In this document: piece by piece, positions 1-64,000 of the stretch
How positions within the stretch are numbered: position 1 is the first letter of the stretch
How the letters are laid out: the number at the start of each line of letters is the position of its first letter
NCBI GenBank assembly: GCA_036845805.1
Contig: DAIUDD010000002.1
Location: forward strand, 129,112-193,111
DNA length: 64,000 nt
Direction of reading: 5' to 3'
DNA from: Patescibacteria group bacterium
GTDB taxonomy: Bacteria; Patescibacteriota; Patescibacteriia; UBA2196
The notes under the pieces: model-generated
Told to the model about the DNA's origin: nothing
Seen by the model: the letters and a program-made list of their open reading frames with translations, nothing else
Database searches by the model: none
Program-made: the position numbers and the translations under genes

Positions 1-200
1 CTCGTCCACGACCACAAGCTAATACTTTTGTACCAGATTTAATATTAACATCTTCACCTAAATGTATGCCCCAGTATTTTGTGCCATACCAACATTTTTC
101 TTTAAATTTATAGCTATTAACTTTGTAATTCTCGAGTGGAAAGATTAATTTTTTGGTTAATAAATAAGCCATAAAATATTATTCGCATGTTATCCGTGTA

Positions 201-1280
201 TCACATACCCTTATCTAACAAATAAATCATCAGGGTGGTGACGCAGGCAATCGCGGTAATAATCCAATAACGCATCACAATGGTTTCATTTTTAATGCCT
301 TTAAACTGAAAATTATGGTGCAAGGGCGCGGCAATAAAAAATTGCCGTTTTTCTTGTGGCCAGCCGCGCCTTAAGCCATATTGACGATAAGCAATCTGAA
401 TAATATCGGAAAGGGTAGTTAGAACAAGCATAATACCAGCTAAAGGCAAGAGCAAAACCGTATTAGTTAAAAAGGCAATAATGGTTAAAACGGTAGTTAA
501 GGGTAAAATACCTGTTTCGCCAATATAAAAACGCGCTGGCGGGGCATTAAACCACAAAAACACAGCTAAAGTGCCGGCAATCATGGCACAAAAAGCAGCT
601 AAGTTAACTTGACCGCGCATAAAAGCAATCACGCCAAAAGTGACGAAAATCGGAGCAAAGACACCGCCGGACAAACCATCGATGCCGTCAATTACACCAG
701 AAGAAAAAACAGCCACCATGGTAATGGCAAAAAGCGGAATATAAAAACCATTAATATAAAAATCACCAAAAAAAGGAATGTGAATGGTGTCCCAACCTAA
801 TTTAAAATGAAACCACCAGGCGCCAATTAAACCAATAATTAAAACAATGATAATGCGCCGGCCCAAACTCATGCCACCGCCAAGATATTTGCCGCCAGAC
901 AATCTAGTGGTTAATAAATCATCAAACAAACCAATGATCCCGGCGGCGACCAAAGTAAAAAGAGGCAGCCAGGTTTCAGCGCGGGATAAAAAATTTAGAT
1001 TGAAAAATAAACCATCAAATAAACGATTAAATAAAGCAATGACCAATGCTAAAACCAATATAGTTACCCAAATTAAAAGGCCGCCGCCACGGGGAGTAAA
1101 TACCTTGTCATCTTTTTCAATTTTTTTAAAAGTTTCCAAAACGCGGCCGTCGGGCGTATATTTACGCGCCTGCTTTTTCCATAATTGCCACTTATGTAAG
1201 GAGCGCGCCAAAATTGGCGCCCACCAGAAAGCGCCCACAAAAGCCAAAACTGTTAAAATGAAAATTTTTACAACACTCAT
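201..1280 (-). CDS. mraY: Phospho-N-acetylmuramoyl-pentapeptide transferase (MraY), polyprenyl-phosphate sugar transferase family
   Basis: 359 aa, about 10 TM segments, and motifs DDxxD-like 'GLFDDLL', 'FYIGETG' and 'APLHHNFQ' typical of MraY/WecA. Confidence 0.8.
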   Translation of the reverse strand: MSVVKIFILTVLAFVGAFWWAPILARSLHKWQLWKKQARKYTPDGRVLETFKKIEKDDKVFTPRGGGLLIWVTILVLALVIALFNRLFDGLFFNLNFLSRAETWLPLFTLVAAGIIGLFDDLLTTRLSGGKYLGGGMSLGRRIIIVLIIGLIGAWWFHFKLGWDTIHIPFFGDFYINGFYIPLFAITMVAVFSSGVIDGIDGLSGGVFAPIFVTFGVIAFMRGQVNLAAFCAMIAGTLAVFLWFNAPPARFYIGETGILPLTTVLTIIAFLTNTVLLLPLAGIMLVLTTLSDIIQIAYRQYGLRRGWPQEKRQFFIAAPLHHNFQFKGIKNETIVMRYWIITAIACVTTLMIYLLDKGM

Positions 1281-1410
1281 AAATTATGAATTATGGTTTT
1301 CTGTCCTCTCCTTTTCAGGGAGGGGACTTAAGCCCAAAGGGCTAAGGGGGTGGTTAATAAATCGCCGATAAGCGTTGTCATCCCGTGCCACGACACGGGA
1401 TCCAGAAAAA

Positions 1411-1818
1411 TTATTTACTTACATGATAAATTACGCTCCATTGTTTAAACCATCTAAAATCTTTATGAAAATGATAATGCTCAACAATATCTAAAATTAA
1501 ATGAATCATATTACTCAAAAATATTAATAAAATTATCTGATTAAAAAATGATAAAATCGCTAAAACAAAATTAAATTCTGGCGAATGAAAAATATATAAA
1601 TGGGCTTGCATCTTTTTACGTTCATTTTTCCCAGCCACAAGCAATTTTTTAAAATTTGAAGTTTTTTCTTTAAAAATAAGGTATATAACATGATCAACGT
1701 CTATTAAAATTCCAAAAATAATAAATAATAAATAAAATTTTAATGAATTAATAACCCCAAAACGGTAAAATATTACGCCCGTAGCTATATTGACGACTAA
1801 GTGTTTTGAAAGATTCAT
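1411..1818 (-). CDS. Small integral membrane protein (hypothetical; His-rich C-terminal 'HYHFH')
   Basis: 135-aa ORF with 3-4 hydrophobic helices; no family recognised. Confidence 0.35.
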   Translation of the reverse strand: MNLSKHLVVNIATGVIFYRFGVINSLKFYLLFIIFGILIDVDHVIYLIFKEKTSNFKKLLVAGKNERKKMQAHLYIFHSPEFNFVLAILSFFNQIILLIFLSNMIHLILDIVEHYHFHKDFRWFKQWSVIYHVSK

Positions 1819-1971
1819 GTTTTAATTTTTTATTTTCTGGATTCCCGATTTTCATCGGAATGACAATTTTTATTACTTTATTACCTTATTACTTTATTAC
1901 CAAATAATCACGGAATCCTTCGACTTCATTTCGCTTTTGCAAAACTTCGCTCGCTCAGGATGATAACCACC

Positions 1972-3045
1972 TTAGAATTGCTTTAAAAACCTTAAATCAC
2001 CAGAATGCATCAAGCGCACATCATCAATGCCATATTTCATCATCACCAGCCGATCAAGGCCCACATTAATATAAAATCCTTGCCATTTTTTTGGATCAAG
2101 ACCACCAGCTTTTAGGACGTTGGGGTGTGGCGCGCCGCCGGGCATCACTTCCAACCAACCGCGCTGTTTACAAACACTGCAACCCTTTCCACCACAAACC
2201 TGGCATTCCATATCAATTTCAAAGCCGGGTTCCACAAAAGGAAAAAAACCGGCACGCATGCGAATTTTTACCTCATGGCCAAAAGTGCGCGCTAATATAG
2301 TTTTAATTAAAATTTTACCAGCGGCAAAAGAAATATTTTCATCCACAATTAAAGCTTCGTATTGATAAAAACAACGTTCGTGTCCGGCATCGGTGGCTTC
2401 ACTTCGAAAAACACGACCAGGATAAACAAATCTAAGTGGCGGTTGGTGGGTTTGCATATAAAGCACGCTGCCACCTGTTAAATGTGGCCGCAAACACAAC
2501 CTTTCAAATCCTTTTTCTTCACTTTCATTTTGACTTTTTAATTTTGACTTTTGACTTTGTATCCAATACGTATCCATTGATTCGCGCGCCGGATGATCAG
2601 GGGGAAAATTTAAAGAATCAAAAGCATAACCTTCGGAAGTAATTTCCGGCCCGTCATAAATTTCAAAATTTAAAGAACGAAATGTGTCATTTAATTCGTA
2701 GATTATGGAAGTGATCGGATGAAGCGAGCCAATTTTCTGTGATTGGCCGGGGATGGTGGGATCAAAAGTTTTTTGAAAATTCTTATTTTTTTCCTTAGCA
2801 TCACCAGCTAAAATATTTTTGGTTTCTGAAAAAATTTTCTCGGCTTCAGTTTTAATCTCATTAATCAAACGACCCATGGCTGGCTTTTCTGCAATTGCTA
2901 CATTTCTGACCTCTTTAAAAACTGTGGTCAATTGTCCTTGACGGCCAAGATATTTATAATACAATTCCTCTAGTTCTTGGCTATTTTTGACCGCTTTAAT
3001 TTTTTCTAATAATTCTTTTTTTAAGTGGTTTAATTTTGCCTGCAT
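1972..3045 (-). CDS. pheS: Phenylalanine--tRNA ligase alpha subunit
   Basis: Class II aaRS motifs ('FRSEATDAGHERCFYQYEALIVDENISFA', 'GFFPFVEPGFEIDMEC', 'GGLDPKKWQGFYINVGLDRL'). Also carries an in-frame tandem 'ttttgact' repeat encoding a KSKLKSQ insert. Confidence 0.9.
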   Translation of the reverse strand: MQAKLNHLKKELLEKIKAVKNSQELEELYYKYLGRQGQLTTVFKEVRNVAIAEKPAMGRLINEIKTEAEKIFSETKNILAGDAKEKNKNFQKTFDPTIPGQSQKIGSLHPITSIIYELNDTFRSLNFEIYDGPEITSEGYAFDSLNFPPDHPARESMDTYWIQSQKSKLKSQNESEEKGFERLCLRPHLTGGSVLYMQTHQPPLRFVYPGRVFRSEATDAGHERCFYQYEALIVDENISFAAGKILIKTILARTFGHEVKIRMRAGFFPFVEPGFEIDMECQVCGGKGCSVCKQRGWLEVMPGGAPHPNVLKAGGLDPKKWQGFYINVGLDRLVMMKYGIDDVRLMHSGDLRFLKQF

Positions 3046-3078
3046 ATTATTTTTTAAAATTTGTCGCCGGTGAGGCAG

Positions 3079-3573
3079 CTAGGATTTAGTTAAATTAGAA
3101 GATAAATTTTCGGGGATAGATTTTTCAGTTTTATTTTTTTCTGATTCTTCACTGTTTTGATAATGATTTTGAAAATAAAATTCAACAAGAGAAAAAAGAA
3201 TAACTAATAAAAGTAGATTCCACCAGGTAACCAAGCGCTGACTTTGTAACAATAATGTACCAACGATAATTAAAGCAAACCAAATACTTTGGCGGCCGGA
3301 AGCAATCATCTGATCGGCGGGAAAAACACTATGATGAAAAAAATAACGCATTAAAAATCCAAACAAAGAAAATGTCCCAACTAAAGCAAAAAATAAGGAG
3401 AGATAAAACAAAACAAAAACAAAAAAAGTAGCGCTTTCGGGGTTAATATTAAAGACTACCAAAAACCAAGCACCCCAACTCAACAATAAGGAAAAAATTA
3501 TAAAAATAAGGTAGGTTTTTAAAGACATTTTAATTAAACCTTGAAAGTTTTCCCAAGGTTGATTAAACTTCAC
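3079..3573 (-). CDS. Integral membrane protein (hypothetical, 4 TM)
   Basis: 164-aa hydrophobic ORF; no family recognised. Confidence 0.4.
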   Translation of the reverse strand: MKFNQPWENFQGLIKMSLKTYLIFIIFSLLLSWGAWFLVVFNINPESATFFVFVLFYLSLFFALVGTFSLFGFLMRYFFHHSVFPADQMIASGRQSIWFALIIVGTLLLQSQRLVTWWNLLLLVILFSLVEFYFQNHYQNSEESEKNKTEKSIPENLSSNLTKS

Positions 3574-3699
3574 TATTTACTTTAATTTTACCAAAATAAC
3601 AGATCTTTAGCAAACACAGTTAAAAACAGAAAATCCCGGCTTTAAGGCGGGATTTTCTGTTCTCTAAAAAATTGCTTTTGGCTAAAAAACAATAAAAGA

Positions 3700-3876
3700 T
3701 TAAAGATCAGCTGGTCTGATAGTTGATCTTTTGTTATCTTCACATCTTTTGGCGGCTTTGTCAAGCATATGAGCAACTTCTTTGCTCAAAGCTTCAGCCA
3801 AATCGCCAGCCATATGAAGATTTTTGCCTTTGACATAGGCTTTAACTTTGGAACCGACTACAAGCATGTCTTCCAT
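3700..3876 (-). CDS. Bacterial histone-fold DNA-binding protein (Bd0055/HBb-like, DUF1931-like singlet histone)
   Basis: Hand-translated 58-aa ORF, below the ORF-track cutoff: MEDMLVVGSKVKAYVKGKNLHMAGDLAEALSKEVAHMLDKAAKRCEDNKRSTIRPADL. Aligns residue-by-residue with my recollection of Bdellovibrio histone Bd0055 (MAEVLVVTSKVKKLIKEKGQMNTSAETIDVLSKAIEQLCLKAVDSAKADGRKTVMARDI), including the 'VVxSKVK' motif and the C-terminal 'RKT/RST-I-xxxDI' motif of the histone fold. Confidence 0.55.
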   Translation of the reverse strand: MEDMLVVGSKVKAYVKGKNLHMAGDLAEALSKEVAHMLDKAAKRCEDNKRSTIRPADL

Positions 3877-3994
3877 AATATTATTGAGTTTAAATTTGTT
3901 TTAAATTTAAACTAATTAATTTTAATTTAATGTTGCGCAAAACTTAAAGATATTATAGCAAATTGGGGAAAAAAATAACAATTTCTTTTTTAAG

Positions 3995-4068
3995 CGGAGC
4001 GGACGAGACTTGAACTCGCGACCTCTGCCGTGACAGGGCAGCGTTCTAACCAACTGAACTACCGCTCC
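3995..4068 (-). tRNA. tRNA-Asp (GTC)
   Basis: Hand-folded cloverleaf GGAGCGG-TA-GTTC..GAAC-G-CTGCC-CTGTCAC-GGCAG-..-GCGAG-TTCAAGT-CTCGT-CCGCTCC-G. Anticodon GTC; no encoded CCA. Confidence 0.8.
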
Positions 4069-4090
4069 GCGCAAAAAAGAAAAGTAAATT

Positions 4091-4411
4091 TTATTCATTC
4101 CAAAAAATCAAAGCTACAGAAATTATACCTAAAAAAATACCCACTAATTGTATTTTTGTCAAATATTCTTTATACAAAATAATGCCTATCAAGCTAGCAA
4201 AAACAGCGGAAACAACAGAAAAAATTACTGCGCCTCTGGCTAAACCAGAACCATTTTTTAAAGCAAATAACCAAAAAGTATTAGCTATAACATATGCCAA
4301 AATAGCACCAACGGCCCAAACTAAACCTGTTTTTAAAGACCATTCTTTGGCCAAAATATCTGCAATTATCTCAAACAAAATTAATAAACTTAAGAAAAAT
4401 ATCCAGTTCAT
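4091..4411 (-). CDS. Small multidrug resistance (SMR/EmrE-like) 4-TM transporter
   Basis: 106 aa with four TM helices and a conserved Glu in TM1 ('FEIIADILAKEW'), typical of the SMR/DMT superfamily. Confidence 0.65.
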   Translation of the reverse strand: MNWIFFLSLLILFEIIADILAKEWSLKTGLVWAVGAILAYVIANTFWLFALKNGSGLARGAVIFSVVSAVFASLIGIILYKEYLTKIQLVGIFLGIISVALIFWNE

Positions 4412-4575
4412 AAGATCAAAATTATTCTATCACAAATTTGAAATAAAGCAAGAAAAAATATTATCGCCTATTGGCTATCTTGTTAACCGCCCCCTCCGCT
4501 CCACTCTCCACAAGGGAGGTGAAGCGAGAGGCCCCGCCTTGAAAAGGCGGGGAGTTTTAAAATTCCCTTAATTTC

Positions 4576-6039
4576 TTAGTTTCTAATTTCTAATTTCTCC
4601 CCCACTCCAAACAAAATCTCTTCTCCCCACCATGGGCCGATGAGTTGCGCGCCAATTGGCAAACCGGCTTTGGTTTGGCCACAAGGAATTGACATGGCGG
4701 GCAGACCGGCTAAATTAACTGGCACAGTAAAAATATCTTCCAAATACATGGTCAAAGGATCATTAATTTTTTCACCGATTTTAAAAGCGGGCGTGGGAGT
4801 GGTGGGAGTTAATAAAAGATCAACTTGCTTAAATACTTTTTCAAAATCTTCGCGAATTAAAGCACGCACTTGCTGCGCTTTTTTATAATAGGCATCATAG
4901 TAACCAGCAGACAAAGTATAAGTGCCGAGCATTATTCTTCTTTTAACTTCTTCGCCCAAAAATTCAGCCCTTGTTTTTTTATAATGAGCTAACAAATTTT
5001 CTGAATCTACAGACTGGCCATAACGAATGCCATCAAAACGAGCCAAATTAGCGCTGGTTTCGGCTGGCTGAATTATATAATAAACAGCGAGCGCATATTC
5101 GGTATGCGGCAAACTAATATCAATAATTTGGGCGCCTAATTCTTCAGCTTTTTTGATTGCTTCTTTCACCGATTTCTCTACTTCCGGATCGATTCCAGCA
5201 ACAAAATATTCTTTAGGAATGCCGATTTTAAGATTCTTCAAATTTTCTTTTCCCTTAATTTCTTCATTTCTGGTTGCTTCAGCAACCATCCCGCCGTGGC
5301 GGGATGAAAGCGGAGCTTTCAATTTCTTAATTTCCATGCTAGTTGCATCTTTTTCATCTTTGCCTTTAATGACATCAAAAACAATTTTAGCATCAGCCAC
5401 TGTTTTGGTTAGAGGGCCAACTTGATCCAAAGATGAGGCCATGGCAATCAAACCATAACGGGAAACTGCGCCATAAGTTGGTTTTAGACCAACTACGCCG
5501 CAAAAAGTAGCTGGTTCGCGCACTGAACCGCCAGTATCAGTGCCGAGCGCATAAACAGCTAAATCAGCAGCCACGGCGGCGGCGGAACCACCAGAAGACC
5601 CGCCAGGCACGCGCTCTAAGTCATGGGGGTTTTTTACCAAGCCAAAACCAGAATTTTCATTAGAGCCGCCCATGGCAAATTCATCACAATTATTTTTACC
5701 TAAAATCACCGCGTCGGCGTTTTTTATTTTGGCGACGGCCATGGCGTCGTATGGAGCAAAGTAATTAGCTAAAATTTTGGAAGCGGCAGTGGTTTTGATG
5801 CCTTCAGTCATTAAAACATCTTTCACGCTCATTGGGATGCCAGCCAATAAAGAAATTTCAGCACCATTTTTAATTTTTTCATCAACAACAGCGGCTTGAG
5901 CTAAAGCTTCATCTTTAGTCACGGTAATAAAAGCATTAAGTTCCGGGTTTTTGTTTTCAAGACGCGCTAAATATTCGCGGGTTAATTCGACCGCAGAGAA
6001 TTTTTTATTAATTAATTTTTCATGAAGTTCTTGGATCAT
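4576..6039 (-). CDS. gatA: Glutamyl-tRNA(Gln) amidotransferase subunit A
   Basis: Amidase signature 'GGSSGGSAAAVAA' plus 'GTDTGGSVREPA'; 487 aa; immediately downstream of gatC. Confidence 0.9.
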   Translation of the reverse strand: MIQELHEKLINKKFSAVELTREYLARLENKNPELNAFITVTKDEALAQAAVVDEKIKNGAEISLLAGIPMSVKDVLMTEGIKTTAASKILANYFAPYDAMAVAKIKNADAVILGKNNCDEFAMGGSNENSGFGLVKNPHDLERVPGGSSGGSAAAVAADLAVYALGTDTGGSVREPATFCGVVGLKPTYGAVSRYGLIAMASSLDQVGPLTKTVADAKIVFDVIKGKDEKDATSMEIKKLKAPLSSRHGGMVAEATRNEEIKGKENLKNLKIGIPKEYFVAGIDPEVEKSVKEAIKKAEELGAQIIDISLPHTEYALAVYYIIQPAETSANLARFDGIRYGQSVDSENLLAHYKKTRAEFLGEEVKRRIMLGTYTLSAGYYDAYYKKAQQVRALIREDFEKVFKQVDLLLTPTTPTPAFKIGEKINDPLTMYLEDIFTVPVNLAGLPAMSIPCGQTKAGLPIGAQLIGPWWGEEILFGVGEKLEIRN

Positions 6040-6149
6040 AATTTTATGTCATGCCGTCCCGCGTTCGCGGGATCGGCATCTCTTTATTTCAAAATAATCT
6101 TAGGTTGAGAGATCCTGAAATAAATTCAGGATGACAAAATAAATTAAAA

Positions 6150-6488
6150 CTAAAACACTGACCTGACTTTCACTTGCCCCTTCTCTACTTCTGGCGCCAT
6201 ATCAATTAATTCCCCAAATTTCTCCTGCCTGCCATCGCCTGACGGCGAAGCCAATGGCGGGCAGGCTACTTCTTTATTTCTTAATTTCTCCTCATCTTCC
6301 CGCCAAACATTGGTCAAATCAATCGTGCCGCCATCAGCGGTAGGCACGTTTTGTGTATCAACCTCTTTTAATTTATTCATATAATCTAAAATGCGATCAA
6401 GCTGGGCTTGATATTTTTCTACTTCATCATTAGTTAAACTGATTTTAGCTAAATCAGCTATATGTTCGACATCACTTTTGGTAAGCAT
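6150..6488 (-). CDS. gatC: Asp/Glu-tRNA amidotransferase subunit C
   Basis: 112 aa; N-terminus 'LTKSDVEHIADLAKISLTNDEVEKYQAQLDRILDYMNKL' matches GatC; sits upstream of gatA. Confidence 0.8.
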   Translation of the reverse strand: MLTKSDVEHIADLAKISLTNDEVEKYQAQLDRILDYMNKLKEVDTQNVPTADGGTIDLTNVWREDEEKLRNKEVACPPLASPSGDGRQEKFGELIDMAPEVEKGQVKVRSVF

Positions 6489-6531
6489 AAAAATTAAAAT
6501 TATGTCTCTATTTTAGCATAAATTTAATTTT

Positions 6532-6559
6532 TGACAAATTATAATTTTTAGTTTATAAT
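6532..6559 (+). promoter_or_regulatory. Consensus sigma70-like promoter (TTGACA-N16-TATAAT) driving a short non-coding transcript
   Basis: Exact TTGACA at 6532-6537 and exact TATAAT at 6554-6559. Confidence 0.5.
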
Positions 6560-6566
6560 CTATTTG

Positions 6567-6706
6567 GTTCGTTCGCGAGATTACATTAAGCCCTGATAAG
6601 ATAAAAAGTGCTGGAAAACGTGTGCCAAATCAAAGCCACTCCTCTTTGATTTTGGCTATCCCCGCGTTTTCTTACGGTTGCTTATCAGGGCTTTTTTATT
6701 TTTTAC
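6567..6706 (+). ncRNA. Candidate small structured RNA (unclassified), about 130 nt, ending in an intrinsic terminator
   Basis: Closing 12-bp helix AGCCCTGATAAG (6590-6601) / CTTATCAGGGCT (6681-6692) followed by TTTTTTATTTTTT. Nested helices inside (CCAAATCAAAG/CTTTGATTTTGG; GGAAAACG/CGTTTTC). No ORF. Confidence 0.3.
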
Positions 6707-6798
6707 ACTTGACTTTTAAATTTAAAATATTAAAATCAGATTAAACATCAAAATTTAAAATTAAAAAAATTCTGCTAAGCCAAAGCGAGGAGGTAAAA

Positions 6799-7128
6799 AT
6801 GCAGAAGAAAAAATACAAAAATTATCCAACATGCACATGGTTTGTGCTGATTGTACATTGGACAAAAAAACAGATACAAATTTTTTATTCAAAGCGAGAA
6901 CAGGCTATAGATGAAAAAATTAGCAATTTACAAGAATCCATTCCTGATTTACCAGAGAATGAAAGAGCACGACCAATTGATGGCACAAATATGCCGAGCG
7001 CTCACAAATATAAAATGCCTTTTGCTGGATCAAAACGTGGCCCAACTCAGATAAACATTAAAAAAAGTTTCCACACAATATTGCCACATTTAAAAGGAGT
7101 AAAAATCAAATTCACCAAATTAGAATAG
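6799..7128 (+). CDS. Hypothetical Lys-rich protein (109 aa)
   Basis: Strong SD 'GAGGAGGTAAAA' before the ATG; TTGACT-N16-TAAAAT promoter at 6709-6736; hairpin terminator at 7133-7170. No family recognised. Confidence 0.4.
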   Translation: MQKKKYKNYPTCTWFVLIVHWTKKQIQIFYSKREQAIDEKISNLQESIPDLPENERARPIDGTNMPSAHKYKMPFAGSKRGPTQINIKKSFHTILPHLKGVKIKFTKLE

Positions 7129-7132
7129 AATT

Positions 7133-7170
7133 AAAAATCCTCCGTTTGAAGCGGAGGATTTTATTTTACT
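7133..7170. terminator. Bidirectional rho-independent terminator (AATCCTCCG-TTTGA-AGCGGAGGATT + T-run)
   Basis: 9-bp GC-rich stem flanked by T/A runs; lies between convergent genes. Confidence 0.6.
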
Positions 7171-7197
7171 CATCATTTATATTTACTGCCGAATTAT

Positions 7198-8835
7198 CTA
7201 ATTATTGTCGCTTGTCTCTTGTTGCTTGTTGCTAATTATTAAATATTTCTGCGCTTCTTTTTTGTTTTTAATTTTACCCAATAATTGCGCTTCGCGAAGC
7301 TTTTCTTTAAGTTCACCGACTCTTTTTCCTGACGAGATTTTAAGCAGGTGCATAATCTCAGTGCCATCAATCAGAGGTTTGGGCAGAGCATTTAATCTTT
7401 GCTTTTCTTTTAACAACGCTCTCATACTTTTAATTCTTTTCAAAAGCGCGCCAATTAAATCAAATTCTAATTTGCCAGTTTGGGGAATAGTGGCCAAAGA
7501 ATCAAGATAAGCTAATTTGATTAAATTTAAACCTGAATAATTTTCGGAAAAAAAATATTTTTCAATAGTGGTTGGCCGAAATTCCGAAGGATGGCCATGA
7601 ATTAACATCATGTGTTTTCGAACCAACCAAGAAACATTGTCAGGACTAATGCCATATTTCTCCGGGGCAGAAAAAGTTAATCGTTCACAAATATTCTTGG
7701 CCAAATCAGCGCCGACGTTGTCATGTTCATAAAATCTAATGCGTTCAACCTTGTCTTTGGCTGGCGTTTCAATGGTATAGGGTTTGCCGAGGTCGTGAAA
7801 AATAATTGCAAAGACTAATTCGAGTCTTTGTTTAATAAAATCTTTTCCTGGTTGCTTGTCGCTTATTACTAATAACTTTTCCACTTTCTTCTCAAATATT
7901 CTAAATTGCGGACTATTTATTTTATTAAGTGCTAATTTTGTATGCTGCCAAACATCGCCTTCAGAATGAAAATTTTTTGGCTGGGGGCATTTTTTCATTT
8001 TTAAAATTTCCGGCATTAAAATTTTAAAAATTCCCAGCTGATCGCACAAATCAAGGGCGGAGACGGGCTGATAATAAAAAGCACGCAATAATTCTTTGGC
8101 AATGGTTTCCCGTGGTGCAATCCAGTCCCCTTTTTTATTTTTATCATTAAGGCGCGGGGTTAATTTTTTAATCGCGATAAAAGTTTTTTTCTCAATTTTA
8201 AAATTCAACTGGCACGAAAGGCGCACGGCACGCAAAATTCTGGAATAATCTTCCCCAAATCTTTCGGCTGGCTTACCAACCGCTCGGATAGTTTTATTTT
8301 TCAGGTCATCAAGACCACAAAAAGGGTCAATTATTTTATCTGTCATCCTCGAGAAATCGAGGATCCCATCTTTATTAGCAATCAACACCGCCACAGCATT
8401 AATGGTAAAATCTCTTCTTAACAAATCTTCTTTCAGCGCTAATTTTTTATCAAATTTAACTTTAAAATCTTTATAACCGCCGGTGTTAAAAGAAAATTCT
8501 GTGCGCGGCAGGGCAATATCAAGCGGTTCAAAATTATTATCATTAATAAATTTCTTGGGCTTAAATTTCAAAACGCCAAAATTCCGACCAAGTTTTTCCA
8601 CCCAGCCAAGACGGCCTAAAAATTCTTCTAACTTTTTCATGGGGACATGACGAACCACAAAATCAAAATCCTTATTGTCTTTGACACCAAGCAAAGCATC
8701 GCGGACCGCGCCACCAACTAAATAAACTTCGGCCTGGGGAAATTCTTTAACTAACTTCTTTGACCAATCTAAAACCGCGCCCTTTTCCAGGGTTTGCAGA
8801 AATTTATTTAAATTGGACTCATGAGTTTTATTCAT
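7198..8835 (-). CDS. cca: CCA-adding tRNA nucleotidyltransferase / poly(A) polymerase family with HD domain
   Basis: Pol-beta NTase motif 'LVGGAVRDALLGVKDNKDFDFVV', 'RDFTINA', and C-terminal HD region ('IFHDLGKP'). Start set at MNKTHES (8835); the longer ORF-track start reads through a palindromic repeat. Confidence 0.8.
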   Translation of the reverse strand: MNKTHESNLNKFLQTLEKGAVLDWSKKLVKEFPQAEVYLVGGAVRDALLGVKDNKDFDFVVRHVPMKKLEEFLGRLGWVEKLGRNFGVLKFKPKKFINDNNFEPLDIALPRTEFSFNTGGYKDFKVKFDKKLALKEDLLRRDFTINAVAVLIANKDGILDFSRMTDKIIDPFCGLDDLKNKTIRAVGKPAERFGEDYSRILRAVRLSCQLNFKIEKKTFIAIKKLTPRLNDKNKKGDWIAPRETIAKELLRAFYYQPVSALDLCDQLGIFKILMPEILKMKKCPQPKNFHSEGDVWQHTKLALNKINSPQFRIFEKKVEKLLVISDKQPGKDFIKQRLELVFAIIFHDLGKPYTIETPAKDKVERIRFYEHDNVGADLAKNICERLTFSAPEKYGISPDNVSWLVRKHMMLIHGHPSEFRPTTIEKYFFSENYSGLNLIKLAYLDSLATIPQTGKLEFDLIGALLKRIKSMRALLKEKQRLNALPKPLIDGTEIMHLLKISSGKRVGELKEKLREAQLLGKIKNKKEAQKYLIISNKQQETSDNN

Positions 8836-9073
8836 GCTCTGTTTTATTTTGTCGTCCCGAACTCCCGCCCGCCTCGCAAGCGAGAGCGTTGCGGGCAGGT
8901 GTTTCAGGATCTCTATAATAAAAAAATTATTCTTTGTAAAAAGATGCTGAAATAAATTCAGCATGACAAAAAACATTACTATTATAATAAATTCATTTTA
9001 CCTCTAAAAATCAATTTTTTCAAGCAAACAAAAAATTACCATCTCTGATAATTTTTTGTTTTATAATTTAAAA

Positions 9074-9586
9074 TTACTTAATTGCTAATAATTCCACTTC
9101 AAAAATCAAAGTGGCTTTGGCTGGAATAGCACCGGGGATACCCTCTTCGCCATAAGCTAAATTATAGGGAATGGTTAATTTTCTTTTTTCACCAACTTTC
9201 ATGCCAGAAACCCCCTGATCCCAACCAGCAATCACCCGGCCAGCACCTAGCGGAAATTCAAATGGCGCGCCACGATCAAGACTAGAATCAAATTTAGTGC
9301 CATCAGTCAACCAGCCGGTATAATGAACCACGGCAATCTCGCCAGCCATAATTTGTCTATCACCGGTGCCCACATTTAATGTTTCAATTTGTAATTCCAT
9401 ATTATTATTTATTTTTTCTGGTTCTTTGGGTGTAGTCTCTGCCAACTGGTTCTCTTCTTTGGTTAAAACATTTTCTGTAGTCGGATTAGAAATATCGGCA
9501 ACATCGGGCTTGATAAAAACCAAATAAACAGCCAGAATGACAATTATTAATATGACTAATAAGGCAATGCTTTCGCGCGTATTCAT
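9074..9586 (-). CDS. FKBP-type peptidyl-prolyl cis-trans isomerase, membrane-anchored
   Basis: N-terminal TM then FKBP domain ('[55 protein letters not shown]...[12 protein letters not shown]'). Confidence 0.8.
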
Positions 9587-9628
9587 AAATATAAAAAACA
9601 AATTTTATATTAAAAAATATTTTTCAAT

Positions 9629-9672
9629 TGCCTGGGGGCAGAACCCCGATGGACATCGGGGCGCAAGGATAC
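9629..9672 (-). pseudogene. Degenerate 3' fragment of tRNA-Phe (duplicate of anticodon-stem-to-3'-end region, T-stem replaced by a CCCCGATG..CATCGGGG hairpin)
   Basis: 27-nt identical repeat 'atatttttcaattgcctgggggcagaa' at 9611-9637 and 9697-9723; reverse complement reads ...ATCCTTGCG[CCCCGATGTCCATCGGGG]TTCTGCCCCCAGGCA. Confidence 0.5.
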
Positions 9673-9710
9673 ATTCCACAACGGGTTTTGATATTAAAAT
9701 ATTTTTCAAT

Positions 9711-9782
9711 TGCCTGGGGGCAGAATCGGACTGCCGACGCAAGGATTTTCAGTCCTTCGCTCTACCACTGAGCTACCCAGGC
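9711..9782 (-). tRNA. tRNA-Phe (GAA)
   Basis: GCCTGGG-TA-GCTC..GAGC-AAGGA-CTGAAAA-TCCTT-..-GGCAG-TCCGATT-CTGCC-CCCAGGC-A. Anticodon GAA. Confidence 0.8.
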
Positions 9783-9789
9783 ATTAATT

Positions 9790-9830
9790 TGGGCATGGAT
9801 GGATTTGAACCATCGACATTCACCTTATAC
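9790..9830 (-). pseudogene. tRNA 3'-half fragment (Ile-like; anticodon loop to acceptor 3' strand CATGCCCA)
   Basis: Reverse complement TATAAGGTGAATGTCGATGGTTCAAATCCATCCATGCCCA parallels the 3' half of the adjacent intact tRNA-Ile. Confidence 0.45.
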
Positions 9831-9876
9831 TAAATATAATTACTGCGTTCGCAAAAAATATAAATGTCAAGACAAT

Positions 9877-9952
9877 TGGTGGGCACGGGTGGATTTGAAC
9901 CACCGACATCCACCTTATAAGGGTGGCGCTCTAACCGCTGAGCTACGTGCCC
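9877..9952 (-). tRNA. tRNA-Ile (TAT), CCA encoded
   Basis: GGGCACG-TA-GCTC..GAGC-G-CCACC-CTTATAA-GGTGG-..-GGTGG-TTCAAAT-CCACC-CGTGCCC-A-CCA. Anticodon read as UAU. Confidence 0.6.
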
Positions 9953-9990
9953 AGTGGTTTTAACATTTACATTTTATTGCTCTCTGGTAA

Positions 9991-10074
9991 TTATAAGGGT
10001 GGCGCTCTAACCCGCCCGCCTCGCAAGCGAGAGCGTTGCGGGCAGGCCGCTCGACTACATGCCCTTTATTATAA
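9991..10074 (-). pseudogene. tRNA 5'-half fragment (acceptor GGGCATG + D-arm + anticodon stem/loop) with a 35-nt GC-rich palindromic element inserted in the D-loop
   Basis: Reverse complement GGGCATGTAGTCGAGCGG[CCTGCCCGCAACGCTCTCGCTTGCGAGGCGGGCGG]GTTAGAGCGCCACCCTTATAA. The 5' acceptor GGGCATG is exactly complementary to the 3' fragment at 9790-9830 (CATGCCC). Confidence 0.45.
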
Positions 10075-10167
10075 ATATAATAACAAATTTGATCAAGCAT
10101 TTCAACTCTTGCCAAAATTTTATAAATGTATTATTATTAAAACATTAATTTTAAAATTTATAACTCT

Positions 10168-10431
10168 ATGCCTCAAATGAAAGCAGCTGAAAAAGCTTTA
10201 AGACAAACTAAAAAAAGAACGGTCAAAAACGACCAGATAAGAAAAAATTTGGATTATTTGCTGCGAAGTTTTAAAAAAGCAATTAATATTAAAGATGGCC
10301 AAAAGAGTCAAGAAATTGCCAAACAACTCGCCAAAGCCCTGGATAAAGCCGCACAAAAAAGAGTGATTAAAAAAAATAATGCGGCGAGAAAAAAATCTCG
10401 GCTAATGAAGAAAGTAAAGGTAATAAAATAA
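10168..10431 (+). CDS. rpsT: 30S ribosomal protein S20
   Basis: 87-aa basic protein 'MPQMKAAEKALRQTKKRTVKNDQIRKNL...KALDKAAQKRVIKKNNAARKKSRL' matching the S20 pattern. Terminator hairpin CCCCGC..GCGGGG+T-run at 10443-10476. Confidence 0.8.
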   Translation: MPQMKAAEKALRQTKKRTVKNDQIRKNLDYLLRSFKKAINIKDGQKSQEIAKQLAKALDKAAQKRVIKKNNAARKKSRLMKKVKVIK

Positions 10432-10519
10432 CAAATTTCCTACCCCGCCCTTCACGAAGAGCGGGGTTTTGGTTTTTTAAAAAAAATGTTAAGATAAAAT
10501 AAACTAATCAAATAAACAT

Positions 10520-11020
10520 ATGCTCGAAGAACAAAATAACCAACACGTTCGTCCATCTTGGGATGAATATTTTATGAAATTAGCCCAAATGGTTGGTGAA
10601 CGCGGAACTTGTGACCGTGGTCGAGCTGGTTCAGTAGCAGTTAAAGATAAAAGAATTATGGCCACTGGCTATGTCGGTTCACCACCAGGGATGCCACACT
10701 GCGATGAAGCTGGCCACATTATTCATGAAGTGATCAATGATGATGGTACGGTTTCTAAACATTGCGTGCGTACTATTCATTCAGAACAAAACATCATCTG
10801 TCAGGCTGCTAAGTATGGTATTTCCTTAGATGGCTGCACTATTTATACTAAAATGGAACCCTGTTATGTTTGTGCGCGCATGTTGGTAGCAGTGGGCATA
10901 AAAAGAGTGGTGTGCCAAAAAAGATATCATGGCGCCAAATTAACACGTGAACTTTTTGAAAAAGCTGGTATAAAACTTGATGTTTTAGAAGATGAGTTAG
11001 AAACTTATAAAGACATGTAA
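10520..11020 (+). CDS. dCMP deaminase (cytidine/deoxycytidylate deaminase zinc-binding family)
   Basis: Zinc motifs 'HSEQNIICQAAKYG' (HxE) and 'PCYVCARML' (PCxxC). Confidence 0.85.
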   Translation: MLEEQNNQHVRPSWDEYFMKLAQMVGERGTCDRGRAGSVAVKDKRIMATGYVGSPPGMPHCDEAGHIIHEVINDDGTVSKHCVRTIHSEQNIICQAAKYGISLDGCTIYTKMEPCYVCARMLVAVGIKRVVCQKRYHGAKLTRELFEKAGIKLDVLEDELETYKDM

Positions 11021-11022
11021 AT

Positions 11023-11604
11023 ATGAATAACAAAATCGTCTGCATAACCGGACTTTGTGGTTCGGGAAAAAGTGAGGTAGCAGAATTTTTTGTAAGGGCG
11101 GGTTATGCTTATATTAGGTTTGGTCAAATTGTATTGGATGAAATAAAAAAAAGAGGCTTAGAACCAAATGAAGCAAACGAAAGACCAATTAGAGAAAGTT
11201 TTAGAAAACAATATGGAATGGCGGCTTTTGCAATTTTGAACCAACCCAAAATTGATAATTTTTTAGAAGAAGGTAAAAATGTTTTAGCTGACGGTCTTTA
11301 TAGTTGGTCTGAATACAAAGAATTAAAAAATAAATATAACAATAATCTGATAGTTATTGCAGTATATGCCTCTCCTAAAACACGTTATGCTAGATTAGAG
11401 GATAGAAGAAATCGCTATGACAATGACCCTAATTTAAAATATCGTTCATTTTCCAAAAAAGAAGCCAAGGATCGTGATTATGCCGAAATAGAAAATATTG
11501 AAAAGGCAGGACCAATTGCGATGGCCGATTTTACTATTATTAATGAAGGAACTTTGGTAGATTTACATGCACAAATAGAAAAAATTTTAGAAAAAATATG
11601 TTAA
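11023..11604 (+). CDS. P-loop nucleotide kinase (dephospho-CoA kinase / dNMP kinase-like)
   Basis: Walker A 'GLCGSGKS' at the N-terminus; about 190 aa; overlaps stop/start with flanking nucleotide-metabolism genes. Confidence 0.55.
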   Translation: MNNKIVCITGLCGSGKSEVAEFFVRAGYAYIRFGQIVLDEIKKRGLEPNEANERPIRESFRKQYGMAAFAILNQPKIDNFLEEGKNVLADGLYSWSEYKELKNKYNNNLIVIAVYASPKTRYARLEDRRNRYDNDPNLKYRSFSKKEAKDRDYAEIENIEKAGPIAMADFTIINEGTLVDLHAQIEKILEKIC

Positions 11605-12218
11605 AAAATATTATTTTTGATTGGTCCGGAACAATAAGTGATAATACAAAAAAAGTTTATTTAACAGCTATGGCTATTTTTAAAAAGTTTGGTGTGAAAA
11701 AAATAAGCTTTAAAGATTTTAGAAAAAATTTTAAATTACCAGTGATGCTTTTCTATAACCAATATATTCCTAATCTTTCTTTGAGTGAAGAAAAAAAAAT
11801 TTATGCCGAAGAGTACGCTAAATTAAAAAAATCTACCCCTTATAAAAGTATCGATAAAATTATAAAAAATTTAGCCAAACGCGACCTTAATTTGGTGGTT
11901 ATAAGCACAGATCCGCCAGCACAACTAAAAAAAGAAATTAAAAAATTTGATTTAGAAAATGTTTTTATGGATATTGAATCTGGAGTTCACGATAAATATT
12001 CGACTCTGAAAAAAAATATTAAGAAAAATAAATTTAGATTATCAGAAACCATATTTATTGCTGATACTAAATGGGAAATAGAAATTGGAAATAAAATTGG
12101 GATAAAAACTGGAGGAGTTACTTGGGGCATAGGCACGCTTAAAGAGATATCTGAAGCTAAACCAACTTATCTTATTAATAATATCGCAAAATTTAAAAAA
12201 ATTTTTAATGAAACTTAA
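11598..12218 (+). CDS. HAD-superfamily hydrolase (putative nucleotidase/phosphatase)
   Basis: N-terminal motif I-like 'IIFDWSGTISD', later 'VVISTDPP' and 'IADTKWEIEIGNKIG' (motif III/IV-like). Confidence 0.55.
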   Translation: MLKNIIFDWSGTISDNTKKVYLTAMAIFKKFGVKKISFKDFRKNFKLPVMLFYNQYIPNLSLSEEKKIYAEEYAKLKKSTPYKSIDKIIKNLAKRDLNLVVISTDPPAQLKKEIKKFDLENVFMDIESGVHDKYSTLKKNIKKNKFRLSETIFIADTKWEIEIGNKIGIKTGGVTWGIGTLKEISEAKPTYLINNIAKFKKIFNET

Positions 12219-12630
12219 ATTTAAAAAAATATATTCAGATGCGATGGTGCCGACCTATGGCCGGGCGGGTGACGCGGGTATGGATTTGTATTCTTACGAA
12301 GATAAAGAACTTTTACCCGGTGAACGTTATACTTTTAAAACTGGCGTGGCGGTAGAAATTCCGGAAAATTTTGTGATGGTCTTTTGGGATCGTTCAGGCT
12401 TGGCAGTCAAACACGGATTAACGGTTTTAGCGGGCGTAATTGATTCTAATTTCCGCGGAGAAATGGGGGTTTGTGTTTTAAATACTTCTAATGAAGAATA
12501 TCAAATTAAAAAAGGAGATCGCATTGCCCAATTTTTGGTTCAGCCGGTTGAAAAAATAGAATTGGAAGAGGCGGATGAGTTGTCAGAAACAAATCGTGGG
12601 GAAAAGTGGCAGGCGTCGAGTGGGTATTAA
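12208..12630 (+). CDS. dut: dUTP diphosphatase
   Basis: dUTPase motifs 'RAGDAGMDLYS', 'GLAVKHGL', 'GVIDSNFRGEMGV'. Confidence 0.9.
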   Translation: MKLKFKKIYSDAMVPTYGRAGDAGMDLYSYEDKELLPGERYTFKTGVAVEIPENFVMVFWDRSGLAVKHGLTVLAGVIDSNFRGEMGVCVLNTSNEEYQIKKGDRIAQFLVQPVEKIELEEADELSETNRGEKWQASSGY

Positions 12631-12654
12631 TATGTTTAAAATTATCAGATGCCA

Positions 12655-12682
12655 AAAAACACTTTTTAAAAAGTGTTTTTTG
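12655..12682. terminator. Perfect 28-bp palindrome (AAAAAACACTTTTT|AAAAAGTGTTTTTT); bidirectional terminator between convergent genes
   Basis: Exact inverted repeat with flanking A/T runs on both strands. Confidence 0.65.
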
Positions 12683-12705
12683 ATTATCAATTTCTATTTC
12701 TAAAA

Positions 12706-13317
12706 TTAAAGTTCTTTTCTGGGTAAAAGAATAATAAAAATGCCACAAAAAAAAGAAAGCCCGGCCATAATCATAAAAATCAAACCAAAGCCATAACTGG
12801 CCACCAACCAACCACCAATAGCCGAGCCAATCGCAGGAATAAAATAGGCTAAACCATCATAAATTCCCCATTGCCAAGTGGCTTTTTTACCATCAGTGTG
12901 TTTAGCAAAAACAGAATGAAAAGCTGGCCAATAAAGCGCTTCGGCCATGCCCAAAACAATCATATCAAGATAAAGCATGGCTACATTATCGGTCAAATAT
13001 AACATTATATAACCGAGACCAATCACAAACTGGGACCAAGCAATGGCCAATTCGGTTTCTTTCATTTTATTTTCATAACGACTGAATAAAAAAGTTAAAA
13101 GACCAGCTACCACGCCAAAGATAGCCCAAGAATTTGCCGCCACTTCAATACCGCCGCCAACCTGCTCGACAAAAATGGCGTAAATTGGAGAGAACATGGC
13201 AAAAGCAAACATAAAAATTCCACTAATAAACAAAAGGTATTTTAAAGCGTCATTAATTAAATTGTTTTTGGAATTAATATTTTTCCTTTGTTCGTGACTG
13301 TGGTGTGGTAAATTCAT
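12706..13317 (-). CDS. Integral membrane protein, 6 TM (MFS-like half transporter?)
   Basis: 203 aa with 6 predicted TM helices; weak MFS-like features; no confident family. Confidence 0.4.
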   Translation of the reverse strand: MNLPHHSHEQRKNINSKNNLINDALKYLLFISGIFMFAFAMFSPIYAIFVEQVGGGIEVAANSWAIFGVVAGLLTFLFSRYENKMKETELAIAWSQFVIGLGYIMLYLTDNVAMLYLDMIVLGMAEALYWPAFHSVFAKHTDGKKATWQWGIYDGLAYFIPAIGSAIGGWLVASYGFGLIFMIMAGLSFFCGIFIILLPRKEL

Positions 13318-13449
13318 AAATTTTTTATTTTTATTTAATTAATATTTAATATTATATCATTTTTTAAGACACTTGCCAAAATCTATAGGCGTGATAAGGT
13401 AATAAAGGAAAAGAAATGTATCTAAAAAAAATAAAAGTGAGGAGGAAAA

Positions 13450-14439
13450 ATGAAAGCAGAAAAAAATGGGGAATTAAAAATATTCTCCGGGCGCGCTAAC
13501 AGTATTTTAGCCACACAAATAGTTACGGCACTGGCAAAAAATTTAAACAGAAATGTGGCTTTGGGTGAAATGGCGGCAAAAAATTTCTCTGATGGAGAAA
13601 TTTGGGTAAAATACGAAGAAAACATTCGTGGTTGCGATGTTTTTTTAATCCAACCAACCAATCCACCGGCTGATAATTTGATGGAATTATTGATCATGAT
13701 TGATGCGGCCAGACGCGCTTCAGCCAGACGGATTACGGCGGTGATTCCTTATTTTGGCTATGCGCGCCAAGATCGAAAAGATCAACCGCGAGTGGCTATC
13801 TCTGGAAAACTAATGGCAAACTTAATCACCCAAGCCGGTGCTGATCGAGTCTTGACCATTGAATTGCATGCGCCACAAATCCAAGGATTTTTTGATATTC
13901 CTTTGGACCATCTTTATACTGGCACTGTTTTGATAGATAAAATCAAAAAAATGAAAATACCAGATCTAACGGTAGCGGCGCCAGATATCGGTAGCGTGCT
14001 TTTAGGAAGATCATACGCTCGGAGGTTAAGGGCGAAGCTGGCGATTATAAACAAAGACCGAACCGCCCATAACAAATGCAAGGTTGATTGTATTATTGGG
14101 GAGGTAGAAAACAGGAATATCTTGCTGCCCGATGATATGATTGACACCGCGGGAACTCTGCGAACCGATGTTGAAGAATTGTTAACCCGAGGAGCAAAAA
14201 AAATTTTTATTGCCGTAACGCATGGGGTGTTATCTGGGGACGCTTGGCAAAATCTAACACACCCGCAAATTGAAAAAATTCTAATTTGTAACACTCTAGA
14301 GTTTGCCGTGCCAGAGCAATTACAAAAAAAAGTAGAAATTGTTTCAGTGGGAAAACTGTTAGCTGATGGTATCCAAAGAATACACGAAGAAAGATCAATC
14401 TCTGACCTTTTCCCAGAGAGAAGAAATGCTATTTCATAA
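13450..14439 (+). CDS. prs: Ribose-phosphate pyrophosphokinase (PRPP synthetase)
   Basis: 'KIFSGRANSILATQI...FSDGEIWVKYEENIRGCDVFLIQ', PRPP-binding 'DDMIDTAGTL'. SD GTGAGGAGG upstream; terminator at 14448-14480. Confidence 0.9.
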   Translation: MKAEKNGELKIFSGRANSILATQIVTALAKNLNRNVALGEMAAKNFSDGEIWVKYEENIRGCDVFLIQPTNPPADNLMELLIMIDAARRASARRITAVIPYFGYARQDRKDQPRVAISGKLMANLITQAGADRVLTIELHAPQIQGFFDIPLDHLYTGTVLIDKIKKMKIPDLTVAAPDIGSVLLGRSYARRLRAKLAIINKDRTAHNKCKVDCIIGEVENRNILLPDDMIDTAGTLRTDVEELLTRGAKKIFIAVTHGVLSGDAWQNLTHPQIEKILICNTLEFAVPEQLQKKVEIVSVGKLLADGIQRIHEERSISDLFPERRNAIS

Positions 14440-14501
14440 ATAACATAAAAGCTCCTGCCAGAGACGGGAGCTTTTTTATTTTTAGAAAAATTTTTTATCT
14501 A

Positions 14502-15236
14502 TTAAAATATTTTTCCTTTTTGCCAATCAAGTTCGGCCTGCTGCAATCGCTCTACAGTACCGATATCTTGCCAATAATAATCATCAACTTCAAAAACATT
14601 AATTAATTTTCCTTGGGCAACCAGATTTAGATATAAATCAACACTACTAAATTTGTTTTCTTGGGGCATTAAGGAAAAAATTTTTGGCGAGACAAGATGA
14701 ATACCCAAAAAACCAACTTCTTTTGGTGTCCCAGTAAAATTTTTTGCCACTATTCTTTTGAGGTTATTTTTCTTATCAAAATGTCCGATTAAGCGGCCGC
14801 CTGGAGCTACTAAAAACGGGCGGGAAGTGATTCGATTATTAACTAATAAAGTGGCCAAAGCCGAGCTGCTTTTTTGAAATTCCAAAGCTGGCAATAAATT
14901 AATATTAGTTAAAATATCAGCATTAAAGATAATAAAAGGGTTTGAATCTTTTAAAAAAAATTGGGCGTTTTTAATAGCGCCGCCAGTATCCAAAAGCTCA
15001 TGTTCAAAAAATGTCTGACAAATATTTAAATCCTTTTTTTGGGTTAAAAAATCAGTAATTTGATTAGCTAAATAATGACTATTAACAGCAATTTCCTTGA
15101 CACCGTTTTTTCTTAAATAAAAAATAGCTCGCTCCAAGAGAGTTAAATCACCCACTTTAAGCAGCGCTTTGGGGGTAGTAATGGTTAATGGTTGCAAACG
15201 AGTACCAAGTCCGGCCGCTAAAATCAAAGCTTTCAT
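14502..15236 (-). CDS. Sugar-1-phosphate nucleotidyltransferase (MurU / N-acetylmuramate-1-P uridylyltransferase-like)
   Basis: NTP-transferase signature 'LILAAGLGTRLQPLTITTPKALL'; 244 aa; 4-nt overlap with the upstream AmgK-like kinase gene. Confidence 0.7.
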   Translation of the reverse strand: MKALILAAGLGTRLQPLTITTPKALLKVGDLTLLERAIFYLRKNGVKEIAVNSHYLANQITDFLTQKKDLNICQTFFEHELLDTGGAIKNAQFFLKDSNPFIIFNADILTNINLLPALEFQKSSSALATLLVNNRITSRPFLVAPGGRLIGHFDKKNNLKRIVAKNFTGTPKEVGFLGIHLVSPKIFSLMPQENKFSSVDLYLNLVAQGKLINVFEVDDYYWQDIGTVERLQQAELDWQKGKIF

Positions 15237-16666
15237 AAATTATTTTTTAAAGAAAGATGTTGAACCTTAACCTTAATACCTTTTTCTTTTAGATAGCTGG
15301 CTAACTTTTCGGCGCAATAAACGGAACGGTGGGCGCCGCCAGTACAACCAAAAGAAACCATCAAATCAGTATAGCCCCTGGTTTGATAACTATTGATGGA
15401 GAGATCAATAAGCTCATAGACATGATTTAAAAAATTTTGCACTCTTTCTTTGGCGTCGAGATAGTTTTTAACTGCTTCATCCAATCCGGTTAATTTTTCT
15501 AAATCTTTTTCCCAAAAAGGATTAACCAGACCGCGACAATCAAAAACAAAGCCGCCATTATTTTCTGTTTCATCAATTGGTCGGTCTGATTTTTTAAAAC
15601 CAAAACTAAAAATTCTAACCAAAAAATCTCTATTTTCCGGCATGGCCTGGTCCCAAGAATTTAGTTGGCAAATTTTAGCAATAATCTCTTTCAAGCTGGG
15701 CATGTTGGTTAAGAAAGAAAGTTTTCTTTCGATTAAATTTAGATTTTCAATAGCCAAAGGAATGCTTTTTAAAAAATGTGGCTTGTTTTTAACTAAACCC
15801 AAAAAACCATAAGCGCCCAAAGCTTGCATAATTCTAATCAAGACAAAACCATAGAAATATTTTTTAAACTTTTCTTGGTCAACACTTTTTATTTTATTAA
15901 CTTCGGATAAATAATAATCTAATAATTCGGCCCTAATCTCTTCGGGAATTTTAGCTTTAGCATCATAAAGCAAAGAAGCCAGATCATATTGCAAGGCCCC
16001 CCGTCGACCAGATTGATAATCGATAAAATAAGGTGTCCCATTTTTTAACATAATATTGCGAGACTGAAAATCACGATAAACAAAAAAATCTTTTTCTGCT
16101 TCTAACAAAAAACCGGCTAATTTGTTAAAGTCTTCTTCTAGGCGTTCATTATCAATTTCTTCCTTATAAAAAAGGTTTAAAAAATTCCATTTAAAATAGT
16201 GCATGTCCCAAAGCATCGATTCGTGGGCAAACTCAATATGTTGATAACAAAGACCATAATTAATGTGTTGGCCAGCAGTAATTTGAATAAGTGGTAAAAT
16301 CGCTAAAATTTCTTTATACTTGGCAATTATTTCTGAATCAAATTCTTGTTTCTCTTGTCTTTTTTTTTCTAACCAAGTAAATAAAGTTTCGTCACCCAAA
16401 TCTTCTTCTAAATAAACATGGCGTTCTAAGTCGACTAAATAAATTTGTGGCACATTAATTTTATGAGCGAAAAAAGTCTCAGAAAAAGAAATAAAGGCCT
16501 CATTTTCTTTGCGATTTTTACCATAAACCCCAATGGCTGTTTGACCATTGCCGACTAACCGATAGAGTGTGCGATCCGAACCGTCACCTTTTAAATTTTT
16601 AATTTCGGTGCTCGCTACTCCAAAATATTCCTGAAACATTTTTTTTAACAATTCTTGCTCAGACAT
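15233..16666 (-). CDS. Fusion protein: AmgK-like anomeric MurNAc/GlcNAc kinase (APH fold) N-terminal + RapZ/YvcJ C-terminal domain
   Basis: N-terminal residues 1-340 show APH/Brenner motifs 'YRDFQSRNIML...YFIDYQSG' as in AmgK. The C-terminal ~135 aa 'FGFKKSDRPIDETENNGGFVFDCRGLVNPFWEKDLEKLTGLDEAVKNYLDAKERVQNFLNHVYELIDLSINSYQTRGYTDLMVSFGCTGGAHRSVYCAEKLASYLKEKGIKV' align closely with the E. coli RapZ C-terminal domain (..[20 protein letters not shown]..). Confidence 0.75.
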   Translation of the reverse strand: MSEQELLKKMFQEYFGVASTEIKNLKGDGSDRTLYRLVGNGQTAIGVYGKNRKENEAFISFSETFFAHKINVPQIYLVDLERHVYLEEDLGDETLFTWLEKKRQEKQEFDSEIIAKYKEILAILPLIQITAGQHINYGLCYQHIEFAHESMLWDMHYFKWNFLNLFYKEEIDNERLEEDFNKLAGFLLEAEKDFFVYRDFQSRNIMLKNGTPYFIDYQSGRRGALQYDLASLLYDAKAKIPEEIRAELLDYYLSEVNKIKSVDQEKFKKYFYGFVLIRIMQALGAYGFLGLVKNKPHFLKSIPLAIENLNLIERKLSFLTNMPSLKEIIAKICQLNSWDQAMPENRDFLVRIFSFGFKKSDRPIDETENNGGFVFDCRGLVNPFWEKDLEKLTGLDEAVKNYLDAKERVQNFLNHVYELIDLSINSYQTRGYTDLMVSFGCTGGAHRSVYCAEKLASYLKEKGIKVKVQHLSLKNNL

Positions 16667-16670
16667 AATT

Positions 16671-17777
16671 TTAATTTAAAATCGCCGTTAAATATTTTTC
16701 ACCAGTATAATCCACAAAAATTTTATTAATTTGTTCCCCCAATTCTTTTTGTGATTGTTCATCAACTAATAAATTTTTAATCTGGGCCACCAATTTTTCG
16801 CTTGTTAATTCTTTTTGTGATAAATAAAGAGCGGATTTTTTCTCTGCAAAATACTTGGCATTTTCCTCTTGGTGCGAATCGGGAATCGGAATAATAATAG
16901 TTGGTTTTTTAAAATAGGCCAGTTCGGTTAAAGTGGACATGCCAGCACGAGAAATGACCAGGGTTGCCTTAGAATAAACCACGGCCAGCTGATCTGCATT
17001 TAAAAATGTAAATTGCTGATAATTTTCTCTGGCATTTTGGCGCTGGATACCTGCCTTGCCGGCAGGCAGGCTTTGACACTTGTTTTTACCAGTCAGGTGA
17101 ATGATATTACAAAACTTAGTCAATTTCTCTAATGACTGCCAAACTAATTCATTAAGGAACAAAGCACCAGTGCCACCGCCAAGAACGAGAACTATTGGTA
17201 AATTATTATTAAAATGAACAAACATTTTTTCTCTTAATTTCTCTATTTCTTTATTTCTTAATTTCTCTCTAACTGGATTACCAACTAAAACAGCTTTTTC
17301 TTTTTTAAAATCATCCAAAGATTTTTCTAAGGCCACGGTTATTTTTTTGGCAAACGGAGCCATTAATTTATTAGCCAGGCCCACCCGCACATCTTGCTGA
17401 TGCACAAAAATTGGCACTCTTAAAAACCAGCCAGCCCACGCCACAGGCACAGCCACAAAAGAGCCGGCAGTTAAAATTAAATCTGGCTTAAATTTTTTAA
17501 TAATAAAAAAAGCTTGCCAAAAGCCAACTTTAATTTTAAAAAAATCAAATAAATTTTTAAAAGAAAAATAACGGCGAAATTTACCGCCGACAATGGATTT
17601 AAAATTAATGCCTTCACTCTCAACCACTTGGCGCTCTGGGCCAAACCTGGTGCCTAACCATAAGGCTTCGTCACTCGGCACTTTGGCACTTTGACGCTTT
17701 GACACTAATTTCTGATGGGTGGCAATAAGCGGACTAACCGAACCCAAAGTGCCGCCACCGCTATAAAGAATTTTCAT
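16671..17777 (-). CDS. murG: UDP-GlcNAc:MurNAc-(pentapeptide)-PP-undecaprenol GlcNAc transferase
   Basis: GT28 features: N-terminal 'ILYSGGGTLGSVSPL', C-terminal 'VLVLGGGTGALFLNELV'; 368 aa. Confidence 0.8.
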   Translation of the reverse strand: MKILYSGGGTLGSVSPLIATHQKLVSKRQSAKVPSDEALWLGTRFGPERQVVESEGINFKSIVGGKFRRYFSFKNLFDFFKIKVGFWQAFFIIKKFKPDLILTAGSFVAVPVAWAGWFLRVPIFVHQQDVRVGLANKLMAPFAKKITVALEKSLDDFKKEKAVLVGNPVREKLRNKEIEKLREKMFVHFNNNLPIVLVLGGGTGALFLNELVWQSLEKLTKFCNIIHLTGKNKCQSLPAGKAGIQRQNARENYQQFTFLNADQLAVVYSKATLVISRAGMSTLTELAYFKKPTIIIPIPDSHQEENAKYFAEKKSALYLSQKELTSEKLVAQIKNLLVDEQSQKELGEQINKIFVDYTGEKYLTAILN

Positions 17778-17790
17778 AGGATAAATAATT

Positions 17791-17865
17791 TGGTAGCCCG
17801 TAGGAGAATCGAACTCCTGTTACTAGGATGAGAACCTAGCGTCCTAGCCGCTAGACGAACGGGCC
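17791..17865 (-). tRNA. tRNA-Glu (CTC), CCA encoded
   Basis: GGCCCGT-TC-GTCT..GGAC-G-CTAGG-TTCTCAT-CCTAG-TAAC-AGGAG-TTCGATT-CTCCT-ACGGGCT-A-CCA. Anticodon CTC. Confidence 0.65.
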
Positions 17866-17893
17866 AAAAATAATTGTGATTTATAATAAATTT

Positions 17894-18610
17894 TTAAAGA
17901 TGGTGCTTTTGTTTAATTATTTTTTTAGCTAATTCATATTCTTTAACTTTTTTTAACCAAGTCAGGCGATAAAAAAATTTAGGCAGCCAAGAACTCATGG
18001 TACCATGACTTTTAGATTGCCACAAGAGTTCGGGTAGAAAAATTCCTGTTTCATGGTGGGCTAAAAGAGCCAGCCATAAATCCCAATCTTGAAATTTTTT
18101 TAATGATTCATCCCAAGGGATATTGGGAAAAGATAATTTTTCCAAAGCCCGGCGGCGAATTAAAGACATGGTGGAAATGTAATTATTTTGTTTTAATTTT
18201 TCTTGGTCAAAGGGAAAAAGTTTAAAAGTTTTCCAACCAAATTTAAAAGATGAGTATGAGTAGGCTTTATCTAGGTTATTTTCTAAAACATTAAGCATTT
18301 TTTCTAAAGCATTATTTTTTAAAAAAATTACATCGCTATCACAGAAAAAAATATACTCTCCAGTTGATTTTTGCCAGCCAAAATTTCTGGCTTTGGCTGC
18401 ACCAGAATGATCAATAAAATATTTCTGTAATTTTAATCCTTTAATTTCTAAATTTCTCAATTTCTCAATTTCTTTACTCCCATCATCAACCACGATTATC
18501 TCTATTTCATCTTTATACAATTCAAAAATTGTCTGCGGTTTTAAATTGTTTAGCAGTTTGGTTAAATTTTTTTCATTATTATAAACAGGAATAATAATAG
18601 ATAACAACAT
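17894..18610 (-). CDS. Glycosyltransferase family 2
   Basis: 'LSIIIPVYNNEKNL...IEIIVVDDGS' with DxD 'CDSD'. ATG start at 18610 preferred over the ORF-track TTG start at 18628. Confidence 0.75.
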   Translation of the reverse strand: MLLSIIIPVYNNEKNLTKLLNNLKPQTIFELYKDEIEIIVVDDGSKEIEKLRNLEIKGLKLQKYFIDHSGAAKARNFGWQKSTGEYIFFCDSDVIFLKNNALEKMLNVLENNLDKAYSYSSFKFGWKTFKLFPFDQEKLKQNNYISTMSLIRRRALEKLSFPNIPWDESLKKFQDWDLWLALLAHHETGIFLPELLWQSKSHGTMSSWLPKFFYRLTWLKKVKEYELAKKIIKQKHHL

Positions 18611-18656
18611 AAAAATAGCGCTTGACAATTTTAGAAAGATAAATTAAAATAAAAAG

Positions 18657-18912
18657 CACCAAAAAAATAAAGTTGGGAAGGAGGCATCATTGGTTTTGGT
18701 AAACCAAATTTACCGCGGAAATGATGTTGGTTCAAAAGAGACTTTTGTGCGAGTGGTTAGTCACCACGAGCATAAAAACGAAGTCCAGTATCATTTCTGT
18801 GATCAAAACGGCAGAGCTAAAACCGGGCTCGTAAGCCGGACGACGGAGAGTTTTTTATCTCTTTTTAGACTGGCTTAAAAACACCACAGACGATGAACGC
18901 ATGTTTGTCGTC
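18657..18912 (+). ncRNA. Candidate structured non-coding RNA (about 250 nt, unclassified) with its own promoter and intrinsic terminator
   Basis: TTGACA (18623-18628)-N16-TAAAAT on the plus strand between two minus-strand genes. Nested helices (GGCATCATTGG..GGTAAA/TTTACC..CCAACATCATTTCC; CCGG-GCTCGTAAG-CCGG; GGAGAG-TTTTTTAT-CTCTTT). Terminator GACGA..TCGTC+TTTTTTATT at about 18878-18912. The in-frame 62-aa TTG ORF looks non-protein-like. Confidence 0.3.
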
Positions 18913-18916
18913 TTTT

Positions 18917-20131
18917 TTATTTTTCTAAAACTTTTATTATATTGTCAACTAAATCATCAATATTTTCTGGATTAACAAAATTTGCTTTAAAATAATTCTG
19001 TAAAGATTCTTTAATGCCGCCAACATCCGAGGTAATAATTGGTAAATTAAATTCTTGGGCCTCTAAAAAAACCACGCCAAAACTTTCAGTATCTGTTGAA
19101 GGCGAGGTTCCGGAACCTCGCCTTCGAGGAGTCATAATAAACGCGTCGGCCAACTCATAATAATTAGGCAAATCTTGGTGTGGCACAGAACCAGCAAAAA
19201 TTACCCTATCGACACTTTTTATTTGAAAAGTGCCAGCCACATCATCCCCTCCTTTCGAAGGAGGGGCCTCTCGGCGATTAGCCGGAGGGGGAGGTAATAA
19301 TTCGTTGGCAATTTTAATTAATCTGTTTTTATCTGGGCCATCGCCAATAATTAGATAAACCAAATCTGGAATTTTCTGCCAAACTTTTGGCAAAGATTCA
19401 AGCACCCGATCAATACCTTTAGATTCTACCAAGCGCGCCACAGTTAATAAAACTTTTTTGTTAGCTAAATTATATTTTTCTTTTAATTCTGCTACTTTCT
19501 GTGGATCAACCATTTCTTTTTTTAATGTATTAACTGGATAAACAATTCTTATTTTTTCCGGCTGAACTTTAAAATCATTGATTAAAATATTTTTAGTAAA
19601 TTCAGTGTTGGCCTCAACAAATTCGGCGTCCTTCAAGATTTTCTTAGCTAACAAAAATTTGCGTTTATTCTTTTTGGCACGAAGCAAATCATTACCGTGG
19701 CAGGTGACAAAGTAAATTATGTCATTCCCGCCCCGCAAAATGCGGGGGGAATCCCCTTGAACTACGAGATCCTCACTTTTGTGAGGATGACAATGAGAAA
19801 ATAAATTCATTATTTTACAGATTAACCAAACCGCTGTGCCCACTGGCAAAATTTGCCCTGCCCATAAACGTTTAATTTTTTCTTTTTTTGCTATTTTATA
19901 AATGTGCCAAACTAAAGGCAGCCAGTGGGGCCAGATAAAACGCCAAAAAAAATGCTTATAAATTAATTTAAAATCATAAATCTTAAATCGTAAATCATAA
20001 ATCTCTGATTTATTCATCAAAACAACCACTGTCTTACCGGTATCAACCACCTGTCTGACTCTTTGCCTATAATAATTGGCAATGCCACCGATTAGGGGCG
20101 GAAAATCCATGGTAATTAAAAGCGTTTTCAT
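18917..20131 (-). CDS. Glycosyltransferase family 4 (GT-B) carrying multiple in-frame palindromic-repeat insertions
   Basis: C-terminal GT4 core 'VIFAGSVPHQDLPNYYELADAFIMTP...ESFGVVFLEAQEFNLPIITSDVGGIKE'. Segments 'PPPPANRREAPPSKGGD', 'RRRGSGTSPSTDT', 'CHPHKSEDL' and 'GDSPRILRGG' are encoded by hairpin repeats (see findings). Confidence 0.75.
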   Translation of the reverse strand: MKTLLITMDFPPLIGGIANYYRQRVRQVVDTGKTVVVLMNKSEIYDLRFKIYDFKLIYKHFFWRFIWPHWLPLVWHIYKIAKKEKIKRLWAGQILPVGTAVWLICKIMNLFSHCHPHKSEDLVVQGDSPRILRGGNDIIYFVTCHGNDLLRAKKNKRKFLLAKKILKDAEFVEANTEFTKNILINDFKVQPEKIRIVYPVNTLKKEMVDPQKVAELKEKYNLANKKVLLTVARLVESKGIDRVLESLPKVWQKIPDLVYLIIGDGPDKNRLIKIANELLPPPPANRREAPPSKGGDDVAGTFQIKSVDRVIFAGSVPHQDLPNYYELADAFIMTPRRRGSGTSPSTDTESFGVVFLEAQEFNLPIITSDVGGIKESLQNYFKANFVNPENIDDLVDNIIKVLEK

Positions 20132-20205
20132 GGCTTAATTTTATTAAATTTAAGCCGAAAAAGCAAATTAAAAACAGGCGCTAAACCTGTTTAATAAATA
20201 AGCAA

Positions 20206-21672
20206 TTATAATGACTTTTTAATTCTTAAAGACAATAAAATGTCATTTAATTCCTGGCGGGTAAAAAAACCAAATAAAAACAAGGCCAAAAAATAAACTA
20301 AGGCGCCTAAAATAATTAGATATATAAAATGAATTTTAAACAATAAGAGCCATAAAACGAAAACCATAATAATGCCGGCAAGCAAGCTTTGTAAAAAACT
20401 GGTTAATAAATATTTTTTATTATATTTTAAAATTTTGTTAGTGGCATAAATTCCTAAAACAAAAAGCACGACAGTGCTCACTAATGAGGAAATGGCGCCA
20501 CCAACATAAGTTAAGCGCGGAATTAAAAAAATATTTAAAAGAGTGTTAACCGCCACAGCCACACCAATTTGCTTGGTGTTTTGCAGCTGTTTAGAGCAGG
20601 CATTTAAAAGCGAGCCAATGGGAAAAGTTAAAAATAAAAAGATGAGCGAGCCGGCTAAAATCTGCAGTGGCAAAATGGCGCCATAATATTCGCGGCCAAA
20701 AATTTGGGGCACAAAATCCGGCGCTAAAATTAAAAGCCCGCCGGCAATGGGCGCGCTAATGAACATTAAATAGCGCATGGCTTTTTCAAAAGTACGCGCT
20801 AACTTTTCCTGGTCAGTGGCAAAAAATTCTGACAAGGCTGGGAAAAGAGCGGCCACAAAAGCCAGGGGCAAAAAATGAATGGCTAAAATTATTTTTGTCG
20901 CGACCGAATAGATGCCGACATTGGCATCGCAAATAGCTTGGGTAGCGCAACCAATTTTGGATAAAAAAATCGTATCAATTTGGGTATTAAGGCGCGCTAA
21001 AATTCCGGTCAAAGCAAAAGGCCAGGCAATAATTAAAAGTTTTTTGGCTAAAGAACGATCAATTTGTATAGTCGGAATAAGATGAGTGCGCCGGCGCATT
21101 TCCCAATAACTAAAAAAACACAAAAAAGAGCTGCCCATCAAAACAGCCAAAACCTGCACCACCACCCCCAAATCTAGGATTAACAAAATTGCGCCGACAA
21201 TAATTACTAATGATTCAAAAAAAACAATCCCCGCGCTTTCATATTTTAAATTTTGGTGGCCACGAAGCACACCCCAAAAAGTATTGGAAAAAGTATCAAG
21301 GAGCATAATAACACCGGTCAAATAAACCAAATTTTTGGTAATTTCCGGATAGTCCATGAGATTAATTAAAATCACAACGAATAAATAGACAAATAAACTT
21401 AAAAATAATTTTATACCAAGCACGTTGGCGAGAATTTCTTTGGTCCGGCTCCGATCTTTGGCAATCTCACGGGTTAAAACAGAATTCAAACCGACATCAA
21501 CAAAAACACTAAAAATAGTGGTGAACGAAAAAGCAAAAGTATAACGACCCAAATCTTCCACGCCTAAACCGCGCGCTAAAAAAGTAAAATAAACAAAAGC
21601 CAAGACTTTTTGAAATACTAAAGCTAAAGTATAATAAGTGGTGTTTTGAGTTAAGGTTTTAGCTTGGACCAT
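20206..21672 (-). CDS. Polysaccharide biosynthesis/export flippase (MOP superfamily, Wzx/MurJ-like), about 14 TM
   Basis: 488 aa, highly hydrophobic; N-terminus 'YYTLALVFQKVLAFVYFTFLARGLGVEDLGRYTFAFS' typical of Wzx/PST family. Confidence 0.7.
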   Translation of the reverse strand: MVQAKTLTQNTTYYTLALVFQKVLAFVYFTFLARGLGVEDLGRYTFAFSFTTIFSVFVDVGLNSVLTREIAKDRSRTKEILANVLGIKLFLSLFVYLFVVILINLMDYPEITKNLVYLTGVIMLLDTFSNTFWGVLRGHQNLKYESAGIVFFESLVIIVGAILLILDLGVVVQVLAVLMGSSFLCFFSYWEMRRRTHLIPTIQIDRSLAKKLLIIAWPFALTGILARLNTQIDTIFLSKIGCATQAICDANVGIYSVATKIILAIHFLPLAFVAALFPALSEFFATDQEKLARTFEKAMRYLMFISAPIAGGLLILAPDFVPQIFGREYYGAILPLQILAGSLIFLFLTFPIGSLLNACSKQLQNTKQIGVAVAVNTLLNIFLIPRLTYVGGAISSLVSTVVLFVLGIYATNKILKYNKKYLLTSFLQSLLAGIIMVFVLWLLLFKIHFIYLIILGALVYFLALFLFGFFTRQELNDILLSLRIKKSL

Positions 21673-21871
21673 ACAAATTTTATCCCCTCCTTACTAAGGA
21701 GGGGCCTCTCGCCACAAAGTGGCGGAGGGGGGGTTAAGAAAAACAAATTACTTTTAGTTTAGCAAAAAAATGTCAATCTGACAAAATATAAAAATCTCAT
21801 ATTTTCTACACTTGCCTCGAAAATGTAAAACTTTGTTTTACGTTTCACTCGCTCACTTGAAAATAAAAAGC

Positions 21872-21896
21872 GGGTCGTTCTTACGAACGACCCGCA
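21872..21896 (-). terminator. Rho-independent terminator (GCGGGTCGTTC-GTAAGA-ACGACCCGC + T-run on minus strand)
   Basis: 10-bp GC stem directly downstream of the 21911 stop. Confidence 0.6.
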
Positions 21897-21910
21897 CGAT
21901 GTAGCGCAAG

Positions 21911-22495
21911 CTATTTGATTTTGTAACTGCCCGCAACAAGAAACATTGGAGCGTTGTCGCGGATGTTATATGTTGATGAAACTTCAATCACGGCTGGCCC
22001 CGCCGGGATTGAGTATTTCATATATGGGAGATTCATCGGCTTCTCTCGCAAATAATGCAGAAGAGAATAGCCGAGGCCTAATTTACCAACCGAGACATCA
22101 ACGGCTTGGTAACCAAAGCCAAAATTGATGTCCCAGCCGGGGTGCTGCGGCCGACCAAAGAAAATTCCGTTCCAGCTTGTGAAGCTTAGGAATTTCCACG
22201 GGCTGAAAACCGCAATCGGCGCTACCCACATGGCGTTGTTCTGCTGGCCAAAAGTCGGGCCGCAGAAAAAACTACCATGCTTTTTCATCAACACCACCTG
22301 GCCCAGAGTGGCGTTGACTTCAAGAGAGAGCAGGTCACCATGGGCATTGGCCATGGTGCCGATGGCACCAACTCCGGACGAGAGCGCACTCTCTCCAGAG
22401 TAGATCTTCGCCTCGGCGAGGCGAAAACCTTGGGCCAACACAGCCCCGGCCAAAAACACAACAGCCAGAACAAAAACCAACAAAAACTTTTTCAT
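21911..22495 (-). CDS. Secreted hypothetical protein (signal peptide; beta-rich, OmpW/PagL-like size)
   Basis: N-terminal 'MKKFLLVFVLAVVFLAGAVLAQG' signal peptide; alternating hydrophobic pattern; local GC clearly above window average. Confidence 0.45.
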   Translation of the reverse strand: MKKFLLVFVLAVVFLAGAVLAQGFRLAEAKIYSGESALSSGVGAIGTMANAHGDLLSLEVNATLGQVVLMKKHGSFFCGPTFGQQNNAMWVAPIAVFSPWKFLSFTSWNGIFFGRPQHPGWDINFGFGYQAVDVSVGKLGLGYSLLHYLREKPMNLPYMKYSIPAGPAVIEVSSTYNIRDNAPMFLVAGSYKIK

Positions 22496-22528
22496 AAATA
22501 ATCCTCCCTAATTTTATATGTGAAAAAA

Positions 22529-23404
22529 TTAAAATTGCTGCTGGAATAAAATTCCCCAGCCGTTTTGATTGTTGCTCGCTAACTTAAACAAATTAAAGCG
22601 AACAACAGTCTTTGAACTGGGAGAAAAATTAACCCCAGCGCTCCAGCCATTGGTTGTTTTGTCACCAACTTTAAGCGACTCAACTAAACCAACCAGCTGA
22701 AAATATTTGTTTAGATCAAACGTTGACATGATCCAGCGGCCGATCTTTTGACCGTTGTAGTCAATATTGTTTTGCCCTCCATTGATCCAAAACATTTTAT
22801 ACTTCCACGTTAGGTCGCCGCCCAAAATTTGGCGATAACCATCAGGCTGCTGACCAGACCAACAAATCACTCCTGGTGTAAAACCAAAAGATAAATTGTA
22901 GGTCGCGCGACCAGTAAAATCCAAGGACTTATTATCGTCCTTGAATTTAGATGTGCCATTGGTCACGCCGACCATGGCCCAAATTCCCTTCCAATTTTCC
23001 TGCGCGAATACACCTAAGCCATATGGGTGGCTAAACAAAGCAACAGGATAATTAAGAATGGGTAAATTATGCGGCCCTGGAAATTGATATGAAATCGGAT
23101 CCAGGGTTCTTCCGACAATCAGCTTCGGCATCCACTCCTTTGGAAACTGAAAATTAATTTGAGCAAAGCCAAGTTCTGGCTTGCCCTCTTTGTCAAAGTC
23201 GGTATAGGTAACATAACCGACTTTAATATTTTTAATTCCAATTTCCACTGGTCCGGTAAGTATTACTCGAACCTTAGGAATGGAAAATCCACTGGAATCG
23301 GCCTTGATCTGGCCAAAACCAGACACAGTGGCTCCGTTTTCACCAGCAATAAGCTGGCTAACCAGAACCAAAATAACCACGATGCTAAAGAAAAAATTTT
23401 TCAT
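22529..23404 (-). CDS. Secreted hypothetical protein with outer-membrane beta-barrel-like features (C-terminal ...GWGILFQQQF)
   Basis: Signal peptide 'MKNFFFSIVVILVLVSQLIAG'; 291 aa rich in G/Y/W/F/N with alternating pattern and a terminal Phe; GC-rich relative to surroundings. Confidence 0.45.
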   Translation of the reverse strand: MKNFFFSIVVILVLVSQLIAGENGATVSGFGQIKADSSGFSIPKVRVILTGPVEIGIKNIKVGYVTYTDFDKEGKPELGFAQINFQFPKEWMPKLIVGRTLDPISYQFPGPHNLPILNYPVALFSHPYGLGVFAQENWKGIWAMVGVTNGTSKFKDDNKSLDFTGRATYNLSFGFTPGVICWSGQQPDGYRQILGGDLTWKYKMFWINGGQNNIDYNGQKIGRWIMSTFDLNKYFQLVGLVESLKVGDKTTNGWSAGVNFSPSSKTVVRFNLFKLASNNQNGWGILFQQQF

Positions 23405-23680
23405 TTTGAACTCCTATTCTTTTGATTTATAAATGAACATTTTTCTTTTTATTTAATAAAAAAACTTCTCCATAGAGAAGAAGATTAAAAAATATGCGCT
23501 GAAAGACCTATATAAATAATACTTTATAAGTCTTTTTCTCTCTTCTCTAATTATAGTTAGTATAGCACAAATAGAATTTTTGTCAATATTTTTATTAAAT
23601 TCTAGCTAATATTGGCTAAATTTATCTAATAAAAAACTGGCCCAAGATTATGAGCCAGATGATTTATAAAAAACTTAAAA

Positions 23681-23977
23681 TTATTTTAAATAAAATTGAT
23701 AAACAATAAAGCCATCAACAATTAGACCAGCAATGCCAATTAATAAAAGAATAATTATACACCAGCGCGGTACCTGATGATATTTTTTTAAAATAAAAAA
23801 AGACAAAATTATAATATAACAGAAACAAATAATGCCAAAGATGTCGAAAAATTGTGGTGGTAACATATTTTTATTGGATAATATTTGGTGTTTACTTGAT
23901 AAAATCCGAGCCAATTGGAACCAAGTTATTGAAGTAATAATACCAATGCAACCGCAATAAGAAAAAGGGCGAGCCAA
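23681..23977 (-). CDS. Small membrane protein (hypothetical)
   Basis: 98 aa, 3 TM helices; terminator hairpin CTGGCCCAAG..GAGCCAG+T-run just downstream. Confidence 0.35.
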   Translation of the reverse strand: MARPFSYCGCIGIITSITWFQLARILSSKHQILSNKNMLPPQFFDIFGIICFCYIIILSFFILKKYHQVPRWCIIILLLIGIAGLIVDGFIVYQFYLK

Positions 23978-24243
23978 CCAAGAGTAACTAAAAGCAAAAT
24001 AATTGCCTCTTTTTTCGAGCCGCCAAGATATAAATAAATTGGTCTACCAAAAACCAAGAGCCCGGTAACGGTTGCTGATATTATAAAAAGCAGCAACATA
24101 AAAATGGGGATAAATAAATTAGGCTCCGGCACTTCCCCAAATAATGATTTAGTATTGGATAATAATCCCGCTACGGCGGATACATAAACCAAAACGCTAA
24201 ATGCACTGATTAAACTTTTTATAAGATAATCTTTTTTCTTCAT
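23926..24243 (-). CDS. Small membrane protein (hypothetical)
   Basis: 105 aa, 3 TM helices; overlaps the downstream ORF in a different frame. Confidence 0.35.
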   Translation of the reverse strand: MKKKDYLIKSLISAFSVLVYVSAVAGLLSNTKSLFGEVPEPNLFIPIFMLLLFIISATVTGLLVFGRPIYLYLGGSKKEAIILLLVTLGWLALFLIAVALVLLLQ

Positions 24244-24278
24244 AAAATTAATAGCTACGCGTAGTCTGTTGTAAATTT

Positions 24279-24350
24279 TGGTGGACCCTACCGGGCTCGA
24301 ACCGTTTTAAAGCAATACTATTGCTTTAAAACCCTCCGCGTTGCTATGCT
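24279..24350 (-). pseudogene. tRNA-like 3' fragment (13-bp hairpin + T-arm + acceptor 3' strand + CCA) without a matching 5' acceptor strand
   Basis: Reverse complement GCATAGCAACGCGGAGGG-[TTTTAAAGCAATA-G-TATTGCTTTAAAA]-CGGTTCGAGCCCGGTAGGGTCCACCA. The complementary GGACCCT is absent nearby. The 3' end GGTCCACCA is identical to the 3' end of the adjacent tRNA-Ala. Confidence 0.4.
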
Positions 24351-24377
24351 AAATTCTGGAATTAAAATAATGTCATT

Positions 24378-24453
24378 TGGTGGACCGATGGGGACTCGAA
24401 CCCCAGACCCTCGCGTTGCAAACGCGATGCTCTACCAACTGAGCTATCGGCCC
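24378..24453 (-). tRNA. tRNA-Ala (TGC), CCA encoded
   Basis: GGGCCGA-TA-GCTC..GAGC-A-TCGCG-TTTGCAA-CGCGA-..-TGGGG-TTCGAGT-CCCCA-TCGGTCC-A-CCA, with the G3:U70 Ala identity pair present. Confidence 0.85.
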
Positions 24454-24590
24454 GAAAATTAAATTGTTACTGTTGTCATCCTGAACTTGTTTCAGGATCT
24501 CAATTAACTAGTTATTATTGATGCAAAGAGATGCTGAAATAAATTCAGCATAACATAATAAAAAAATTTTATATTTTAAAGATGATTATT

Positions 24591-24842
24591 TTATTCTCCT
24601 CCAAGTCGGCGCCCGGGCGCAAAAACAGCTAATAAAATTTCTTGCATTAAGCCAGTCATCCACATTAAAGCCAAAATAATAATAATCAAGCCAATTAATT
24701 TATACAGGGTGCGCGAACCGCCCCAGGTGCCAAATTTAGCTTCGGCCCAGGCAGAATAATCAAAAAAGTTTAAAATCCATTCGGTTTTGACGACCATAAA
24801 ACAACCAATAGCGATAAAAAGAAAAGAAATAAAGTATTTCAT
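24591..24842 (-). CDS. Small membrane protein (hypothetical, 2 TM)
   Basis: 83-aa ORF, hydrophobic. Confidence 0.35.
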   Translation of the reverse strand: MKYFISFLFIAIGCFMVVKTEWILNFFDYSAWAEAKFGTWGGSRTLYKLIGLIIIILALMWMTGLMQEILLAVFAPGRRLGGE

Positions 24843-24906
24843 AAGAATTTAGATTCCTGATCCACCGCAAATGCGGGGCAGGCAGGTCGGGAATGACAAA
24901 ATGATT

Positions 24907-24982
24907 TGGTGGGCAGTATAGGACTCGAACCTATGACATCTTCGATGTAAACGAAGCGCTCTACCAACTGAGCTAACTGCCC
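24907..24982 (-). tRNA. tRNA-Val (TAC), CCA encoded
   Basis: GGGCAGT-TA-GCTC..GAGC-G-CTTCG-TTTACAT-CGAAG-..-ATAGG-TTCGAGT-CCTAT-ACTGCCC-A-CCA. Confidence 0.85.
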
Positions 24983-25452
24983 ATTTTTTCCATTTCTTTT
25001 AGTTTCTCTTGCCACCAATTATTAATAGCCTCTCTGTGTTGGGTGGGCCCCATTTGACGAAAATAAGTAACTTTGTCTTTTAAAATTTTTCGATAATAGT
25101 TATAAATTTTTTTATCAGACAAAACCATTAAACTTATTTTTAAATCGGCCAATTCTTTCCGTTTAAGAAATTCTGGATCACGATAACGATTAATGGATAA
25201 ATCAAAATCTAGTGGAATAATTTGAAATTTGTTTTTAATAATTTTTTTAGCCAAAGTTTTTATTTTTAAGACGCGGGTCTGTTCTACAAAAATAAAAATA
25301 TTTTTATCAATCTTTGTGTTTTCAATTATTTTATTAGCAAAAAGAATATTTTCCATGGTAGATAAAGATTTATTTTCCAGTTTATATTGCCAACTCTTGG
25401 TGTAATTTTTAACAAAATCTCTTTTAGCAAAAAATAAAAACAGTTTTTTCAT
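24973..25452 (-). CDS. Hypothetical protein (Lys/Ile-rich)
   Basis: 159-aa ORF; C-terminus overlaps the tRNA-Val 5' end by 10 nt; no family recognised. Confidence 0.35.
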   Translation of the reverse strand: MKKLFLFFAKRDFVKNYTKSWQYKLENKSLSTMENILFANKIIENTKIDKNIFIFVEQTRVLKIKTLAKKIIKNKFQIIPLDFDLSINRYRDPEFLKRKELADLKISLMVLSDKKIYNYYRKILKDKVTYFRQMGPTQHREAINNWWQEKLKEMEKMGS

Positions 25453-25458
25453 TTCTGC

Positions 25459-25653
25459 TTATTCTGTTCTGGTATAAGGCTTAAAAATATCTGTATTACC
25501 ACCACAAAAAATTATGACCGGTTTGTTTTCATCTTTATTTAAACAAATCTGATAGATATGATTAAACACCAATCCCAAATATTTTCTGTAGGGTTCATCC
25601 TTTAAGATATCTTTCGGAATACCATAACCGGGTATTATAAAAATATTTTTCAT
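25459..25653 (-). CDS. Hypothetical small protein (DUF218/YdcF-like fragment?)
   Basis: 64 aa 'MKNIFIIPGYG...VIIFCGGNTD'. The longer ORF-track start would run through tRNA-Leu, so the internal ATG at 25653 was chosen. Confidence 0.3.
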   Translation of the reverse strand: MKNIFIIPGYGIPKDILKDEPYRKYLGLVFNHIYQICLNKDENKPVIIFCGGNTDIFKPYTRTE

Positions 25654-25735
25654 AATTTTTATTTGCAAACGAGAGGACTTGCCGTGCCCCACATAGGGTG
25701 CGTGATCCGCCTTTGGCGGAAACTCTTTATAAAAA

Positions 25736-25819
25736 TGCCGAGGAGAGGATTTGAACCTCCAAACCCTTGCGGGTGCTACCACCTCAAGGTAGTGCGTCTA
25801 CCAGTTTCGCCACCTCGGC
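25736..25819 (-). tRNA. tRNA-Leu (GAG), long variable arm
   Basis: GCCGAGG-TG-GCGAAACTGGTAGACGC-A-CTACC-TTGAGGT-GGTAG-CACCCGCAAGGGTTT-GGAGG-TTCAAAT-CCTCT-CCTCGGC-A. Confidence 0.85.
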
Positions 25820-25907
25820 ATATTGTCTACTGCGTCCGTATAATAATTAAAAACGACCACTAATGATCGTTTTTTATTATAACAAAATAATCAATTTAAG
25901 CAAGAAA

Positions 25908-26252
25908 TTAAAACTTTTTTTCGTTTAATCTTTTTTTGTAGGTGCGCAAATAATATAATTTAGCCCGGCGCACAGCAGCTTGTTTAACTGGCACAATTTT
26001 TTCAATTAAAGGCGAATAAAGAGGGTAAATTTTTTCCACACCGATACCATCAGAAATTTTACGCACCGTGAAAGTGGCTGAAGGAGTGTTTGGTTTTTTA
26101 ACAGCAATAATAATCCCTTCAAAAACCTGGGCGCGAGTTCTTTCTTTGCCTTTAGCATCAATGTCTTTGATTAATTCATAAACTTTCACGGTTAAACCGG
26201 GTTTAACCAATGCGGCTAATTTTTCTTTTTTATTGTCTGTCTGATCGCTCAT
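25908..26252 (-). CDS. rplS: 50S ribosomal protein L19
   Basis: 114 aa; 'VKPGLTVKVYELIKD...RAQVFEGIIIAVKK...TFTVRKISDGIGVEKIYPLYSPLIEKI' is the L19 signature. Confidence 0.9.
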   Translation of the reverse strand: MSDQTDNKKEKLAALVKPGLTVKVYELIKDIDAKGKERTRAQVFEGIIIAVKKPNTPSATFTVRKISDGIGVEKIYPLYSPLIEKIVPVKQAAVRRAKLYYLRTYKKRLNEKKF

Positions 26253-26329
26253 ATTTTTGATTAATTAATGTGGTTATGACTATTTTATCAAGTATTTAAA
26301 ATCTAGTCAAGTTACTGCGCGGTTGATAA

Positions 26330-27286
26330 TTAAACAGCTGCGGCGGCTAAAAATTTTTTAAATTTTATTGGTTGAGATAATTTAAACTCCTGCCAATCAT
26401 GATTTAAATCATAAAAACCAAGTTTGGCCGCATAAAGAAAAATAAAATCAGGTGCTGATTTTTTATTTTGATGACGAAGGTCTTTGGTTTGATAGAGTTT
26501 ATCGCCGACAATGGAATGGCCAATACTTTTTAAGTGCACGCGAATTTGATGAGTCCGGCCAGTAAGAAGTACTATTTTTAATAAAGTATAAGATTTAAAT
26601 CTTTTAACAACTTCAAATTCCGTAATGGCTTCCTTGCCGTTCTCTACTTCACCAAAATGGGCGGTCATAAGCCCAGTCCTAGCCGACCGACTAATAACGC
26701 GCTCAATCCGACCGGAATCTAAATTAACGGAGCCGTATACCAAAGCCAAATACTCTTTTTTAATCTGACGAGTTTTAAATTGCTCTTTTAAAGAATTAAA
26801 CATTTTTTGCGTTTTGGCAATAACCATCAAACCAGAAACATCTCGATCAAGGCGATGCACAATACCCGGGCGAATTTTACCATCTTTATTTTCCCGATCA
26901 TAAACTTTCTTAATAGCTGGATATTTTCTAATAAGCCAGTCGACTAGCGTATTATTTTCTTGGGCAGCAGTAGGATGAACCAAAATTCCAGCTGGTTTAT
27001 TAATAACTAAGTAATCATTGTTTTCGGCTATAATTTTGATGTTTATCTTTTTATCATTGGTCTTATTGCTCTCTAATTTCTTTATTTCTAATTTCTTTAT
27101 TTCTATGATGTCTTTTTCTTTTAAAAAATAATGCGGTGTAACTTTTTTTTGATTAACAAAAACAAAACCGGCTTTAACCAATTCTTGAAGCTTGCTTCGG
27201 GATAAAGCCGGAAATTTTTGTGATAAAAATTTATCCAAGCGTTCGTTAACTTGGAAATCAGTAACAATAAATTTTTGGCCAGCCAT
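26330..27286 (-). CDS. RluA-family 23S rRNA pseudouridine synthase (RluD-like) with S4 domain
   Basis: N-terminal S4-like 'ERLDKFLSQKF', catalytic 'HRLDRDVSGLMVIAKT', 'GRTHQIRVHL'. Confidence 0.85.
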   Translation of the reverse strand: MAGQKFIVTDFQVNERLDKFLSQKFPALSRSKLQELVKAGFVFVNQKKVTPHYFLKEKDIIEIKKLEIKKLESNKTNDKKINIKIIAENNDYLVINKPAGILVHPTAAQENNTLVDWLIRKYPAIKKVYDRENKDGKIRPGIVHRLDRDVSGLMVIAKTQKMFNSLKEQFKTRQIKKEYLALVYGSVNLDSGRIERVISRSARTGLMTAHFGEVENGKEAITEFEVVKRFKSYTLLKIVLLTGRTHQIRVHLKSIGHSIVGDKLYQTKDLRHQNKKSAPDFIFLYAAKLGFYDLNHDWQEFKLSQPIKFKKFLAAAAV

Positions 27287-27290
27287 AAAA

Positions 27291-27569
27291 TTATTTTTTC
27301 AAAGCATCCTTCAGGGTCTTGCCAGCCTTAAATTTAGGCACGGTAACTGAAGGCACCTGAATCCGTTCACTGGGATTTCTGGGATTAACACCAGCTCGAG
27401 CAGAACGAAATTTGGCCGAAAAAGTACCAAAGCCAGTTAAAGTTACTTCTTTGCCGGCTTTTAAATTTTCAATCACCACGTCTTCTAAGGCCTGTAAAAC
27501 TTTTTCTACTGTTATTTTCTCCTGGCTGGTTTTATCCGCAATGGTTTGAATTAATTCGGGTTTATTCAT
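27291..27569 (-). CDS. hup: DNA-binding protein HU
   Basis: 92 aa 'MNKPELIQTIADKT...GFGTFSAKFRSARAGVNPRNPSERIQVPSVTVPKFKAGKTLKDAL', the HU/IHF fold signature. Confidence 0.85.
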   Translation of the reverse strand: MNKPELIQTIADKTSQEKITVEKVLQALEDVVIENLKAGKEVTLTGFGTFSAKFRSARAGVNPRNPSERIQVPSVTVPKFKAGKTLKDALKK

Positions 27570-27585
27570 AGGGTTAAATATTAAA

Positions 27586-28395
27586 TTAATTAATATGAAC
27601 TAACTTTTCAATTCTTTTTAGAGACAAACATTTGGCGGTTTTATCATCGATAGCTACTACTACGGCATTAATGACTGCCTGGCCATTTTCTGGAAATTCG
27701 TGGGCCATGCCAGTTTGCGTTAAAAATTTATCGATAATAATTTCTTTTTTCACGCCAATAACTGTATTGACACCACCGACCATACCTACATCAGTTAAAT
27801 AACCGGTCCCGCCCGGTAATATTTTTTCATCGGCAGTCGGAACGTGGGTGTGGGTCCCCAATACAACAGAAACACGGCCATCAGCATACCAGCCAAAAGC
27901 AACCTTTTCCGAAGTAGCCTCGGCATGTAAATCTATTAAGATAATATCACTTTTCTTGGGTTTAATCAATTTCAATAAATAGTCCAATTTACGAAAAGGA
28001 CAGTCAGCACTTTCAGAAAAAAATACCCGGCCCAGTAAATTAATGATGTAAATTTTTTTTAAACCGTTTTTGGTTTTAAAATTAAGCGCCAAATATTCTT
28101 TACCCGGCACAGTGGGCGGATAATTGGCTGGCCGTAAAAGATTAAATTCCTGGCTCTTTAAAAGTTCGCCGTATTCACCTTTTTTAGTCACGTGATTGCC
28201 GGAAGTAAAAACATTAATGCCTAAAGTTTTAATCTCATTTAAGGTTTTAGCGGTTACCCCTTGACCGTGAGCCAAATTTTCCACATTAGCCATAATTAAA
28301 TCTGGCTGATATTTTTTTTTCAATTCAGGCAATGCCTTGGCCAAAGCCCGGCGACCAAGTTTGCCAACAACGTCACCAAAAAATAAAATGGTCAT
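27586..28395 (-). CDS. ymdB: YmdB-like metallophosphoesterase (TIGR00282; 2',3'-cyclic-nucleotide phosphodiesterase)
   Basis: 'MTILFFGDVVGKLGR', 'VENLAHGQG', 'GNHVT' and 'IDLHAEATSEK' motifs; conserved rny-ymdB pairing. Confidence 0.8.
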   Translation of the reverse strand: MTILFFGDVVGKLGRRALAKALPELKKKYQPDLIMANVENLAHGQGVTAKTLNEIKTLGINVFTSGNHVTKKGEYGELLKSQEFNLLRPANYPPTVPGKEYLALNFKTKNGLKKIYIINLLGRVFFSESADCPFRKLDYLLKLIKPKKSDIILIDLHAEATSEKVAFGWYADGRVSVVLGTHTHVPTADEKILPGGTGYLTDVGMVGGVNTVIGVKKEIIIDKFLTQTGMAHEFPENGQAVINAVVVAIDDKTAKCLSLKRIEKLVHIN

Positions 28396-28397
28396 AA

Positions 28398-29927
28398 TTA
28401 TCTCGCGTATTCAATAATCCGAGTTTCACGAATCACATTAACTTTAATTTCACCCGGATATTTTAATTCTTGTTCAATTTTATTAGCAATTTCACGCGCT
28501 AATTTTTTAGCTGACCAATCATCGATTTTCTCTGGCTCAACAAAAACACGAATCTCACGGCCAGCTTGAATAGCATAAACCTTGTCTACGCCAGCAAAAG
28601 ATTTAGCTGTATCTTCTAATTCAGACAAGCGTTGAATATAGTTTTCATAACTGTCTTTTCTGGCGCCCAAACGGGCACCGGAAATAGCATCGGCCACTTT
28701 GGAAATGGCCCCTAAAAGAGATTCGGGTCGATCCTCATGATGTTCGATAGAGACTCGGGCAATTTCCTCTGGTAGACCATATTTTTTTAAAATTTTATAA
28801 CCAATTTCTGGGTGGGTGCCTTCAATTTCATGATCTACGGCCTTACCAATATCGTGAAGCAAGCCAGCTTTTTTGGCCAAAGCCGGGCTAGCACCCAATT
28901 CCTCAGCCAAAAGTGCGGAAAGTTGCGCCACCTCGATCGAATGTTGCAAAACATTTTGGCCATATGAAGTGCGATATTTAAGCCGGCCTAAAATTTGAAT
29001 TAATTTTGGATCAAGTCCGGCCACCCCAACCTCATAACACGCATCTTCGCCAGCCTTTTTAATTTCCAAAGCTAGTTCTTTCTTAACTTGATCGACGGTC
29101 TCTTCAATCCGACCAGGATGAATGCGCCCGTCTAAAATCAATTTTTCCAAAGACATCTTAGCCACTTGGCGCCGAAGTGGAGAAAAAGCGGAAACCAAAA
29201 TGGCACCCGGAGTGTCATCGACGACAATTTCCACACCCAATAAATTTTCCAAGGTTTTAATGTTTCTACCTTCGCGACCAATAATCCGACCCTTCATTTC
29301 ATCGGAGGGTAAATTAACAACCGAGCTAGTGGTTTCAGCGGTATGAGCCGAGGCGCAACGTTCAATAGCTAAAGTTAATAATTCTTTGGCTTTGTGTTCC
29401 AATTCTTCTTGAGTTTGATTTTCAATTTTTCTGACGCGCGAAAACAATTCATCCTTGACGCCTTGCTCTACATTCTCAATCAAAACTCTCTGCGCTTCGC
29501 TTTTGGTCATTTCAGCAACTTTTTGCAATTTTTCTAATTGCTGGGTCTTAATTTGTTCGATCTCTTGTTTGATTTTTTCCACCTTTTCCGCCTTGTCTAA
29601 TAATTGCTGTTTTTTGTCTTCAAACTCCAAAAGTTTTTGATCAAACATCGATTCTCTCTTTTCTAGTCGGCGTTGTAGTTCATTAATTTCTTTGCGCCGT
29701 TCCTGTTCTTCACCCTTAGCTTCATCTATAATCTTAAGAGCCTTATCTTTGGCATCCATCAAAACATCGCGATATTTAACCTTGGCTTCTTCAATTATTT
29801 TTTCGGCTCGAGCTTCGGCTGATTCAGCATAACGACGCGCCAGAGCCCGACGGACCAAGTAGCCAATACTCAATCCTAAAAGCAAGCCGATTAATAAATA
29901 AAATAACATAAAAACTCCTAATTTCAT
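28398..29927 (-). CDS. rny: Ribonuclease Y
   Basis: N-terminal TM, coiled-coil, KH domain ('GRIIGREGRNI') and HD domain ('LLHDIGKAVDHE'); 509 aa. Confidence 0.9.
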   Translation of the reverse strand: MKLGVFMLFYLLIGLLLGLSIGYLVRRALARRYAESAEARAEKIIEEAKVKYRDVLMDAKDKALKIIDEAKGEEQERRKEINELQRRLEKRESMFDQKLLEFEDKKQQLLDKAEKVEKIKQEIEQIKTQQLEKLQKVAEMTKSEAQRVLIENVEQGVKDELFSRVRKIENQTQEELEHKAKELLTLAIERCASAHTAETTSSVVNLPSDEMKGRIIGREGRNIKTLENLLGVEIVVDDTPGAILVSAFSPLRRQVAKMSLEKLILDGRIHPGRIEETVDQVKKELALEIKKAGEDACYEVGVAGLDPKLIQILGRLKYRTSYGQNVLQHSIEVAQLSALLAEELGASPALAKKAGLLHDIGKAVDHEIEGTHPEIGYKILKKYGLPEEIARVSIEHHEDRPESLLGAISKVADAISGARLGARKDSYENYIQRLSELEDTAKSFAGVDKVYAIQAGREIRVFVEPEKIDDWSAKKLAREIANKIEQELKYPGEIKVNVIRETRIIEYAR

Positions 29928-30417
29928 TTTGGAATATAGAAAAAAGGAGTTTGATAATAAAGCTATTTATCTTTTAAAATAAAGCTAAAAATCAAATAAC
30001 AAAAATTTCCTTAAAATAATTTAAAAAAGGAGGCTGATGTATTAATTAATGAAAAAATTAGTAGTTCCATTTTAAATTAAAATATTGAAATTTTTTACTA
30101 AAATTAGCCAATAATTCCTTTATTTTGACAAAATTTTCTGTATTCCAAAATATGATAGTTAATAAATTTTCATGGTTATTATAACACCAAAAAAATAATT
30201 TGGCAAGACGGCCAAATTACTTAATTTCCAAACCAACAAAGGCCCATTTAGCTAATTCCCAAAAAAACAAGAATAGAATAATAAAAAAAGCAAAGCGTGA
30301 GGCCATGTTTCTTAGGCCGGGAAAAATAAGCAAAAATAAACCAGCAACAACCATGGTTAAAAACAAAGAAATTAATTTAGTGTCTTCGGCTTTATCCATA
30401 TTTTTTATTTTATCATC

Positions 30418-32604
30418 TTATTTAATTATCGGCCAACGCTCAACCATTAAAAGGTCACTTTTTTTTACTGGCAAAGATTGATAAATGGTTTCGGTAATAA
30501 AAGGTATAAAAGGATGTAAAAGCTTTAAACTGGTAATTAAAACATAAAATAAAATTTCTTGCGCTGCTTTTTTACTTTTTTCGTCGGCACCGTTTAGGCG
30601 ATCCTTAACGGCTTCAATATAAACATCACAGAAATCATGCCAAAAAAATTGATAAGCATCTTGAGCCGCTTCATGAAACATATAATTATCTAGATTTCGC
30701 GTGACGCTTTTAGTAGCTTCATTTAAAGCTGCTAAAATTGTTTGATCAGCGGGGTCAGAAGCGACAGGAGTGGCAAGGGTGGAAGAAAAATCGTTGCCCA
30801 GGTTGTTTAAAACAAATTTACTGGCGTTCCAAATTTTATTGGCAAATCTTTTAAAACCGATAATTTTTTCTTCATAAAATTTGGAATCATTACCGGGTGT
30901 GACGCCAAAAATTAAAGACAAGCGCAGGGCGTCAGTGCCGTGTTTGTCACACACTTCTCTGGGATCAATGCCAATGCCAAGAGATTTAGAAAATTTTTGG
31001 CCACTCTTATTGCGGAGCATGCCATGAATATAGACTTCTTTAAAAGGAATTTCCTCCAAAGCATAAGTGGACATTAAAATCATCCGCGCCATCCAGAAAA
31101 ATAATATTTCATAACCCATCTGCATCCAACTGGTGGGGTGAAATTTTTTCAAATCCTCTGTTTTCTCCGGCCAGCCAAGCGTGGAAAATGTCCACAGCCC
31201 TGATGAAAACCAAGTGTCCAAAGTATCAGGATCTTGCTCCCAATCCCCACCTTTTGGTGGTTTGTCACCAACATAAATTTCTTGTTTATGATAGTAAACC
31301 GGAATCCGGTGTCCAAACCAAATCTGGCGGGAAATGCACCAGTCGCGCAGATTATCAATCCAGTTGAAATAACTTTTTTCAAACCGCTCGGGCGTGATTT
31401 TTATTTTTTGTTTTGGATCATTATTCAAGCCGGTGGTAAAAGCTTCTTTCATTAAATCTTTTAAACTTTTATTTTTGCCGGGAATTTTTTTATTAACACT
31501 CACAAACCACTGGAGCATGGGAATGGCTTCCACCACGTCGCCAAAACGGTCAGAAGTGCCGACATTTTGCGGAATGTCTTCTTCTTTGATAAATAAATTA
31601 TTTTCTTTAAGCCAGTCAATAAATTTTTCTCTGGCTGCCAAAACTTTTAAGCCCGCATAATTTTTGCCAGCGGCTTCAGTCATCCGGCCGAAATTATCAA
31701 TCACTGGAATTAATTCCAAGTTATGTTTTTCTTTTAATTCAAAATCAATTTGGCTATGGGCTGGCGTCACACCCAAAGCGCCGGTGCCATATTCAGGATC
31801 AACTATTTCATCGCCAATAATTTTGATGGCTAGGGGTTTGGCGGCGCCAACATCAACTTGAAAAGTTTGGCCAATATATTTTTTATAACGTTCGTCGTTT
31901 GGATTAACCGCAACCGCGGTGTCACCAAGCTTTGTTTCTGGCCTGGTGGTGGCAATCGTGATGGGAAAATCAGCACTATATTTAAAAGTATAAAGCTTGC
32001 CGGATTGTTCCTGATAAACCAATTCATCATCACTGCAAGTGGACTGGCCCTTGACTGACCAATTCACCACCCGGTAGCCGCGATAAATTAAGCCATCATT
32101 ATACATTTTAATGAACATTTCATTAACCGCCTTTTCTCGCTTATCATCAAAAGTATAAGCCAAGCGGCTCCAGTCGCAAGAGGTGCCCATTTTTTTAATT
32201 TGTTCCAAAATTGTTTTTTGTGATTTTTCCGCATAATCTTTAATCAGCGTCAATAGTTTTTCGCGGCCGAGTTCAGCCCGCGGATTTTTATATTGGCCAG
32301 ATTTAACCAATTCTTTTTCCACTTTGGCTTGGGTGGCGACCGCCGCATGATCAGTGCCGGGAATAATGACGGCCCGCTTGCCTTGCATTCTTTGATATCT
32401 GATTTCAATATCCATGAGCGCGTTTTCCAAAGCATGGCCCAAATGCAAAACACCGGTCACATTCACCGGCGGCATGGCCAGGGAAAAAACCGGCGCGTCT
32501 TTCTCGATTGGCAAATTATCAGGATTAAAATAACCAGATTTTTCCCAAAGCTGGTAAATTTTTTCTTCGTGCTCTTTTGAATTATATGGACCTGGAGGCA
32601 GCAT
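30418..32604 (-). CDS. valS: Valine--tRNA ligase (short form, 728 aa, no C-terminal coiled coil)
   Basis: Class I motifs 'PPVNVTGVLHLGHAL' (HIGH) and 'KFSKS' (KMSKS); overall ValRS-like N-terminus 'QLWEKSGYFNP'. Confidence 0.8.
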   Translation of the reverse strand: MLPPGPYNSKEHEEKIYQLWEKSGYFNPDNLPIEKDAPVFSLAMPPVNVTGVLHLGHALENALMDIEIRYQRMQGKRAVIIPGTDHAAVATQAKVEKELVKSGQYKNPRAELGREKLLTLIKDYAEKSQKTILEQIKKMGTSCDWSRLAYTFDDKREKAVNEMFIKMYNDGLIYRGYRVVNWSVKGQSTCSDDELVYQEQSGKLYTFKYSADFPITIATTRPETKLGDTAVAVNPNDERYKKYIGQTFQVDVGAAKPLAIKIIGDEIVDPEYGTGALGVTPAHSQIDFELKEKHNLELIPVIDNFGRMTEAAGKNYAGLKVLAAREKFIDWLKENNLFIKEEDIPQNVGTSDRFGDVVEAIPMLQWFVSVNKKIPGKNKSLKDLMKEAFTTGLNNDPKQKIKITPERFEKSYFNWIDNLRDWCISRQIWFGHRIPVYYHKQEIYVGDKPPKGGDWEQDPDTLDTWFSSGLWTFSTLGWPEKTEDLKKFHPTSWMQMGYEILFFWMARMILMSTYALEEIPFKEVYIHGMLRNKSGQKFSKSLGIGIDPREVCDKHGTDALRLSLIFGVTPGNDSKFYEEKIIGFKRFANKIWNASKFVLNNLGNDFSSTLATPVASDPADQTILAALNEATKSVTRNLDNYMFHEAAQDAYQFFWHDFCDVYIEAVKDRLNGADEKSKKAAQEILFYVLITSLKLLHPFIPFITETIYQSLPVKKSDLLMVERWPIIK

Positions 32605-32725
32605 AAATTTTTGTCATCCTTATATAAATAAGGATCCAATCATTAATCATATTTTACTTTTTTTTCTTGATTTAGTCAATTAAAAATCCAGCTGGCGCTG
32701 GAAGATTAAAAAATGTTTTTTAAAT

Positions 32726-33025
32726 TTAATGACTGGCTAATTTAATAATTTCTTCCACATTATCACTAGGTAATGATTTGACAGAAAATTTTTGGCCGCA
32801 TTTTTGGCATTGGTAATGAATAATATATTTTTGATTTTTTAAAGTCACGCCTTGGGGCGCCATTAAGCCGCCGCAGTTGGCTTGACGGTCACCCGGAAAA
32901 ACATCAACATGCTTAGACCATAAACAATTAGGGCAGTGGTCAGTATAACCAGTGCCAATAATTTTGGCGTCGCATAATTCACAAACAAAATTTTCTTTAG
33001 TGCGTTTAAATTTTAGATTAGCCAT
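32726..33025 (-). CDS. RNHCP-domain zinc-ribbon protein
   Basis: 99 aa with 'CELCDAK...TDHCPNCLWSKHVD...CGGLM...HYQCQKCGQKF', matching the RNHCP/zinc-ribbon pattern. Confidence 0.55.
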   Translation of the reverse strand: MANLKFKRTKENFVCELCDAKIIGTGYTDHCPNCLWSKHVDVFPGDRQANCGGLMAPQGVTLKNQKYIIHYQCQKCGQKFSVKSLPSDNVEEIIKLASH

Positions 33026-33123
33026 GTTGATTTTTATTATTATTCAGTTTTTACCAATTGTCAATTGGTTTTGATGGCACAATTTTTAAAAAAGTGTTAA
33101 AATTAAGAGGTTAATAATTACCT

Positions 33124-34074
33124 GTGTATATGAAAAAAAATATTACTTGGCTATTGTTGCTTTTATTTTTAATATTAATTCCATTAAAAAGTCAGGCTGC
33201 CGATATTGCCTTGTCTTGTTATGATACTGGCAATTGTAATTTGTGTAATGCTTTAGAATTGGGGCAAAAAATTATGCGGGCAATTTTAGGCCTAGCCGGT
33301 TCTTTGGCTTTATTATTTTTTGTCTTAGCTGGTTTTAAGATGATCTTAAGCCAAGGTAATGCCAGTAAATTTGGGGAAGCGCAAAAAATGATGACCACGG
33401 CCGTAGTAGGTATTTTTATTGTACTTTTAGCTTGGACAATTGTTAATTTTGTGATCTGGGCTTTGGTTTCTGGGCAAGGAACACCGGGCGCTGGACAAAT
33501 TTTTACTAAGCCTTGGCAAACCATAGAATGCAATGTGCCAGCCGGTGGAGGTGGAAGTGGTGGTGCTGACGGAAGTGGTGGGGGCGGTGGTTCGGGAACA
33601 CCAATTATTTATACTGGCTGCATATCCTCTTGGGAAGTCGGTACACCAAATCCATGCAATTCAACCCCTGGTAATTTCCCTTTCAAAATTACCAATAGTC
33701 AACAAAAACAAGATGCGTCGCCCAGTTTAATAAAATTTTTAAATAATTTGTATTCTAATCTGTTGAGTGGCGGCGTGCTATCTCCAGGAGAAATTACCAT
33801 TACTTCTGTTAGCGATAGCAATGGCATTGGTTATTGTCGCGATTCAAATCCATTTCCACAACCTTGCGAAGAGGATAGAGTGACAACCAATTGTTGTTGG
33901 CATACAAAAGGTTCTTGCCATTATCGAAAAGACGGTTCTCATGCAGTAGACATAAGACTCCTAGGTAGTGATACCAAAAAAACTGCCTTGGAGAACGCAG
34001 TAAATTTTTTAGGAGGTTATTTTAAAACGGAAGGCGATCATTATCATGTGAGTTATCAGTGTAGCGGATATTAA
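33124..34074 (+). CDS. TrbC/VirB2-like pilin-domain membrane protein with Gly-rich linker and C-terminal putative LAS-type (HxxD...HxH) Zn hydrolase domain
   Basis: Signal peptide; N-terminal two-helix pilin-like module 'LGQKIMRAILGLAGSLALLFFVLAGFKMILSQGNASKFGEAQKMMTTAVVGIFIVLLAWTIVNFV', paralogous to the C-terminus of the 53774-54397 protein. 'GGGGSGGADGSGGGGGSG' linker; C-terminal 'GSHAVDIRL...GDHYHVSY'. Confidence 0.55.
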   Translation: MYMKKNITWLLLLLFLILIPLKSQAADIALSCYDTGNCNLCNALELGQKIMRAILGLAGSLALLFFVLAGFKMILSQGNASKFGEAQKMMTTAVVGIFIVLLAWTIVNFVIWALVSGQGTPGAGQIFTKPWQTIECNVPAGGGGSGGADGSGGGGGSGTPIIYTGCISSWEVGTPNPCNSTPGNFPFKITNSQQKQDASPSLIKFLNNLYSNLLSGGVLSPGEITITSVSDSNGIGYCRDSNPFPQPCEEDRVTTNCCWHTKGSCHYRKDGSHAVDIRLLGSDTKKTALENAVNFLGGYFKTEGDHYHVSYQCSGY

Positions 34075-34097
34075 TAAAAAAATAAAAAAATATTTAT

Positions 34098-35132
34098 ATG
34101 ACCCTTAAAGAAATTTTTCAAGAAGCAGTAAAAAATAAAGCTTCCGATGTACATATTATTGTGGGTAAACCGCCAATTTTTCGCATTAATGGCGAATTAA
34201 AAGCGATAAAAAATGCGCCAGATGTTAATGAAAAAAAAGCAGAAGAATTAATTTTTGGATTATTAAATCCCCAGCAAAAGGAAAGGTTTTTAAAAGAAAA
34301 AGAATTAGATATTTCTGCACAACTACCCGATAATAATCGCTTAAGAGTAAATTGCCACTTGGAGAAGGGTAATATTGGCCTGGTGGCGCGCCTTATCCCG
34401 GCTGTACTACCAACCATGGAAGAAATTTTAATGCCGCCAATTGCCTATGATTTAGCCAGGCGCAAACAAGGCTTGGTTTTATTAACTGGGCCAACTGGCT
34501 GCGGCAAATCAACCTCACTCGCGGCCATGATTAACTTAATTAATAATGAACGTTCAGTGCATATTGTCACTTTAGAAGACCCAATTGAATTTATTTTCCA
34601 CCCAGTTAAATCAATTATTAAACAAAGACAAATTGGAACAGACACTGTTTCTTTCGCTGAAGGTTTAAAACATGTTGTACGGCAAGATCCAAATGTGATT
34701 ATGGTCGGTGAAATGCGCGACTTAGAAACTATTAGTACCACTTTGACTTTGGCCGAAACCGGACATTTGGTTTTAGCGACCCTACACACCAACAGTTCTT
34801 CGCAAGCAATTGACCGGATTATTGATGTTTTCCCGCCATACCAACAAGTACAAATTCGGCTACAACTATCTTTAGTCTTAAACGGCATCATTGCCCAACA
34901 ATTATTGCCAAAAACAGATGGCGGGCGTATTGCGGCACGAGAAATATTAATTAATACGGCCGCAGTGGCTAATTTAATCAGAGATCAAAAAACTGCTCAA
35001 ATCAGAAGTATTTTACAAACTTCTTCCAGCCAAGGCATGTTTACTATGGATCAGGATCTAGAAAAATTAATTGATCAAAATCTGGTAACGAAAGAAATGG
35101 CTAGTATGTATATGCTTGACGGAAAAAGCTAA
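34098..35132 (+). CDS. pilT: Type IV pilus retraction ATPase PilT
   Basis: 344 aa; Walker A 'GPTGCGKST'; Asp box, Walker B 'VIMVGEMRD'; His box 'GHLVLATLHTNS'; N-terminus 'ASDVHI' typical of PilT. Confidence 0.85.
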   Translation: MTLKEIFQEAVKNKASDVHIIVGKPPIFRINGELKAIKNAPDVNEKKAEELIFGLLNPQQKERFLKEKELDISAQLPDNNRLRVNCHLEKGNIGLVARLIPAVLPTMEEILMPPIAYDLARRKQGLVLLTGPTGCGKSTSLAAMINLINNERSVHIVTLEDPIEFIFHPVKSIIKQRQIGTDTVSFAEGLKHVVRQDPNVIMVGEMRDLETISTTLTLAETGHLVLATLHTNSSSQAIDRIIDVFPPYQQVQIRLQLSLVLNGIIAQQLLPKTDGGRIAAREILINTAAVANLIRDQKTAQIRSILQTSSSQGMFTMDQDLEKLIDQNLVTKEMASMYMLDGKS

Positions 35133-35200
35133 GCGGTATAAATTTAAACAAGAATAAAACGGGCCCGAGCCTCTTGCCCGGTCCGTTTTTAAAAATTTTA

Positions 35201-35272
35201 GCCCCTGTGGTGAAATGGATATCACGTTTGGCTTCGGACCAAAAATTTTGGGTTCAAATCCTGACAGGGGCA
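35201..35272 (+). tRNA. tRNA-Arg (TCG)
   Basis: GCCCCTG-TG-GTGA..TCAC-G-TTTGG-CTTCGGA-CCAAA-..-TTCAAAT-..-CAGGGGC-A. T-stem weak, so could be marginal. Confidence 0.6.
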
Positions 35273-35299
35273 AAATATTCATAATTTGATAATTTTTTT

Positions 35300-35372
35300 G
35301 CCCCGTTAGCTCAGTTGGTAGAGCAGACGCCTCTTAAGCGTATGGTCGCAGGTTCGAATCCTGCACGGGGCA
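35300..35372 (+). tRNA. tRNA-Lys (CTT)
   Basis: GCCCCGT-TA-GCTC..GAGC-A-GACGC-CTCTTAA-GCGTA-..-GCAGG-TTCGAAT-CCTGC-ACGGGGC-A; followed by terminator hairpin AACAGAAA..TTTCTGTT+T-run (35374-35410). Confidence 0.8.
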
Positions 35373-35429
35373 AATAAAAAAACAGAAATTTTATTTTCTG
35401 TTTTTTTGATTATTTCAATTAAATATTTT

Positions 35430-38252
35430 TTAAAGAACTTCTTTTAAATATTTTCCAGTCCAGCTTTTTTTAACTTTGGCCACTTGTTCGGGTGTGCCTT
35501 CGGCCACCAAATAGCCGCCCTTATCCCCGCCCTCGGGACCCAAATCAATGACCCAATCAGAATTTTTAATAACGTCAAGATTGTGTTCAATGATTAAGAC
35601 AGAATTTCCCTTAACCACCAACTTTTGTAAAATCAATAATAATTTTTTGATATCATCAAAATGCAAACCAGTAGTGGGCTCATCTAAAATATACAAAGTC
35701 CGGCCGGTGGCGCGACGCGATAATTCAGTGGCAAGCTTAATCCGTTGAGCTTCACCGCCAGACAAAGTATTGGCTGGCTGGCCCAAAGGCAAATAACCCA
35801 AACCAACCTCGGCAAGAGTTTTCATTTTAGCAGTGATAAAAGGATTACCGCGAAAAAAATCACCTGCTTCTTCCACGGTCATTTGTAAAATATCGGCAAT
35901 GTTTTGACCATGGTAATGGATATCTAAAATTTCATTTTTAAATCTCTTACCTTGACAAACTTCGCACAATCGATAAACATCGGGCATAAAATTCATTTCA
36001 ATTTTAACCGCGCCTTCTCCTTGACAAGCTTCACAACGGCCACCAATTACATTAAAAGAAAAAGAACCTGGCTCAAATCTTTTGATTTTAGCTTCAGGCA
36101 AATTAGCAAATAAATCGCGAATGTAGGTAAAGGCGCCGGTATATGTGGCCGGATTAGAACGCGGAGTGCGGCCAATGGGACTTTGATCAACCGTAATAAC
36201 TTTATCTAAATTTTCTAAGCCAATAATTTTTTCGTGGGCTGCTGGCAGATCTTTGGCTTGATAAAAATAGTGAGATAGAGCTTTAGATAAAATTTCAGTA
36301 ATTAAAGTTGATTTGCCAGAACCAGAAACACCGGTAATACTAACTAAAACACCAAGCGGAATTTTAACATCAATGTTTTTTAAATTAAAAGCTTTGGCTT
36401 TTTTTATCATTAAAAATTTACCATTGCCTTTGTGTCTTTTGGTGGCTGTTAAAATCTCTAAACGATTAGCCAAATAAGCACCGGTTAGAGAATTTTTATT
36501 ATTTTTTATTTGAATGGGCGTACCCTCAGCAATAATTTCGCCGCCGTGTTTGCCAGCGCCGGGACCAATGTCGATTAACCAATCGGAAGCTAACATGGTG
36601 GCTTTATCGTGTTCCACCACGATGACACTATTGCCCGAAGCGCGTAAATCTTTTAACGTGGTAATTAATTGCTCGTTGTCTTTTTGATGCAAGCCAATCG
36701 ATGGCTCATCAAGAACATAGATAATACCCGAAAGACCAGAGCTGGTCTGGGTTGCTAAACGCACCCGCTGAGCTTCACCACCGGAAAGTGTTTCCGCAGA
36801 ACGAGCCAGAGATAAATAAGATAAGCCCACTTGGCATAAACAATGTAAGCGCTGGCTAATTTCTTTAATTAAAGGTTTAGCAATTAATGCTTCAGTGGTT
36901 GATAATTTTAAAGTTGATAAAAAATTATTTAAAATTAGTAAATTAAGTTCAGTAATCTGTGCCATATTTTTACCAGCTAATAAAACTGATAGGGCGGTCT
37001 TATTAAGACGACTGCCTTGGCAGGTGGGACAGACAGAAAAACGCATATAACGTTCTAATTCGCTTTTCATGTAATCGGTGTCGGCGGCGGCATATTTATG
37101 GACCAAACTGGGAATAACACCGCTAAACAAATCATCACCATATAAAACAACATCTAATTGTTTTTTGGTGAGCTTGGCAACGGGAATGTGCATGGTAAAA
37201 CCATGACGACTAGCCGCTTTAGCCAAGTCTTCGTTTAAGCGCGCATTAGTTTTGGCCAGTGCCCGGACCCAAGGTCTAATCGCGCCTTCAGCTAAAGTCA
37301 ATTTTTTATTGGGGATAACCAAATCTGGGTCAACTTGTTCTTTAACGCCCAAACCAGCGCAAACAGGGCAAGCGCCCAGAGGAGAATTAAAAGAAAAGAG
37401 ACGCGGTTCAATGGCGGGCAATTGAAAATGACATGCCGGGCAGGAAAGATGAAGAGAAAACATCTTTTCTTCTTTGGTTTTAAGACTAAATAAAGAGACA
37501 AAGCCATTGCCCAATTCAAGAGCAGTGTTTAATTCTTTTTCAAAAATATTACTAGTTAAATTATTTTTCTTTAGTGGTTCATTGTTAATGTTAAAAGTAC
37601 CAGTCACCACATCCAAATCATATTTTTTATCGCTATCAAAAGGAAGCAGCTGGGCTTCATCGATAGATAAAAATTCCTTATTCAGGCGAATGATTTTAAA
37701 CCCAGCTTTTTTAAGCTCGGCTAAAATTTTTTGACTTAAGCCTTTTTTCTGCTGAGCAATGGGAGTTAAAAAATAGACTTCCTGGTGGTTGAAAAAATTT
37801 TTAAGTTCGTTAATTATTTCGTTGATGTTTTTTTGAATCACCTCGCTGCCACAAATTGGACAATGAGGGTGGCCTAAACGGGCCATTAAAAGCCGCAGAT
37901 AATCATGAATTTCAGTCATGGTGCCCACGGTCGAGCGCGGATTTCTGGCAGCGGTTTTTTGATCAATCGCAATGGCTGGCGAAAGGCCGGAAATTTGATC
38001 AACATCGGGCTTATCTTTTAGCGCCGCAAACTGCCTGGCATAAGAAGAAATACTGTCCAGATAACGTCTTTGTCCTTCAGCATAAATAGTATCAAAGGCT
38101 AAGGAAGATTTGCCCGAACCAGAAACGCCGGTAATTACAACTAATTTATTTTTAGGAATATTAACATTAATATTTTTTAAATTATTAACCCGAGCACCAT
38201 GAATGGCAATAAAATCTGAATTTTTATGATTATTTGTTTTGGAACTGGGCAT
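35430..38252 (-). CDS. uvrA: Excinuclease ABC subunit A
   Basis: Two ABC ATPase modules (Walker A 'GVSGSGKSS' and 'GVSGSGKST'; signature 'LSGGEAQR' x2) plus Zn-finger Cys clusters. Start at MPSSKTN (38252); the ORF-track start is 17 codons further upstream. Confidence 0.9.
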
Positions 38253-38315
38253 AAAATATTTTTTATTTAACACAATTATATAACCTTTTCTGGTTATGGT
38301 CAAGGAAAATAAAAA

Positions 38316-38338
38316 ACCCCGGCGATCCGGGGTTCAAA
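38316..38338 (-). terminator. Rho-independent terminator (AACCCCGGATCGCCGGGGTT + T-run on minus strand)
   Basis: GC-rich 7-bp stem followed by TTTTTT in minus orientation, immediately after the stop of the Cys-rich ORF. Confidence 0.65.
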
Positions 38339-38344
38339 CTTATA

Positions 38345-38557
38345 TTACTCATTGCCCTGTGCGCACTTGCACACAAGACAAGGAGTGGTGCAGCTGCAAG
38401 CACCAGCTTCGTTGGCTGCTTTTCGGAACACGGGGCAATCTTCTCTATGGGCACAAGATTCTGGACCGCATCCACGGACCCCGGAATCATCTATTCCGCG
38501 ACATGTTGTTTTGCTACACGCCGCCAATCCTGCGGCCACTTGTTTGCAATTAAACAT
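38345..38557 (-). CDS. Cys-rich small protein (70 aa, 11 Cys; metallothionein-like or RiPP-precursor-like; unclassified)
   Basis: MFNCKQVAAGLAACSKTTCRGIDDSGVRGCGPESCAHREDCPVFRKAANEAGACSCTTPCLVCKCAQGNE. SD GGAGGG 8 nt upstream; terminator downstream; local GC about 55% against about 35% background. Confidence 0.4.
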   Translation of the reverse strand: MFNCKQVAAGLAACSKTTCRGIDDSGVRGCGPESCAHREDCPVFRKAANEAGACSCTTPCLVCKCAQGNE

Positions 38558-38575
38558 TAGCCTTAGCCCTCCAAT

Positions 38576-38722
38576 TTATTTTTTAAAAATTTTATCTGGG
38601 ATCAAATATATGACCGCTGATAAAGCTACGGCCACTAAAAAAAATAGTGGAATAAAAAATGGTCGGCAAAATTTATTGTCAGCCAAATTATCAATAAAAA
38701 CTAGAAACTTTTTCATTTTCAT
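38576..38722 (-). CDS. Small hydrophobic membrane peptide (48 aa) co-transcribed upstream of the Cys-rich ORF
   Basis: Hand-translated (not in ORF track): MKMKKFLVFIDNLADNKFCRPFFIPLFFLVAVALSAVIYLIPDKIFKK. Strong SD 'GGGAGGAGAGA' immediately upstream; stop 18 nt before the next ORF's start. Confidence 0.4.
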   Translation of the reverse strand: MKMKKFLVFIDNLADNKFCRPFFIPLFFLVAVALSAVIYLIPDKIFKK

Positions 38723-38789
38723 TCTCTCCTCCCGTTAATGACTTTTAAAAAAATAATTTACTATGTAATTAAAAATTTATTAATCTTTA

Positions 38790-39500
38790 TTACCAATCTT
38801 TAACTCTAAGAGCCTCTTCGGCTGCAGCCATCTGTGCTTCTTGCTTAGAAGTGCCAGTGCCTTGAGCCACCAGCTCATCTTCTAAATAGACCCCGATCAC
38901 AAAATTCTTATTATGATCAGGACCAGATTCAGCTAGAACCTGATAAGAGGGGGTGATTCCGACGCGGTCCTGCGCTTCTTCTTGAAACCGAGATTTGGCA
39001 TCAATATACAATTTTTTATCTAAGATGTTTGGCAGGTGTGTAATAATATTTTTATTAATAAATTCACTGGCCTTAGCTATGCCTTGATCAAGATAAATAG
39101 CGCCAATAATAGCTTCCATGGCGTTAGCCAAAATATAATTGCGAGCCTTCTGGTTTTTATCTTTAGCTTCACCGCGCGATAAATGCAAATATTCCTCCAC
39201 GCCTAATTGATGTGCAATGTCGGCTAACATTTTGGCATTAACCAAAGCGGCTCGCCAGTTAGTCAATTCGCCTTCGGGATTTTTATATTGTTTATAAAGA
39301 TATTCAGTCACTACTAACTCTAAAACAGCGTCGCCCAAAAACTCTAAACGTTCATTGTGGCCCAAAGATAAATCAGGATGTTCATTTAAATAGGAACGAT
39401 GAATTAAGGCCTGGAGCAATAAATTTTCGTCATTAAACCGACAAGTAAGGTGTTTGGCAAACTCACTAATGTTTTTCATAAAAAAAATAGCCCCATTCAA
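38790..39500 (-). CDS. rnc: Ribonuclease III
   Basis: RNase III signature 'ERLEFLGDAVLELVVTEYLY' and C-terminal dsRBD ('GPDHNKNFVIGVYL...AQGTGTSKQEAQMAAAEEAL'). Confidence 0.9.
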   Translation of the reverse strand: MNGAIFFMKNISEFAKHLTCRFNDENLLLQALIHRSYLNEHPDLSLGHNERLEFLGDAVLELVVTEYLYKQYKNPEGELTNWRAALVNAKMLADIAHQLGVEEYLHLSRGEAKDKNQKARNYILANAMEAIIGAIYLDQGIAKASEFINKNIITHLPNILDKKLYIDAKSRFQEEAQDRVGITPSYQVLAESGPDHNKNFVIGVYLEDELVAQGTGTSKQEAQMAAAEEALRVKDW

Positions 39501-39603
39501 AGTTCAAAACCCGCCAAGTTATGAAAACAAAAGCGGATTTTGAAATTTGGATGATTAATTAATTTTTATAAAAGAAAATAAAAGTATTCTGCTTTCAAAA
39601 AAA

Positions 39604-39957
39604 TTATTCTTCATCAATATCGTCTGTTTTTTCTTCTTCTTCAATTTTTATTAAATCTTCTTCTTCGCCAACCACAGCGGTAGTTTCTTCAATTTTTTTC
39701 AGTTTTAATTTTTTTACTAAATTTTCATAATTGGTCGGGTTATCTTTACTTAAAAATTTAAGCAAGCGGCGGCGTTGGCCAATCTTACGCAAAAGACCGC
39801 GCCGAGAAGAAAAATCTTTCTTGTGAATTTTTAAATGTTCAGTTAATTCACGAATTTCTTCTGACAAAATTGCAATTTGCACCTCAGAAGAACCAGAATC
39901 GCTTTCATGAACACGGAATTTTTTGATAATCGCTTCTTTTCTTTTTTTATCTAACAT
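39604..39957 (-). CDS. rpsO: 30S ribosomal protein S15 with acidic C-terminal tail
   Basis: 'GSSEVQIAILSEEIRELTEHLKIHKKDFSSRRGLLRKIGQRRRLLKFL' is the S15 signature. Unusual ~30-aa E/D-rich extension. Start uncertain (39957 or 40002). Confidence 0.75.
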   Translation of the reverse strand: MLDKKRKEAIIKKFRVHESDSGSSEVQIAILSEEIRELTEHLKIHKKDFSSRRGLLRKIGQRRRLLKFLSKDNPTNYENLVKKLKLKKIEETTAVVGEEEDLIKIEEEEKTDDIDEE

Positions 39958-40200
39958 AAATTTATAGCCACGATAATCCGAGTTATAAGCCAAGTTAGAC
40001 AAAATGTTAGCTAAGAACCCAGAAAATCGTCATTAATTGATGTTTTGTATTTTAGCATAAAGTTAAAAATCTTGCAAGTTTGGCAAAAATAAGGTAAAGT
40101 GAGAATAACGATTTTAATCATGATGGCTTGCTTGCAACACCAATAAATCGGCTGGCGCGATGGGCAGAAAATAGTAATCTAAACATCAATTTTAAAAAAT

Positions 40201-40429
40201 AAGTTTTATTACTTGTGCCCTCATAGTTCAATGGAGTTCGAACCAGTAAAGCAAGCAAACCGCTTTGCTTGCGATGGTGAGAACGGGTTTGGGCTTGTGC
40301 CAATAGGCACGACCAAAACCAAGAACACCAGCCTTCTAAGCTGGTTATGTAGGTCCGCCCTAAACCATAAAGGTTTAGGGTGCCATGCACCTTTATGGTG
40401 CATGGCGATTCCTTATTCTTTGTGTTAAC
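40201..40429 (+). pseudogene. Degenerate tRNA-Arg(TCT) copy disrupted by a ~90-nt insertion in the D-loop and a double-hairpin insertion in the T-loop
   Basis: Contains GTGCCCTCATAGTTCAATGGA (acceptor/D 5' side), then ..AGAAC-ACCAGC-CTTCTAA-GCTGGT (intact anticodon arm, anticodon TCT), then TATGTAGGTCCG-[CCCTAAACC..GGTTTAGGG][CGCCATGCACC..GGTGCATGGCG]-ATTCCT (T-loop TCCGATTCCT split by two hairpins). No acceptor 3' strand. Confidence 0.45.
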
Positions 40430-40690
40430 ATGTATTATCATTATATTTTATTACTTGCCAATAGAAGTTTATATAATGGTTTTTCTAACGATTTAAAAAC
40501 TAGATTTTTTGAACATGAAAAAGGCAAGGTAAAATCTACGAAAAATTTGAGACCAGTCAAATTAATCTATTATGAAGCTTTTTTAAATAAAAATGACGCT
40601 TTAAGGAGAGAAAAATATTTCAAAACGAATAAAGGCAAAAAGATGACTAAAATAATATTAAGGGAGTTTTTTAATCAGATAGGCGAATAA
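40430..40690 (+). CDS. GIY-YIG family endonuclease (small Slx1/UPF0213-type, homing-endonuclease-like)
   Basis: 86 aa 'MYYHYILLLANRSLYNGFSNDLKTRFFEHEKGKVKSTKNLRPVKLIYYEAFLNKNDALRREKYFKTNKGKKMTKIIL', matching the GIY-(x10)-YIG pattern, the 'R..EH' motif and the C-terminal 'REK.LK' signature. Confidence 0.7.
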   Translation: MYYHYILLLANRSLYNGFSNDLKTRFFEHEKGKVKSTKNLRPVKLIYYEAFLNKNDALRREKYFKTNKGKKMTKIILREFFNQIGE

Positions 40691-40776
40691 GTTTTATTAC
40701 TTGTGCCCTCATAGTTCAATGGATACTTTTAATTTGCCAGTGGCAAATTAAAAGACCAGCCTTCTATTTATTTTTT
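40689..40776 (+). pseudogene. Second degenerate tRNA-Arg(TCT) 5' fragment (acceptor/D 5' side + hairpin insert + anticodon stem/loop), truncated
   Basis: 35-nt exact direct repeat of 40201-40235 (aagttttattacttgtgccctcatagttcaatgga), then hairpin CTTTTAATTTGCCA-GTGGCAAATTAAAAG, then ACCAGCCTTCTA (anticodon 5' stem + loop), then a T-run. Confidence 0.45.
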
Positions 40777-40848
40777 GCCCCCGTAGCACAATGGATAGTG
40801 CAGTAGCCTTCTAAGCTATTTATAGAGGTCCGATTCCTCTCGGGGGTA
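40777..40848 (+). tRNA. tRNA-Arg (TCT), intact
   Basis: GCCCCCG-TA-GCAC..GTGC-A-GTAGC-CTTCTAA-GCTAT-TTAT-AGAGG-TCCGATT-CCTCT-CGGGGGT-A. Confidence 0.75.
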
Positions 40849-40998
40849 CTTAGAAATGTAGGTCCGAGGGTTTCGCGGTGCCTGTCGGCACATCGCTCAA
40901 CCCGTTGTGGCTACAAAAAGTCAAGCAGTTGACTTTTTGTTTAACGCCACAACTCCACACTGAGGATATAGGTAATAAAATTTATTTTATAAATTAAA

Positions 40999-42246
40999 AT
41001 GGATCAAGAAATTTCCAATTTAATCAAAAAAGAAGAAGCTCGCCAAAGAGAGAGAATTACTTTGATCGCTTCGGAAAATTATGCTTCGCCAAACGTGCGC
41101 GAAGTTTTAAGTTCTGTTTTGGCTAATAAATATTCTGAGGGCGAACCTGGCAAAAGATATTATCAAGGCAATGAAATTATTGATGAAATTGAAACTCTAA
41201 CTAATGCTCGTGCATTAAAAGTTTTTGGTTTAAAAGAAAAAGATTGGCATGTAAATTGCAAAGCGGTTTCCGCTTCTATTGCTAATTTGGCAGTGATTTC
41301 TGGTTTACTAGAACCAGGGCAAAAAATTTTAGCCATGGATTTGACTCATGGCGGACACCTGTCTCATGGTTGGCAATTACCTTCAGGCAAACCAATTTCT
41401 CTTTCCTCAAAAATTTTTAAGGTCAGTTATTATGGTGTTAATAAAAAAACTAATCTTTTTGGTTATAATCAAATTTTGAAAATTGCTAAAAAGTTTAAGC
41501 CCGATTTAATAATTTCTGGCGGCACGGCCTATGCGCGGGATATTAATTATAAAAAAATGTCGGTTATTGCCAAAGCTGTTGGCGCTTATTATTTGGCTGA
41601 CATTGCTCATGAAGCTGGTTTAATTGCTGGCCGAGCGATAAATTCTCCATTTCCTTATGCTGATGTGGTCACCATGTCCACGCAAAAAACTTTAAGAGGT
41701 CCACGCGGCGCTATTATTATTTGTAAAAAAGAATTACAGGAAAAAATTGATAAAGGAATTTTTCCCGGGCTGATGGGTGGCCCTTGTGATAATGTTATTG
41801 CCGCCATTGCTGTTTGTCTAAAAGAAGCGCAAACAGGTGCCTTTAAAAAATATACCAAGCAAACAATAGTTAATGCCAAAGTTTTAGCTCAAGAATTGAA
41901 AAAATATGGTTTTAAAATTGTTACTGATGGTACAGACAAACATTTATTTTTAATTGATTTGAGAAATCTACCAACTGGCGGAAAAAATATCAATGGTCAC
42001 GAGGCTGCTGTTTTATTAGATAAAGCAGGTTTGGTTTGCAATAAAAATACTGTTCCATATGAAACAGGCACGCCCATGAAGCCCTCGGGCATCCGCCTTG
42101 GCACACCAGCTTGCACCACTCGGGGCATGAAAGAGGGTGAAATGAAAATTATTGCTAAATGGATTTATGAAGTTTTGGTTTTAAATAGAAAATCAGAAGA
42201 TGTACTTAAAGAAGTAAAACAGTTGACTAAGAGATTTAAGATTTAA
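40999..42246 (+). CDS. glyA: Serine hydroxymethyltransferase
   Basis: 'LIASENYASPNVREVLSSVLANKYSEG', PLP-Lys region 'VVTMSTQKTLRGPRGAII'; 415 aa. Confidence 0.9.
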   Translation: MDQEISNLIKKEEARQRERITLIASENYASPNVREVLSSVLANKYSEGEPGKRYYQGNEIIDEIETLTNARALKVFGLKEKDWHVNCKAVSASIANLAVISGLLEPGQKILAMDLTHGGHLSHGWQLPSGKPISLSSKIFKVSYYGVNKKTNLFGYNQILKIAKKFKPDLIISGGTAYARDINYKKMSVIAKAVGAYYLADIAHEAGLIAGRAINSPFPYADVVTMSTQKTLRGPRGAIIICKKELQEKIDKGIFPGLMGGPCDNVIAAIAVCLKEAQTGAFKKYTKQTIVNAKVLAQELKKYGFKIVTDGTDKHLFLIDLRNLPTGGKNINGHEAAVLLDKAGLVCNKNTVPYETGTPMKPSGIRLGTPACTTRGMKEGEMKIIAKWIYEVLVLNRKSEDVLKEVKQLTKRFKI

Positions 42247-42304
42247 TTATTTTTTCCCCTCTCCTTTATAAGGAGAGGGTGGGGAGAGGTATTAAAAACC
42301 GTGC

Positions 42305-42748
42305 ATGTTTACGCAACTTTACAATACGGTAGAACGGAAAAATATCAGAAGAGTGTTAAGGAAATCAATGCCTAAAGGTGAAAAACTTTTGTGGTCTAAA
42401 CTTAAAGCTAATCAATTAGGTTATAAATTTAAAAGACAATATAGTATCGGGGCATATATATTAGATTTTTATGCTCCCGCTATTAAACTATGCATTGAAA
42501 TTGACGGTCGAACTCATGATTATGATGAACAAACTAAATATGATGATAAAAGACAAAAATATTTGGAATCAATAGGTATAATTGTTAAAAGATTTAATAG
42601 TAAAGAAATTTTTGATAATATTAATTCAGTAGTAGAACAAATATGGTTCATCGGGGAAGATATTAAAAATAAAAACATAAAAACACCTCTCCCCAACCCT
42701 CCCCTTATTAAGGGAAGGGAGCCGACCTTCATAAGACAAATATGTTAA
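42305..42748 (+). CDS. DUF559 (Vsr/restriction-endonuclease-like fold) endonuclease-domain protein, flanked by GC-rich inverted repeats
   Basis: 'LWSKLKANQLGYKFKRQYSIGAYILDFYAPAIKLCIEIDGRTHDYDEQTKYDDKRQKYLESIGIIVKRF' is typical of DUF559. The last ~20 codons read through the right-hand repeat. Confidence 0.65.
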   Translation: MFTQLYNTVERKNIRRVLRKSMPKGEKLLWSKLKANQLGYKFKRQYSIGAYILDFYAPAIKLCIEIDGRTHDYDEQTKYDDKRQKYLESIGIIVKRFNSKEIFDNINSVVEQIWFIGEDIKNKNIKTPLPNPPLIKGREPTFIRQIC

Positions 42749-43578
42749 ATAACCAAGTTTTTCTTGATGGCAAAGCCGAAGCGGAAAAGCTTATTAATTC
42801 ATTAAAGCAACAAATTGCCCAAAAAAAGATGAACTTAAGCTTGGCCGTTATTTTGGTTGGCAATAACCCGGCTTCTAAGGTCTATGTTAATATTAAAGAA
42901 AAAAGAGCTAAAGAATTGGGGGTGGAATTTAAAAAATATATTTTACCAGCTACTGTGAGTGAAAATAAAATTTTAACTTTAATTAATAAATTAAATAATA
43001 ATAAAAAAATAACTGGGATTTTGTTGCAATTACCTTTACCAAAAAAATTTAAGACTAATAAAATAATCCAAGCTATTGATATCAAGAAAGATGTGGATGG
43101 GCTCTGTCCCTCTCTCCTTACGAAGGAGAGGGGTGGGGTGAGGTTATTAATTATTTCACCAACTATTCAAGCAATTTCACACTTAATCAAATTATCAAAA
43201 ATAAGGTTAGCGGGTAAAAAGGCAGTGATTTTATGCCATAGCCAAGAATTTGCTCAATCGTTGAAGCAAGAATTATGTAGACAAAAAATTAGTGTGGACG
43301 TTTTATTGAAACCTCCTATTAAAACTCATAATTCATTATCCGTAATTCATTATTCAATTGTTATTATTGCTTTGGGCAAAAAATATTTTCTTAAATCAAA
43401 AATGATCAAAAAAAATGCGGTTATTATTGATGTGGGTATAAACAGGGTTGATAAAAAAATATTTGGTGATGTTGATCCAAGATGTTTTAAAAAAACAAAA
43501 TACATTTCGCCAGTACCGGGCGGGGTAGGACCTTTAACAGTGGCTTATTTATTTAAAAATTTAATAAAATTAAAATAA
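42742..43578 (+). CDS. folD: Bifunctional methylenetetrahydrofolate dehydrogenase/cyclohydrolase carrying an in-frame palindromic insertion
   Basis: FolD motifs 'ILLQLPLP', 'KDVDG', 'IIDVGINR', 'PVPGGVGPLTVAYL'. The expected 'HPxNxGxL' segment after KDVDG is replaced by 'LCPSLLTKERGGVRL', encoded by a GC-rich hairpin repeat (43101-43145). Confidence 0.75.
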   Translation: MLNNQVFLDGKAEAEKLINSLKQQIAQKKMNLSLAVILVGNNPASKVYVNIKEKRAKELGVEFKKYILPATVSENKILTLINKLNNNKKITGILLQLPLPKKFKTNKIIQAIDIKKDVDGLCPSLLTKERGGVRLLIISPTIQAISHLIKLSKIRLAGKKAVILCHSQEFAQSLKQELCRQKISVDVLLKPPIKTHNSLSVIHYSIVIIALGKKYFLKSKMIKKNAVIIDVGINRVDKKIFGDVDPRCFKKTKYISPVPGGVGPLTVAYLFKNLIKLK

Positions 43579-43692
43579 TAATTATAAATTTAAAAACACC
43601 CTAAAATTAATTAGAGTGTTTTTTATTTAACTTAAAATAATCATTATTCGAAAGAATAATTAATAATTCGGCCACTATCTTAATTTTAAATT

Positions 43693-43950
43693 TTATTCGG
43701 TGACCAGATAAACTTCTACCCCTTCTTTAACCGGACTATCAACCTTAAAACCAATTTCATCACCGGCGTTAGCAGTCTCGATGTTTTGTCCATCAATTTG
43801 CATGGAAGAGAGGGTTTGCGTGAAATCAGCGCCATGACCAATAAGATGAATAACATCACCAACCTTCAAGGAGGCCTCTACTCTCATGGCGGCCACGGAA
43901 ATTTTGCCAAAATAGTGGGTAATTTTGCCAATTAGTTTTTCTTCGGCCAT
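43693..43950 (-). CDS. Small beta-barrel protein (EF-Tu domain-2-like; hypothetical)
   Basis: 85 aa; Gly/Val-rich beta pattern 'KVGDVIHLIGHGADFTQTLSSMQIDGQNIETANAGDEIGFKV'; co-oriented with the DsbA-like and Grx genes upstream. Confidence 0.4.
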   Translation of the reverse strand: MAEEKLIGKITHYFGKISVAAMRVEASLKVGDVIHLIGHGADFTQTLSSMQIDGQNIETANAGDEIGFKVDSPVKEGVEVYLVTE

Positions 43951-43951
43951 A

Positions 43952-44683
43952 TTATTTTTTTAATAATTGATCAATAATGGTTTTTAAATTTTCATAAGGC
44001 ACTGCACCGGGCACAGGATTATTGTTAATAAAATTAGTCGGGGTGCCTTGTACGCCAGATTCTACGCCTAAATTATAATCAGCTAAAATTTTCTCTTTAT
44101 ATTTCTCTTCTTCGATACAGGTATTAAATTTATCAGTATCGAGATTTAATTGGCCAGCAAATTTGCTAAAACTCGCTTCAGATAAGGTGTCCTGATTAGC
44201 AAAAATCATATCGCTCATTTCCCAAAACTTATCTTGCTCGCCAGCACATTCAGCTGCCAAAGATCCAGGCATGCCCAAAGGATGAGAAGCAATAGGAAAG
44301 TTTTTAAAAACCCAAACAACTTGATCGCCATATTCCTTAACAATCTTAGCCATGGTTTCTTGGTGTCTGGCACAATAAGGACATTGAAAATCAGAAAATT
44401 CAAAAATTTTAACTGGGGCGTTTTTATTACCACGCACATGATCATTATCAGAAATTTTTAAATCAACCTTAACCGCTGGTTCATTTTCATTGTTTTGTTG
44501 ATTAGCTGCTTGATTGTTATTATTGGCATTATTATTAGCTTGATTATCTTTGTTAGAAAAACCACCAGTAAAATAGGCAGCGGTGGAAATAAGAGCAATG
44601 CCCAAAATCAGTCCTAAGAAAAAATTTACTTTAGGAGAATCAGTAATAAATTTTTGTGAAGTTTGATTGTTTGCTTCAGTCAT
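43952..44683 (-). CDS. DsbA-like thioredoxin-fold thiol:disulfide oxidoreductase, membrane-anchored
   Basis: N-terminal TM, Asn/Gln-rich linker, CxxC 'FQCPYCARHQ', and thioredoxin-fold C-terminus. Confidence 0.75.
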   Translation of the reverse strand: MTEANNQTSQKFITDSPKVNFFLGLILGIALISTAAYFTGGFSNKDNQANNNANNNNQAANQQNNENEPAVKVDLKISDNDHVRGNKNAPVKIFEFSDFQCPYCARHQETMAKIVKEYGDQVVWVFKNFPIASHPLGMPGSLAAECAGEQDKFWEMSDMIFANQDTLSEASFSKFAGQLNLDTDKFNTCIEEEKYKEKILADYNLGVESGVQGTPTNFINNNPVPGAVPYENLKTIIDQLLKK

Positions 44684-44694
44684 ATAATAATTAA

Positions 44695-44940
44695 TTAGTT
44701 AATATTTAATAAATGATTTAATTTATCTTTTTGAAAACCAATAATAATTTCTTCGGTTTTGATAATAATTACCGGCACACCCATTTGCTTGGTTTTATTA
44801 ATCATTTCTTGTTGTGCGGCTTCATTTTCGGAAACATCAATTTCCGTATAAGCAATACCTTTTTCGGTTAGATATTGCTTGGCTAGCTGACAGTAACCAC
44901 AATAAGGTGTCGAGTAGATAGTTACTTGGGGTTGGGACAT
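44695..44940 (-). CDS. Glutaredoxin/NrdH-like redoxin
   Basis: 81 aa 'VTIYSTPYCGYCQLAKQYLTEKGIAYTEIDV...GVPVIII'; CxxC motif and glutaredoxin fold pattern. Confidence 0.75.
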   Translation of the reverse strand: MSQPQVTIYSTPYCGYCQLAKQYLTEKGIAYTEIDVSENEAAQQEMINKTKQMGVPVIIIKTEEIIIGFQKDKLNHLLNIN

Positions 44941-45212
44941 AATTTTATGATTAACTAGTGACTTGGCCTCCTTAAACTTAAGTACTAGAAATTAATTATA
45001 AAAACATTTAAATAGTATAAATTAGTTTAACATATTTTTAAAAAAGCAACAATTCTTGCTTTTTTTAAAAAAATATGCTATACTATAGATAGTTATCAGG
45101 AAGAGCGCAAAACAAGATTTTTATGAAAATAAAAGTCCGCAACCTGACTCCGAAAGCTTATTTAATAAAAATCAAGGCCCATTAGGCCTTGATTTTTATT
45201 TAAACAAAAAAA

Positions 45213-45560
45213 TTATTTTTTAATTTGATTGACAATCTTAACAAAAATTTCCGGCTGTTTTATGGCTAATTCAACCAAAACCTTACGATCTAGGGCAATT
45301 TTATTCTTTTTAAGCAAATCGATAAATAAGGAATATTTAAGACCCAACGGTCTGAGAGCCGCATTAAGACGCACTTGCCATAAAGCACGGGCGGTTCTTT
45401 TTTTATTACGCCGATCGCGAAAAGCATAGACGCCGGCTTTTTTTACCGCGGTCTTAGCTAATTTGGTTAAATTTTTGCGGCCCCAGTGATAACCCTTGGT
45501 TTGACTTAAGAGCGCGCGTCGTTTTCTGGTCCGTACTGTCCCTCTTTTAACTCTAGGCAT
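45213..45560 (-). CDS. rplT: 50S ribosomal protein L20
   Basis: 'MPRVKRGTVRTRKRR...KGYHWGRKNL...ALWQVRLNAALRPLGLKYSLFIDLL' is the L20 signature. Confidence 0.9.
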   Translation of the reverse strand: MPRVKRGTVRTRKRRALLSQTKGYHWGRKNLTKLAKTAVKKAGVYAFRDRRNKKRTARALWQVRLNAALRPLGLKYSLFIDLLKKNKIALDRKVLVELAIKQPEIFVKIVNQIKK

Positions 45561-45605
45561 ATAACACGATTAATTATGGAGAACTAAAATAGTAATCCAA
45601 AATAA

Positions 45606-45791
45606 TTAAATTAATTTTTTAATATTTTGAGCTAATGTTTTGTCGGTGGACAAATCATTTCTCTTTTTTCTAACAATTTTACCAGATTCCTTGGCGTTAA
45701 AATGATCTTGCCCGGCGCGACGTTTTAAAATAAGACCGCGGCGGGTTTTTTTAAACCTTTTAGCCAATGATTTGACTGTTTTTTGTTTCAT
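45606..45791 (-). CDS. rpmI: 50S ribosomal protein L35
   Basis: 'MKQKTVKSLAKRFKKTRRGLILKRRAGQDH', basic, about 61 aa; sits between infC and rplT. Confidence 0.8.
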   Translation of the reverse strand: MKQKTVKSLAKRFKKTRRGLILKRRAGQDHFNAKESGKIVRKKRNDLSTDKTLAQNIKKLI

Positions 45792-45885
45792 ATAAATAAG
45801 ACTAATCGACACAAATTATTTACAGATTAACACAGACTAAGATAAAATAAATATTGGACGATTGAATAAAAATTAATTTTTTGGT

Positions 45886-46434
45886 TTAATTGGGAGCGAT
45901 GAGAGCAGAAAATTTGCCGCCCTGTTTTTGAACGGGCTGAACAATTTTTATTTTCTCCCCCAAAGTATCAATAAAATTACTAATAATCTGACGGGCGTTA
46001 TCAGCATGAGCCTTTTCTCGACCCTTTAAAATTAATTCGATCCGCACTTGGTTACCTTCGGTTAAAAATTTTTCAGCTTGGTGCAGGCGATTTTCCAAGT
46101 CACCACCCTTGATTTTAAAAGATAAGCGAATACCTTTAATTTCCACTTTCTTACTGGCAATTCTTTGCTTGTGAGCCAATTTATCTTGTTCATATTTAAA
46201 TTTACCAAAATCCATAATTTTGCACACTGGCGGATTAACCACGGGATTAACTTCTACTAAATCTAATTCTAATTCCCTGGCCTGTCTTAAGGCAGTGGCA
46301 GTATCAACTATGCCCTGGCCTTGTCCATTTTCATCTATTAAAAAAACACTGGGTATGCGAATCATTTCATTATAACGTGTTTTTTTTTCCGGTATTTTTT
46401 GATTTTTAGAAACACCGCGGTGACGAATCTGCAT
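45886..46434 (-). CDS. infC: Translation initiation factor IF-3
   Basis: 'IRIPSVFLIDENGQGQGIVDTATALRQARELELDLVEVNP...CKIMDFGKFKYEQ' N-domain and C-domain 'KGREKAHADNARQII'. True start is probably a non-ATG codon upstream of MIRIP; the 5' boundary is uncertain. Confidence 0.75.
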   Translation of the reverse strand: MQIRHRGVSKNQKIPEKKTRYNEMIRIPSVFLIDENGQGQGIVDTATALRQARELELDLVEVNPVVNPPVCKIMDFGKFKYEQDKLAHKQRIASKKVEIKGIRLSFKIKGGDLENRLHQAEKFLTEGNQVRIELILKGREKAHADNARQIISNFIDTLGEKIKIVQPVQKQGGKFSALIAPN

Positions 46435-47021
46435 ATTTTTGGTGGAGGTGGCCGGAATTGCACCGGCGTCTAAAATTTTTTATTAAACCATTGCTACAAA
46501 GTTAGTTTGTTTAAGTGATCGACCAATTTTCTAAAACAAACAAAACAAATTGGCTTAAGCCTAATTGTTCTTACTAATTTTAAGCGGCCTTAAAATTAGC
46601 CAGCTTGTATTTTATAACACCTTGGCTGCTTTTACAAGCTTTAAGCAGTAAGATGGCGGTTGGATTTAAGCAACCACATAAGCTGGTTGAAAAGAAAAAG
46701 CGTGAGCTAGTTTAGCCACACCTTCTTTCACCCGGCTAAAAAGATTGGCATTTATTGTGCCGTGAATCAGTTTTAAGAGATGATTCAACTCTCTTTGATA
46801 AGTTTAATAGCTAAATTTTATCAAATTTGAACACCCCCATAATATTAAACTCAAAGTTCAAAATGCCAGCTCTGCGCCGGCATCCCGCATTTTGTGGGTT
46901 GGTTGTCCAAAGAACAACCAAAACTCAAAATTTAAGGTAAAAAGTTAGAATTATTGTAGCTTAAAAAATAAAAGATGTCAAATATAATAAAAAACTTTTA
47001 AAATATCTTATTATATTAAAA

Positions 47022-49418
47022 TCAATTTTTTTTGATCTTCTTTTCCATGGTAGCAATAGCAAGTTTGGTTTTAACCACGGAATCGGGATTTAACGAAATT
47101 GAATCAATACCTTCACGCACTAAAAACTGGGCAAAGTCTGGGAAGTCCGAAGGTGCTTGGCCGCAAATGCCGATTTTGGTTTTGGTCTTATTAGCCACTT
47201 TGATGACAGTGCTAATTAATTCTTTAACTGCTTCATCTTTTTCATTGCCAATATGAGTTAAAATTCCAGAATCACGATCAAGACCTAAAGTTAATTGGGT
47301 TAGATCATTGGAGCCAATGGAAAAACCATCAAAGAGTTTGGCAAATTTTTCCGCTAAAATTACGTTGGAAGGAATCTCCACCATCATATACAATTGCAAA
47401 CCATTTTGATGGCGTTTTAAGCCAGCATCAGACATAATTTTAATAACTTTCTTAGCTTCCTCCAGCGTCCGCACAAAAGGAATCATAATTTTAACATTGG
47501 TTAAACCCATGTCATCACGAACTTTTTTAAAAGCCTGGCATTCTAATTTAAAAATATCAACAAATTTAGGATCATAATAACGGGAAGCGCCGCGCCAACC
47601 AATCATCGGGTTTTCTTCTTGCGGTTCAAAATTTTTGCCGCCGATTAAATTAGCGTATTCATTAGTCTTAAAATCAGACAAGCGCACAATTACACTTTTT
47701 GGATAAAAAGCGGCGGCAATCATAGCAATGCCTTCGGCTAATTTATCGACAAAAAAATCTGTTTTATGTGCGTAGCCTAAAGTCATTTTGGTAATTTGAT
47801 TTTTAACTTTTTGATCTTTAAGCTGATCAAAGTTCCATAGCGCCGACGGATGAATTTTAATAGAATTAGTAACAATAAATTCTTCACGGGCCAAACCCAC
47901 GCCATCACTTGGCAAAAAAGAAAATTCAAAAGCCCGTTCGGGTTCAGCCAAGTTTAACATGATTTTGGTCCGGGTAGCTGGTAATTTTTTTAAATCAATT
48001 TTTCTTTGTCCAAATTTAAGTAAGTCTTGATAAACAAAGCCGGTTTCACCGTCAGCGCAATTAATAGTCACCAAATCGCCAGTTTTTATTTTTTCTGTGG
48101 CGTTAGCAGTACCAACGATACACGGTACCCCAAGTTCGCGCGAAACAATGGCAGCGTGGCAAGTGCGCCCGCCAGAATTAGTAATAATGCCGGCAGCGAT
48201 TTTCATGATTGGCACCCAATCCGGATCGGTCATTTCCGTAACCAAAACATCGCCGGGTTTAAATTTTTTAATATCTTTAATATTTAAAATAACATGGGCT
48301 TTGCCAGCGCCAATTTTACTGCCTACGGCCTTACCGGTTACCAAAATTTTTTCCTGGCTATTTTTTTTATTATCAACCAAATAATATTCTTCTAAATAAG
48401 AAAAATCGCGTTGCGATTGCACGGTTTCCGGCCGAGCTTGAACTAAATAAATGCGGCCGCTTTTACCATCTTTGGCCCATTCCATATCCATGGGCCGGCC
48501 ATAATGTTCTTCAATTTTAACAGCCCAATTAGCAAGCTGGTGTACCTCTCTATCGGTCAAAGAAAATTTCTGTTGATCATCAACGGGCACCGCAACATTA
48601 ATTAAATCACTGCGATTATAAATGAGTTTCTTTTTTTTGTCACCTAATTTTTTATTAATAATGGCATATTTGCCCTTTTTTAAACTGGGTTTAAAAACAT
48701 AAAATTCGTCTGGATTAACTTTGCCTAAAACAATATTTTCGCCCAGGCCAAAAATAGAATTAATCAAGACGATATCGGCAAAACCAGTTTCGGTATCAAT
48801 AGAAAACATGACGCCGGAAGAAGCCAAATCGCTTCGAACCATTTTCTGCACGCCAACGGAAAGAAAAACAGTGCTGTCTTTTATTTTTTTAGTGCGGCGA
48901 TAAATAATAGCCCGGGCATGATAAAGCGAAGCAAAGCACTGTTTAACTGACATTAAAAGCTCTTCACGGCCAGTAACATTTAAAAAAGTTTCATGTTGGC
49001 CGGCAAAAGAAGCGTCGGGCAAATCTTCAGCCGTAGCAGAAGAGCGCACCGCTACATCAGTGGCGCGTCCAAACTTATGGTAAGCAGATAAAATCTTTAA
49101 TTCTAAATCCAAGGGCATCTTAGCACTCATAATAAGATGGCGCGCGGCAGCTGAACGACGGTTTAAGTCGGCCATATCGCGCGGCCGTAAACCAGATAAA
49201 ATTTCCGCTACTTGATCATTCAAATTATTCTTGGCCATAAAATAACGATACGCGGCGGCCGTAATCGCAAAACCATTAGGCACCAAAACGCCTTTTTTAG
49301 TGAGCTGGCTGTACATTTCACCAAGCGAAGCGTTTTTACCGCCAACCAGAGCAACGTCATTGTTAGTGATTTCTGAAAACCAAAGGATGTGGGGCTGTTT
49401 TTTGTTTTTGTTAAACAT
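47022..49418 (-). CDS. ppsA: Phosphoenolpyruvate synthase (pyruvate, water dikinase)
   Basis: 798 aa; phosphohistidine domain 'GGRTCHAAIVSRELGVPCIVG'; N-terminal ATP-grasp and C-terminal PEP-utilising TIM barrel pattern. Confidence 0.85.
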   Translation of the reverse strand: MFNKNKKQPHILWFSEITNNDVALVGGKNASLGEMYSQLTKKGVLVPNGFAITAAAYRYFMAKNNLNDQVAEILSGLRPRDMADLNRRSAAARHLIMSAKMPLDLELKILSAYHKFGRATDVAVRSSATAEDLPDASFAGQHETFLNVTGREELLMSVKQCFASLYHARAIIYRRTKKIKDSTVFLSVGVQKMVRSDLASSGVMFSIDTETGFADIVLINSIFGLGENIVLGKVNPDEFYVFKPSLKKGKYAIINKKLGDKKKKLIYNRSDLINVAVPVDDQQKFSLTDREVHQLANWAVKIEEHYGRPMDMEWAKDGKSGRIYLVQARPETVQSQRDFSYLEEYYLVDNKKNSQEKILVTGKAVGSKIGAGKAHVILNIKDIKKFKPGDVLVTEMTDPDWVPIMKIAAGIITNSGGRTCHAAIVSRELGVPCIVGTANATEKIKTGDLVTINCADGETGFVYQDLLKFGQRKIDLKKLPATRTKIMLNLAEPERAFEFSFLPSDGVGLAREEFIVTNSIKIHPSALWNFDQLKDQKVKNQITKMTLGYAHKTDFFVDKLAEGIAMIAAAFYPKSVIVRLSDFKTNEYANLIGGKNFEPQEENPMIGWRGASRYYDPKFVDIFKLECQAFKKVRDDMGLTNVKIMIPFVRTLEEAKKVIKIMSDAGLKRHQNGLQLYMMVEIPSNVILAEKFAKLFDGFSIGSNDLTQLTLGLDRDSGILTHIGNEKDEAVKELISTVIKVANKTKTKIGICGQAPSDFPDFAQFLVREGIDSISLNPDSVVKTKLAIATMEKKIKKN

Positions 49419-49439
49419 AAAAATATAGAAAATTTTAAA

Positions 49440-49757
49440 TTATAAATTTATTCTTTTAGCATATTTGCTTAAATAAGGCATTTCCCATTCTTTACCTTGA
49501 AGAGCATTAAGAAAGCCAAGCACAGAAAAAATAATGATAACAAGCCAGCCCAGCGGGGCGATAATCAACCAACCGATCAAAGGCAAGGCGCCAAAAAACA
49601 AAACCAGCAAAGAAAAAAAGAATAAAACAAGGCCTTGTTTGGCGTGAAATTGACAAAAACTATTGTCTTTTTTTAAAATCAAAGGCACTAAAAATAACAG
49701 CCAAACATAACTAATGGCCGCAATTATTTTTTCTTCTGAGTGAGAGTTGTTGTCCAT
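49440..49757 (-). CDS. Small membrane protein (hypothetical, 3 TM)
   Basis: 105-aa hydrophobic ORF. Confidence 0.4.
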   Translation of the reverse strand: MDNNSHSEEKIIAAISYVWLLFLVPLILKKDNSFCQFHAKQGLVLFFFSLLVLFFGALPLIGWLIIAPLGWLVIIIFSVLGFLNALQGKEWEMPYLSKYAKRINL

Positions 49758-49770
49758 AATATTTTTAAAT

Positions 49771-51249
49771 TTATAAATCGCCTAATTCATAATTAATTGT
49801 TTGATTTTTATAGCGCGACATCAGCCGACGATCGCTGATTAACAAGCTAATAATTAAGGCGCTGCCGCCAGCCACTAAACCATCAATTAAACTTTCGGAG
49901 ATAAGATTAAAAACCGTCCAAAGTTCACCAATCCAAATAACTTTAAAAAAAGAGCGCGCTAAACCAACGAGTAATCCGGCCAAAATCAAACACTTAACAG
50001 TGGTGGAGCGATTTTCAAAATGAACCAAGCGCAGCCGCAACGACATCCAAACAAAAACTACCACGTCAAGCAACACCAGGTAAGGCAAAAAGACGCCCAA
50101 AAACAAAGTTCGCCAACCGGGAATAAGACTAAAAAAATATAACAAAAATTCCAACCCGGCTAAATAAATGACTGGCCGTCTAATTATGGAAACATACCAG
50201 CCCCGATGATGAAAAGGACGGTGCTTTAGCCAATTTTCTCTGGCTTGTAAATACTTAGCACGCGCATTTTGTTTTTGTGCCTGTTTTAATTTCTGCGCGG
50301 CTTGTTTTTGTACTTTCTTAGCTGCTAACTGTTCTTGCCAATCTTTGATTTTTTGTTCGCGAGCATTTTTTTTACTCTCTTCCAGAGCAATTTTTTGCTG
50401 GCGGCTTTCTTTAGCTGCTTGTTCTTTGTCGGCTTTAATCTGTTGTTTTAATAATTCTTTTTGGGCGCGCAATTCGGCTCTTTTCGTCTGCTCTAAAACT
50501 AAGAGTCTCTCTTGTTCTGCCTGGTGGTCTTTTTCTTTGGCCAAACGTTGTGCTTTTAATAATTGCGCGGCTTTTTCTGCCGCGGCTTTTTTTTGCTCGC
50601 GCTCGATTTGTTGTTGTTTTATTTTTAACAGCTCGGCTTGGCGCGCTTCTTCTTTTGCTTTTTTAGCTTGTTCTTTGGCTAAATGCTTGGCTTCGATTTT
50701 GGCTTGTCTATCTGCCAACCATTTTTCTTCAGCCGCTATTTTTTCTTGACGAATCTTTTCTTTCTCAGCAGCAGCTTTCTGAGCTTTAATAATTTTTTCT
50801 GCTTGTCGACGTTTTTGATCTTGTTGTCTTTTTTCATAACGCAAAGCTCTGGCCTTTCTAATTTCTTCGCGCTGTTCTTGTAAAAAATTTTTTCTCTTGG
50901 CTGTTACCTCTTTAAGATTACCAGGATGGAGTTTAAAGCTTTGATATAATGGCCAAGAAGACTTTTTTTCATTTTCAGCATTATTAGTGACTGGCTCTTT
51001 AAGCGCTGATTCTCTTTTAACTAATGGCAATAATTCTGATTCTTTTTTTAATTCAGCCAGTTCTTTTTCTAATTCTAAAATTTCGGCTTTTTTTTCTAAA
51101 TAAGAGGCGTAAGAGGAAGTTGGTGCTAAATTTTTTTCATCAATTTGTTCCTCTAGTTGTGTAATTAAAGTTGATAAATCATCTGAGGCAATGGAATCAG
51201 TTAATAAACTTTCAATTTTTTTAGATGAAGAAGTAAAATCATCAGCCAT
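49771..51249 (-). CDS. Membrane-anchored protein with ~250-aa K/E/A/Q-rich charged helix (single-alpha-helix/coiled-coil, TolA-like) and C-terminal 4-TM domain
   Basis: Compositional: long 'KAEKAAQ...EQAKKAKEEARQAELLK' low-complexity helix, then hydrophobic C-terminus. Confidence 0.45.
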   Translation of the reverse strand: MADDFTSSSKKIESLLTDSIASDDLSTLITQLEEQIDEKNLAPTSSYASYLEKKAEILELEKELAELKKESELLPLVKRESALKEPVTNNAENEKKSSWPLYQSFKLHPGNLKEVTAKRKNFLQEQREEIRKARALRYEKRQQDQKRRQAEKIIKAQKAAAEKEKIRQEKIAAEEKWLADRQAKIEAKHLAKEQAKKAKEEARQAELLKIKQQQIEREQKKAAAEKAAQLLKAQRLAKEKDHQAEQERLLVLEQTKRAELRAQKELLKQQIKADKEQAAKESRQQKIALEESKKNAREQKIKDWQEQLAAKKVQKQAAQKLKQAQKQNARAKYLQARENWLKHRPFHHRGWYVSIIRRPVIYLAGLEFLLYFFSLIPGWRTLFLGVFLPYLVLLDVVVFVWMSLRLRLVHFENRSTTVKCLILAGLLVGLARSFFKVIWIGELWTVFNLISESLIDGLVAGGSALIISLLISDRRLMSRYKNQTINYELGDL

Positions 51250-51482
51250 ATGTGGATATTATAACACAAAAAAGAGTTTAGATGAATGATTAAAAACGTA
51301 AAATTTTTTTAGAAAATAAATTTTAAAGACCGCATATAATGATTGATAAATTTAATAGCTGGCTAGAAAAATTATTAAATTTATTGACAAAAAATTTATG
51401 GCAATAAAGAAACAGCAATATTTATTCTTAAAATAGAATAAACAAAAAAATTAATACGGATTATTAAATTGTTATATATTAC

Positions 51483-51511
51483 TTGACAAATTTTTAATTT
51501 TATGATAAAAT
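51483..51511 (+). promoter_or_regulatory. Sigma70-like promoter TTGACA-N17-TAAAAT for the 51579-53708 operon
   Basis: Exact -35, good -10, followed by SD GGAGG 8 nt before the ATG at 51579. Confidence 0.5.
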
Positions 51512-51578
51512 CTTTATTAAAATAAAAATAATAAGGAACATTAATAAATAATGATGTTAACTTTTTTGGAGGCAAAAA

Positions 51579-51848
51579 ATGAGCGAAAAAACTCAAAAAA
51601 TTGTTTCGCTGGTCCTTTATGTGATCGGCGCTGCATTCGTGCTTGTGGGCATGGTTACACATTCACGGGCAGTGATCTTTGGTGGTTTGCTTTTTGTTTT
51701 TTTAACAAGCAGACTATCCAAAGCATTGAAACAACTGACAGCCAAAGAGGATGAGGAACCAACTTGGTTGTTTTTGTTAAAAAAAGTTTTTGGCAACCAA
51801 TGGTCGATTTTGTTTATCGGCCTGTGGTTAATCATTTTTATTCTGTAA
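51579..51848 (+). CDS. Small membrane protein (3 TM), first gene of a GC-rich 3-gene operon
   Basis: 89-aa ORF with SD; local GC well above background. Confidence 0.45.
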   Translation: MSEKTQKIVSLVLYVIGAAFVLVGMVTHSRAVIFGGLLFVFLTSRLSKALKQLTAKEDEEPTWLFLLKKVFGNQWSILFIGLWLIIFIL

Positions 51849-51858
51849 GGAGAAAGAG

Positions 51859-52434
51859 ATGGCAAAAGATAAGGAAAGAAAAAAGGGTGGTGGTGCCGAA
51901 GATTCAATTGGCATCATCTTAGAGCAAATCGGTCCGCCGATTGCTCAAGTTCTGGTCACTTTTTTCTCAGTTAATTTTTTGGAAAAAAATTTGGACATAA
52001 TCAAAACCAGCCCCTTTTTCAGCTGGATCATTAACATGCTCCTGCCGGATACGGGGATTGGGAAGACACTGGCTGATATACAGCAGGAGATTTTTGCCAA
52101 GCAGCTAGTAATAGCTGTTGAAGCAAAGATAAAAAACCCTAGAAATTTTCAAGACCGAAGCCAGATCTGGCAAAGTCTGCGAGAAAAAATTGCTGGCCTG
52201 AGAGCCAGCAACCCAGAATTGCCTGGCGTTCTGGAAAAAATTCCTGACCGGCTGGAAAAAATTGGCGCAAAAATTCAAGAGTGGCTTGGAAAAAATCAAC
52301 CTCTGGAAAAAATAAACCAGGGGGTTGGTGAATGGGCCATGCGCCAATGGGGCACGAAAGAAAAAGCCCCTGCCAATTTGGCCGAATGGAAGAAAAAAAG
52401 TGAAGAATTTCGCAAAAGATATTGGAGGGATTAA
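51859..52434 (+). CDS. Hypothetical protein (191 aa)
   Basis: Follows the upstream gene by 10 nt with SD 'AAGGAGAAAGAG'; no family recognised. Confidence 0.45.
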   Translation: MAKDKERKKGGGAEDSIGIILEQIGPPIAQVLVTFFSVNFLEKNLDIIKTSPFFSWIINMLLPDTGIGKTLADIQQEIFAKQLVIAVEAKIKNPRNFQDRSQIWQSLREKIAGLRASNPELPGVLEKIPDRLEKIGAKIQEWLGKNQPLEKINQGVGEWAMRQWGTKEKAPANLAEWKKKSEEFRKRYWRD

Positions 52435-53708
52435 AAATGGATAGAATTATTGACATCATTGACGATTTTTTTACCACCGTTCTTAATCTCGTATATGGTG
52501 GTTTCGGCGCGCTTATCAATCAGGGCGTGCCAGAAGCCCGCCGGATATTGAGAGGGTTTGAATGGTTGACGGTAACGCTGATTCTCGCCGGCGTGTATGC
52601 CCTCATAAACCGGGATGTGCCGATTTTATCGGCCGTTCTGTTGGTTGTTTTGTTGATTTATTATGGAGGAATTTTTTTCAGCTCCATAAAAATCAATATC
52701 AGGGACCATGAGATCGGCGGCTGGGATGGCGCGCAAAGGACATTGTCATTACTGTTCATGTTCTTTACGCCGGTCGTTGTTCTGTTTTTGTTTGATATCG
52801 ACTTTGCTACCAGCAAAGTTGGTATTGGCATGATGGCCGGATATTTTATAATAGGCGTCTTTTTTGACGCATTTGGCCGATTCATCGGGCGAGTAACAAA
52901 TGCCCCGGCTTATTGGCTGACAATTTTCATGCTCACCACGCTTGCTTTGGTGGCATGGAAGAGCGCTTTCCCTGAAAACTATCTAGCCCACAAGGTGGAC
53001 TGGGAAAGAAAGGTCGGCGTGTGGACTGCGCACAAAGACCGCAAATCTTTCCCCAGTGGCCTTGACGGGTCTGCCACTTACACAAAAGTAACAGAAGAAA
53101 CTTTTTGTTTTTATAAATGCGGAGGAACCTTCATACCGGCCACCGCCGATACCACCAACAGGGAACATCTCAGAATCGAGCTGGGCACCGAAGTTGCCGT
53201 GGTCAACCACGGTACTGCCCCAGAAATGTGGGGCGACGAACAAATGGTGTTGGTGCGATTAAAAAATTCGACAACCAATTTGTTCACGGGAAAAAAGGTC
53301 TGGGTGCCAAGCCGATTTTTGGATAATTTCCAAAGCCCGCTGGATTATCGGCCAAAACCGGCCCCAACACCAGGTTCTAATACCACCACTACCACCACTA
53401 ATTCCCCGCCGAGAAAAGACACTACTACAATCTCAATTTCCAATCAAGGTGAGTGGGTGGAAATCGGCACACCATTGCACGAGGGCATGCGCGTTTATGT
53501 GCATGCGCCGTATAAAGAAGTGAGGGGGATGTTTAGTTGGATGGAGGAGGAGGATTCAATTCTTCTCCAACCAATCTATAAACACCACGCTGGCGGATGG
53601 TGGGGTTTTTATCGGGTCACGGCTGAGCCGGATGACCCAAGCACCAAATTTTTAATCCAAGTACCTGAAGCCGTGGCGGGAGAAACGGTGCAGTACTGGA
53701 TTGGGTAA
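52422..53708 (+). CDS. Polytopic membrane protein (about 5 TM) with Thr-rich linker and C-terminal extracytoplasmic domain (hypothetical)
   Basis: Start overlaps the preceding stop; 'NTTTTTTNSPPRKDTTT' linker; terminator GGACGGACT..GTCCGCCC+T-run at 53722-53750. Confidence 0.45.
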   Translation: MEGLKMDRIIDIIDDFFTTVLNLVYGGFGALINQGVPEARRILRGFEWLTVTLILAGVYALINRDVPILSAVLLVVLLIYYGGIFFSSIKINIRDHEIGGWDGAQRTLSLLFMFFTPVVVLFLFDIDFATSKVGIGMMAGYFIIGVFFDAFGRFIGRVTNAPAYWLTIFMLTTLALVAWKSAFPENYLAHKVDWERKVGVWTAHKDRKSFPSGLDGSATYTKVTEETFCFYKCGGTFIPATADTTNREHLRIELGTEVAVVNHGTAPEMWGDEQMVLVRLKNSTTNLFTGKKVWVPSRFLDNFQSPLDYRPKPAPTPGSNTTTTTTNSPPRKDTTTISISNQGEWVEIGTPLHEGMRVYVHAPYKEVRGMFSWMEEEDSILLQPIYKHHAGGWWGFYRVTAEPDDPSTKFLIQVPEAVAGETVQYWIG

Positions 53709-53773
53709 AAACAGAAACACAAAGGACGGACTTTTAGTCCGCCCTTTTTTATTTTGAAAAATTTTTAATTTAT

Positions 53774-54397
53774 TTAATTAAAAACATTAAAAACAAAATT
53801 TAACAAGGCATAAGAAGCAAAGACAATTAAAATTCCAATGGAAGCATAAACCAAAGTATCTTGACCGGTTTTTATTTTAGCAGAATTGCCTTGCGAAGTT
53901 AATAAAATAAAGCCGCCATAAACAAAAATTAATAAAGAAATACTGCCAATAATACCAAGAAAAGCTTTAATAATCCGGCCAATTATTTGTTCAATTGAAC
54001 CAGCAGCAATAGGATTGTTTAAGCTTGATTGATTAGTAGTGGGGTTGGCGGGCGCATTCGGATCAACAGGACAACCGGCCATATTTGGATCAACGTCTTT
54101 TTGTCCGGGTAGTGGGTTGGCACAACAGCCGACTAAAGCGGGATTAGCTCCACACTCATCAGAAGAAGGTAGGTTGGTACAAGTAGCAGTACAGCCAGTG
54201 GGATTTGAACCACAACACTGAGTTTGGCATTCTGCCTGATTGGTGGTAATAAAATAATCACTGCCAGAACTTGGCGATACCCGACAATCACACAAACAAC
54301 TTGGATCTGCTGCCAAAGTAAAACTAGTCACAAAAAAAATACTAAATAAACTTAAGATAAAAATAAATAAAAATTTTTTTAACATAAACTTATTCAT
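53774..54397 (-). CDS. Secreted Cys-rich protein (14 Cys in ~95 aa) with C-terminal TrbC/VirB2-like pilin module
   Basis: Signal peptide; 'CLCDCRVSP...CQTQCCGSNPTGCTATC...CGANPALVGCCANP...GCPVDP'; C-terminus 'IIKAFLGIIGSISLLIFVYGGFILLTSQGNSAKIKTGQDTLVYASIGILIVFASYALLNFV' paralogous to the N-terminus of the 33124-34074 protein. Confidence 0.5.
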   Translation of the reverse strand: MNKFMLKKFLFIFILSLFSIFFVTSFTLAADPSCLCDCRVSPSSGSDYFITTNQAECQTQCCGSNPTGCTATCTNLPSSDECGANPALVGCCANPLPGQKDVDPNMAGCPVDPNAPANPTTNQSSLNNPIAAGSIEQIIGRIIKAFLGIIGSISLLIFVYGGFILLTSQGNSAKIKTGQDTLVYASIGILIVFASYALLNFVFNVFN

Positions 54398-54465
54398 TAA
54401 AGCATTAAATCATCAAAGCATTAAAACAATTAAAATTTCTATTTTGCTTTTTTGTTTTAATGTTT

Positions 54466-55332
54466 TTATATTGTTATGATTTTATTATACCACTTTTTTC
54501 GGTGCAAATAAACAACCACGGCAAGAATAATCAAAAAGATACTGACCCACTGGCCTAGGCGCAAAGTTAAAAATACTGGCTGGTGGTCAAGACGCAAAAA
54601 TTCAATAAAAAAACGCCATAAACCATAACTAAATAAATAAAGAGTCAAAATCAAACCGGGTGGCTTGTTAATGATGGCGGACTGATAAATTTTTCGGGTG
54701 AGAAAAAACAAAAAGACAAAAAGCAAAAAACAAAACAAGCTTTCATACAAAAAAAGCGGATGAAAAAATTCAAAATTAAGATAGCTGGCCGGCCGGTTAA
54801 CGGGATCAATTGGAATGCCCCATGATAAAAAAGTGGGTCGGCCAAAAATTTCCTGATTAAAATAATTACCCCAGCGGCCAAGCGCTTGGCCCAAAGCCAG
54901 GGAAGGCACGAGTAAATCCAATAAAACAAAAAAACAAGTGACAAGTGATAAGTGACAAGCGGCAGAAAAAACATTAATTTCTTTTTGGTTTTTTTTAATA
55001 AAAAAATAAATGGCGAGGACACCGCCGAGCATGGCACCATAAATTCCCAAACCGCCTTGCCAAAGAAAAAATATTTTTAAAGGCTCATGCCAATAATAAT
55101 TAAATTCAGAAAAAACATGATAAAAACGGCCGCCAAGCAGGCCAAAAATTAAAACATAAAATAATAAATCAATAATCAGGGAACTTTTGATTTTTAGGGA
55201 CTTGGTTAGGAAATAAAAAATTAAGGCGCCAAAAATTATGGCGAGAGCCATTAAAAAACCATACCAATAAATAGTAACTGGGCCAAAAGAGAAAAGGGCT
55301 GGCGTGGGATGATAAAAATGAAGAAAATTCAT
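54466..55332 (-). CDS. lgt: Prolipoprotein diacylglyceryl transferase
   Basis: 'GPVTIYWYGFLMALAIIFG...GGRFYHVF...' Lgt signature (G-x-R-x-Y/G103-like), 7 TM; internal 'gtgacaagtgataagtgacaag' micro-repeat. Confidence 0.8.
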   Translation of the reverse strand: MNFLHFYHPTPALFSFGPVTIYWYGFLMALAIIFGALIFYFLTKSLKIKSSLIIDLLFYVLIFGLLGGRFYHVFSEFNYYWHEPLKIFFLWQGGLGIYGAMLGGVLAIYFFIKKNQKEINVFSAACHLSLVTCFFVLLDLLVPSLALGQALGRWGNYFNQEIFGRPTFLSWGIPIDPVNRPASYLNFEFFHPLFLYESLFCFLLFVFLFFLTRKIYQSAIINKPPGLILTLYLFSYGLWRFFIEFLRLDHQPVFLTLRLGQWVSIFLIILAVVVYLHRKKWYNKIITI

Positions 55333-55419
55333 AAATATATTTTAACATTAAATAGCGATTAAAAAAACCACTTTAACAAAAGCGGTTTTTAAATAAATAT
55401 TTTATTTAAATTTATAAAA

Positions 55420-56337
55420 TTAAAAATTTTTCTGCACATAATCATATACTTCCAAAGCCGCGATGGCGCCTGCACCTTCCGCTACCACAATTTGCTTATA
55501 TTTACTATTAGTCACATCACCGGCAGCAAAAATTCCGGCTTGATTAGTATGGCCCAAATTATCAATTTTGATTTGGCCCAATTCATCTAAGTTAATCAAT
55601 TCTTTTAGCCAGCTGGTTTCGGCTTGATAGCCAATTTCCACAAAAACACCACTGACATTTAATTCTTGGAGCTGGCCATCTTTCTCTGCGGTCACACTGG
55701 CTAAAAAATCAGTGCCAGCTAAATTGGTAAGTTTGGTTTTGGGCCAGAGGGTGACATTTTTTAATTGTTTAATTTTTTCTTGGGTGCGTTCGTCAGCCCG
55801 AAATTTATCAGTCACTTCTAACCAATAGACTTGCGGGCAAATTTTAGCTAAAAATTCCACCGCATCAGCGCCAGAATTACCACCGCCAACCACCACCACA
55901 TTTTTATCTTTAAACAGGGGGCCGTCGCAGTTAACACAATAAGATAAACCGCGGCCATCAAATTTTTCTTCATTGGCCAAACCTAATTTTCTTTTTTTCA
56001 AACCAAAAGCCAAGATAATTGTTTTAGCAAAATAATTTTGACCATTACTTAAAGTAAGTTGCCATATTTTATCTTGCAATTTAAGGCTAGTGGCCTGATC
56101 AGTTATAATTTCTGCCCCAAAAGATTTTAATTGTTCTTGCATTTGGTAAGCCAGTCCCAAACCGCCAGTAGTTTTAATCCCAGGATAATTTTCAATTAAG
56201 ACGGTTTTACTAATCTGGCCGCCAAGTTCGGCGCCAACAACTAAAGTTTTTAAGGCGCGACGTGTCGTATAGATACCGGCCGTCAAACCCGCTGGCCCGG
56301 CACCAACAATAATAACGTCATAAATATTTTCAGACAT
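55420..56337 (-). CDS. trxB: Thioredoxin-disulfide reductase
   Basis: FAD motif 'VIIVGAGPAGLTAGIY', redox-active 'CVNCDG', NADPH motif 'VVVVGGGNSGADAV'. Confidence 0.85.
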   Translation of the reverse strand: MSENIYDVIIVGAGPAGLTAGIYTTRRALKTLVVGAELGGQISKTVLIENYPGIKTTGGLGLAYQMQEQLKSFGAEIITDQATSLKLQDKIWQLTLSNGQNYFAKTIILAFGLKKRKLGLANEEKFDGRGLSYCVNCDGPLFKDKNVVVVGGGNSGADAVEFLAKICPQVYWLEVTDKFRADERTQEKIKQLKNVTLWPKTKLTNLAGTDFLASVTAEKDGQLQELNVSGVFVEIGYQAETSWLKELINLDELGQIKIDNLGHTNQAGIFAAGDVTNSKYKQIVVAEGAGAIAALEVYDYVQKNF

Positions 56338-56340
56338 AAA

Positions 56341-57321
56341 TTAGATAAGACCGATTAATTTTTTAATTTCTTTAAAATTTTTATCAGCGATAAGGTGAGC
56401 TTGTTTCGCGCCCGCGGCTAAAATCTTAAGCAACTTTTCTGGTGATTTAAGATAGACTGCTCTTTGCGCTTGAATGGGAGCGAGAGTCTTAATAATTTCT
56501 TCTGCTAAAACTGGTTTTAGTTCGGAATATTTCAGTGTGCCTTTTTTATAATCAGCTTCAAATTTAGTAATAATTTTTTGATCACCACAAAATTCATTTA
56601 ACAAATTCAATAAATTGCGGCCGCCACTAACTTGATTTTTTCCTTGGCCACCGAGATCAGTCACCGCTGATTGAATTTTTTTACGAATCACTTCCGGACG
56701 ATCGCTTAAAGCAATATAGGAATTAACCAGAGATTTAGACATTTTTTTATCCGGGGCGTTTAGAGCCATGATTCGTTTGCCAGAACTAACTAAAGCTTGC
56801 GGCTCGGGAAAATATTGACCAAATTTTTGGTTAAAGCGTCGCGCCAAGGTGCGGGCTAATTCCAAATGTTGCAGTTGATCTTCGCCCACTGGCACCACGG
56901 AAGTTTTATAAAGCAAAATATCAGCGGCCATTAAAATCGGGTAGGTAAAAAGACCGGCATTAATATTTTCTTTTTGTCTTAATGATTTGTCTTTATATTG
57001 TGTCATTCTTTCCAGTTCGCCCATGGGAGTCAGACAATTTAGAATCCAAGACAACTCGGCGTGAGCGCTCACTTCTGATTGTACAAAAAGAATGGATTTT
57101 TTAGGATCAATGCCGACGGCTAAAATTTCCGCGGCGGTGGTTAAAATTTGCTGGCGTTTAGTTTGGGGATCAAAATTTTCTGTTAAAGAATGATAATCAA
57201 CTACGGAAAAAATTGATTGATATTGATCTTGTAATTTAACCCACTGTTTAAGCGCACCCAAATAATTGCCAAGGTGTAATTCACCAGTGGGTTGGATGCC
57301 AGAAAAAAGTATTTTTTTCAT
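56341..57321 (-). CDS. trpS: Tryptophan--tRNA ligase
   Basis: 'FSGIQPTGELHLGNYLG' (HIGH-type) and 'KMSKS' present; 326 aa. Confidence 0.9.
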   Translation of the reverse strand: MKKILFSGIQPTGELHLGNYLGALKQWVKLQDQYQSIFSVVDYHSLTENFDPQTKRQQILTTAAEILAVGIDPKKSILFVQSEVSAHAELSWILNCLTPMGELERMTQYKDKSLRQKENINAGLFTYPILMAADILLYKTSVVPVGEDQLQHLELARTLARRFNQKFGQYFPEPQALVSSGKRIMALNAPDKKMSKSLVNSYIALSDRPEVIRKKIQSAVTDLGGQGKNQVSGGRNLLNLLNEFCGDQKIITKFEADYKKGTLKYSELKPVLAEEIIKTLAPIQAQRAVYLKSPEKLLKILAAGAKQAHLIADKNFKEIKKLIGLI

Positions 57322-57334
57322 AGATTTTAATTAA

Positions 57335-57408
57335 AGGTCACGATGGGATTTGAACCCATGAATAACAGTTTTGCAGACTGTCGCCTTAGACCACTTGGCT
57401 ACGTGACC
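57335..57408 (-). tRNA. tRNA-Cys (GCA)
   Basis: GGTCACG-TA-GCCAAGTGGTCTAAGGC-G-ACAGT-CTGCAAA-ACTGT-..-ATGGG-TTCAAAT-CCCAT-CGTGACC-U. The U73 discriminator is typical of tRNA-Cys. Confidence 0.85.
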
Positions 57409-57506
57409 GTTTAATAATAGATATATCATAACCAAAATTTAACGGTTTGGCAATGTTTTTTGTTTTTACCAAAAAAATGATAAAATAATAACAAACAACG
57501 AAATTT

Positions 57507-60296
57507 ATGAGTCAGAAAAAATTTATTATTATTGATGCCAATTCACTAATTCACCGCTCGTTTCACGCCTTGCCGCCGTTAACTAATAAAGCGGGGCAGT
57601 TGGTAAATGCGGTTTACGGCTTTACAGTGATTTTACTAAAAATTTTAAAAGAGTTAAAGCCCGATTATCTGGCTTGCTGTTTTGATGTTTCGCGCGACAC
57701 TTTTCGCAAGCAAGAATATGAAGATTACAAAGCCCATCGAGTGGAACAGCCGTCAGAATTATATCAACAATTTCCTTTTATCAAACAATTGCTCGCGGCT
57801 TTTAAAATCCCGGTTTTTGAAAAACATGGCTTTGAAGCTGATGATTTAATCGGTACTTTAAGCCGCCTATCAGTAAAAGATAAACGTGATGGTAAAAATT
57901 TAAAAAATATTATTGTCAGCGGAGACCTTGATGCGCTGCAATTGGTTGACGAGCATAATGTGGTTTATACCTTAAAAAAAGGCATTTCCGAAACCATAAT
58001 TTATGATGAAAAAGCAGTTAAAGAAAGATATGGTTTTGGTCCGGAAAAAATGGTCGATTATAAGGCGCTCAGAGGTGATGCCTCTGATAATATTCCCGGA
58101 GTCAAAGGCATTGGCGAAAAAACCGCCATGGAGTTAATTAAAAATTTAGATTCTTTGGATGAGATTTATGAAACTTTGGAAAAATATAAAGATGACGAAA
58201 AAAAGTTAAAAGAATTTGGCTTAACCAAAAGTGTCAGAGAAAAATTATTAGCACAAAAAAAACAAGCCTATCAAAGCCAAAAGCTAGCTAGGATTGTTTC
58301 AGATATGCCGCTTAAGTTTGACTTGGCAGATTGCCAAGTGGAAGCTTTTAACACAGAAGAAGTGGTTAATATTCTCCAACAATTAAATTTTACTTCTTTG
58401 ATTAATAAAATACCGCAGGCAGAAAGAGTGATGTGGGAAAGACAAGGAAATATTTTTGAAAAATCCGAAATCCGAAATCCGAAATCCGAAAATAAAAATG
58501 CAAATTTAAAAAAAGGATATAATTTGATCGACGACGAGGAAAAATATGAAAAATTTATTAAGGAATTAAAAAAACAAAAAGAATTTTCCTTGGATACGGA
58601 AACCGACGGGCTTGATCCATTTCAAAATAAATTAATTGGCATTTCTTTTGCCTGGCAAAAGGGCCAGGCGGCATATATTCCGGTTGAGACTCTGACGGCG
58701 ACCGATGATTTAAAAGAATTAAAAAATATTTTAGGTGATGAAAAAATAAAAAAAATCGGGCATAATATAAAATTTGATGCAGAAGTTTTGGAAACTTTCG
58801 GGCTGCCTTTGCAAGGCATTTATTTTGATACCATGGTAGCGTCATATTTATTAAACCCAGGCAGCCGGCAACACAATTTGGACAGTTTGGCTTTTACGGA
58901 ACTCGGTTATAAAACCCAAAGTATTCAGGAATTAACTGGTGAAAAACAGGCAGATAAAATTGATTTGTCAAAAATTCCGATCCCGTTAGTAGCCAATTAT
59001 TCTTGCGAAGACGCCGAGATCAGCTGGCGGCTGTATGAAAAATTAAAACCACGGTTAAAAGAAAATATGGTCGATAGGGTTTTTAAAGAAATAGAAATGC
59101 CCTTAATTTCAATCTTGGCCGAGATGGAAAAAAATGGAATCAAGATAGATGTCATTTTTTTAAAAAAAATGAGCCAGGAATTAGGTCAAAAAATTAATAA
59201 ACTAGAGCAAAAAATCCAAAAATTGGCCCATAAAAAATTTAATGTCGCTTCACCACAACAATTAAAAGAAATTTTGTTTGATGAATTAAAAATTCCAACC
59301 CGCGGCTTAAGTCGGACTAAAACCGGCATTTCGACCGCCGCCGGTGAATTAGATAAATTAAAAGGCAATCATCCAATTATTGACTTGATTTTAGAATTTA
59401 GAGAATATACTAAATTAAAAAATACTTATCTTGACCCATTGCCAGAATTAGCTGATAAAAATAATCGAGTGCACACCTCTTTTAATCAAACCGTTACCGC
59501 TACGGGGCGCTTATCATCGACCGAACCAAATTTACAAAATATTCCAATTCGCACGGAATTAGGTAAAAAAATACGTCATGGTTTTATTGCGGAAAATGGT
59601 TATAAAATTTTAGCGGCCGATTATTCGCAAATAGAACTTCGAATTGCAGCCAGCGTTGCCCAAGACGAAAAAATGATTAATGCTTTTAATAATAAAGAAG
59701 ATATTCACACCCAAACAGCAAGTGAAATTTTTGGAATAAAAAAAGAAGCAGTGACTAGTGAAATGCGCCGGCAGGCTAAAGTGGTAAATTTTGGCATTCT
59801 TTATGGGCTCGGTCCGCGTGGCCTAGCGGAAGGCACTGGTTTGGCTTATGAAGAAGCCCAAGAATTTATTGAAAAATATTTCGCAACTTATAAAAAAATA
59901 AATGATTATATCAATCGCACCATTGCTCAAGCGAGGGCTTTTGGTTATGTGGAAACAATTTTTGGCCGCCGTCGTTATTTGCCAGAAATTGGAGCGGAGC
60001 ATCAACAGCTTAGGGCGCAAGCGGAAAGGATGGCGATTAATCACCCAATTCAAGGTACAGCGGCAGACATTATTAAAATTGCCATGTTTAAAGTTGACCA
60101 GGCAATAAAAAAACATTTTGACAATAATGAGGTGCGTATGATTTTACAAATTCACGATGAATTGGTGTTTGAGATAAAAAAAGAAAGAATAGCGGCGGCT
60201 AAAAAAATTATTGAAAAAGAAATGGTTGATTTTAAAGAAATTAAAGTTCCCTTAGCAGTAGAAATAGCAGTAGGCAATAGTTGGGGCGAGTGTTAA
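57507..60296 (+). CDS. polA: DNA polymerase I
   Basis: N-terminal 5'-3' exonuclease (FEN) domain, central 3'-5'-exo-like domain, C-terminal pol A motifs ('DYSQIELR', 'RRQAKVVNFGILYG', 'QIHDELVFE'). Internal 'ccgaaat' x3 in-frame tandem repeat. Confidence 0.9.
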   Translation: MSQKKFIIIDANSLIHRSFHALPPLTNKAGQLVNAVYGFTVILLKILKELKPDYLACCFDVSRDTFRKQEYEDYKAHRVEQPSELYQQFPFIKQLLAAFKIPVFEKHGFEADDLIGTLSRLSVKDKRDGKNLKNIIVSGDLDALQLVDEHNVVYTLKKGISETIIYDEKAVKERYGFGPEKMVDYKALRGDASDNIPGVKGIGEKTAMELIKNLDSLDEIYETLEKYKDDEKKLKEFGLTKSVREKLLAQKKQAYQSQKLARIVSDMPLKFDLADCQVEAFNTEEVVNILQQLNFTSLINKIPQAERVMWERQGNIFEKSEIRNPKSENKNANLKKGYNLIDDEEKYEKFIKELKKQKEFSLDTETDGLDPFQNKLIGISFAWQKGQAAYIPVETLTATDDLKELKNILGDEKIKKIGHNIKFDAEVLETFGLPLQGIYFDTMVASYLLNPGSRQHNLDSLAFTELGYKTQSIQELTGEKQADKIDLSKIPIPLVANYSCEDAEISWRLYEKLKPRLKENMVDRVFKEIEMPLISILAEMEKNGIKIDVIFLKKMSQELGQKINKLEQKIQKLAHKKFNVASPQQLKEILFDELKIPTRGLSRTKTGISTAAGELDKLKGNHPIIDLILEFREYTKLKNTYLDPLPELADKNNRVHTSFNQTVTATGRLSSTEPNLQNIPIRTELGKKIRHGFIAENGYKILAADYSQIELRIAASVAQDEKMINAFNNKEDIHTQTASEIFGIKKEAVTSEMRRQAKVVNFGILYGLGPRGLAEGTGLAYEEAQEFIEKYFATYKKINDYINRTIAQARAFGYVETIFGRRRYLPEIGAEHQQLRAQAERMAINHPIQGTAADIIKIAMFKVDQAIKKHFDNNEVRMILQIHDELVFEIKKERIAAAKKIIEKEMVDFKEIKVPLAVEIAVGNSWGEC

Positions 60297-60339
60297 GAGG
60301 CGATTTGACTGTTAAAAAATTTTTTGCCAAAATTAGTCC

Positions 60340-61725
60340 ATGATTAAAAAGATTAATTTTAATTCAATAGTAGTTATTGTTTTTTGCTTAGCGCTGGCCG
60401 CTGGCCTTTTTTATTTTCATAACCTAAAAAATAATCAAAAGACGTGCCGCGCTTATTTGTCAGATGAGACGCGCTGGTATGCCGAGTTTAGTTTAAAAAA
60501 TACAACTTGGAGCAATTTAAATAAGGAAGAAAAAAATTTTTTTTATCAACAAAAAATAATGCCGGAACTAGAAGAAAAATTTTGGCCGTTAATTGATCTG
60601 GTGGCAACAGTTAATACCCCCGAAGGGGTGGTTTGGTTATTAGAAACTAAAAATAGTAAAAAAATATTAGCGGAATTGCCAAAAAAATTTAAATCGGTCT
60701 TATTAGAATCAGATTTAGTCGGCTTAGCTAACAATGAAAAAAGTCTTGAGCTTATTAAAAAGAGCGGCGCCACACCCCCGGGTGATGTATCAAAATTAAT
60801 TACCAATAATTTTTTGCCCACCGCAACTCTTAATTTCTATTTTTCATCACATCAAGCACCAAAAATAAGTGCTTGGCTACCATTTGAGATTGGTGAACAA
60901 AAAAAATATGTTTTTTTGTCTTTAAATAAAAAAGATGTCTTCTGGCAATATGAGCTAAACACCAAGATTGGCGAAAAAAAGACAACCAACTCAAAATTTA
61001 ATAGTCAATTTAAAAATTGGCAAGATGAAGAAAATAAAATAAGTAAAAACATTTTTTTACAAAACGATGGGGTGTTATTAATCGCCGTAGCAAATTTGGC
61101 TGAATTATGGCCAATAGAAAATGACTTTGGAAATGAGTTTAAAAAAACAATTAATAATAAATATCCTGATATAGATATAAATAATTTTGATAAAAATTTA
61201 ATAAATGGCCCGGCTTTGATGTTGTTAGAAAAAAAACCAACGGCCAACAGTAATAATTGGTTATTGGCGGTGCAAGTAAAGGATGCAAAAGAAAAAATAA
61301 ATATTCTTAAAGAATTACTTAGTAAGATTTTGGCTTATACTTATCCCGAGGAACAGATTAAAAAATTGCCCGATGGATCAACTGCCATAAATTTGGTAGC
61401 TAATAATAAAAAATATTCTTTTCAAGCAAGCACCAACGGATTATATGAAACAACTGAGACGCCAGAAGGTGTTTGGGCGGTAATGCAAAATGGCAATTAT
61501 CTGTTATTAACTAATAAGGCGGCGCTATTAGATAAAATCTTAATTTCAGAAAAAAATAATCAAGTGCTTACAATATTGGAGCAGCCACCGTGTTTTTTTG
61601 CCACTGGTCAAGAATTCATGAAAGTCAACTTAGCAGCCCTGGAGCTAAAATTGCCGAATCAATTTTTAAGCGCTAACTTAGAAAATAATAATGGCCAGCT
61701 TAAGATAAGAGGCTGTTTAAAATAA
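60340..61725 (+). CDS. Hypothetical N-terminally anchored/secreted Lys/Asn-rich protein (461 aa)
   Basis: N-terminal TM 'IVVIVFCLALAAGLFYF'; no family recognised. Confidence 0.45.
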   Translation: MIKKINFNSIVVIVFCLALAAGLFYFHNLKNNQKTCRAYLSDETRWYAEFSLKNTTWSNLNKEEKNFFYQQKIMPELEEKFWPLIDLVATVNTPEGVVWLLETKNSKKILAELPKKFKSVLLESDLVGLANNEKSLELIKKSGATPPGDVSKLITNNFLPTATLNFYFSSHQAPKISAWLPFEIGEQKKYVFLSLNKKDVFWQYELNTKIGEKKTTNSKFNSQFKNWQDEENKISKNIFLQNDGVLLIAVANLAELWPIENDFGNEFKKTINNKYPDIDINNFDKNLINGPALMLLEKKPTANSNNWLLAVQVKDAKEKINILKELLSKILAYTYPEEQIKKLPDGSTAINLVANNKKYSFQASTNGLYETTETPEGVWAVMQNGNYLLLTNKAALLDKILISEKNNQVLTILEQPPCFFATGQEFMKVNLAALELKLPNQFLSANLENNNGQLKIRGCLK

Positions 61726-61726
61726 T

Positions 61727-62191
61727 ATGTTAAAGATAATTTTAGACACTAATGTTTTAATTAATGCCATGAATGACAATCTTTCCTATACTTGGAAAAT
61801 TATTAATTTAGTATTAAAGGGCGAAATTGAAGCTTATGCCTCAGAAAAAATTATTAAAGAATATAATTTAATTGTCGAGAGAAATATTGTAAAGAAACAA
61901 GACCGCGAACAATTAGAAAATTTTATTCAACAAGTAAATTTGATACCAGTTTATCAAAAAATTATGGCCATTGCCGATGATCCAGAAGATAATAAATTCA
62001 TTGAATGTGCGGTAGAGGCAAAAGCTGATTATATAATTTCTTCAGATAGACACTTGCTACGTCTTGGTAACTATGACAATATTAAAATTAAAGAGCCAAA
62101 AGATTTTTGGTATCTATATCAAGGCCAAAAACCAGAGGCGGATGAAGAATGGAAAGATTTTTTTAGAAATATTTTGGGAATCAATAAATAA
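61727..62191 (+). CDS. PIN-domain protein (putative VapC-like nuclease)
   Basis: 'ILDTNVLINA' N-terminal acidic motif and 'IISSDRHL' C-terminal Asp, consistent with the PIN fold; 154 aa. Confidence 0.6.
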   Translation: MLKIILDTNVLINAMNDNLSYTWKIINLVLKGEIEAYASEKIIKEYNLIVERNIVKKQDREQLENFIQQVNLIPVYQKIMAIADDPEDNKFIECAVEAKADYIISSDRHLLRLGNYDNIKIKEPKDFWYLYQGQKPEADEEWKDFFRNILGINK

Positions 62192-62343
62192 TAAAAAAAT
62201 CGTCCTCATAAAGGGGGCGGTTTTTTATTTTCCGTAGATTTATTTATAAATTTTATTAACCACCCTGTCACCCTACCGGAAAAAGGTGGGGATTATTTTT
62301 TTCCTTTGTTTCTCAATTTCTTTATTTCTTAATTTCTTATTTT

Positions 62344-63870
62344 TTATTCTACTTTTGCTCGATACTGAAGAGCTTCGGCCACATGGGCTAAAGCAATATT
62401 TTCTTCGCCGGCCAAATCAGCAATAGTGCGCGCGACTTTTAAAATCCGGTGATAACCGCGGCCAGATAAATGTAGCTGCTCCACCGCGTTATGCATTAAT
62501 TCTTGTGTCTGGCCATCAAGAAGACAAATGTCTTTGATTTCTTTGGCTGTCATTTCAGCATTAGTACTAATTTTAGTACCTTTAAAACGTAGATGTTGGC
62601 GCTCCCGAGCAGGCACAATACGACCGCGAATATTTTCTGATGATTCACTTAACTCCGCGCTGTTTAATTTATCAAATTTAAGACGCGGCACTTCAATATG
62701 TAAATCAATCCGATCTAAAAGCGGCCCAGAAATTCTTTTACGATATTTTAAAATTTGTCCCGGAGCGCAAACACAAGCGCGTTCTGGATCAGAAGCATAA
62801 CCACAAGGGCAAGGATTTTGCGAAGCAATTAAGGTGAAGCGGGCGGGGAAAGTAATAGTGCCTTGGGCGCGGGAAACGGTGACTACCCCATCTTCCAGGG
62901 GCTGGCGCAAATTTTCTAAAACCAAGCGCGGAAATTCTGGAAATTCATCCAGAAACAAAATACCTTTATGCGCTAAGCTTATTTCGCCAGGGCGGGGAAA
63001 TGCCCCGCCGCCAACCAAAGCCACGCCACTCGCAGTGTGGTGTGGGCTTCTAAACGGCCGTTCTGTGATTAAGTTGCCACCATTAATTAATTTGCCAGCC
63101 ACTGAATAGATTTTGGTCACTTCTAATACCTCGTCGCGACTTAAGGGCGGTAAAATAGTGGTCATGGCGCGCGCTAGAAGGGTTTTGCCCGAACCAGGCG
63201 GACCCGAGAGAAGCACGTTGTGACCACCAGCGGCCGCGATTTCGAGTGCACGTTTAGCGTGTTCTTGACCTTTAACATAGGCCATGTCAATCTCTTTACT
63301 ATAATCAGGTACAAATTCTTGCCAAGGCGCGGGCACAAAAGGAGTAATATTTTTTTGGCCAGTCAAATGCTCAAATAATTCTAATAAATTATCAACCGGC
63401 ATAACTTCCAAACCATCAATCAGAGAAGCTTCGGGGGCGTTGGCTAGAGGCACATAAAGGCGCGGAATGTTTTTGGCTTTAGCCATTAAAGCGATGGGTA
63501 AAATGCCAGCAATGGGACGCAAACGGCCGTCTAAAGATAACTCGCCCAAATAGATTGCTTCCTTGTCGATTTCATTTAAGGTAAGATGGCCAGCAGCCAT
63601 AATTAAAGAAAGAGCAATGGGTAAATCATAGGCCGGGCCTTCTTTACGCAAATCAGCTGGCGCTAAATTTACCACAATTTTATAACGTGGAAAATCTAAT
63701 TCACAGTTTTTAATAGCTGACCAAACTCGTTCCCGAGCTTCTTGCACCGCCGCGTCTGGCAATCCAACCACAATAAAAACACCGCCCTGACCACCGCCAA
63801 TATCTGCTTCTACTTCTACAACTTGCGCTTCTAAACCCAAGGTAGCAGCTGAAAAAATTTTTGATGACAT
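62344..63870 (-). CDS. Mg-chelatase-family AAA+ ATPase YifB/ComM
   Basis: N-terminal Lon-like domain, Walker A 'GPPGSGKTL', 'ILFLDEFPEF', C-terminal Mg-chelatase domain; 508 aa. Confidence 0.85.
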   Translation of the reverse strand: MSSKIFSAATLGLEAQVVEVEADIGGGQGGVFIVVGLPDAAVQEARERVWSAIKNCELDFPRYKIVVNLAPADLRKEGPAYDLPIALSLIMAAGHLTLNEIDKEAIYLGELSLDGRLRPIAGILPIALMAKAKNIPRLYVPLANAPEASLIDGLEVMPVDNLLELFEHLTGQKNITPFVPAPWQEFVPDYSKEIDMAYVKGQEHAKRALEIAAAGGHNVLLSGPPGSGKTLLARAMTTILPPLSRDEVLEVTKIYSVAGKLINGGNLITERPFRSPHHTASGVALVGGGAFPRPGEISLAHKGILFLDEFPEFPRLVLENLRQPLEDGVVTVSRAQGTITFPARFTLIASQNPCPCGYASDPERACVCAPGQILKYRKRISGPLLDRIDLHIEVPRLKFDKLNSAELSESSENIRGRIVPARERQHLRFKGTKISTNAEMTAKEIKDICLLDGQTQELMHNAVEQLHLSGRGYHRILKVARTIADLAGEENIALAHVAEALQYRAKVE

Positions 63871-64000
63871 ATTAAATTGTTTCTATAATTTTATTATAAC
63901 ATGTTTTGACTAAAGGTAAGGATTAGTATTAAAATAAATGCATGGAAACAACAAAAACAACAATAAATAGTATGTCTGAAGTTGATTTAATTAGATTATC

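Follow-up and report, generated by a model that had tools for sequence, protein, structure and literature searches.

A VirB2-like pilin module fused to a predicted Hedgehog/DD-peptidase-like zinc hydrolase domain in Patescibacteria

The fusion gene and its pilT neighbour

The 64-kb stretch of DNA analysed here, hereafter the window, comes from an ultra-small CPR/Patescibacteria bacterium and carries a gene whose public label is "pilin" only. The gene encodes a pilin module fused to a predicted zinc hydrolase domain and stands with its neighbours as follows.

33074-33103, + strand: promoter-like site, ATGGCA-18-TAAAAT with a TG extension (weak, from a consensus scan only)
33105-33110, + strand: Shine-Dalgarno-like AAGAGG, 5' of the fusion gene (weak, from sequence reading)
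33124..34074, + strand: fusion gene, 316 aa, GTG start; NCBI HPL95550.1 / HPI67214.1, 'pilin [bacterium]'
33124..33198, + strand: predicted Sec signal peptide, aa 1-25, cleaved after SQA and before AD (hydropathy scan and sequence reading)
33217..33468, + strand: VirB2-like T4SS pilin module with a C32/C38/C41 motif, TM helices 1 and 2 and the SQGNASK turn
33538..33597, + strand: Gly/Ser-rich flexible linker, aa 139-158, of low pLDDT in the full-length model
33676..34071, + strand: predicted zinc hydrolase domain, Hedgehog/DD-peptidase-like (LAS) and rich in Cys, aa 185-316
34098..35132, + strand: pilT, a PilT/PilU-family hexameric ATPase of 344 aa, 23 nt 3' of the fusion gene
35156..35190, + strand: GC-rich hairpin with a T-run, terminator-like, closing the two-gene unit (RNA fold)
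After the hairpin: tRNA-Arg and tRNA-Lys

Public gene calls start the fusion at the ATG at 33130, giving a protein of 314 aa. Its hydropathy segments (aa 5-30, 49-78 and 88-118) correspond to the signal peptide and two helices. This layout agrees with the original prediction, which had proposed an N-terminal signal peptide and a linker followed by a C-terminal domain bearing SHAVD (aa 272-276) and DHYH (aa 305-308). A short segment with C166 and C178 (aa 159-184) follows the linker directly and precedes the domain. When the full protein was searched against the PDB with phmmer, matches to scFv fragments were returned; they are spurious because they originate from the GGGGS linker.

The downstream gene is a genuine pilT, with a TIGR01420 score of 427.9 bits over residues 3-336 (cut-off 319.1). 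No terminator was found between the two genes, and the region 35133-35205 behind them folds with an energy of -18.2 kcal/mol, its hairpin having gone unflagged in a simple terminator scan. The fusion-pilT pair is kept in three diverged lineages with different flanks. The pairing with PilT suggested earlier is thus real and recurrent, though not family-wide: a functional link to PilT across the whole family was rejected because pilT occurs in only 3 of about 15 distinct contexts.

The pilin module and its second copy in the window

The Pfam family PF18895 (T4SS_pilin) covers aa 48-110 of the fusion with 38.1 bits (E 1.6e-9), above its curated gathering cut-off of 26.6 bits. The hydrophobic helices, placed by the hydropathy scan at about aa 49-72 and 88-115, lie on either side of the SQGNASK turn (aa 76-82, nt 33349-33369), and the C..C motif, two helices and S-x-G-N turn of the family are all kept. 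The same family is matched above the cut-off by the second pilin-module protein of the window, so that both proteins carry a pilin module of the proposed TrbC/VirB2 type rather than a generic transmembrane hairpin devoid of profile support. The TrbC family PF04956 itself (cut-off 27.9 bits) gave no match to the fusion and a score of 19.3 bits, below cut-off, to the paralogue; on these sequence profiles, the kinship of their module to TrbC/VirB2 is at the superfamily level only.

PF18895 is the family termed 'VirB2-like pilin' of Patescibacteria in the literature, and the members described so far are mostly small, free-standing pilins of ~100-190 aa that occur in arrays (PMC12102498). Fusions of the pilin with a PF18896 SLT_3 lysozyme already make the PF18895 module known as a carrier of a wall hydrolase; the cargo of the present fusion differs in being an uncatalogued predicted zinc peptidase domain.

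By its profile, the pilin of the fusion belongs to the T4SS (VirB2) type and not to the type IV pilins, on which retraction by PilT would act. Because the fusion gene appears to be co-transcribed with pilT, it could still be read as a type IV pilus accessory, which would open the wall locally for a PilT-driven machine and not for a T4SS. The operon-like structure of the two genes and the conservation of the pair despite rearranged flanks speak for such a role, which is nevertheless highly improbable given a VirB2-type module in place of a type IV prepilin, the lack of any other T4P gene nearby and the association of the family overall with VirB4 and not with T4P genes.

The second pilin-module protein and two redox genes of the window are encoded on the opposite strand.

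53774..54397, - strand: second pilin-module protein, 207 aa, HPL95571.1 'pilin', downstream of lgt, with a signal peptide, a Cys head and a C-terminal PF18895
43952-44683, - strand: TM-anchored DsbA-like oxidoreductase (PF13462/PF01323)
44695-44940, - strand: CxxC glutaredoxin-like ORF (by reading only)

The paralogue had been described as a C-terminal pilin module preceded by a Cys-dense head. The module stands (aa 133-202, nt 53792-54001, 28.4 bits), and the head (nt 54068-54310) counts 12 cysteines, not 14. Homology of this head to the Cys-rich heads of P0010, P0025 and L009 was rejected, no match being found, and it occurs in close relatives only. Taken together with the fusion, the paralogue suggests that the PF18895 module serves as a carrier for varied extracellular cargo, with enzymes at its C-terminal side and Cys-rich heads at its N-terminal side. 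The membrane-anchored DsbA and the glutaredoxin noticed earlier are both present, the former by its Pfam matches; on circumstantial grounds, with genes about 10 kb away, the pair are candidates for assisting exported domains rich in disulfides. T4SS roles considered for the ORFs at 49771-51249, 51859-52434, 52422-53708 and 60340-61725 near the paralogue found no Pfam support, and the window contains neither VirB4 nor any other T4SS gene. A GC-richer intergenic stretch at 38304-38790 had no Rfam match.

The C-terminal domain and its Hedgehog-like site

A word-index search for homologues of the C-terminal domain returned no match, even to the protein itself, and the family was found by an exhaustive HMMER search, which gathered 43 clusters at E<=1e-3 among 1.84 billion protein representatives. 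PF18895 is present in 29 of these clusters, with SLT in addition in two and a phage lysozyme in one. The family evolves fast, orthologues being 36% identical where the adjoining PilT is 70% identical. Across the aligned members, a series of residues (Q, S, H, S, H, S, D, H, H) is invariant and a glutamate is conserved in at least 90%; in the numbering of the fusion they include H260, H266, D276, H306 and H308 for the invariant positions and E303 for the glutamate. The consensus around them reads SCHYGG...SYAxD...EGxHxH, and the full motif H-x3-S-x-H...A-x-D...E-x2-H-x-H is found in 59 of 73 unique members. Both histidines of H306-Y-H308, located on the predicted strand 122-126 of the model, are invariant in all 38 aligned members.

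The original prediction had placed a zinc site on an HxxD...HxH arrangement. Its HxH pair (H306/H308) and D276 are borne out, and the remaining histidine is H266, in the SCHY motif, and not H273: the position of the latter, the histidine of SHAVD, is not conserved (among the 59 full-motif members, 37 have Tyr there and 10 have His). Going by the alignment, the predicted zinc ligands are H266 (33919-33921), D276 (33949-33951) and H308 (34045-34047), and the predicted catalytic residues are H260 (33901-33903), E303 (34030-34032) and H306 (34039-34041).

When the family profile was compared with the PDB, Hedgehog N-domains alone were recovered, at E 1.6e-3 to 1.1e-2 and with a best score of 21.8 bits. 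This match is modest and spans the C-terminal ~60 residues, in other words the C-terminal half of the domain. It aligns the H/H/D/E/H/H of the family, all six invariant or nearly so, with H135/H141/D148/E177/H181/H183 of Shh in HMMER, and the equivalence of E303 with Shh E177 (the counterpart of VanX E181) is found by HMMER and hhalign alike. The hhalign comparison of the family with Hedgehog gave a probability of 90.1% (E 1.6e-6). We infer the geometry of the zinc site from this alignment of sequences.

An AlphaFold (AF2) model of the C-terminal domain reached a pLDDT of 91.8 and a pTM of 0.85, with the order helix, strand, long coil bearing the CCxH/SCH motif, strand (AxD), helix, strand and strand (HxH). 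The best Foldseek match to BFVD is a phage 'Sonic hedgehog' (TM 0.60, probability 1.0), followed by 'Peptidase' and 'Peptidase M15B'. The possibility raised beforehand that the C-terminal domain would not fold as a hydrolase was not borne out by the confident model and its phage matches. Foldseek gave nothing significant against the PDB, where VanX appears at rank 48 with a TM of 0.39; the top rows are 40-residue fragments of HAD phosphatases, rejected as local helix-strand matches. A single-sequence AlphaFold model was poor for this domain (pLDDT 51) and was set aside.

The canonical zinc motif of LAS and Hh/DD-peptidase enzymes is H-x(6)-D (PMC6027127), and M15 peptidases show SxHxxGxAxD and ExxH (PMC3315420). 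The domain does not meet the former, its histidine and aspartate being invariant and the motif being held with an insertion: the spacing is x9 in the fusion, x11-14 in most members and 9-14 overall, never the canonical 6. The sequence fits the M15 motif in the same way, split by the insertion, together with ExxH. In VanY, LdcB and the phage endolysins of M15B-C (Ply500, LysB4, T5 Lys), SxHxxG...AxD and ExxH are likewise found, whereas in the present family the zinc motif is interrupted by 3-8 inserted residues. No M15 entry, either of the PDB or of Pfam, was matched significantly by the family in these sequence searches, and the check by M15-type Pfam profiles that had been suggested for the domain was negative, no M15, HH_signal or M23 model matching any of 38 domain sequences at E<=10.

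Hedgehog N-domains and bacHh (MEROPS M15A) share with the family the motif order H-x5-H...D...E...H-x-H, and in bacHh as in the fusion a larger bacterial protein carries the domain at its C-terminus. A likeness of the N-terminal helix and strand is also apparent by eye, unscored, between Q(C)xDASxxLxxLL...ITSISD in the family and QRCKDKLNALA...LRVTEGWD in Shh. The family differs from Hedgehog in the spacing from His to Asp (6 in Hedgehog, 9-14 here), in a glutamate located two residues before H-x-H instead of three, in its 6-9 cysteines, in an additional insert separating the strand from the CCxH motif, in the fusion to a T4SS pilin and in the lack of a match to Pfam HH_signal. The LAS/M15 or Hedgehog/DD-peptidase resemblance noticed at the outset was supported through the profile, the site residues and the best fold matches. 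In an architecture that is close to demonstrated, the C-terminal domain is a predicted zinc metallopeptidase, rich in disulfides and probably of the LAS / Hedgehog-DD-peptidase (MEROPS M15-like) fold, and the family would add to the Hedgehog/DD-peptidase superfamily a bacterial branch, so far uncatalogued, whose zinc motif is split.

The nearest relatives with a solved structure are signalling proteins, and whether these act as peptidases is debated (PMC6027127). It could accordingly be proposed that a Hedgehog-like domain on a pilin stalk binds a host glycan or peptidoglycan as a non-catalytic ligand or adhesin, with fold and metal site retained, and its rapid divergence and lineage-specific heads, such as that of the paralogue, are typical of adhesins. 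We consider this improbable, since not only the metal ligands but also the equivalents of the catalytic E303, H260 and H306 are invariant or nearly so, in contrast to Drosophila Hh, which has lost its catalytic residues (PMC6027127), and since SLT or lysozyme catalytic domains are fused in some members. A little less credible still is a protease acting on proteins, which would process pilins or T4SS substrates or degrade host surface proteins. The substrate is not readable from sequence, and the Shh N-domain shows self-directed proteolysis (PMC6027127); against this, the domain is accompanied by muramidase-type domains, either within the same polypeptide or from genes in tandem, and characterised bacterial LAS/M15 enzymes cut peptidoglycan peptides (PMC6027127; PMC3315420).

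Among minor observations, the scattered Pfam matches of the 38 domain sequences at E<=10 (zf-CCCH, BRCT, DUF930) were dismissed as noise; the DUF930 match scored 13 bits, and the weak zf-CCCH matches concern four family members. From its sequence, the Cys/His cluster C257 C258 x H260 ... C265 H266 could alternatively form a structural metal site.

Genomic contexts and a role in breaching the wall

Related loci were gathered with a 10-sequence sub-alignment of the family. In Moranbacteria-like lineages the gene lies within a VirB4/PrgI cluster and commonly has a pilin-lysozyme fusion next to it; family members in lineages other than that of the window copy are found three to four genes from VirB4. 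Outside the three lineages with pilT, most members are located in T4SS clusters with VirB4. The order PrgI(VirB3), 228 aa, VirB4, 154 aa, Rce1-like, ~1000 aa, fusion, 385 aa is found at L007/L021, L008, L010 and L011, and a pilin-SLT_3 lysozyme fusion adjoins the family gene at L008, L009 and L025. At least four diverged lineages have the gene inside a VirB4/PrgI cluster and five more share the same downstream genes.

The copy in the window is paired with pilT among housekeeping genes, as stated above with no T4SS gene within 64 kb, and the neighbours at L001 and L003 are purely housekeeping. VanY/LdcB/MepK-type M15 peptidases are peptidoglycan stem-cleaving enzymes, and enzymes of the M15 type are commonly housekeeping carboxypeptidases. 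The fusion might then be a housekeeping wall peptidase trimming the stems of the cell's own peptidoglycan during growth and division, its pilin-like hairpin a mere anchor with no T4SS or pilus role. All of this lends the idea some weight, and it is still unlikely: the PF18895 module shared by most clusters is not a generic anchor, the VirB4/PrgI clusters and shared downstream genes recur in diverged lineages, the family is too rare and patchy (43 clusters in 1.84e9 proteins) to resemble a core wall enzyme, and it evolves much faster than the adjoining PilT.

From the family architectures and neighbourhoods, we infer that the fusion is probably a tethered peptidoglycan peptidase, the peptidase arm among the wall-breaching enzymes of a Patescibacterial type IV secretion system. 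The protein would be exported by Sec, and its N-terminal half would form a VirB2-like hairpin with both ends outside and the SQGNASK turn in the cytoplasm, by analogy with the topology of VirB2/TrbC. A tether of ~20 Gly/Ser residues would then expose the zinc peptidase domain outside the cell, where, following the alignment to Shh, H266, D276 and H308 would hold the zinc and E303 with H260 and H306 would activate a water molecule. The substrate would be the peptide part of peptidoglycan, and the partners would be pilin-anchored or separate lysozyme/SLT enzymes. The wall under attack may be the cell's own, for T4SS or pilus assembly in a VirB1-like role, or that of the host, and the protein may reside in the membrane or be built into a VirB2-type filament.

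Taking the filament further, the fusion could be a true subunit of a monoderm T4SS pilus that would bear zinc peptidases all along it or on its tip, together with lysozymes from sister genes, and would drill the host wall; in this clade the co-transcribed PilT-family ATPase would power its dynamics. DotB/TraJ-type relatives of PilT serve type IVB systems. We nevertheless give this more elaborate arrangement a low probability.

For their epibiotic growth Patescibacteria depend on T4SSs that have VirB2-like pilins, an unusual trait among monoderms (PMC10633639, PMC12857230). In a survey, most Patescibacterial genomes with VirB2 lacked a VirB1 homologue (PMC12102498). A pilin module joined to a zinc peptidase, often beside a pilin-lysozyme fusion, is a candidate for this missing wall-breaching function, which the annotation 'pilin' would currently mask.

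The link between the fold and T4SS is itself already known from the cultivated 'Ca. Southlakia epibionticum' ML1, where a Hedgehog/DD-peptidase domain forms part of an essential T4SS protein. That protein, SEML1_0007, adjoins VirB4 in the T4SS cluster and is essential in Tn-seq (PMC12102498). Like the fusion, it carries a C-terminal ECOD 'Hedgehog/DD-peptidase' domain (residues 951-1105, template 6n7g, Shh), and its neighbour SEML1_0006 is of the lysozyme type, recalling the lysozyme association of the family. Compared by description only, it is unlike the fusion in its 1113 aa, its long N-terminal region and the absence of a reported PF18895, and the Southlakia pilins are separate small genes (SEML1_0014-0019). 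Set beside SEML1_0007 on that same descriptive basis, the pilin fusion and the C-terminal domain family are new.

Membrane-anchored T4SS wall hydrolases combining a muramidase and a peptidase are also described, such as PrgK (pCF10), TraG (pIP501), TcpG and CwlT (PMC12102498). The present family resembles these VirB1-type Gram-positive enzymes in having SLT or lysozyme domains in cis or pilin-SLT_3 genes in tandem. It differs in the peptidase, which in those enzymes is CHAP/NlpC-P60 or LytM (M23) and not of the Hh/M15 fold, and the fusion differs further in its anchor, a VirB2-like pilin hairpin instead of an ordinary TM helix. No SLT or CHAP catalytic domain is present in the fusion, and its sequence indicates that it is not VirB1-type by homology, though it may act like a VirB1-type enzyme.

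The fusion protein and its C-terminal domain family

The window has a GC content of 36.5% and carries the small housekeeping genes typical of CPR/Patescibacteria. The public gene calls of the fusion gene start at the ATG at 33130 and yield 314 aa (HPL95550.1 / HPI67214.1 at NCBI, 'pilin [bacterium]'; the contig is up to 722 kb long). Reading of the sequence and a hydropathy scan gave the following layout.

33124-34074, + strand: fusion gene, 316 aa, GTG start
aa 1-25: predicted signal peptide, hydrophobic, ending in ...SQA before AD
C32, C38, C41: Cys trio
~aa 49-72 and 88-115: hydrophobic helices, both strong
aa 76-82: inter-helix turn SQGNASK
aa 139-158: Gly/Ser linker
C-terminal region: 9 further Cys

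The signal peptide, linker and C-terminal domain of the original prediction are confirmed by this reading, and its two-helix VirB2-type pilin module by a Pfam match above cut-off to PF18895 (T4SS_pilin; aa 48-110, 38.1 bits vs 26.6).

With the C-terminal domain, neither a word-indexed search nor Pfam and NCBIfam returned any match. HMMER, run exhaustively over 1.84 billion cluster representatives (E<=1e-3), gathered 43 proteins including that of the window, and the domain represents a real but uncatalogued family. In most of these matches it is C-terminal, within proteins of 280-330 aa. PF18895 is found in 29 of the 43, with an additional SLT domain in two and a phage lysozyme domain in one; the family proteins P0025 (Cys-rich head, pilin, lysozyme, family domain) and P0040 (pilin, SLT, family domain) illustrate these orders. 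An alignment of 38 family domains revealed nine invariant residues (Q, S, H, S, H, S, D, H, H) and a near-invariant set of D, S, D, G, three Cys, Y, A and E. Numbered as in the window protein, the key positions are H260 (CCWH), S264-C265-H266-Y267 (SCHY), D276, E303, H306 and H308.

Fold and predicted zinc site

Compared with all PDB sequences, the profile of this alignment retrieved the N-terminal domains of Sonic, Desert and Indian Hedgehog and nothing else (E 1.6e-3 to 1e-2). The family pattern H-x3-S-x-H-Y-G-G...A-x-D-I...E...H-x-H-x-S aligns to H-SEE-S-L-H-Y-E-G-R-A-V-D-I...E-SKA-H-I-H-C-S of Sonic hedgehog (Shh), and six conserved residues fall on Shh H135, H141, D148, E177, H181 and H183; in Shh, H141, D148 and H183 are the zinc ligands and E177 the catalytic base (PMC6027127). 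For the window protein, which retains these positions, a role as a non-catalytic ligand is quite improbable. With hhalign, the family matched the Shh N-domain at 90% probability. AlphaFold, given the family alignment, produced a confident model (pLDDT 91.8, pTM 0.85) with the conserved Asp and H-x-H on strands and the SCH His in the preceding loop. Foldseek against BFVD ranked first a phage 'Sonic hedgehog' (TM 0.60, rmsd 2.5 Å, 131 columns, probability 1.0), followed by 'Peptidase' and 'Peptidase M15B'; against PDB it found nothing significant.

The zinc-hydrolase reading of 'SHAVD...DHYH' is supported for the H-x-H and D276, which align to the Shh site, but the predicted zinc His is H266 and not H273, replaced by Tyr in most family members. 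The domain also fits a second reading, in which an insertion interrupts the M15 zinc motif SxHxxGxAxD and ExxH comes after it. The His-Asp spacing is 9 residues in the window protein and 11-14 elsewhere, never the 6 of the defining H-x6-D, so we class the domain as a new, divergent branch within the LAS / Hh-DD-peptidase superfamily, outside every named family.

Gene neighbourhoods and proposed role

Related loci were drawn from GTDB genomes, JGI metagenomes and exact-protein look-ups. Family genes recur in two contexts, a fusion-pilT pair and a type IV secretion system (T4SS) cluster. The first is that of the window.

23 nt downstream of the fusion gene, + strand: pilT (TIGR01420, 427.9 bits vs cut-off 319.1)
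35156-35190, 3' of pilT: GC-rich hairpin and T-run

The gene immediately 3' on the same strand is thus a genuine pilT, and no terminator lies between the two. An iterative local search of the 64-kb window found a single T2SSE-type ATPase, only two pilin modules (the fusion and its paralogue), and no VirB4, PilB or PilC. By type, the module belongs with T4SS pilins and not with type IV pilins, and despite the pilT neighbour a type IV pilus accessory is barely plausible. The pair recurs in three lineages, namely that of the window, 'Ca. Kuenenbacteria' CG10 (L005 = L018 = L019) and locus L015, but the predicted pairing is clade-specific. Between the window and L005, identity reaches 70% for PilT and 36% for the fusion protein. 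Flanking genes are unlike in all three lineages; therefore the pair itself is conserved, not its neighbourhood. Upstream of the pair, L015 carries at 1-6000 helicase, primase-like and regulator-like ORFs that neither the window nor L005 has; this block resembles an inserted mobile or defence element. An RNHCP-domain zinc-ribbon protein (32726-33025, - strand, PF12647, 83.7 bits) is transcribed divergently from the window fusion gene; in L015, an RNHCP-domain protein and ValRS also lie <~8 kb from the pair, arranged differently.

The second context occurs in Moranbacteria-type lineages (L007 = L021 = L022, L008, L010, L011), in the order PrgI/VirB3-like (PF12666), 228 aa, VirB4 (P-loop_TraG, AAA_10, CagE_TrbE_VirB, TraC_F_IV), 154 aa, Rce1-like, ~1000 aa, pilin-Hedgehog-like fusion, 385 aa. 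Its downstream genes are common to L009, L020, L023, L024 and L025. The metagenome-assembled genomes of L008 (CAZVVG010000005), L010 (CAYTIK010000003), L011 (CAZIFD010000002) and L006 (CAZWCK010000141) are titled 'uncultured Bdellovibrionales' or 'Oscillospiraceae', and their cluster is collinear with that of the Moranbacteria genome L007, which casts doubt on the taxonomy given by the submitters unless the cluster has been transferred. In three T4SS clusters, the fusion gene adjoins a second one, PF18895 with the lysozyme-like SLT_3 (PF18896).

L008 6375-7262: pilin-SLT_3 tandem partner
L009 3496-4347: pilin-SLT_3 tandem partner
L025 1594-2532: pilin-SLT_3 tandem partner

These tandems suggest a two-enzyme, pilin-anchored wall-cutting pair.

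By homology, the hairpin would place both termini of the fusion protein outside the membrane, and the tethered domain would bind zinc via H266, D276 and H308 and cleave a peptide bond by means of E303, H260 and H306. Because muramidase domains occur in cis or in tandem and the context is that of a T4SS, the substrate would be peptidoglycan and the role wall breaching for the T4SS; next to these muramidases, a protease directed at proteins is very improbable. Two contexts (L001/L002 and L003) hold housekeeping genes only, and a housekeeping wall peptidase is an unlikely alternative given the T4SS clusters. Domain composition, conservation pattern, family architectures and gene neighbourhoods are directly observed, and we consider a pilin-tethered zinc peptidase cutting peptidoglycan for T4SS wall breaching the probable reading. 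The observation and main interpretation of the original prediction stand, with corrections on the zinc His, Cys count, pilin type and pilT pairing.

Pilins of PF18895 occur widely across Patescibacteria, often arrayed beside virB4, and a recognisable VirB1 is missing from most genomes carrying them (PMC12102498). Epibiotic growth of 'Ca. Southlakia epibionticum' requires the T4SS and its pilin array (PMC10633639, PMC12857230). In the supplementary structure-based annotation of this work, residues 951-1105 of Southlakia SEML1_0007, an essential 1113-aa protein adjoining VirB4, are assigned to ECOD 'Hedgehog/DD-peptidase' with a Shh template; its neighbour SEML1_0006 has lysozyme-like and cysteine-proteinase domains. 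A link between this fold and a Patescibacterial T4SS has therefore been recorded before. No literature description of such a domain fused to a pilin module was found; the LAS/Hedgehog-like family and the pilin-enzyme architecture are new, within an already recognised system. Their moderate interest lies in supplying a concrete candidate for the way in which pilus-bearing monoderm T4SSs handle cell walls.

The paralogue and other features of the window

53774-54397, - strand: paralogue with signal peptide, Cys-rich head and C-terminal PF18895 module (28.4 bits)
within 43952-44940: DsbA-like protein, TM-anchored, and CxxC glutaredoxin-like ORF

The C-terminal pilin module of the paralogue is as predicted (TrbC PF04956, at 19.3 bits, remains below its cut-off), but its head contains 12 Cys and not the 14 claimed. 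The membrane-anchored DsbA-like protein and the glutaredoxin-like ORF were likewise recovered. Pfam gives no match for four sizeable ORFs (52422-53708, +; 51859-52434, +; 49771-51249, -; 60340-61725, +), several of which have TM segments at the N-terminus; two of the four are convergent on the paralogue.

A full-length tmRNA (46440-46838, - strand, Rfam, 105 bits) sits between infC and a PEP-utilising enzyme gene; ARAGORN reported no tmRNA on the whole window. In bacteria, AUA is usually decoded by a CAU tRNA carrying lysidine, and a UAU tRNA-Ile is uncommon; the one at 9877-9952 (- strand) may mean that this lineage has a way of decoding that does not depend on tilS. Between uvrA and rnc, the ~490 nt of 38304-38790 (first 300 nt at 48% GC vs 36% for the window) have no Rfam match and a sole, implausible ORF (38352-38738, 128 aa), and may encode an unannotated structured RNA.

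What the first reader, a model, noticed from the sequence alone, without database searches (positions are those of the whole stretch)
38316..38735. Compact two-gene module: 48-aa membrane peptide + 70-aa 11-Cys peptide on a GC-rich island with strong SDs and its own terminator
Between uvrA and rnc, on the minus strand, the SD 'GGGAGGAGAGA' precedes a hydrophobic 48-aa peptide absent from the ORF track. SD 'GGAGGG' then precedes a 70-aa peptide with 11 Cys, including CxxC-type clusters 'CSCTTPCLVCKC'. A tight GC hairpin terminator follows. The second ORF sits on a ~220-nt segment of about 55% GC in a 35% GC context. The residues are metallothionein-like or RiPP/bacteriocin-precursor-like, and no maturase is adjacent. 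Such a GC spike could alternatively mark a structured RNA (e.g. a highly folded sRNA) over which the ORF is coincidental.
Basis: partly seen in the sequence, partly recalled or inferred. Interest (0 to 1): 0.6.

Follow-up and report, generated by a model that had tools for sequence, protein, structure and literature searches.

The report
Strain-variable small-protein cassette after rnc
Two tiny genes at the end of the rpsO-rnc operon of an uncultured Patescibacteria (CPR) bacterium, a 48-residue membrane peptide and a 70-residue soluble protein with 11 cysteines, are real protein genes from an unannotated, recombination-shuffled cassette; they are not a hidden RNA, and they fail the profile and context tests I could run for metallothionein and RiPP loci.

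Summary
ORF tm48 (38576-38722, minus strand) and ORF cys70 (38345-38557, minus strand, 11 Cys) each follow a GGAGG Shine-Dalgarno (SD) site. A hairpin plus U-tract terminator (38314-38335) follows them.

The structured-RNA alternative is not supported:
- Rfam finds nothing in the region.
- The GC excess lies in codon positions 1-2 (0.54/0.61/0.44 against a genome 0.47/0.34/0.33). That is amino-acid composition.
- Relatives carry homologous small ORFs at the same place. cys70 matches 54-aa proteins in L138 and L142/L148: invariant C14, C19, C35, H37 and C41, motif SCxH[RK][DE]xCPV[FL], and 0 of 5000 composition-preserving shuffles reach the score. tm48 matches a peptide just after rnc in L058 (0 of 5000).

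No metallothionein, SCIFF, Pfam, NCBIfam, PADLOC, PHROG or PDB match exists. No CxxxCxxC (radical-SAM) ORF occurs in the 64 kb.

The pair ends the rpsO-rnc operon, in a gap between rnc and uvrA that is empty in one relative and holds different small-gene mosaics in others. Two contigs encoding the same UvrA protein, with identical flanks, carry wholly different genes B and C.

Function is inferred only. I read cys70 as a soluble metal-binding mini-protein working with a membrane peptide.

This is a new, unannotated small-protein family of moderate interest.

The parts
40049..40077 (-). Promoter-like site (TTGCAA-17-TAAAAT, TG-extended) upstream of rpsO. Likely start of the rpsO-rnc-tm48-cys70 transcript.
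   Evidence: This is a consensus match only.
39604..40002 (-). rpsO (ribosomal protein S15), first gene of the unit
   Evidence: PF00312
38790..39500 (-). rnc (RNase III). No terminator lies between it and tm48.
38723..38733 (-). SD site GGGAGGAGAGA of tm48 (GGAGG, 5-nt spacer)
38576..38722 (-). tm48 (gene A): 48-aa single-pass membrane peptide, MKMKKFLVFIDNLADNKFCRPFFIPLFFLVAVALSAVIYLIPDKIFKK
   Evidence: transmembrane helix. Homologue directly after rnc in L058: phmmer E=0.0011 against 10,043 ORFs and 0/5000 shuffles. The '[CY]LIP' C-terminal motif is shared with gene A of L142, L143, L144 and L148.
38568..38572 (-). SD site GGAGG of cys70 (10-nt spacer). tm48 and cys70 lie in the same frame, separated by TAA plus 6 codons.
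38345..38557 (-). cys70 (gene B, subfamily B1): 70-aa soluble protein with 11 Cys. Conserved core spans residues 14-45; residues about 46-70 are a lineage-specific Cys-rich tail.
   Evidence: homology to L138 Cys54 and to P0125/P0126. (GC1/2/3 = 0.54/0.61/0.44).
38347..38386 (-). 17-bp stem (4 + 13 pairs around a one-nucleotide internal loop on each side) with a 4-nt loop, inside the 3' end of cys70. It overlies the unique Cys-rich tail. Its significance is unknown.
38314..38335 (-). Intrinsic terminator of the operon (9-bp stem, U tract)
38275..38303 (-). uvrA promoter, TTGACC-17-TATAAT (11/12). TATAATTGTGTTAAAT is conserved in L003, L138 and L142.
35430..38252 (-). uvrA, downstream boundary of the variable gap

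Best explanation
tm48 and cys70 are two translated small genes. They form the last cistrons of the rpsO-rnc transcript in a Moranbacteria-like Patescibacteria genome.

They belong to a clade-specific small-gene cassette that sits only in the gap between rnc and uvrA. The cassette has three kinds of gene:
- Gene A is a single-pass membrane peptide (here tm48).
- Gene B is a small soluble Cys-rich protein (here cys70).
- Gene C is a third small protein, present in most relatives and absent here.

The cassette is reshuffled by homologous recombination between strains and is missing in some relatives.

Shown:
- Both genes are coding.
- Both are homologous to positional counterparts in relatives.
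- They sit in an operon context.
- The cassette is mosaic.
- They are not detectably members of known RNA or protein families.

Inferred:
- The invariant C14, C19, C35, H37 and C41 of cys70 form a metal site (Zn, or possibly Fe-S) that folds the mini-protein.
- The extra five-Cys tail adds a second thiolate cluster.
- The protein acts at the membrane together with tm48 in a dispensable, strain-specific role, for example an inter-strain, phage or host interaction, not a core function.
For: Coding rather than RNA:
- GC1/2/3 is 0.54/0.61/0.44 against 0.47/0.34/0.33 for long ORFs. The excess is in position 2, which reflects amino-acid composition.
- Rfam gathering and E<=10 scans are empty.
- Both ORFs have GGAGG SD sites.

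Homology by position:
- Relatives with the same SHMT-rpsO-rnc-[gap]-uvrA-pilB-pilin synteny carry small ORFs in the gap.
- The best non-self hit of cys70 among 10,043 six-frame ORFs is the L138 54-aa ORF, E=0.0017 (reciprocal 0.01). An HMM built from L138+L142 scores cys70 at E=0.006.
- 0/5000 composition-preserving shuffles reach the score against L138 or P0126.
- Invariant residues are C14, T17, C19, G21, P32, C35, H37 and C41.
- The relatives' B genes are not GC-rich; their whole cassettes are 31-36% GC. Conservation is therefore at protein level, not nucleotide level.
- tm48 against the L058 peptide: E=0.0011 and 0/5000 shuffles.

Operon: there is one terminator only, placed after cys70. 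In relatives the A, B and C genes abut or overlap by 8-17 nt.

Cassette mobility:
- L139 has rnc and uvrA 27 nt apart.
- L145 has different genes in the gap.
- L142 and L143 encode the identical UvrA protein. Their DNA is identical through gene A and again from the terminator onward. The roughly 430 nt holding genes B and C are unrelated.
- L148 is a third mosaic, with a breakpoint inside gene B.

cys70 has no hydrophobic segment (KD maximum 0.66), so it is soluble.
Against: - Homology of cys70 rests on about 35 residues and bit scores of 15-18. It is significant only in the small local database and with the positional prior. phmmer against 1.84 billion representatives found nothing but itself and two giant repetitive proteins.
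- No relative closer than 63% UvrA identity covers cys70, so no dN/dS or covariation test was possible.
- Synonymous codon usage of cys70 falls in the lowest 2% of 70-codon windows.
- The ORF RNA folds better than shuffles (z=-2.8), and the stem at 38347-38386 overlies the non-conserved tail.
- AF2 models are unusable (pLDDT 46-49), so metal binding is inferred only from invariant Cys and His.
- Subfamily B2 (L143, L144) is not demonstrably homologous to B1 (hhalign E=0.28).
- JGI annotates an antisense 117-aa ORF in this place.
Confidence: 0.72

Rival explanations
1. The GC-rich 220 nt encode a structured non-coding RNA, and the 70-codon ORF is coincidental.
For: - MFE z-score is -4.2 on both strands with the terminator included, and -2.8 for the ORF alone.
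- A long stem lies at 38347-38386.
- In 55% GC sequence a 70-codon open frame is not rare.
- The protein has no database homologues.
Against: - No Rfam hit even at E<=10.
- The GC excess peaks at codon position 2.
- There is an SD site plus ATG.
- Protein-level similarity exists to ORFs at the same position in AT-rich relatives, with conservative substitutions (R/K, E/D, F/L) and invariant Cys and His.
- blastn finds no nucleotide similarity to those relatives, so no RNA is conserved.
Confidence: 0.05
2. cys70 is a RiPP or bacteriocin precursor whose Cys-rich C-terminal core (CSCTTPCLVCKC) is modified or secreted. tm48 is its immunity or export partner. This would fit the strain-level allelic replacement seen in bacteriocin and pherotype loci.
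For: - The pairing is a small Cys/Ser/Thr-rich peptide with a small membrane peptide.
- Gene B and gene C alleles are sharply bounded between strains that encode the identical UvrA protein.
- The cassette is dispensable.
Against: - No SCIFF or other NCBIfam or Pfam precursor hit.
- No CxxxCxxC radical-SAM ORF in 64 kb.
- No maturase, C39 peptidase or ABC exporter among the neighbours within about 10 kb.
- No signal peptide or GG leader on inspection.
- The conserved part is the N-terminal and central Cys4-His core, not a leader. The putative 'core' tail is unique to this genome.
- B2 proteins have a long non-Cys C-terminal domain.
Confidence: 0.1
3. cys70 is a metallothionein-type metal-sequestering protein (SmtA/BmtA-like) for Zn, Cu or Cd buffering.
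For: 16% Cys, with one invariant His. The C-terminal CxCxxxCxxCxC cluster resembles thiolate-cluster motifs.
Against: - No match to PF02069 or any metallothionein profile at E<=10.
- No PDB profile match.
- Relatives have only 5-6 Cys, too few for a metallothionein-type thiolate cluster.
- No metal-responsive regulator or efflux gene is adjacent.
- Expression from a ribosomal-protein/rnc operon is not metal-regulated in any obvious way.
Confidence: 0.08
4. The real gene is the antisense ORF (window 38385-38738, plus strand, 117 aa), as JGI annotates it. The two sense ORFs are its shadows.
For: JGI's call on the identical contigs L151 and L152. A 125-codon stop-free antisense frame exists in the window, with AAGGAG 2 nt before a GTG.
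Against: - The antisense protein has no significant similarity to antisense translations in relatives (best E=0.21).
- No long antisense frame is consistently maintained in relatives (38-105 codons).
- The sense ORFs keep SD sites, coupling and protein motifs in every relative.
- The sense strand encodes a clean transmembrane helix.
- ENA and Logan callers choose the sense pair.
Confidence: 0.04

Closest known systems
Bacterial metallothioneins (SmtA/BmtA, Pfam PF02069)
   Same: Small (about 55-70 aa), soluble, rich in Cys with a conserved His. A plausible thiolate metal site.
   Different: No profile match. The Cys spacing differs: C-x4-C-x15-C-x-H-x3-C plus a non-conserved tail. Family members in relatives have only 5-6 Cys. 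The gene is paired with a membrane peptide in an rpsO-rnc operon.
SCIFF / ranthipeptide and other Cys-rich RiPP precursors (NCBIfam TIGR03973 and relatives), which come with adjacent radical-SAM maturases
   Same: A short Cys-rich peptide with a C-terminal Cys cluster.
   Different: No profile match. No CxxxCxxC ORF in 64 kb. The conserved region is the Cys4-His core, not a leader.
Allelic bacteriocin/immunity or pherotype cassettes (for example the blp, comC and agrD type loci of Firmicutes; comparison from my own knowledge)
   Same: Sharply bounded, unrelated alleles of small genes between identical flanks in near-identical strains. A small membrane protein lies next to a small peptide gene.
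   Different: No leader, exporter, C39 peptidase or two-component system nearby. Here the membrane peptide is the constant part and the soluble proteins vary.
Membrane-anchored small zinc-ribbon proteins, for example the 81-aa TM + CxxC..CxxC ORF directly after rnc in relative L004
   Same: Same position after rnc and the same parts list: one transmembrane helix plus a four-Cys module.
   Different: In L004 the parts are fused in one polypeptide with classical CxxC knuckles. There is no detectable sequence similarity to tm48 or to the cys70 tail.

Membership tests
Rfam structured RNA (any of 4227 families) | Covariance-model match at or near the gathering score | tested here: not met
   gathering, whole window; E<=10, 38250-38800. 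The only hits are sub-threshold noise and terminator look-alikes.
Novel structured RNA | Compensatory base changes across homologues | not testable with these tools
   No nucleotide-level homologue exists other than identical copies.
Bacterial metallothionein (PF02069 and other MT profiles) | Profile HMM match | tested here: not met
   zero Pfam families at E<=10 for cys70; none for the relatives.
SCIFF / ranthipeptide precursor | NCBIfam precursor profile match | tested here: not met
   zero NCBIfam families at E<=10.
SCIFF / ranthipeptide precursor | Adjacent radical-SAM (CxxxCxxC) maturase | tested here: not met
   no ORF of 110 aa or more with CxxxCxxC in the 64-kb window. The neighbours are housekeeping genes.
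Class II bacteriocin + immunity locus | Leader or signal peptide on the peptide, and a dedicated exporter or peptidase nearby | tested here: not met
   No hydrophobic N-terminus. No GG-leader motif on inspection. No ABC or C39 genes within about 10 kb.
Anti-phage defence systems (PADLOC) / phage proteins (PHROGs) | Profile match of any cassette protein | tested here: not met
Cassette gene-B1 family (defined here: window cys70, L138 Cys54, P0125/P0126/P0127) | Position between gene A and uvrA, plus the motif C-x4-C-[KR]-G ... P-x-[ST]-C-x-H-[RK]-[DE]-x-C | tested here: met
   E=0.0017-0.006 in a 10,043-ORF database. 0/5000 shuffles.
Cassette gene-A family (defined here: tm48, L058, L142/143/148, L144) | First gene after rnc, one transmembrane helix, ending in [CY]-L-I-P | tested here: met
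   tm48 against L058: E=0.0011 and 0/5000 shuffles. The link to L144 and L148 is weaker (HMM E=0.071).
Rho-independent terminator | GC-rich stem-loop followed by a U tract | tested here: met
   9 bp, 6 GC pairs, TTTTATTTT.
Type I toxin-antitoxin (small hydrophobic toxin + antisense RNA, RNase III-dependent) | Overlapping antisense RNA with its own promoter | not testable with these tools
   Only weak promoter-like matches on the plus strand. No expression data.

The most novel reading that the evidence does not exclude
The rnc-uvrA gap of this Patescibacteria clade hosts a previously undescribed polymorphic small-protein system. It has a constant membrane peptide plus interchangeable soluble mini-proteins: Cys4-His 'B' modules and 'EWxxxGIP' 'C' modules. 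Strains swap these by recombination. The system would mediate strain-specific conflict or recognition (toxin/immunity-like, phage exclusion, or host-episymbiont specificity), and is co-expressed with RNase III.
Probability: 0.2. Interest if true: 0.65.

Novelty: new variant of a known kind. Interest (0 to 1): 0.38.

Why it matters
CPR/Patescibacteria genomes are small, and a large share of their genes have no known function.

This case shows that an apparent 'GC island' in an AT-rich genome can simply be a Cys/Gly/Ala-rich micro-protein gene. It also resolves a conflict between public annotations, where JGI calls an antisense 117-aa ORF and ENA/Logan call the sense pair.

It defines three unannotated small-protein families (A, B1/B2, C1). 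They sit in a recombination hotspot at the end of the rpsO-rnc operon, with different alleles of genes B and C between contigs that encode the identical UvrA protein. If the cassette proves to mediate strain-specific interactions, it would be a compact handle on CPR population biology. If not, it is an ordinary example of lineage-specific small ORFs.

Tried and rejected
- SRP-RNA idea. 'GAAAAGCAGCC' recalled SRP RNA helix 8, but the Rfam E<=10 scan gave no SRP, 6S or RNase P hit, so I dropped it.
- Word-indexed protein searches of cys70 and tm48 returned only self. Exhaustive phmmer of cys70 against 1.84 billion representatives returned self plus two repetitive giants.
- rnc-anchored scans of GTDB genomes and JGI metagenomes gave 135 loci. 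Among them only L003/L059 share the rnc-gap-uvrA arrangement and only L058 has a tm48 homologue. tblastn and blastn of the region against all loci were otherwise negative.
- The UvrA search showed no relative between 63% and 100% identity. L001, L002, L151 and L152 are identical copies, so dN/dS and covariation were impossible.
- A four-sequence HMM mixing B1 and B2 missed cys70, and hhalign of B1 against B2 was not significant. B2 is therefore not claimed as homologous.
- The cys70 C-terminal tail compared with gene-C proteins ('CSCTTP' against 'CTCNHP' in L003) was not significant, so the fusion idea was dropped.
- The lipobox reading of 'GLAAC' was rejected. C14 is an invariant core Cys, the relatives have no hydrophobic region, and the KD maximum is 0.66.
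- AF2 with a single sequence and with a 4-sequence alignment gave pLDDT 49 and 46. No fold search was attempted.
- A PDB profile search gave 0 hits.
- Two literature searches found nothing relevant.

Full report
**Observation.** On the minus strand the order is rpsO (39604-40002), rnc (38790-39500), a 65-nt AT-rich spacer, then the two small ORFs.
- tm48 runs 38576-38722 (48 aa), with GGAGG 5 nt upstream of the ATG.
- cys70 runs 38345-38557 (70 aa, 11 Cys), with GGAGG 10 nt upstream.
- A 9-bp GC hairpin with a U tract follows at 38314-38335.
- Next comes a near-consensus promoter, TTGACC-17-TATAAT (38303-38275), and then uvrA.
- GC content is 0.55-0.56 over cys70, against 0.21-0.31 in the flanks and 0.365 for the window.

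Three qualifications apply. 58 stretches of the window reach 50% GC or more. The terminator is the only one on this strand downstream of the promoter-like site before rpsO, so it ends the whole rpsO-rnc-tm48-cys70 unit. tm48 is present in public gene calls.

**RNA or protein?**
- Rfam gives nothing in the region at gathering thresholds or at E<=10.
- The RNA folds better than shuffles: z=-4.2 with the terminator on either strand and z=-2.8 for the ORF alone. Much of that comes from one 17-bp stem at 38347-38386.
- The composition argues for coding. GC at codon positions 1/2/3 is 0.54/0.61/0.44, against 0.47/0.34/0.33 in the window's long ORFs. The 'island' is mainly a position-2 effect of Cys, Ala, Gly, Arg, Pro, Ser and Thr codons. 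GC3 is within the top 10% of ordinary 70-codon windows.

**Database searches.** cys70 has no Pfam or NCBIfam hit at E<=10. It has no homologue in the word-indexed 5.8-billion-protein search. Exhaustive phmmer against 1.84 billion representatives returned only itself plus two giant repetitive proteins. tm48 likewise returned only itself.

**Comparative genomics.**
- rnc-anchored scans identified the organism as a Moranbacteria-like Patescibacterium.
- UvrA searches showed the lineage is sparsely sampled. The next-best UvrA is 63% identical. L001, L002, L151 and L152 are identical copies of the window.
- Relatives at 60-63% UvrA identity keep the synteny SHMT(-)-rpsO-rnc-[gap]-uvrA-pilB(-)-pilin(-).

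The gap is variable:
- L139: 27 nt and no gene.
- L145: a 278-aa multi-pass membrane protein plus small ORFs.
- L138, L003/L141, L142, L143, L144 and L148: three abutting or overlapping small genes.

I call these genes A (a membrane peptide), B (a small Cys-containing protein) and C.

**Homology of the window's genes.**

cys70 aligns with the B genes of L138 (MAAKVSPSTRKKKLTPGCCGTTCKGSTGDPKSCIHKDICPVLKKYRRENNVEHK) and of L142/L148 (P0125, P0126). Invariant residues are C14, T17, C19, G21, P32, C35, H37 and C41. The shared motif is SCxH[RK][DE]xCPV[FL][RK].
- In a database of 10,043 six-frame ORFs from the window and all loci, L138's ORF is the best non-self hit of cys70 (E=0.0017; reciprocal 0.01). 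An HMM of L138+L142 finds cys70 at E=0.006.
- None of 5000 composition-preserving shuffles of cys70 reaches the real score against L138 or P0126.
- The cassettes holding the relatives' B genes are only 31-36% GC, and blastn finds no DNA similarity. What is conserved is the protein.
- The B genes of L143 and L144 are clearly related to each other (E=2e-14). They share only a Cys pattern with B1 (hhalign E=0.28), so I do not claim homology.

tm48 matches the peptide that follows rnc in L058, whose rnc is 85% identical; that contig ends before gene B. The match scores E=0.0011 and 0/5000 shuffles. tm48 also shares the '[CY]LIP' end with gene A of L142, L143, L144 and L148, though this link is weaker (HMM E=0.071).

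They coincide with the stem at 38347-38386.

**The antisense ORF.** On the identical JGI contigs the gene caller chose a 117-aa antisense ORF. Its translation has no significant match to antisense translations in relatives (best E=0.21). No long antisense frame is maintained in relatives. The sense genes keep their SD sites, their coupling and their motifs. I regard the antisense call as an artefact.

**Cassette dynamics.**
- L142 and L143 encode the very same UvrA protein (P0014).
- Their DNA is identical through gene A up to the start codon of gene B, and again from the terminator onward. The roughly 430 nt holding genes B and C are unrelated: B1+C2 in L142 and B2+C1 in L143.
- L148, L149 and L150 carry a third mosaic, B1'+C1'. 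Its B differs from L142's only in the last 11 residues, so a breakpoint lies inside the gene.
- B and C types combine freely across genomes.
- MITE-like palindromic repeats sit in the gap of L148 and L144.

The gap is therefore a recombination hotspot carrying dispensable, interchangeable small genes. The window has an A + B1 version with no C gene.

**Function (inferred).**
- cys70 has no hydrophobic segment (KD maximum 0.66). tm48 has one strong transmembrane helix.
- Four invariant Cys plus one invariant His in a 30-residue core are the signature of a structural metal site.
- AF2 could not model the protein (pLDDT 46-49), and PDB profile, PADLOC and PHROG searches are empty. The metal-site reading therefore remains an inference.
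- No radical-SAM motif ORF occurs in 64 kb.
- The neighbours are housekeeping genes: pilin, PilB-like ATPase, LeuRS, RNase Y, SHMT, FolD and a DsbA-like thioredoxin. This argues against a RiPP or bacteriocin locus.
- A relative (L004) has, directly after rnc, a single 81-aa ORF that fuses a transmembrane helix to a CxxC..CxxC zinc ribbon. It is an architectural analogue of tm48 plus cys70.

My best reading is a membrane peptide plus a soluble metal-stabilised mini-protein, co-translated from the tail of the rpsO-rnc mRNA and serving a strain-specific accessory role. I am about 0.85 confident that both are genuine coding genes of this cassette. I am about 0.5 confident of the metal-binding mechanism. 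The biological role is open.

**Verdict.** These are unannotated small-protein families in a variable cassette, a new variant of a known kind of thing (lineage-specific micro-proteins in a hotspot). Interest is moderate.

Noticed in passing
window 38555-38578 (-): The tm48 stop codon (TAA) and the cys70 ATG are in the same reading frame, separated by only six sense codons (..KIFKK*IGGLRLMFNCK..). Read-through would give a 125-aa fusion of the membrane anchor and the Cys-rich protein. This is probably coincidence.
   Followed up: no
L142:136-560, L143:93-500, L148:391-800: L142 and L143 encode the identical UvrA protein and share 100% identical flanks, yet carry unrelated gene B and gene C alleles. 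L148 shares the same gene A peptide (its UvrA differs) and carries a third mosaic, with a recombination breakpoint inside the 3' end of gene B.
   Followed up: yes
L148:60-160; L144:871-948 and 1572-1715: MITE/REP-like elements lie in the rnc-uvrA gap: tandem TTGTCATTCCCGCTTTTCTTTTT units and the palindrome GTCATTCCCGCGAAAGCAGGAATCCAG (the 'VIPAKAGIQ' / 'PAYAGMT' type of pseudo-ORF).
   Followed up: no
L004: 81-aa ORF starting 114 nt after the rnc stop codon: In a relative with 70% rnc identity, the gene after rnc is an 81-aa protein that fuses a transmembrane helix to a CxxC..CxxC zinc ribbon. The parts list is the same as tm48 plus cys70, but in one polypeptide.
   Followed up: partly
L021, L034, L087: small ORFs starting 78-273 nt after the rnc stop codon: More distant Patescibacteria have mutually similar 28-39-aa membrane peptides (..RNFRK..) just after rnc. 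Small membrane peptides after rnc may be a wider theme.
   Followed up: no
window 38347-38386 (-): A 17-bp stem (4 + 13 pairs) with a 4-nt loop lies inside the last 12 codons of cys70, immediately upstream of the terminator and downstream of the RNase III gene. It could be an mRNA-stability or processing element, or a by-product of TGY/GCA codons.
   Followed up: partly
L151/L152:2536-2889 (-), which is window 38385-38738 (+): JGI annotates a 117-aa antisense ORF across tm48 and cys70, whereas ENA and Logan call the sense 46-aa and 70-aa genes. cys70 (P0001) is recorded only from Logan and ENA, not from NCBI or JGI.
   Followed up: yes
window 40385-40690 (+) and 42305-42748 (+): A stand-alone GIY-YIG nuclease ORF lies between rpsO and a tRNA, and a DUF559 (Vsr-like endonuclease) ORF lies between SHMT and folD. 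Both look like selfish or accessory insertions among housekeeping genes. L152 carries a shorter GIY-YIG gene call (86 aa against 101 aa).
   Followed up: partly
window 40100-40400: A stretch of about 52% GC upstream of rpsO has only implausible ORFs and no Rfam hit at E<=1. JGI calls a 90-107-aa ORF there. Its nature is unexplained.
   Followed up: partly
window 43952-44683 (-): A membrane-anchored DsbA-like thioredoxin lies 5.4 kb from the Cys-rich gene. There is no evidence of a functional link, because cys70 lacks a signal peptide.
   Followed up: no
window 62114-62209 (-): A 31-aa ORF antisense to a 154-aa ORF gives a weak phmmer hit to tm48 (E=0.005). It is probably hydrophobic-composition noise.
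   Followed up: no

Follow-up and report, generated by a model that had tools for sequence, protein, structure and literature searches.

How does a working tRNA gene come to stand among broken pieces of itself, with a small nuclease gene lodged between them? The question is raised by a 64,000-nucleotide stretch of DNA (hereafter, the window) from a Patescibacteria-type genome, in which positions 40198-40983 contain, besides a single intact tRNA-Arg(TCT), three tRNA-Arg fragments, an exact direct repeat of 38 nt and a GIY-YIG open reading frame (ORF) of 86 aa. We read this as a tRNA-Arg(UCU) locus in which a very compact selfish nuclease cassette has settled, and put the probability of this reading at about 0.55. 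The features on which the argument turns are the following:

40072-40100, plus strand: promoter-like site of the old tRNA-Arg gene, read from the sequence (-35 TTGCAA, 17-nt spacer, -10 TAAAGT)
40198-40235, plus strand: direct repeat copy 1, 38 nt, consisting of AATAA, the 17-nt leader and tRNA positions 1-19
40217-40413, plus strand: psi1, the 5' part of the resident tRNA-Arg(TCT), from the 5' acceptor strand to the T-loop plus ATTCCT
40236-40325, plus strand: D-loop module, a three-helix palindromic element of ~90-95 nt (covariance model R1, 119 bits)
40328-40344, plus strand: anticodon arm of psi1 (CCAGC CTTCTAA GCTGG), from sequence and fold
40358-40407, plus strand: hairpin cassette in the psi1 T-loop, hp1 (40358-40380) and hp2 (40381-40407), both perfect
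40430-40690, plus strand: GIY-YIG nuclease gene (UPF0213 / bacterial Slx1-like), 86 aa, single domain
40686-40723, plus strand: direct repeat copy 2, which gives the ORF its last codon and stop codon
40705-40766, plus strand: psi2, a second 5' fragment of the same tRNA type, compared with the intact tRNA of the related loci L102 and L103
40777-40849, plus strand: intact tRNA-Arg(TCT) (ARAGORN; Rfam RF00005, 65.4 bits over 40777-40848)
40856-40866, plus strand: T-arm 5' fragment ATGTAGGTCCG, an exact 11-nt repeat of 40347-40357
40867-40953, minus strand: second, inverted module copy in the psi3 T-loop (R1 match 40856-40963, 53.9 bits, E = 1e-10)
40954-40983, plus strand: psi3, the decayed 3' end of the resident tRNA (TCCACAC TGAGGAT A) plus the trailer TAGGTAATAAAATTT

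The intact gene, recognised as such in the original prediction, is the sole intact copy at the locus and belongs to what we call type 1 (acceptor GCCCCCG, D-stem GCAC, T-loop TCCGATT with C at position 55). ARAGORN found no other tRNA at the locus, and when each copy was scored with the covariance model, as had been proposed, the three broken copies gave no RF00005 match in 40000-41100 even at E <= 10. The two repeat copies are identical (BLAST E = 7.6e-16 within the window); the earlier reading was right about their exactness and about the overlap with the ORF stop codon, and wrong only about their length, given there as 35 nt. psi1 is broken in the D-loop and in the T-loop, folds with a z-score of -7.3 and is followed by no 3' acceptor strand; the ~90-nt D-loop insert, the perfect anticodon arm and the two perfect T-loop hairpins ascribed to it are all real. 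The hairpin cassette sits between T-loop positions 57 and 58, after GGTCCG and before ATTCC, and the apical 11 nt of hp1 and hp2 are mutually reverse-complementary. In psi2, the 3' side of the D-arm has given way to a perfect hairpin of 29 nt (40726-40754), and the fragment ends in the anticodon loop after position 37 (..CCTTCTA). Downstream of the intact gene, ATGTAGGTCCG opens a strongly structured segment (z = -4.5) and directly precedes the inverted module, with its break point after GGTCCG as in psi1, a junction that is kept in L102 and L105. The truncated second fragment with its hairpin and the structured tail with its T-arm-like start had both been noted correctly.

At the far end of the array, the T-stem and acceptor 3' strands of psi3 have decayed, while the fragment still matches the 3' end of the tRNA in L103 (ATTCCTAC TGAGGGT A TGGGAAATAAAATTT), and its trailer TAGGTAATAAAATTT is complementary to the leader TTTTATTAC at 40204-40212, the two forming inverted repeats; such leader-trailer duplexes occur also in L104 and L106. 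With the cassette in the T-loop of the resident tRNA, its 5' two-thirds (psi1) and its 3' end (psi3) now lie ~500 nt apart, and the working tRNA-Arg copy stands between them. The inserts matched no Rfam family in 40000-41100, either at the gathering threshold or at E <= 10, and a search of the 64-kb window for the 38-nt repeat, the hairpins and the ORF brought up no additional copies. The tRNA-Ile and tRNA-Phe genes of the same window have partial copies with hairpins, without a local ORF. Because L002, assembled independently from another sample, matches 40430-41205 colinearly at 99.5%, and relatives from other samples (L003, L102 and L004) show the same architecture, an assembly artefact is ruled out as the origin of the array.

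The state of the locus before colonisation is represented by L103, in which rpsO, a promoter, a single plain tRNA-Arg and glyA lie within 299 nt and the serine hydroxymethyltransferase (SHMT) is 81% identical to that of the window. Once the inserts are removed, psi1 and the downstream tail together give the tRNA-Arg of L103, psi1 itself departing from it only by the loss of TA and one T-loop base. Judged from this comparison, the first and last fragments of the window are the halves of one resident tRNA with a split T-loop. The GIY-YIG gene, absent from L103, is present in L102, L003 and L004, with the cassette at the same place as in the window, which bears out the claim that a GIY-YIG element colonised the tRNA-Arg gene and left a working copy. 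The intact paralogue is of type 1 in the window and of type 2 in L102 and L105, a switch that tells against the cassette reading. The sequence of the 38-nt repeat occurs once in L103. Since the relatives have only 13-20 nt of repeat, compared with 38 exact nt in the window, the repeat of the window is younger than the cassette and may reflect gene conversion instead of the insertion event. We rejected the alternative that the tail is only an inverted copy of psi1, as L102, L105 and L103 show a resident tRNA 3' end plus inverted module; the misreading had arisen because acceptor-stem self-complementarity and leader-trailer complementarity made the tail ambiguous.

A TTGCAA-17-TAGAAT arrangement is kept upstream of the tRNA-Arg unit in L102, L103 and L105. 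At 40072-40100 in the window, a promoter consensus scan picked up the palindromic -35 in minus-strand use only; read on the plus strand, the site is the probable promoter of psi1, the GIY-YIG gene and the tRNA. The whole array would then be transcribed from the old tRNA promoter, and expression of the nuclease would thus be tied to that of an essential tRNA.

The predicted GIY-YIG assignment of the ORF is confirmed by Pfam PF01541 (residues 1-70, 45.7 bits, cut-off 22.6; E = 8.4e-12). The profile of the ORF family matches the structures 1zg2 (E = 1.2e-11) and 1ywl (2.9e-10), and SLX1 7wme weakly. UPF0213 / bacterial Slx1-like minimal proteins, represented by 1zg2 and 1ywl, are defined here as single domains of about 85-110 aa with profile similarity to BH0048 and EF2693, and the 86-aa protein belongs among them. 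Residues Y5, Y15, G17, R25, H29, E49, R60 and E61 are invariant or nearly so in 37 homologues, and the protein of the window has all of them; the conserved Tyr, Tyr-x-Gly, Arg, His and Glu positions presumably have the catalytic roles generally ascribed to them in this fold. With dN/dS of 0.06-0.17 against L003 and L004, at dS of ~1-2, the substitution pattern indicates that the ORF is under strong purifying selection and is therefore functional. The protein stops after the catalytic domain and carries no DNA-binding domain. This bare UPF0213/Slx1-like domain, which reaches only 16.6 bits with TIGR01453 (cut-off 56), speaks against the homing enzyme of the phage T4 seg type that had been suggested. 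No PHROG family matched it, and a phage origin was rejected, with only one relative of the nuclease in a collection of 2.9 million viral contigs; a role in anti-phage defence was likewise rejected, PADLOC giving no match. The UPF0213-type family as a whole comprises 22,134 clusters at 50% identity (E <= 1e-3), its members being almost all 85-130 aa long.

The broken copies had been described as degenerate, but their inserts do not represent decay. The one in the D-loop is a conserved three-helix module with compensatory changes. Across 10 copies at 6 loci, 19 of 32 pairs are compensated and 90.8% are paired, a result equalled in 0 of 500 shuffles; the motifs AACGGGTT, the CYGC loop and TGTGCC..AGGCAC are kept. 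The inverted copy has counterparts at the equivalent place in L102 and L105, and the module is found in both orientations and also without any ORF. The scarcity of G-U pairs, together with conservation in both orientations, fits a role at the DNA level. Non-autonomous, ORF-less forms exist: in L090, the module lies between 21-nt repeats of the 5' part of a tRNA-Ser, L104 and L106 carry hairpins with repeats of ~29-30 nt, and L105 has modules and no ORF. A metagenome scan with the degenerate module motif gave 18 matches, of which the covariance model upheld only 2 loci. The hp1-hp2 cassette is 96% identical to that of L102, compared with 39% at the third codon positions of the ORF, and the cassette architecture is homologous in L005, L030, L016, L018, L079, L052, L021 and L039. 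From one locus to another, most hairpins show no sequence relationship and so do not form a simple repeated MITE family.

We surveyed 80 genome loci of homologues with 44-57% identity to the nuclease and found the layout in many unrelated genomes. A tRNA gene lay less than 300 nt away on the same strand at 39 loci and on the opposite strand at none, and long direct repeats (E < 1e-5) flanked the ORF at 21 of 77 loci compared with 1 of 144 shifted controls. These repeats, 18-125 nt long and mostly exact, equal the 5' part of the directly downstream gene at the loci inspected: in L005, a 64-nt repeat of tRNA-Arg TCT ends in GGTTCG; in L030, the repeat is 71 nt long; in L018, L079 and L065, repeats of 36-55 nt end in the anticodon loop; and in L040, L042, L050, L059 and L081, repeats of 33-125 nt cover the start of an epimerase gene. 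About half of the homologue loci lack a tRNA, and most lack a detectable repeat. The protein clusters of the nucleases match the target classes, and one whole cluster precedes epimerase genes, again with duplication of the target. Copies that stand in tandem come from different protein clusters, which argues for invasions in succession and not for duplication in place.

Junctions are mostly found within a D-, anticodon or T-loop, and one or two hairpins separate them from the ATG, in the order loop, hp1, hp2, 4-7 nt of resumed loop, linker, ATG; this hairpin pair directly before the start codon, which the original prediction had missed, is a recurrent feature of the gene family. It was judged by inspection of repeat-bearing loci and by minimum free energy (MFE) statistics (mean folding energy of the upstream windows -18.5 kcal/mol vs -11.4 in controls), an automatic two-hairpin detector having proved unsuitable because it took the tRNA's own arms and overlooked imperfect stems. 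Dinucleotides of the kind CG..CG or TA..TA frame the hairpin units. A further candidate rule, that the left boundary of the repeat is the transcription start or the base of the leader-trailer helix, was not upheld as general, because leader-trailer pairing is clear only for the tRNA-Arg of this clade and the promoter lies farther upstream. We found no account of this architecture in the open-access full-text literature, and the very small kind of mobile gene to which the recurrence of the layout points, one that would insert in tRNA loops without loss of tRNA function, is apparently undescribed.

The link between the nuclease and the duplication is correlative, and the mechanism that we infer from these sequence patterns would run as follows. 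The cassette would consist of two adjacent hairpins, a ~20-nt AT-rich linker and the 86-aa GIY-YIG (UPF0213/Slx1-like) gene. A structure-specific nuclease would nick or cut tRNA genes that expose hairpin loops, candidate cut sites being short loop motifs such as TCG|A or TTA|A, and host repair would fill the break with a copy of the cassette. The stretch from the tRNA 5' boundary to the break would thereby be duplicated, its left edge falling between ~20 nt upstream of the gene and ~12 nt inside it, and an intact target would be restored downstream of the ORF. Because insertion would regenerate the target, it could be hit again, yielding tandem arrays, nested fragments and ORF-less hairpin derivatives. 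More broadly, we consider it possible, at somewhat less than even odds, that UPF0213 single-domain GIY-YIG genes are the engine of unrecognised minimal mobile elements of ~330-350 bp. Such elements, a hairpin cassette plus a nuclease gene of about 85 aa, would recognise the D-, anticodon and T-loop DNA hairpins of tRNA genes, or a T-arm-like site in epimerase genes, and would insert in a structure-guided manner without a transposase, leaving behind nested pseudo-tRNA fragments and ORF-less hairpin modules. The enzyme of the element should still be able to cut the regenerated target, which sits badly with classical homing. Moreover, the gene persists at this locus in three species at saturated synonymous divergence and under strong purifying selection, and in this respect resembles a domesticated gene or long-standing resident more than an active hopper.

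That persistence is also an argument for an alternative modelled on REPIN/RAYT systems, in which the GIY-YIG gene is largely immobile, domesticated and vertically inherited, and the mobile parts are the palindromic modules on which it acts, these flanking the nuclease gene and spreading to loops of other tRNA genes. An inverted pair of one module does bracket the gene, ORF-less modules and hairpins do occur, the tRNA-Ile and tRNA-Phe genes of the window bear hairpin scars with no ORF nearby, and the paucity of G-U pairs with both orientations kept suits a role at the DNA level. We nonetheless hold this alternative to be unlikely: in many genomes, the ORFs are flanked by exact target repeats and occur as divergent tandem copies, implying that the ORF moves too, and the hairpins form no near-identical dispersed family, with no second copy in the 64-kb window. 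Distinctly unlikely, in our estimate, is a classical free-standing homing endonuclease of the T4 Seg/Mob kind, which would cut cassette-free tRNA alleles and spread the cassette between genomes by double-strand-break repair, the repeats serving as homology arms kept identical by gene conversion. The fold is right, the targets (T-loop, anticodon loop, Rossmann-motif codons) are highly conserved, as is typical for homing enzymes, a relative carries an empty-site allele, and the 2-nt 3' overhangs left by SegB, a GIY-YIG endonuclease acting in the T4 tRNA gene cluster (PMC2330249), can be set beside the CG..CG or TA..TA dinucleotides that bracket the hairpin units. However, an 86-aa protein with no DNA-binding domain, a TIGR01453 score far below the cut-off, no PHROG match and a single viral relative is hard to reconcile with such an enzyme, and an intact target persists beside the gene. 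The repeats also contain locus-specific upstream bases in each genome, which favours duplication at insertion over imported arms.

Alternatively, the nuclease might be a housekeeping factor of tRNA processing or repair that is merely co-transcribed, the broken copies and hairpins stemming from unrelated recombination or hairpin-element activity; the strictly same-strand association with tRNA genes and the purifying selection on the ORF would suit this, as would a 2006 survey that held the family to be vertically inherited and noted a fusion to a TrmH-like tRNA methyltransferase (PMC1564403). Yet the orthologous locus of close relatives lacks the gene, a whole protein cluster stands before epimerase genes that show this duplication as well, the ORF is flanked by repeats much more often than the controls and the tandem copies are divergent, all of which makes this highly improbable. 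Scarcely credible, finally, is the reading of psi1, alone or with the tail, as a functional tRNA with RNA-level introns, or of the repeats as an artefact of assembly. psi1 does retain a cloverleaf-like fold with inserts exactly in the loops, but neither intron nor tRNA models match it even at E <= 10, the missing acceptor strand excludes a spliceable product of psi1 alone, the corresponding strands in psi3 have decayed and the intact tRNA-Arg intervenes; an artefact is excluded by the independent assembly and the three relatives that reproduce the layout.

If colonisation by a selfish cassette is the correct reading, UPF0213 genes, so far treated as housekeeping proteins, would gain a role as selfish nucleases that target tRNA loops, and the elements would rank among the smallest autonomous mobile units known, at about half the size of IS200. 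They would make testable the process of insertion with long target duplication, a route seen for restriction-modification genes with a mechanism never explained, by offering a one-gene element whose site (the loop) and left boundary (the tRNA 5' end) are both defined. They would also account for broken tRNA copies and structured 'non-coding RNAs' near the tRNA genes of small Patescibacteria, would provide a bacterial parallel to the events invoked for archaeal intron-containing and split tRNAs and could be a way in which interrupted or split tRNA genes arise in bacteria. An 86-aa nuclease that acts on structure and is specific for loops might, in addition, serve as a tool.

Among known systems, the Seg and Mob genes of T-even phages resemble the present locus in combining an intron-less GIY-YIG gene among tRNA genes with a conserved target and selfish behaviour (PMC2330249). 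They differ in that the Seg enzymes exceed 200 aa, have two domains including one for DNA binding, and act by marker co-conversion without target duplication, whereas here a bare 86-aa UPF0213 domain in cellular genomes is accompanied by a hairpin cassette, and the target has its 5' part duplicated. In bacterial integrase islands, the replacement tRNA piece is usually the 3' part. Islands and prophages integrated in tRNA genes share with the array a partial tRNA on one side and a complete one on the other, but are kilobases long, encode a recombinase and bring their own replacement tRNA piece (10.1101/2022.07.05.498093; PMC3293823). Here, in contrast, the insert is ~0.3 kb, the break lies inside loops and no recombinase gene was found between rpsO and glyA, where no ORF other than the GIY-YIG gene matches a family; it is the 5' and not the 3' part of the target that is duplicated, and the integrase-generated duplication offered in the original prediction is accordingly not what the locus displays.

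Group I introns are present in tRNA genes of Patescibacteria (PMC13011429). No Rfam intron matched at the locus, where the inserts are simple helices of ~50-90 nt. A further parallel is the Allomyces atp6/ORF360 case of Paquin, Lang and colleagues, in which a mobile endonuclease ORF is reportedly associated with partial gene duplication while the gene stays functional. Small two-hairpin elements are associated with such endonuclease insertion sites in fungal mitochondria. The Allomyces case, likened here by description only, differs in being organellar and eukaryotic, in duplicating the 3' end of the gene and in the architecture of its enzyme.

REPIN-RAYT and IS200/IS605 systems are built on short palindromic or hairpin elements at the DNA level, with a single nuclease gene between cognate hairpins, ORF-less derivatives, a vertically inherited nuclease under purifying selection and oriented insertion by a short motif. 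They employ a Y1 HUH transposase, form near-identical dispersed families and make no long duplication. The array shares with them the DNA-level hairpins, the nuclease gene with flanking hairpins, the ORF-less derivatives, the vertical nuclease under purifying selection and the oriented insertion at a short motif, but its nuclease is a GIY-YIG protein (no TnpA/RAYT gene of the Y1 HUH type was found at the locus), its hairpins are mostly locus-specific and its 5' target duplications are long.

Lastly, restriction-modification units (Furuta et al. 2010, PMC2853133) are, like the cassette, nuclease-encoding, free of transposase and integrase and flanked by long direct target repeats of variable length, with the empty site recognisable in a relative. 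Long target duplication was defined there by a nuclease insert, repeats of >30 bp and a single copy of the repeated sequence in the empty-site genome (PMC2853133); in the window, the nuclease insert is flanked by the 38-nt exact repeat, perhaps refreshed by gene conversion and single-copy in L103, and the repeats in homologues reach 33-125 nt. Compared with those units, the present element, at ~330-350 bp, is about 10 times smaller, specific for site and structure (tRNA loops) and equipped with a conserved hairpin cassette, and its repeat always runs from near the 5' boundary of the gene to the break.

The array lies in an AT-rich genome between rpsO (39604-40002, minus strand) and glyA (40999-42246), and its features are, in order:

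40072-40100, plus strand: promoter-like TTGCAA-17-TAAAGT
40106-40197: lineage-specific stretch (~90 nt) separating psi1 from the conserved promoter
40198-40235, plus strand: first copy of an exact 38-nt direct repeat
40217-40413, plus strand: psi1, the 5' part of a tRNA-Arg(TCT)
40236-40325: ~90-nt insert in the D-loop of psi1
40358-40380 and 40381-40407: hp1 and hp2, both perfect hairpins, splitting the psi1 T-loop after GGTCCG; ATTCCT follows
between psi1 and the ORF: 16-nt linker
40430-40690, plus strand: GIY-YIG ORF, 86 aa
40686-40723, plus strand: second copy of the direct repeat, source of the ORF stop codon
40705-40766, plus strand: psi2, a second 5' fragment, broken off after position 37 in the anticodon loop; a 29-nt hairpin takes the place of the D-arm 3' side
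between psi2 and the intact tRNA-Arg: ten T-rich bases
40777-40849, plus strand: the sole intact tRNA-Arg(TCT), 65.4 bits
40856-40866: ATGTAGGTCCG, with a second structured block next
40954-40983: psi3, a decayed tRNA 3' end, and trailer

All elements observed in the original prediction (intact tRNA, broken copies, hairpins, GIY-YIG ORF, repeat) are present; the repeat is exact, as described, but 38 nt long rather than 35. An independent assembly (L002) matches 40430-41205 at 99.5% without gaps, which argues against an assembly artefact. L102/L003 lack the stretch at 40106-40197, and in L004 it aligns only in part. The palindromic -35 hexamer TTGCAA (40072-40077) is apparently common to two divergent promoter-like sites (40049-40100), one on the minus strand directed at rpsO (-10 TAAAAT) and one on the plus strand directed at the array (-10 TAAAGT), both conserved in relatives. 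In this clade the leader (TTTTATTAC..) and trailer (..GTAATAAAA) of the tRNA-Arg unit are complementary over ~12-14 bp, which lengthens the acceptor stem into a long helix; in the window, 40204-40212 and 40692-40700 pair with 40972-40980, and the same pairing is found in the close relatives L104 and L106. In all three, the direct repeats begin close to the helix base, at -17 to -19.

Loci of relatives were located through an SHMT (GlyA) homologue search, and the contigs of the matches were inspected. The close relative L103 (SHMT identity 81%) has the order rnc, rpsO, 299 nt, glyA, and its interval holds the same promoter, the leader AAATTTTATTTCC, a single tRNA-Arg(TCT), GCCCTCATAGTTCAATGGATAGAACACCAGCCTTCTAAGCTGGTTATGTAGGTTCGATTCCTACTGAGGGTA, and a complementary trailer. 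Without its two inserts, psi1 equals the L103 tRNA up to ATTCCT, except for a lost TA and one T-loop base, and the window tail, TCCACAC TGAGGAT A TAGGTAATAAAATTT, corresponds to the 3' end of the L103 tRNA plus its trailer. Because both match parts of the single L103 tRNA, psi1 and psi3 are the two halves of one resident gene, split in its T-loop by all the sequence now between them.

The suggested comparison of orthologous loci thus yielded both states: L103 has a lone tRNA-Arg and no GIY-YIG gene, and L003/L102 and L004 carry the gene (76% and 80% identity to the window protein, respectively) in a shared order: the promoter, a psi1 bearing the D-loop insert and the T-loop hairpins, the ORF, and tRNA-Arg. 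In the complete L102 locus, the ORF is followed by the intact tRNA-Arg, GTAGGTCCG, an inverted block, a tRNA 3' end, the trailer, and glyA. Purifying selection on the ORF is strong (dN/dS 0.06-0.17, dS ~1-2). The hp1-hp2 part of the cassette (hairpins, linker and ORF) is 96% identical between the window and L102, compared with merely 39% at third codon positions of the ORF; L004 shows four compensatory changes in hp1 and lacks hp2. Since the repeat shared by psi1 and the downstream tRNA spans merely 13-20 nt in relatives, versus exactly 38 nt in the window, the window repeat is a younger event, gene conversion or re-insertion, more recent than the cassette. The intact paralogue varies by lineage: the window has 'type 1', with a GCAC D-stem, whereas L102 and L105 have 'type 2', with a GTTC D-stem. 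The T-loop of the intact tRNA-Arg reads TCCGATT in the window (40831-40837), L102 and L105, with C at the near-universal U55, and TTCGATT in L103, L104 and L106; L103 is a plain empty site, and L104 and L106 bear hairpin or module insertions at the D-arm and none in the T-loop. TCCG is also read in most broken copies with T-loop insertions.

The psi1 D-loop insert is a three-helix module of ~90 nt, for which 12 compensated pairs had already been seen among three insert sequences. Its covariance model, R1, detected a second window copy on the minus strand (40856-40963, 53.9 bits, E = 1e-10), the matching plus/minus pair in L102, three copies (one plus, two minus) in L105, where the GIY-YIG ORF is lacking, a plus copy in L106, and one copy in L090. 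Across ten copies, 19/32 pairs show changes on both sides and 90.8% of cells are paired (~40% in slid controls; 0/500 shuffles equalled the real score). G-U pairs are rare and the unpaired motifs (AACGGGTT, CYGC) are conserved in the module's own orientation, which suggests that the constraint acts on the DNA or on both strands. In every plus copy the preceding sequence is D-loop ..AATGGA (tRNA-Arg) or GGCCG (tRNA-Ser), and in every minus copy it is T-loop GGT(C/T)CG. Both contexts end in GGA when read along the strand of the module itself, so insertion appears to be site-specific and to have a fixed orientation. The L090 module is flanked by 21-nt direct repeats that match the leader and 5' portion of an intact tRNA-Ser(CGA), and in L104 and L106 hairpins lie between ~29-30-nt direct repeats (read by eye) of the leader and tRNA-Arg positions 1-12, so hairpin elements without the ORF display the same 5' duplication.

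Similar scars mark the minus-strand tRNA genes at 9560-10064, with no GIY-YIG ORF nearby. A tRNA-Ile(TAT) 5' fragment (~10064-9991), with a GC-rich D-loop hairpin and an anticodon-loop break, lies upstream of the intact gene (9952-9877), and a 3' fragment beginning at the anticodon (9829-9790) lies downstream; after tRNA-Phe (9783-9710), a 3' fragment has a CCCCGATGTCCATCGGGG hairpin in place of the T-arm 5' side and is followed by a 30-nt exact repeat (9643-9614). Between glyA and folD, a small DUF559/MTES_1575 ORF (Vsr-like endonuclease fold; window 42305-42748, L105 3282-3659) is absent from that position in L103, L104 and L106, making it a second presence/absence nuclease gene <2 kb from the array. 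A tmRNA gene (46440-46838, minus strand; Rfam 105 bits) confirms that the source is bacterial and is otherwise unrelated to the array.

The ORF product has a Pfam GIY-YIG match, and its family profile matches the UPF0213 NMR structures 1zg2 and 1ywl and, weakly, SLX1. A Seg-like homing identity finds no support: the score for TIGR01453 (group I intron endonuclease) is only 16.6 bits, where the cut-off is 56, PHROG and PADLOC searches with the protein gave no match, and a viral collection of 2.9 million contigs yielded one relative. Collectively, these results indicate a minimal Slx1-like branch, not a Seg/I-TevI-type enzyme. A 2006 survey of the superfamily held this branch to be vertically inherited, with its role unknown (PMC1564403).

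The family comprises 22,134 clusters at 50% identity (E <= 1e-3), nearly all members having 85-130 aa. A one-genome-per-species scan yielded 80 loci with homologues 44-57% identical, from Patescibacteria, Bacteroidota, Omnitrophota, Planctomycetota, Nitrospirota and others. A same-strand tRNA lies within 300 nt in 39/80 and an opposite-strand tRNA in 0/80; direct repeats flank the ORF (E < 1e-5) in 21/77 loci versus 1/144 shifted control positions, the sole control match including a second GIY-YIG copy. In the loci inspected, the repeat is the 5' part of the gene next after the ORF:

L005: tRNA-Arg(TCT), 64 nt, up to GGTTCG
L030: tRNA-Ser, 71 nt, up to GGTTCG
L018, L079, L052: tRNA-Leu(TAA), up to CTTA
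L065: tRNA-Trp, up to CTCCAA
L021: tRNA-Gln, up to the D-loop
L040, L042, L050, L059, L081: epimerase 5' UTR and first codons (MKILVTGGAGFI), 33-125 nt, ending GGGxTTCA; hosts Bacteroidota and Balneolales

Repeats start from ~20 nt upstream of tRNA position 1 to ~12 nt inside the gene. At tRNA-type junctions, hp1 and hp2 come after the upstream copy, the loop then resumes for 4-7 nt, and a short AT-rich linker leads to the ATG; the hairpin units are flanked by CG..CG or TA..TA. A further class occurs at the tRNA-Ser 3' end, where ..CTCCGCCA, TGTACCGnnCGGTACATGG and CTCCGCC... are separated by two break points, and L039 has a partial hairpin-bearing copy downstream of the ORF. The 67-nt windows upstream of the ORF fold at a mean of -18.5 kcal/mol, versus -11.4 in control windows. 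Protein clusters follow target class and tandem neighbour ORFs belong to different clusters, which indicates that the regenerated target was invaded repeatedly and independently; tandem loci look like successive invasions. Such pairs beside one tRNA occur in L020, L021, L038 and L078, and the upstream repeat of L040 contains the 3' end of another GIY-YIG ORF. The ORF often lacks its own stop codon and reads into the duplicated target, the stop being a TAG inside the tRNA in L005 (590-607) and lying within the repeat in the window (40686-40690); RNase P, by cutting at the 5' end of the tRNA, would in such cases remove the mRNA stop codon or cleave right beside it.

These comparisons document a tRNA-loop insertion site and its empty counterpart, 5' duplication of the target, a conserved hairpin cassette, ORF-less derivatives and purifying selection on an ORF that is co-directional with, and downstream of, the old tRNA promoter. 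We propose that the nuclease would recognize branched or hairpin DNA, as Slx1 does, and cut loops with a short motif, and that repair would install the cassette and duplicate all sequence between the 5' boundary of the gene and the break. The CG and TA brackets of the hairpins would be consistent with the 2-nt 3' overhangs that GIY-YIG enzymes typically leave (SegB, PMC2330249); both are palindromic and may be mere stem extension. Simple homing is troubled by the persistence of an intact target beside the gene, the gene's long vertical history at the window locus, and hairpin sequences unrelated between loci, and for these reasons we retain a REPIN/RAYT-like reading of the locus as the main rival.

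Among the closest known cases are endonuclease ORFs of mitochondria that come with a partial gene duplication, and double-hairpin elements. The others are free-standing GIY-YIG genes of the Seg type, hairpin elements (REPIN-RAYT and IS200/IS605), restriction-modification units showing 'insertion with long target duplication' (PMC2853133), and integrase islands in tRNA genes (10.1101/2022.07.05.498093; PMC3293823). In none of these does a bare UPF0213 gene occur together with a hairpin cassette, insertion specific to loops and duplication of the target's 5' part, a combination for which searches limited to open-access papers gave no description. We rate a selfish nuclease gene with target duplication as a kind already known and the combination found here as a novel form of it, with a substantial chance that the cassette represents a distinct class of minimal mobile element.
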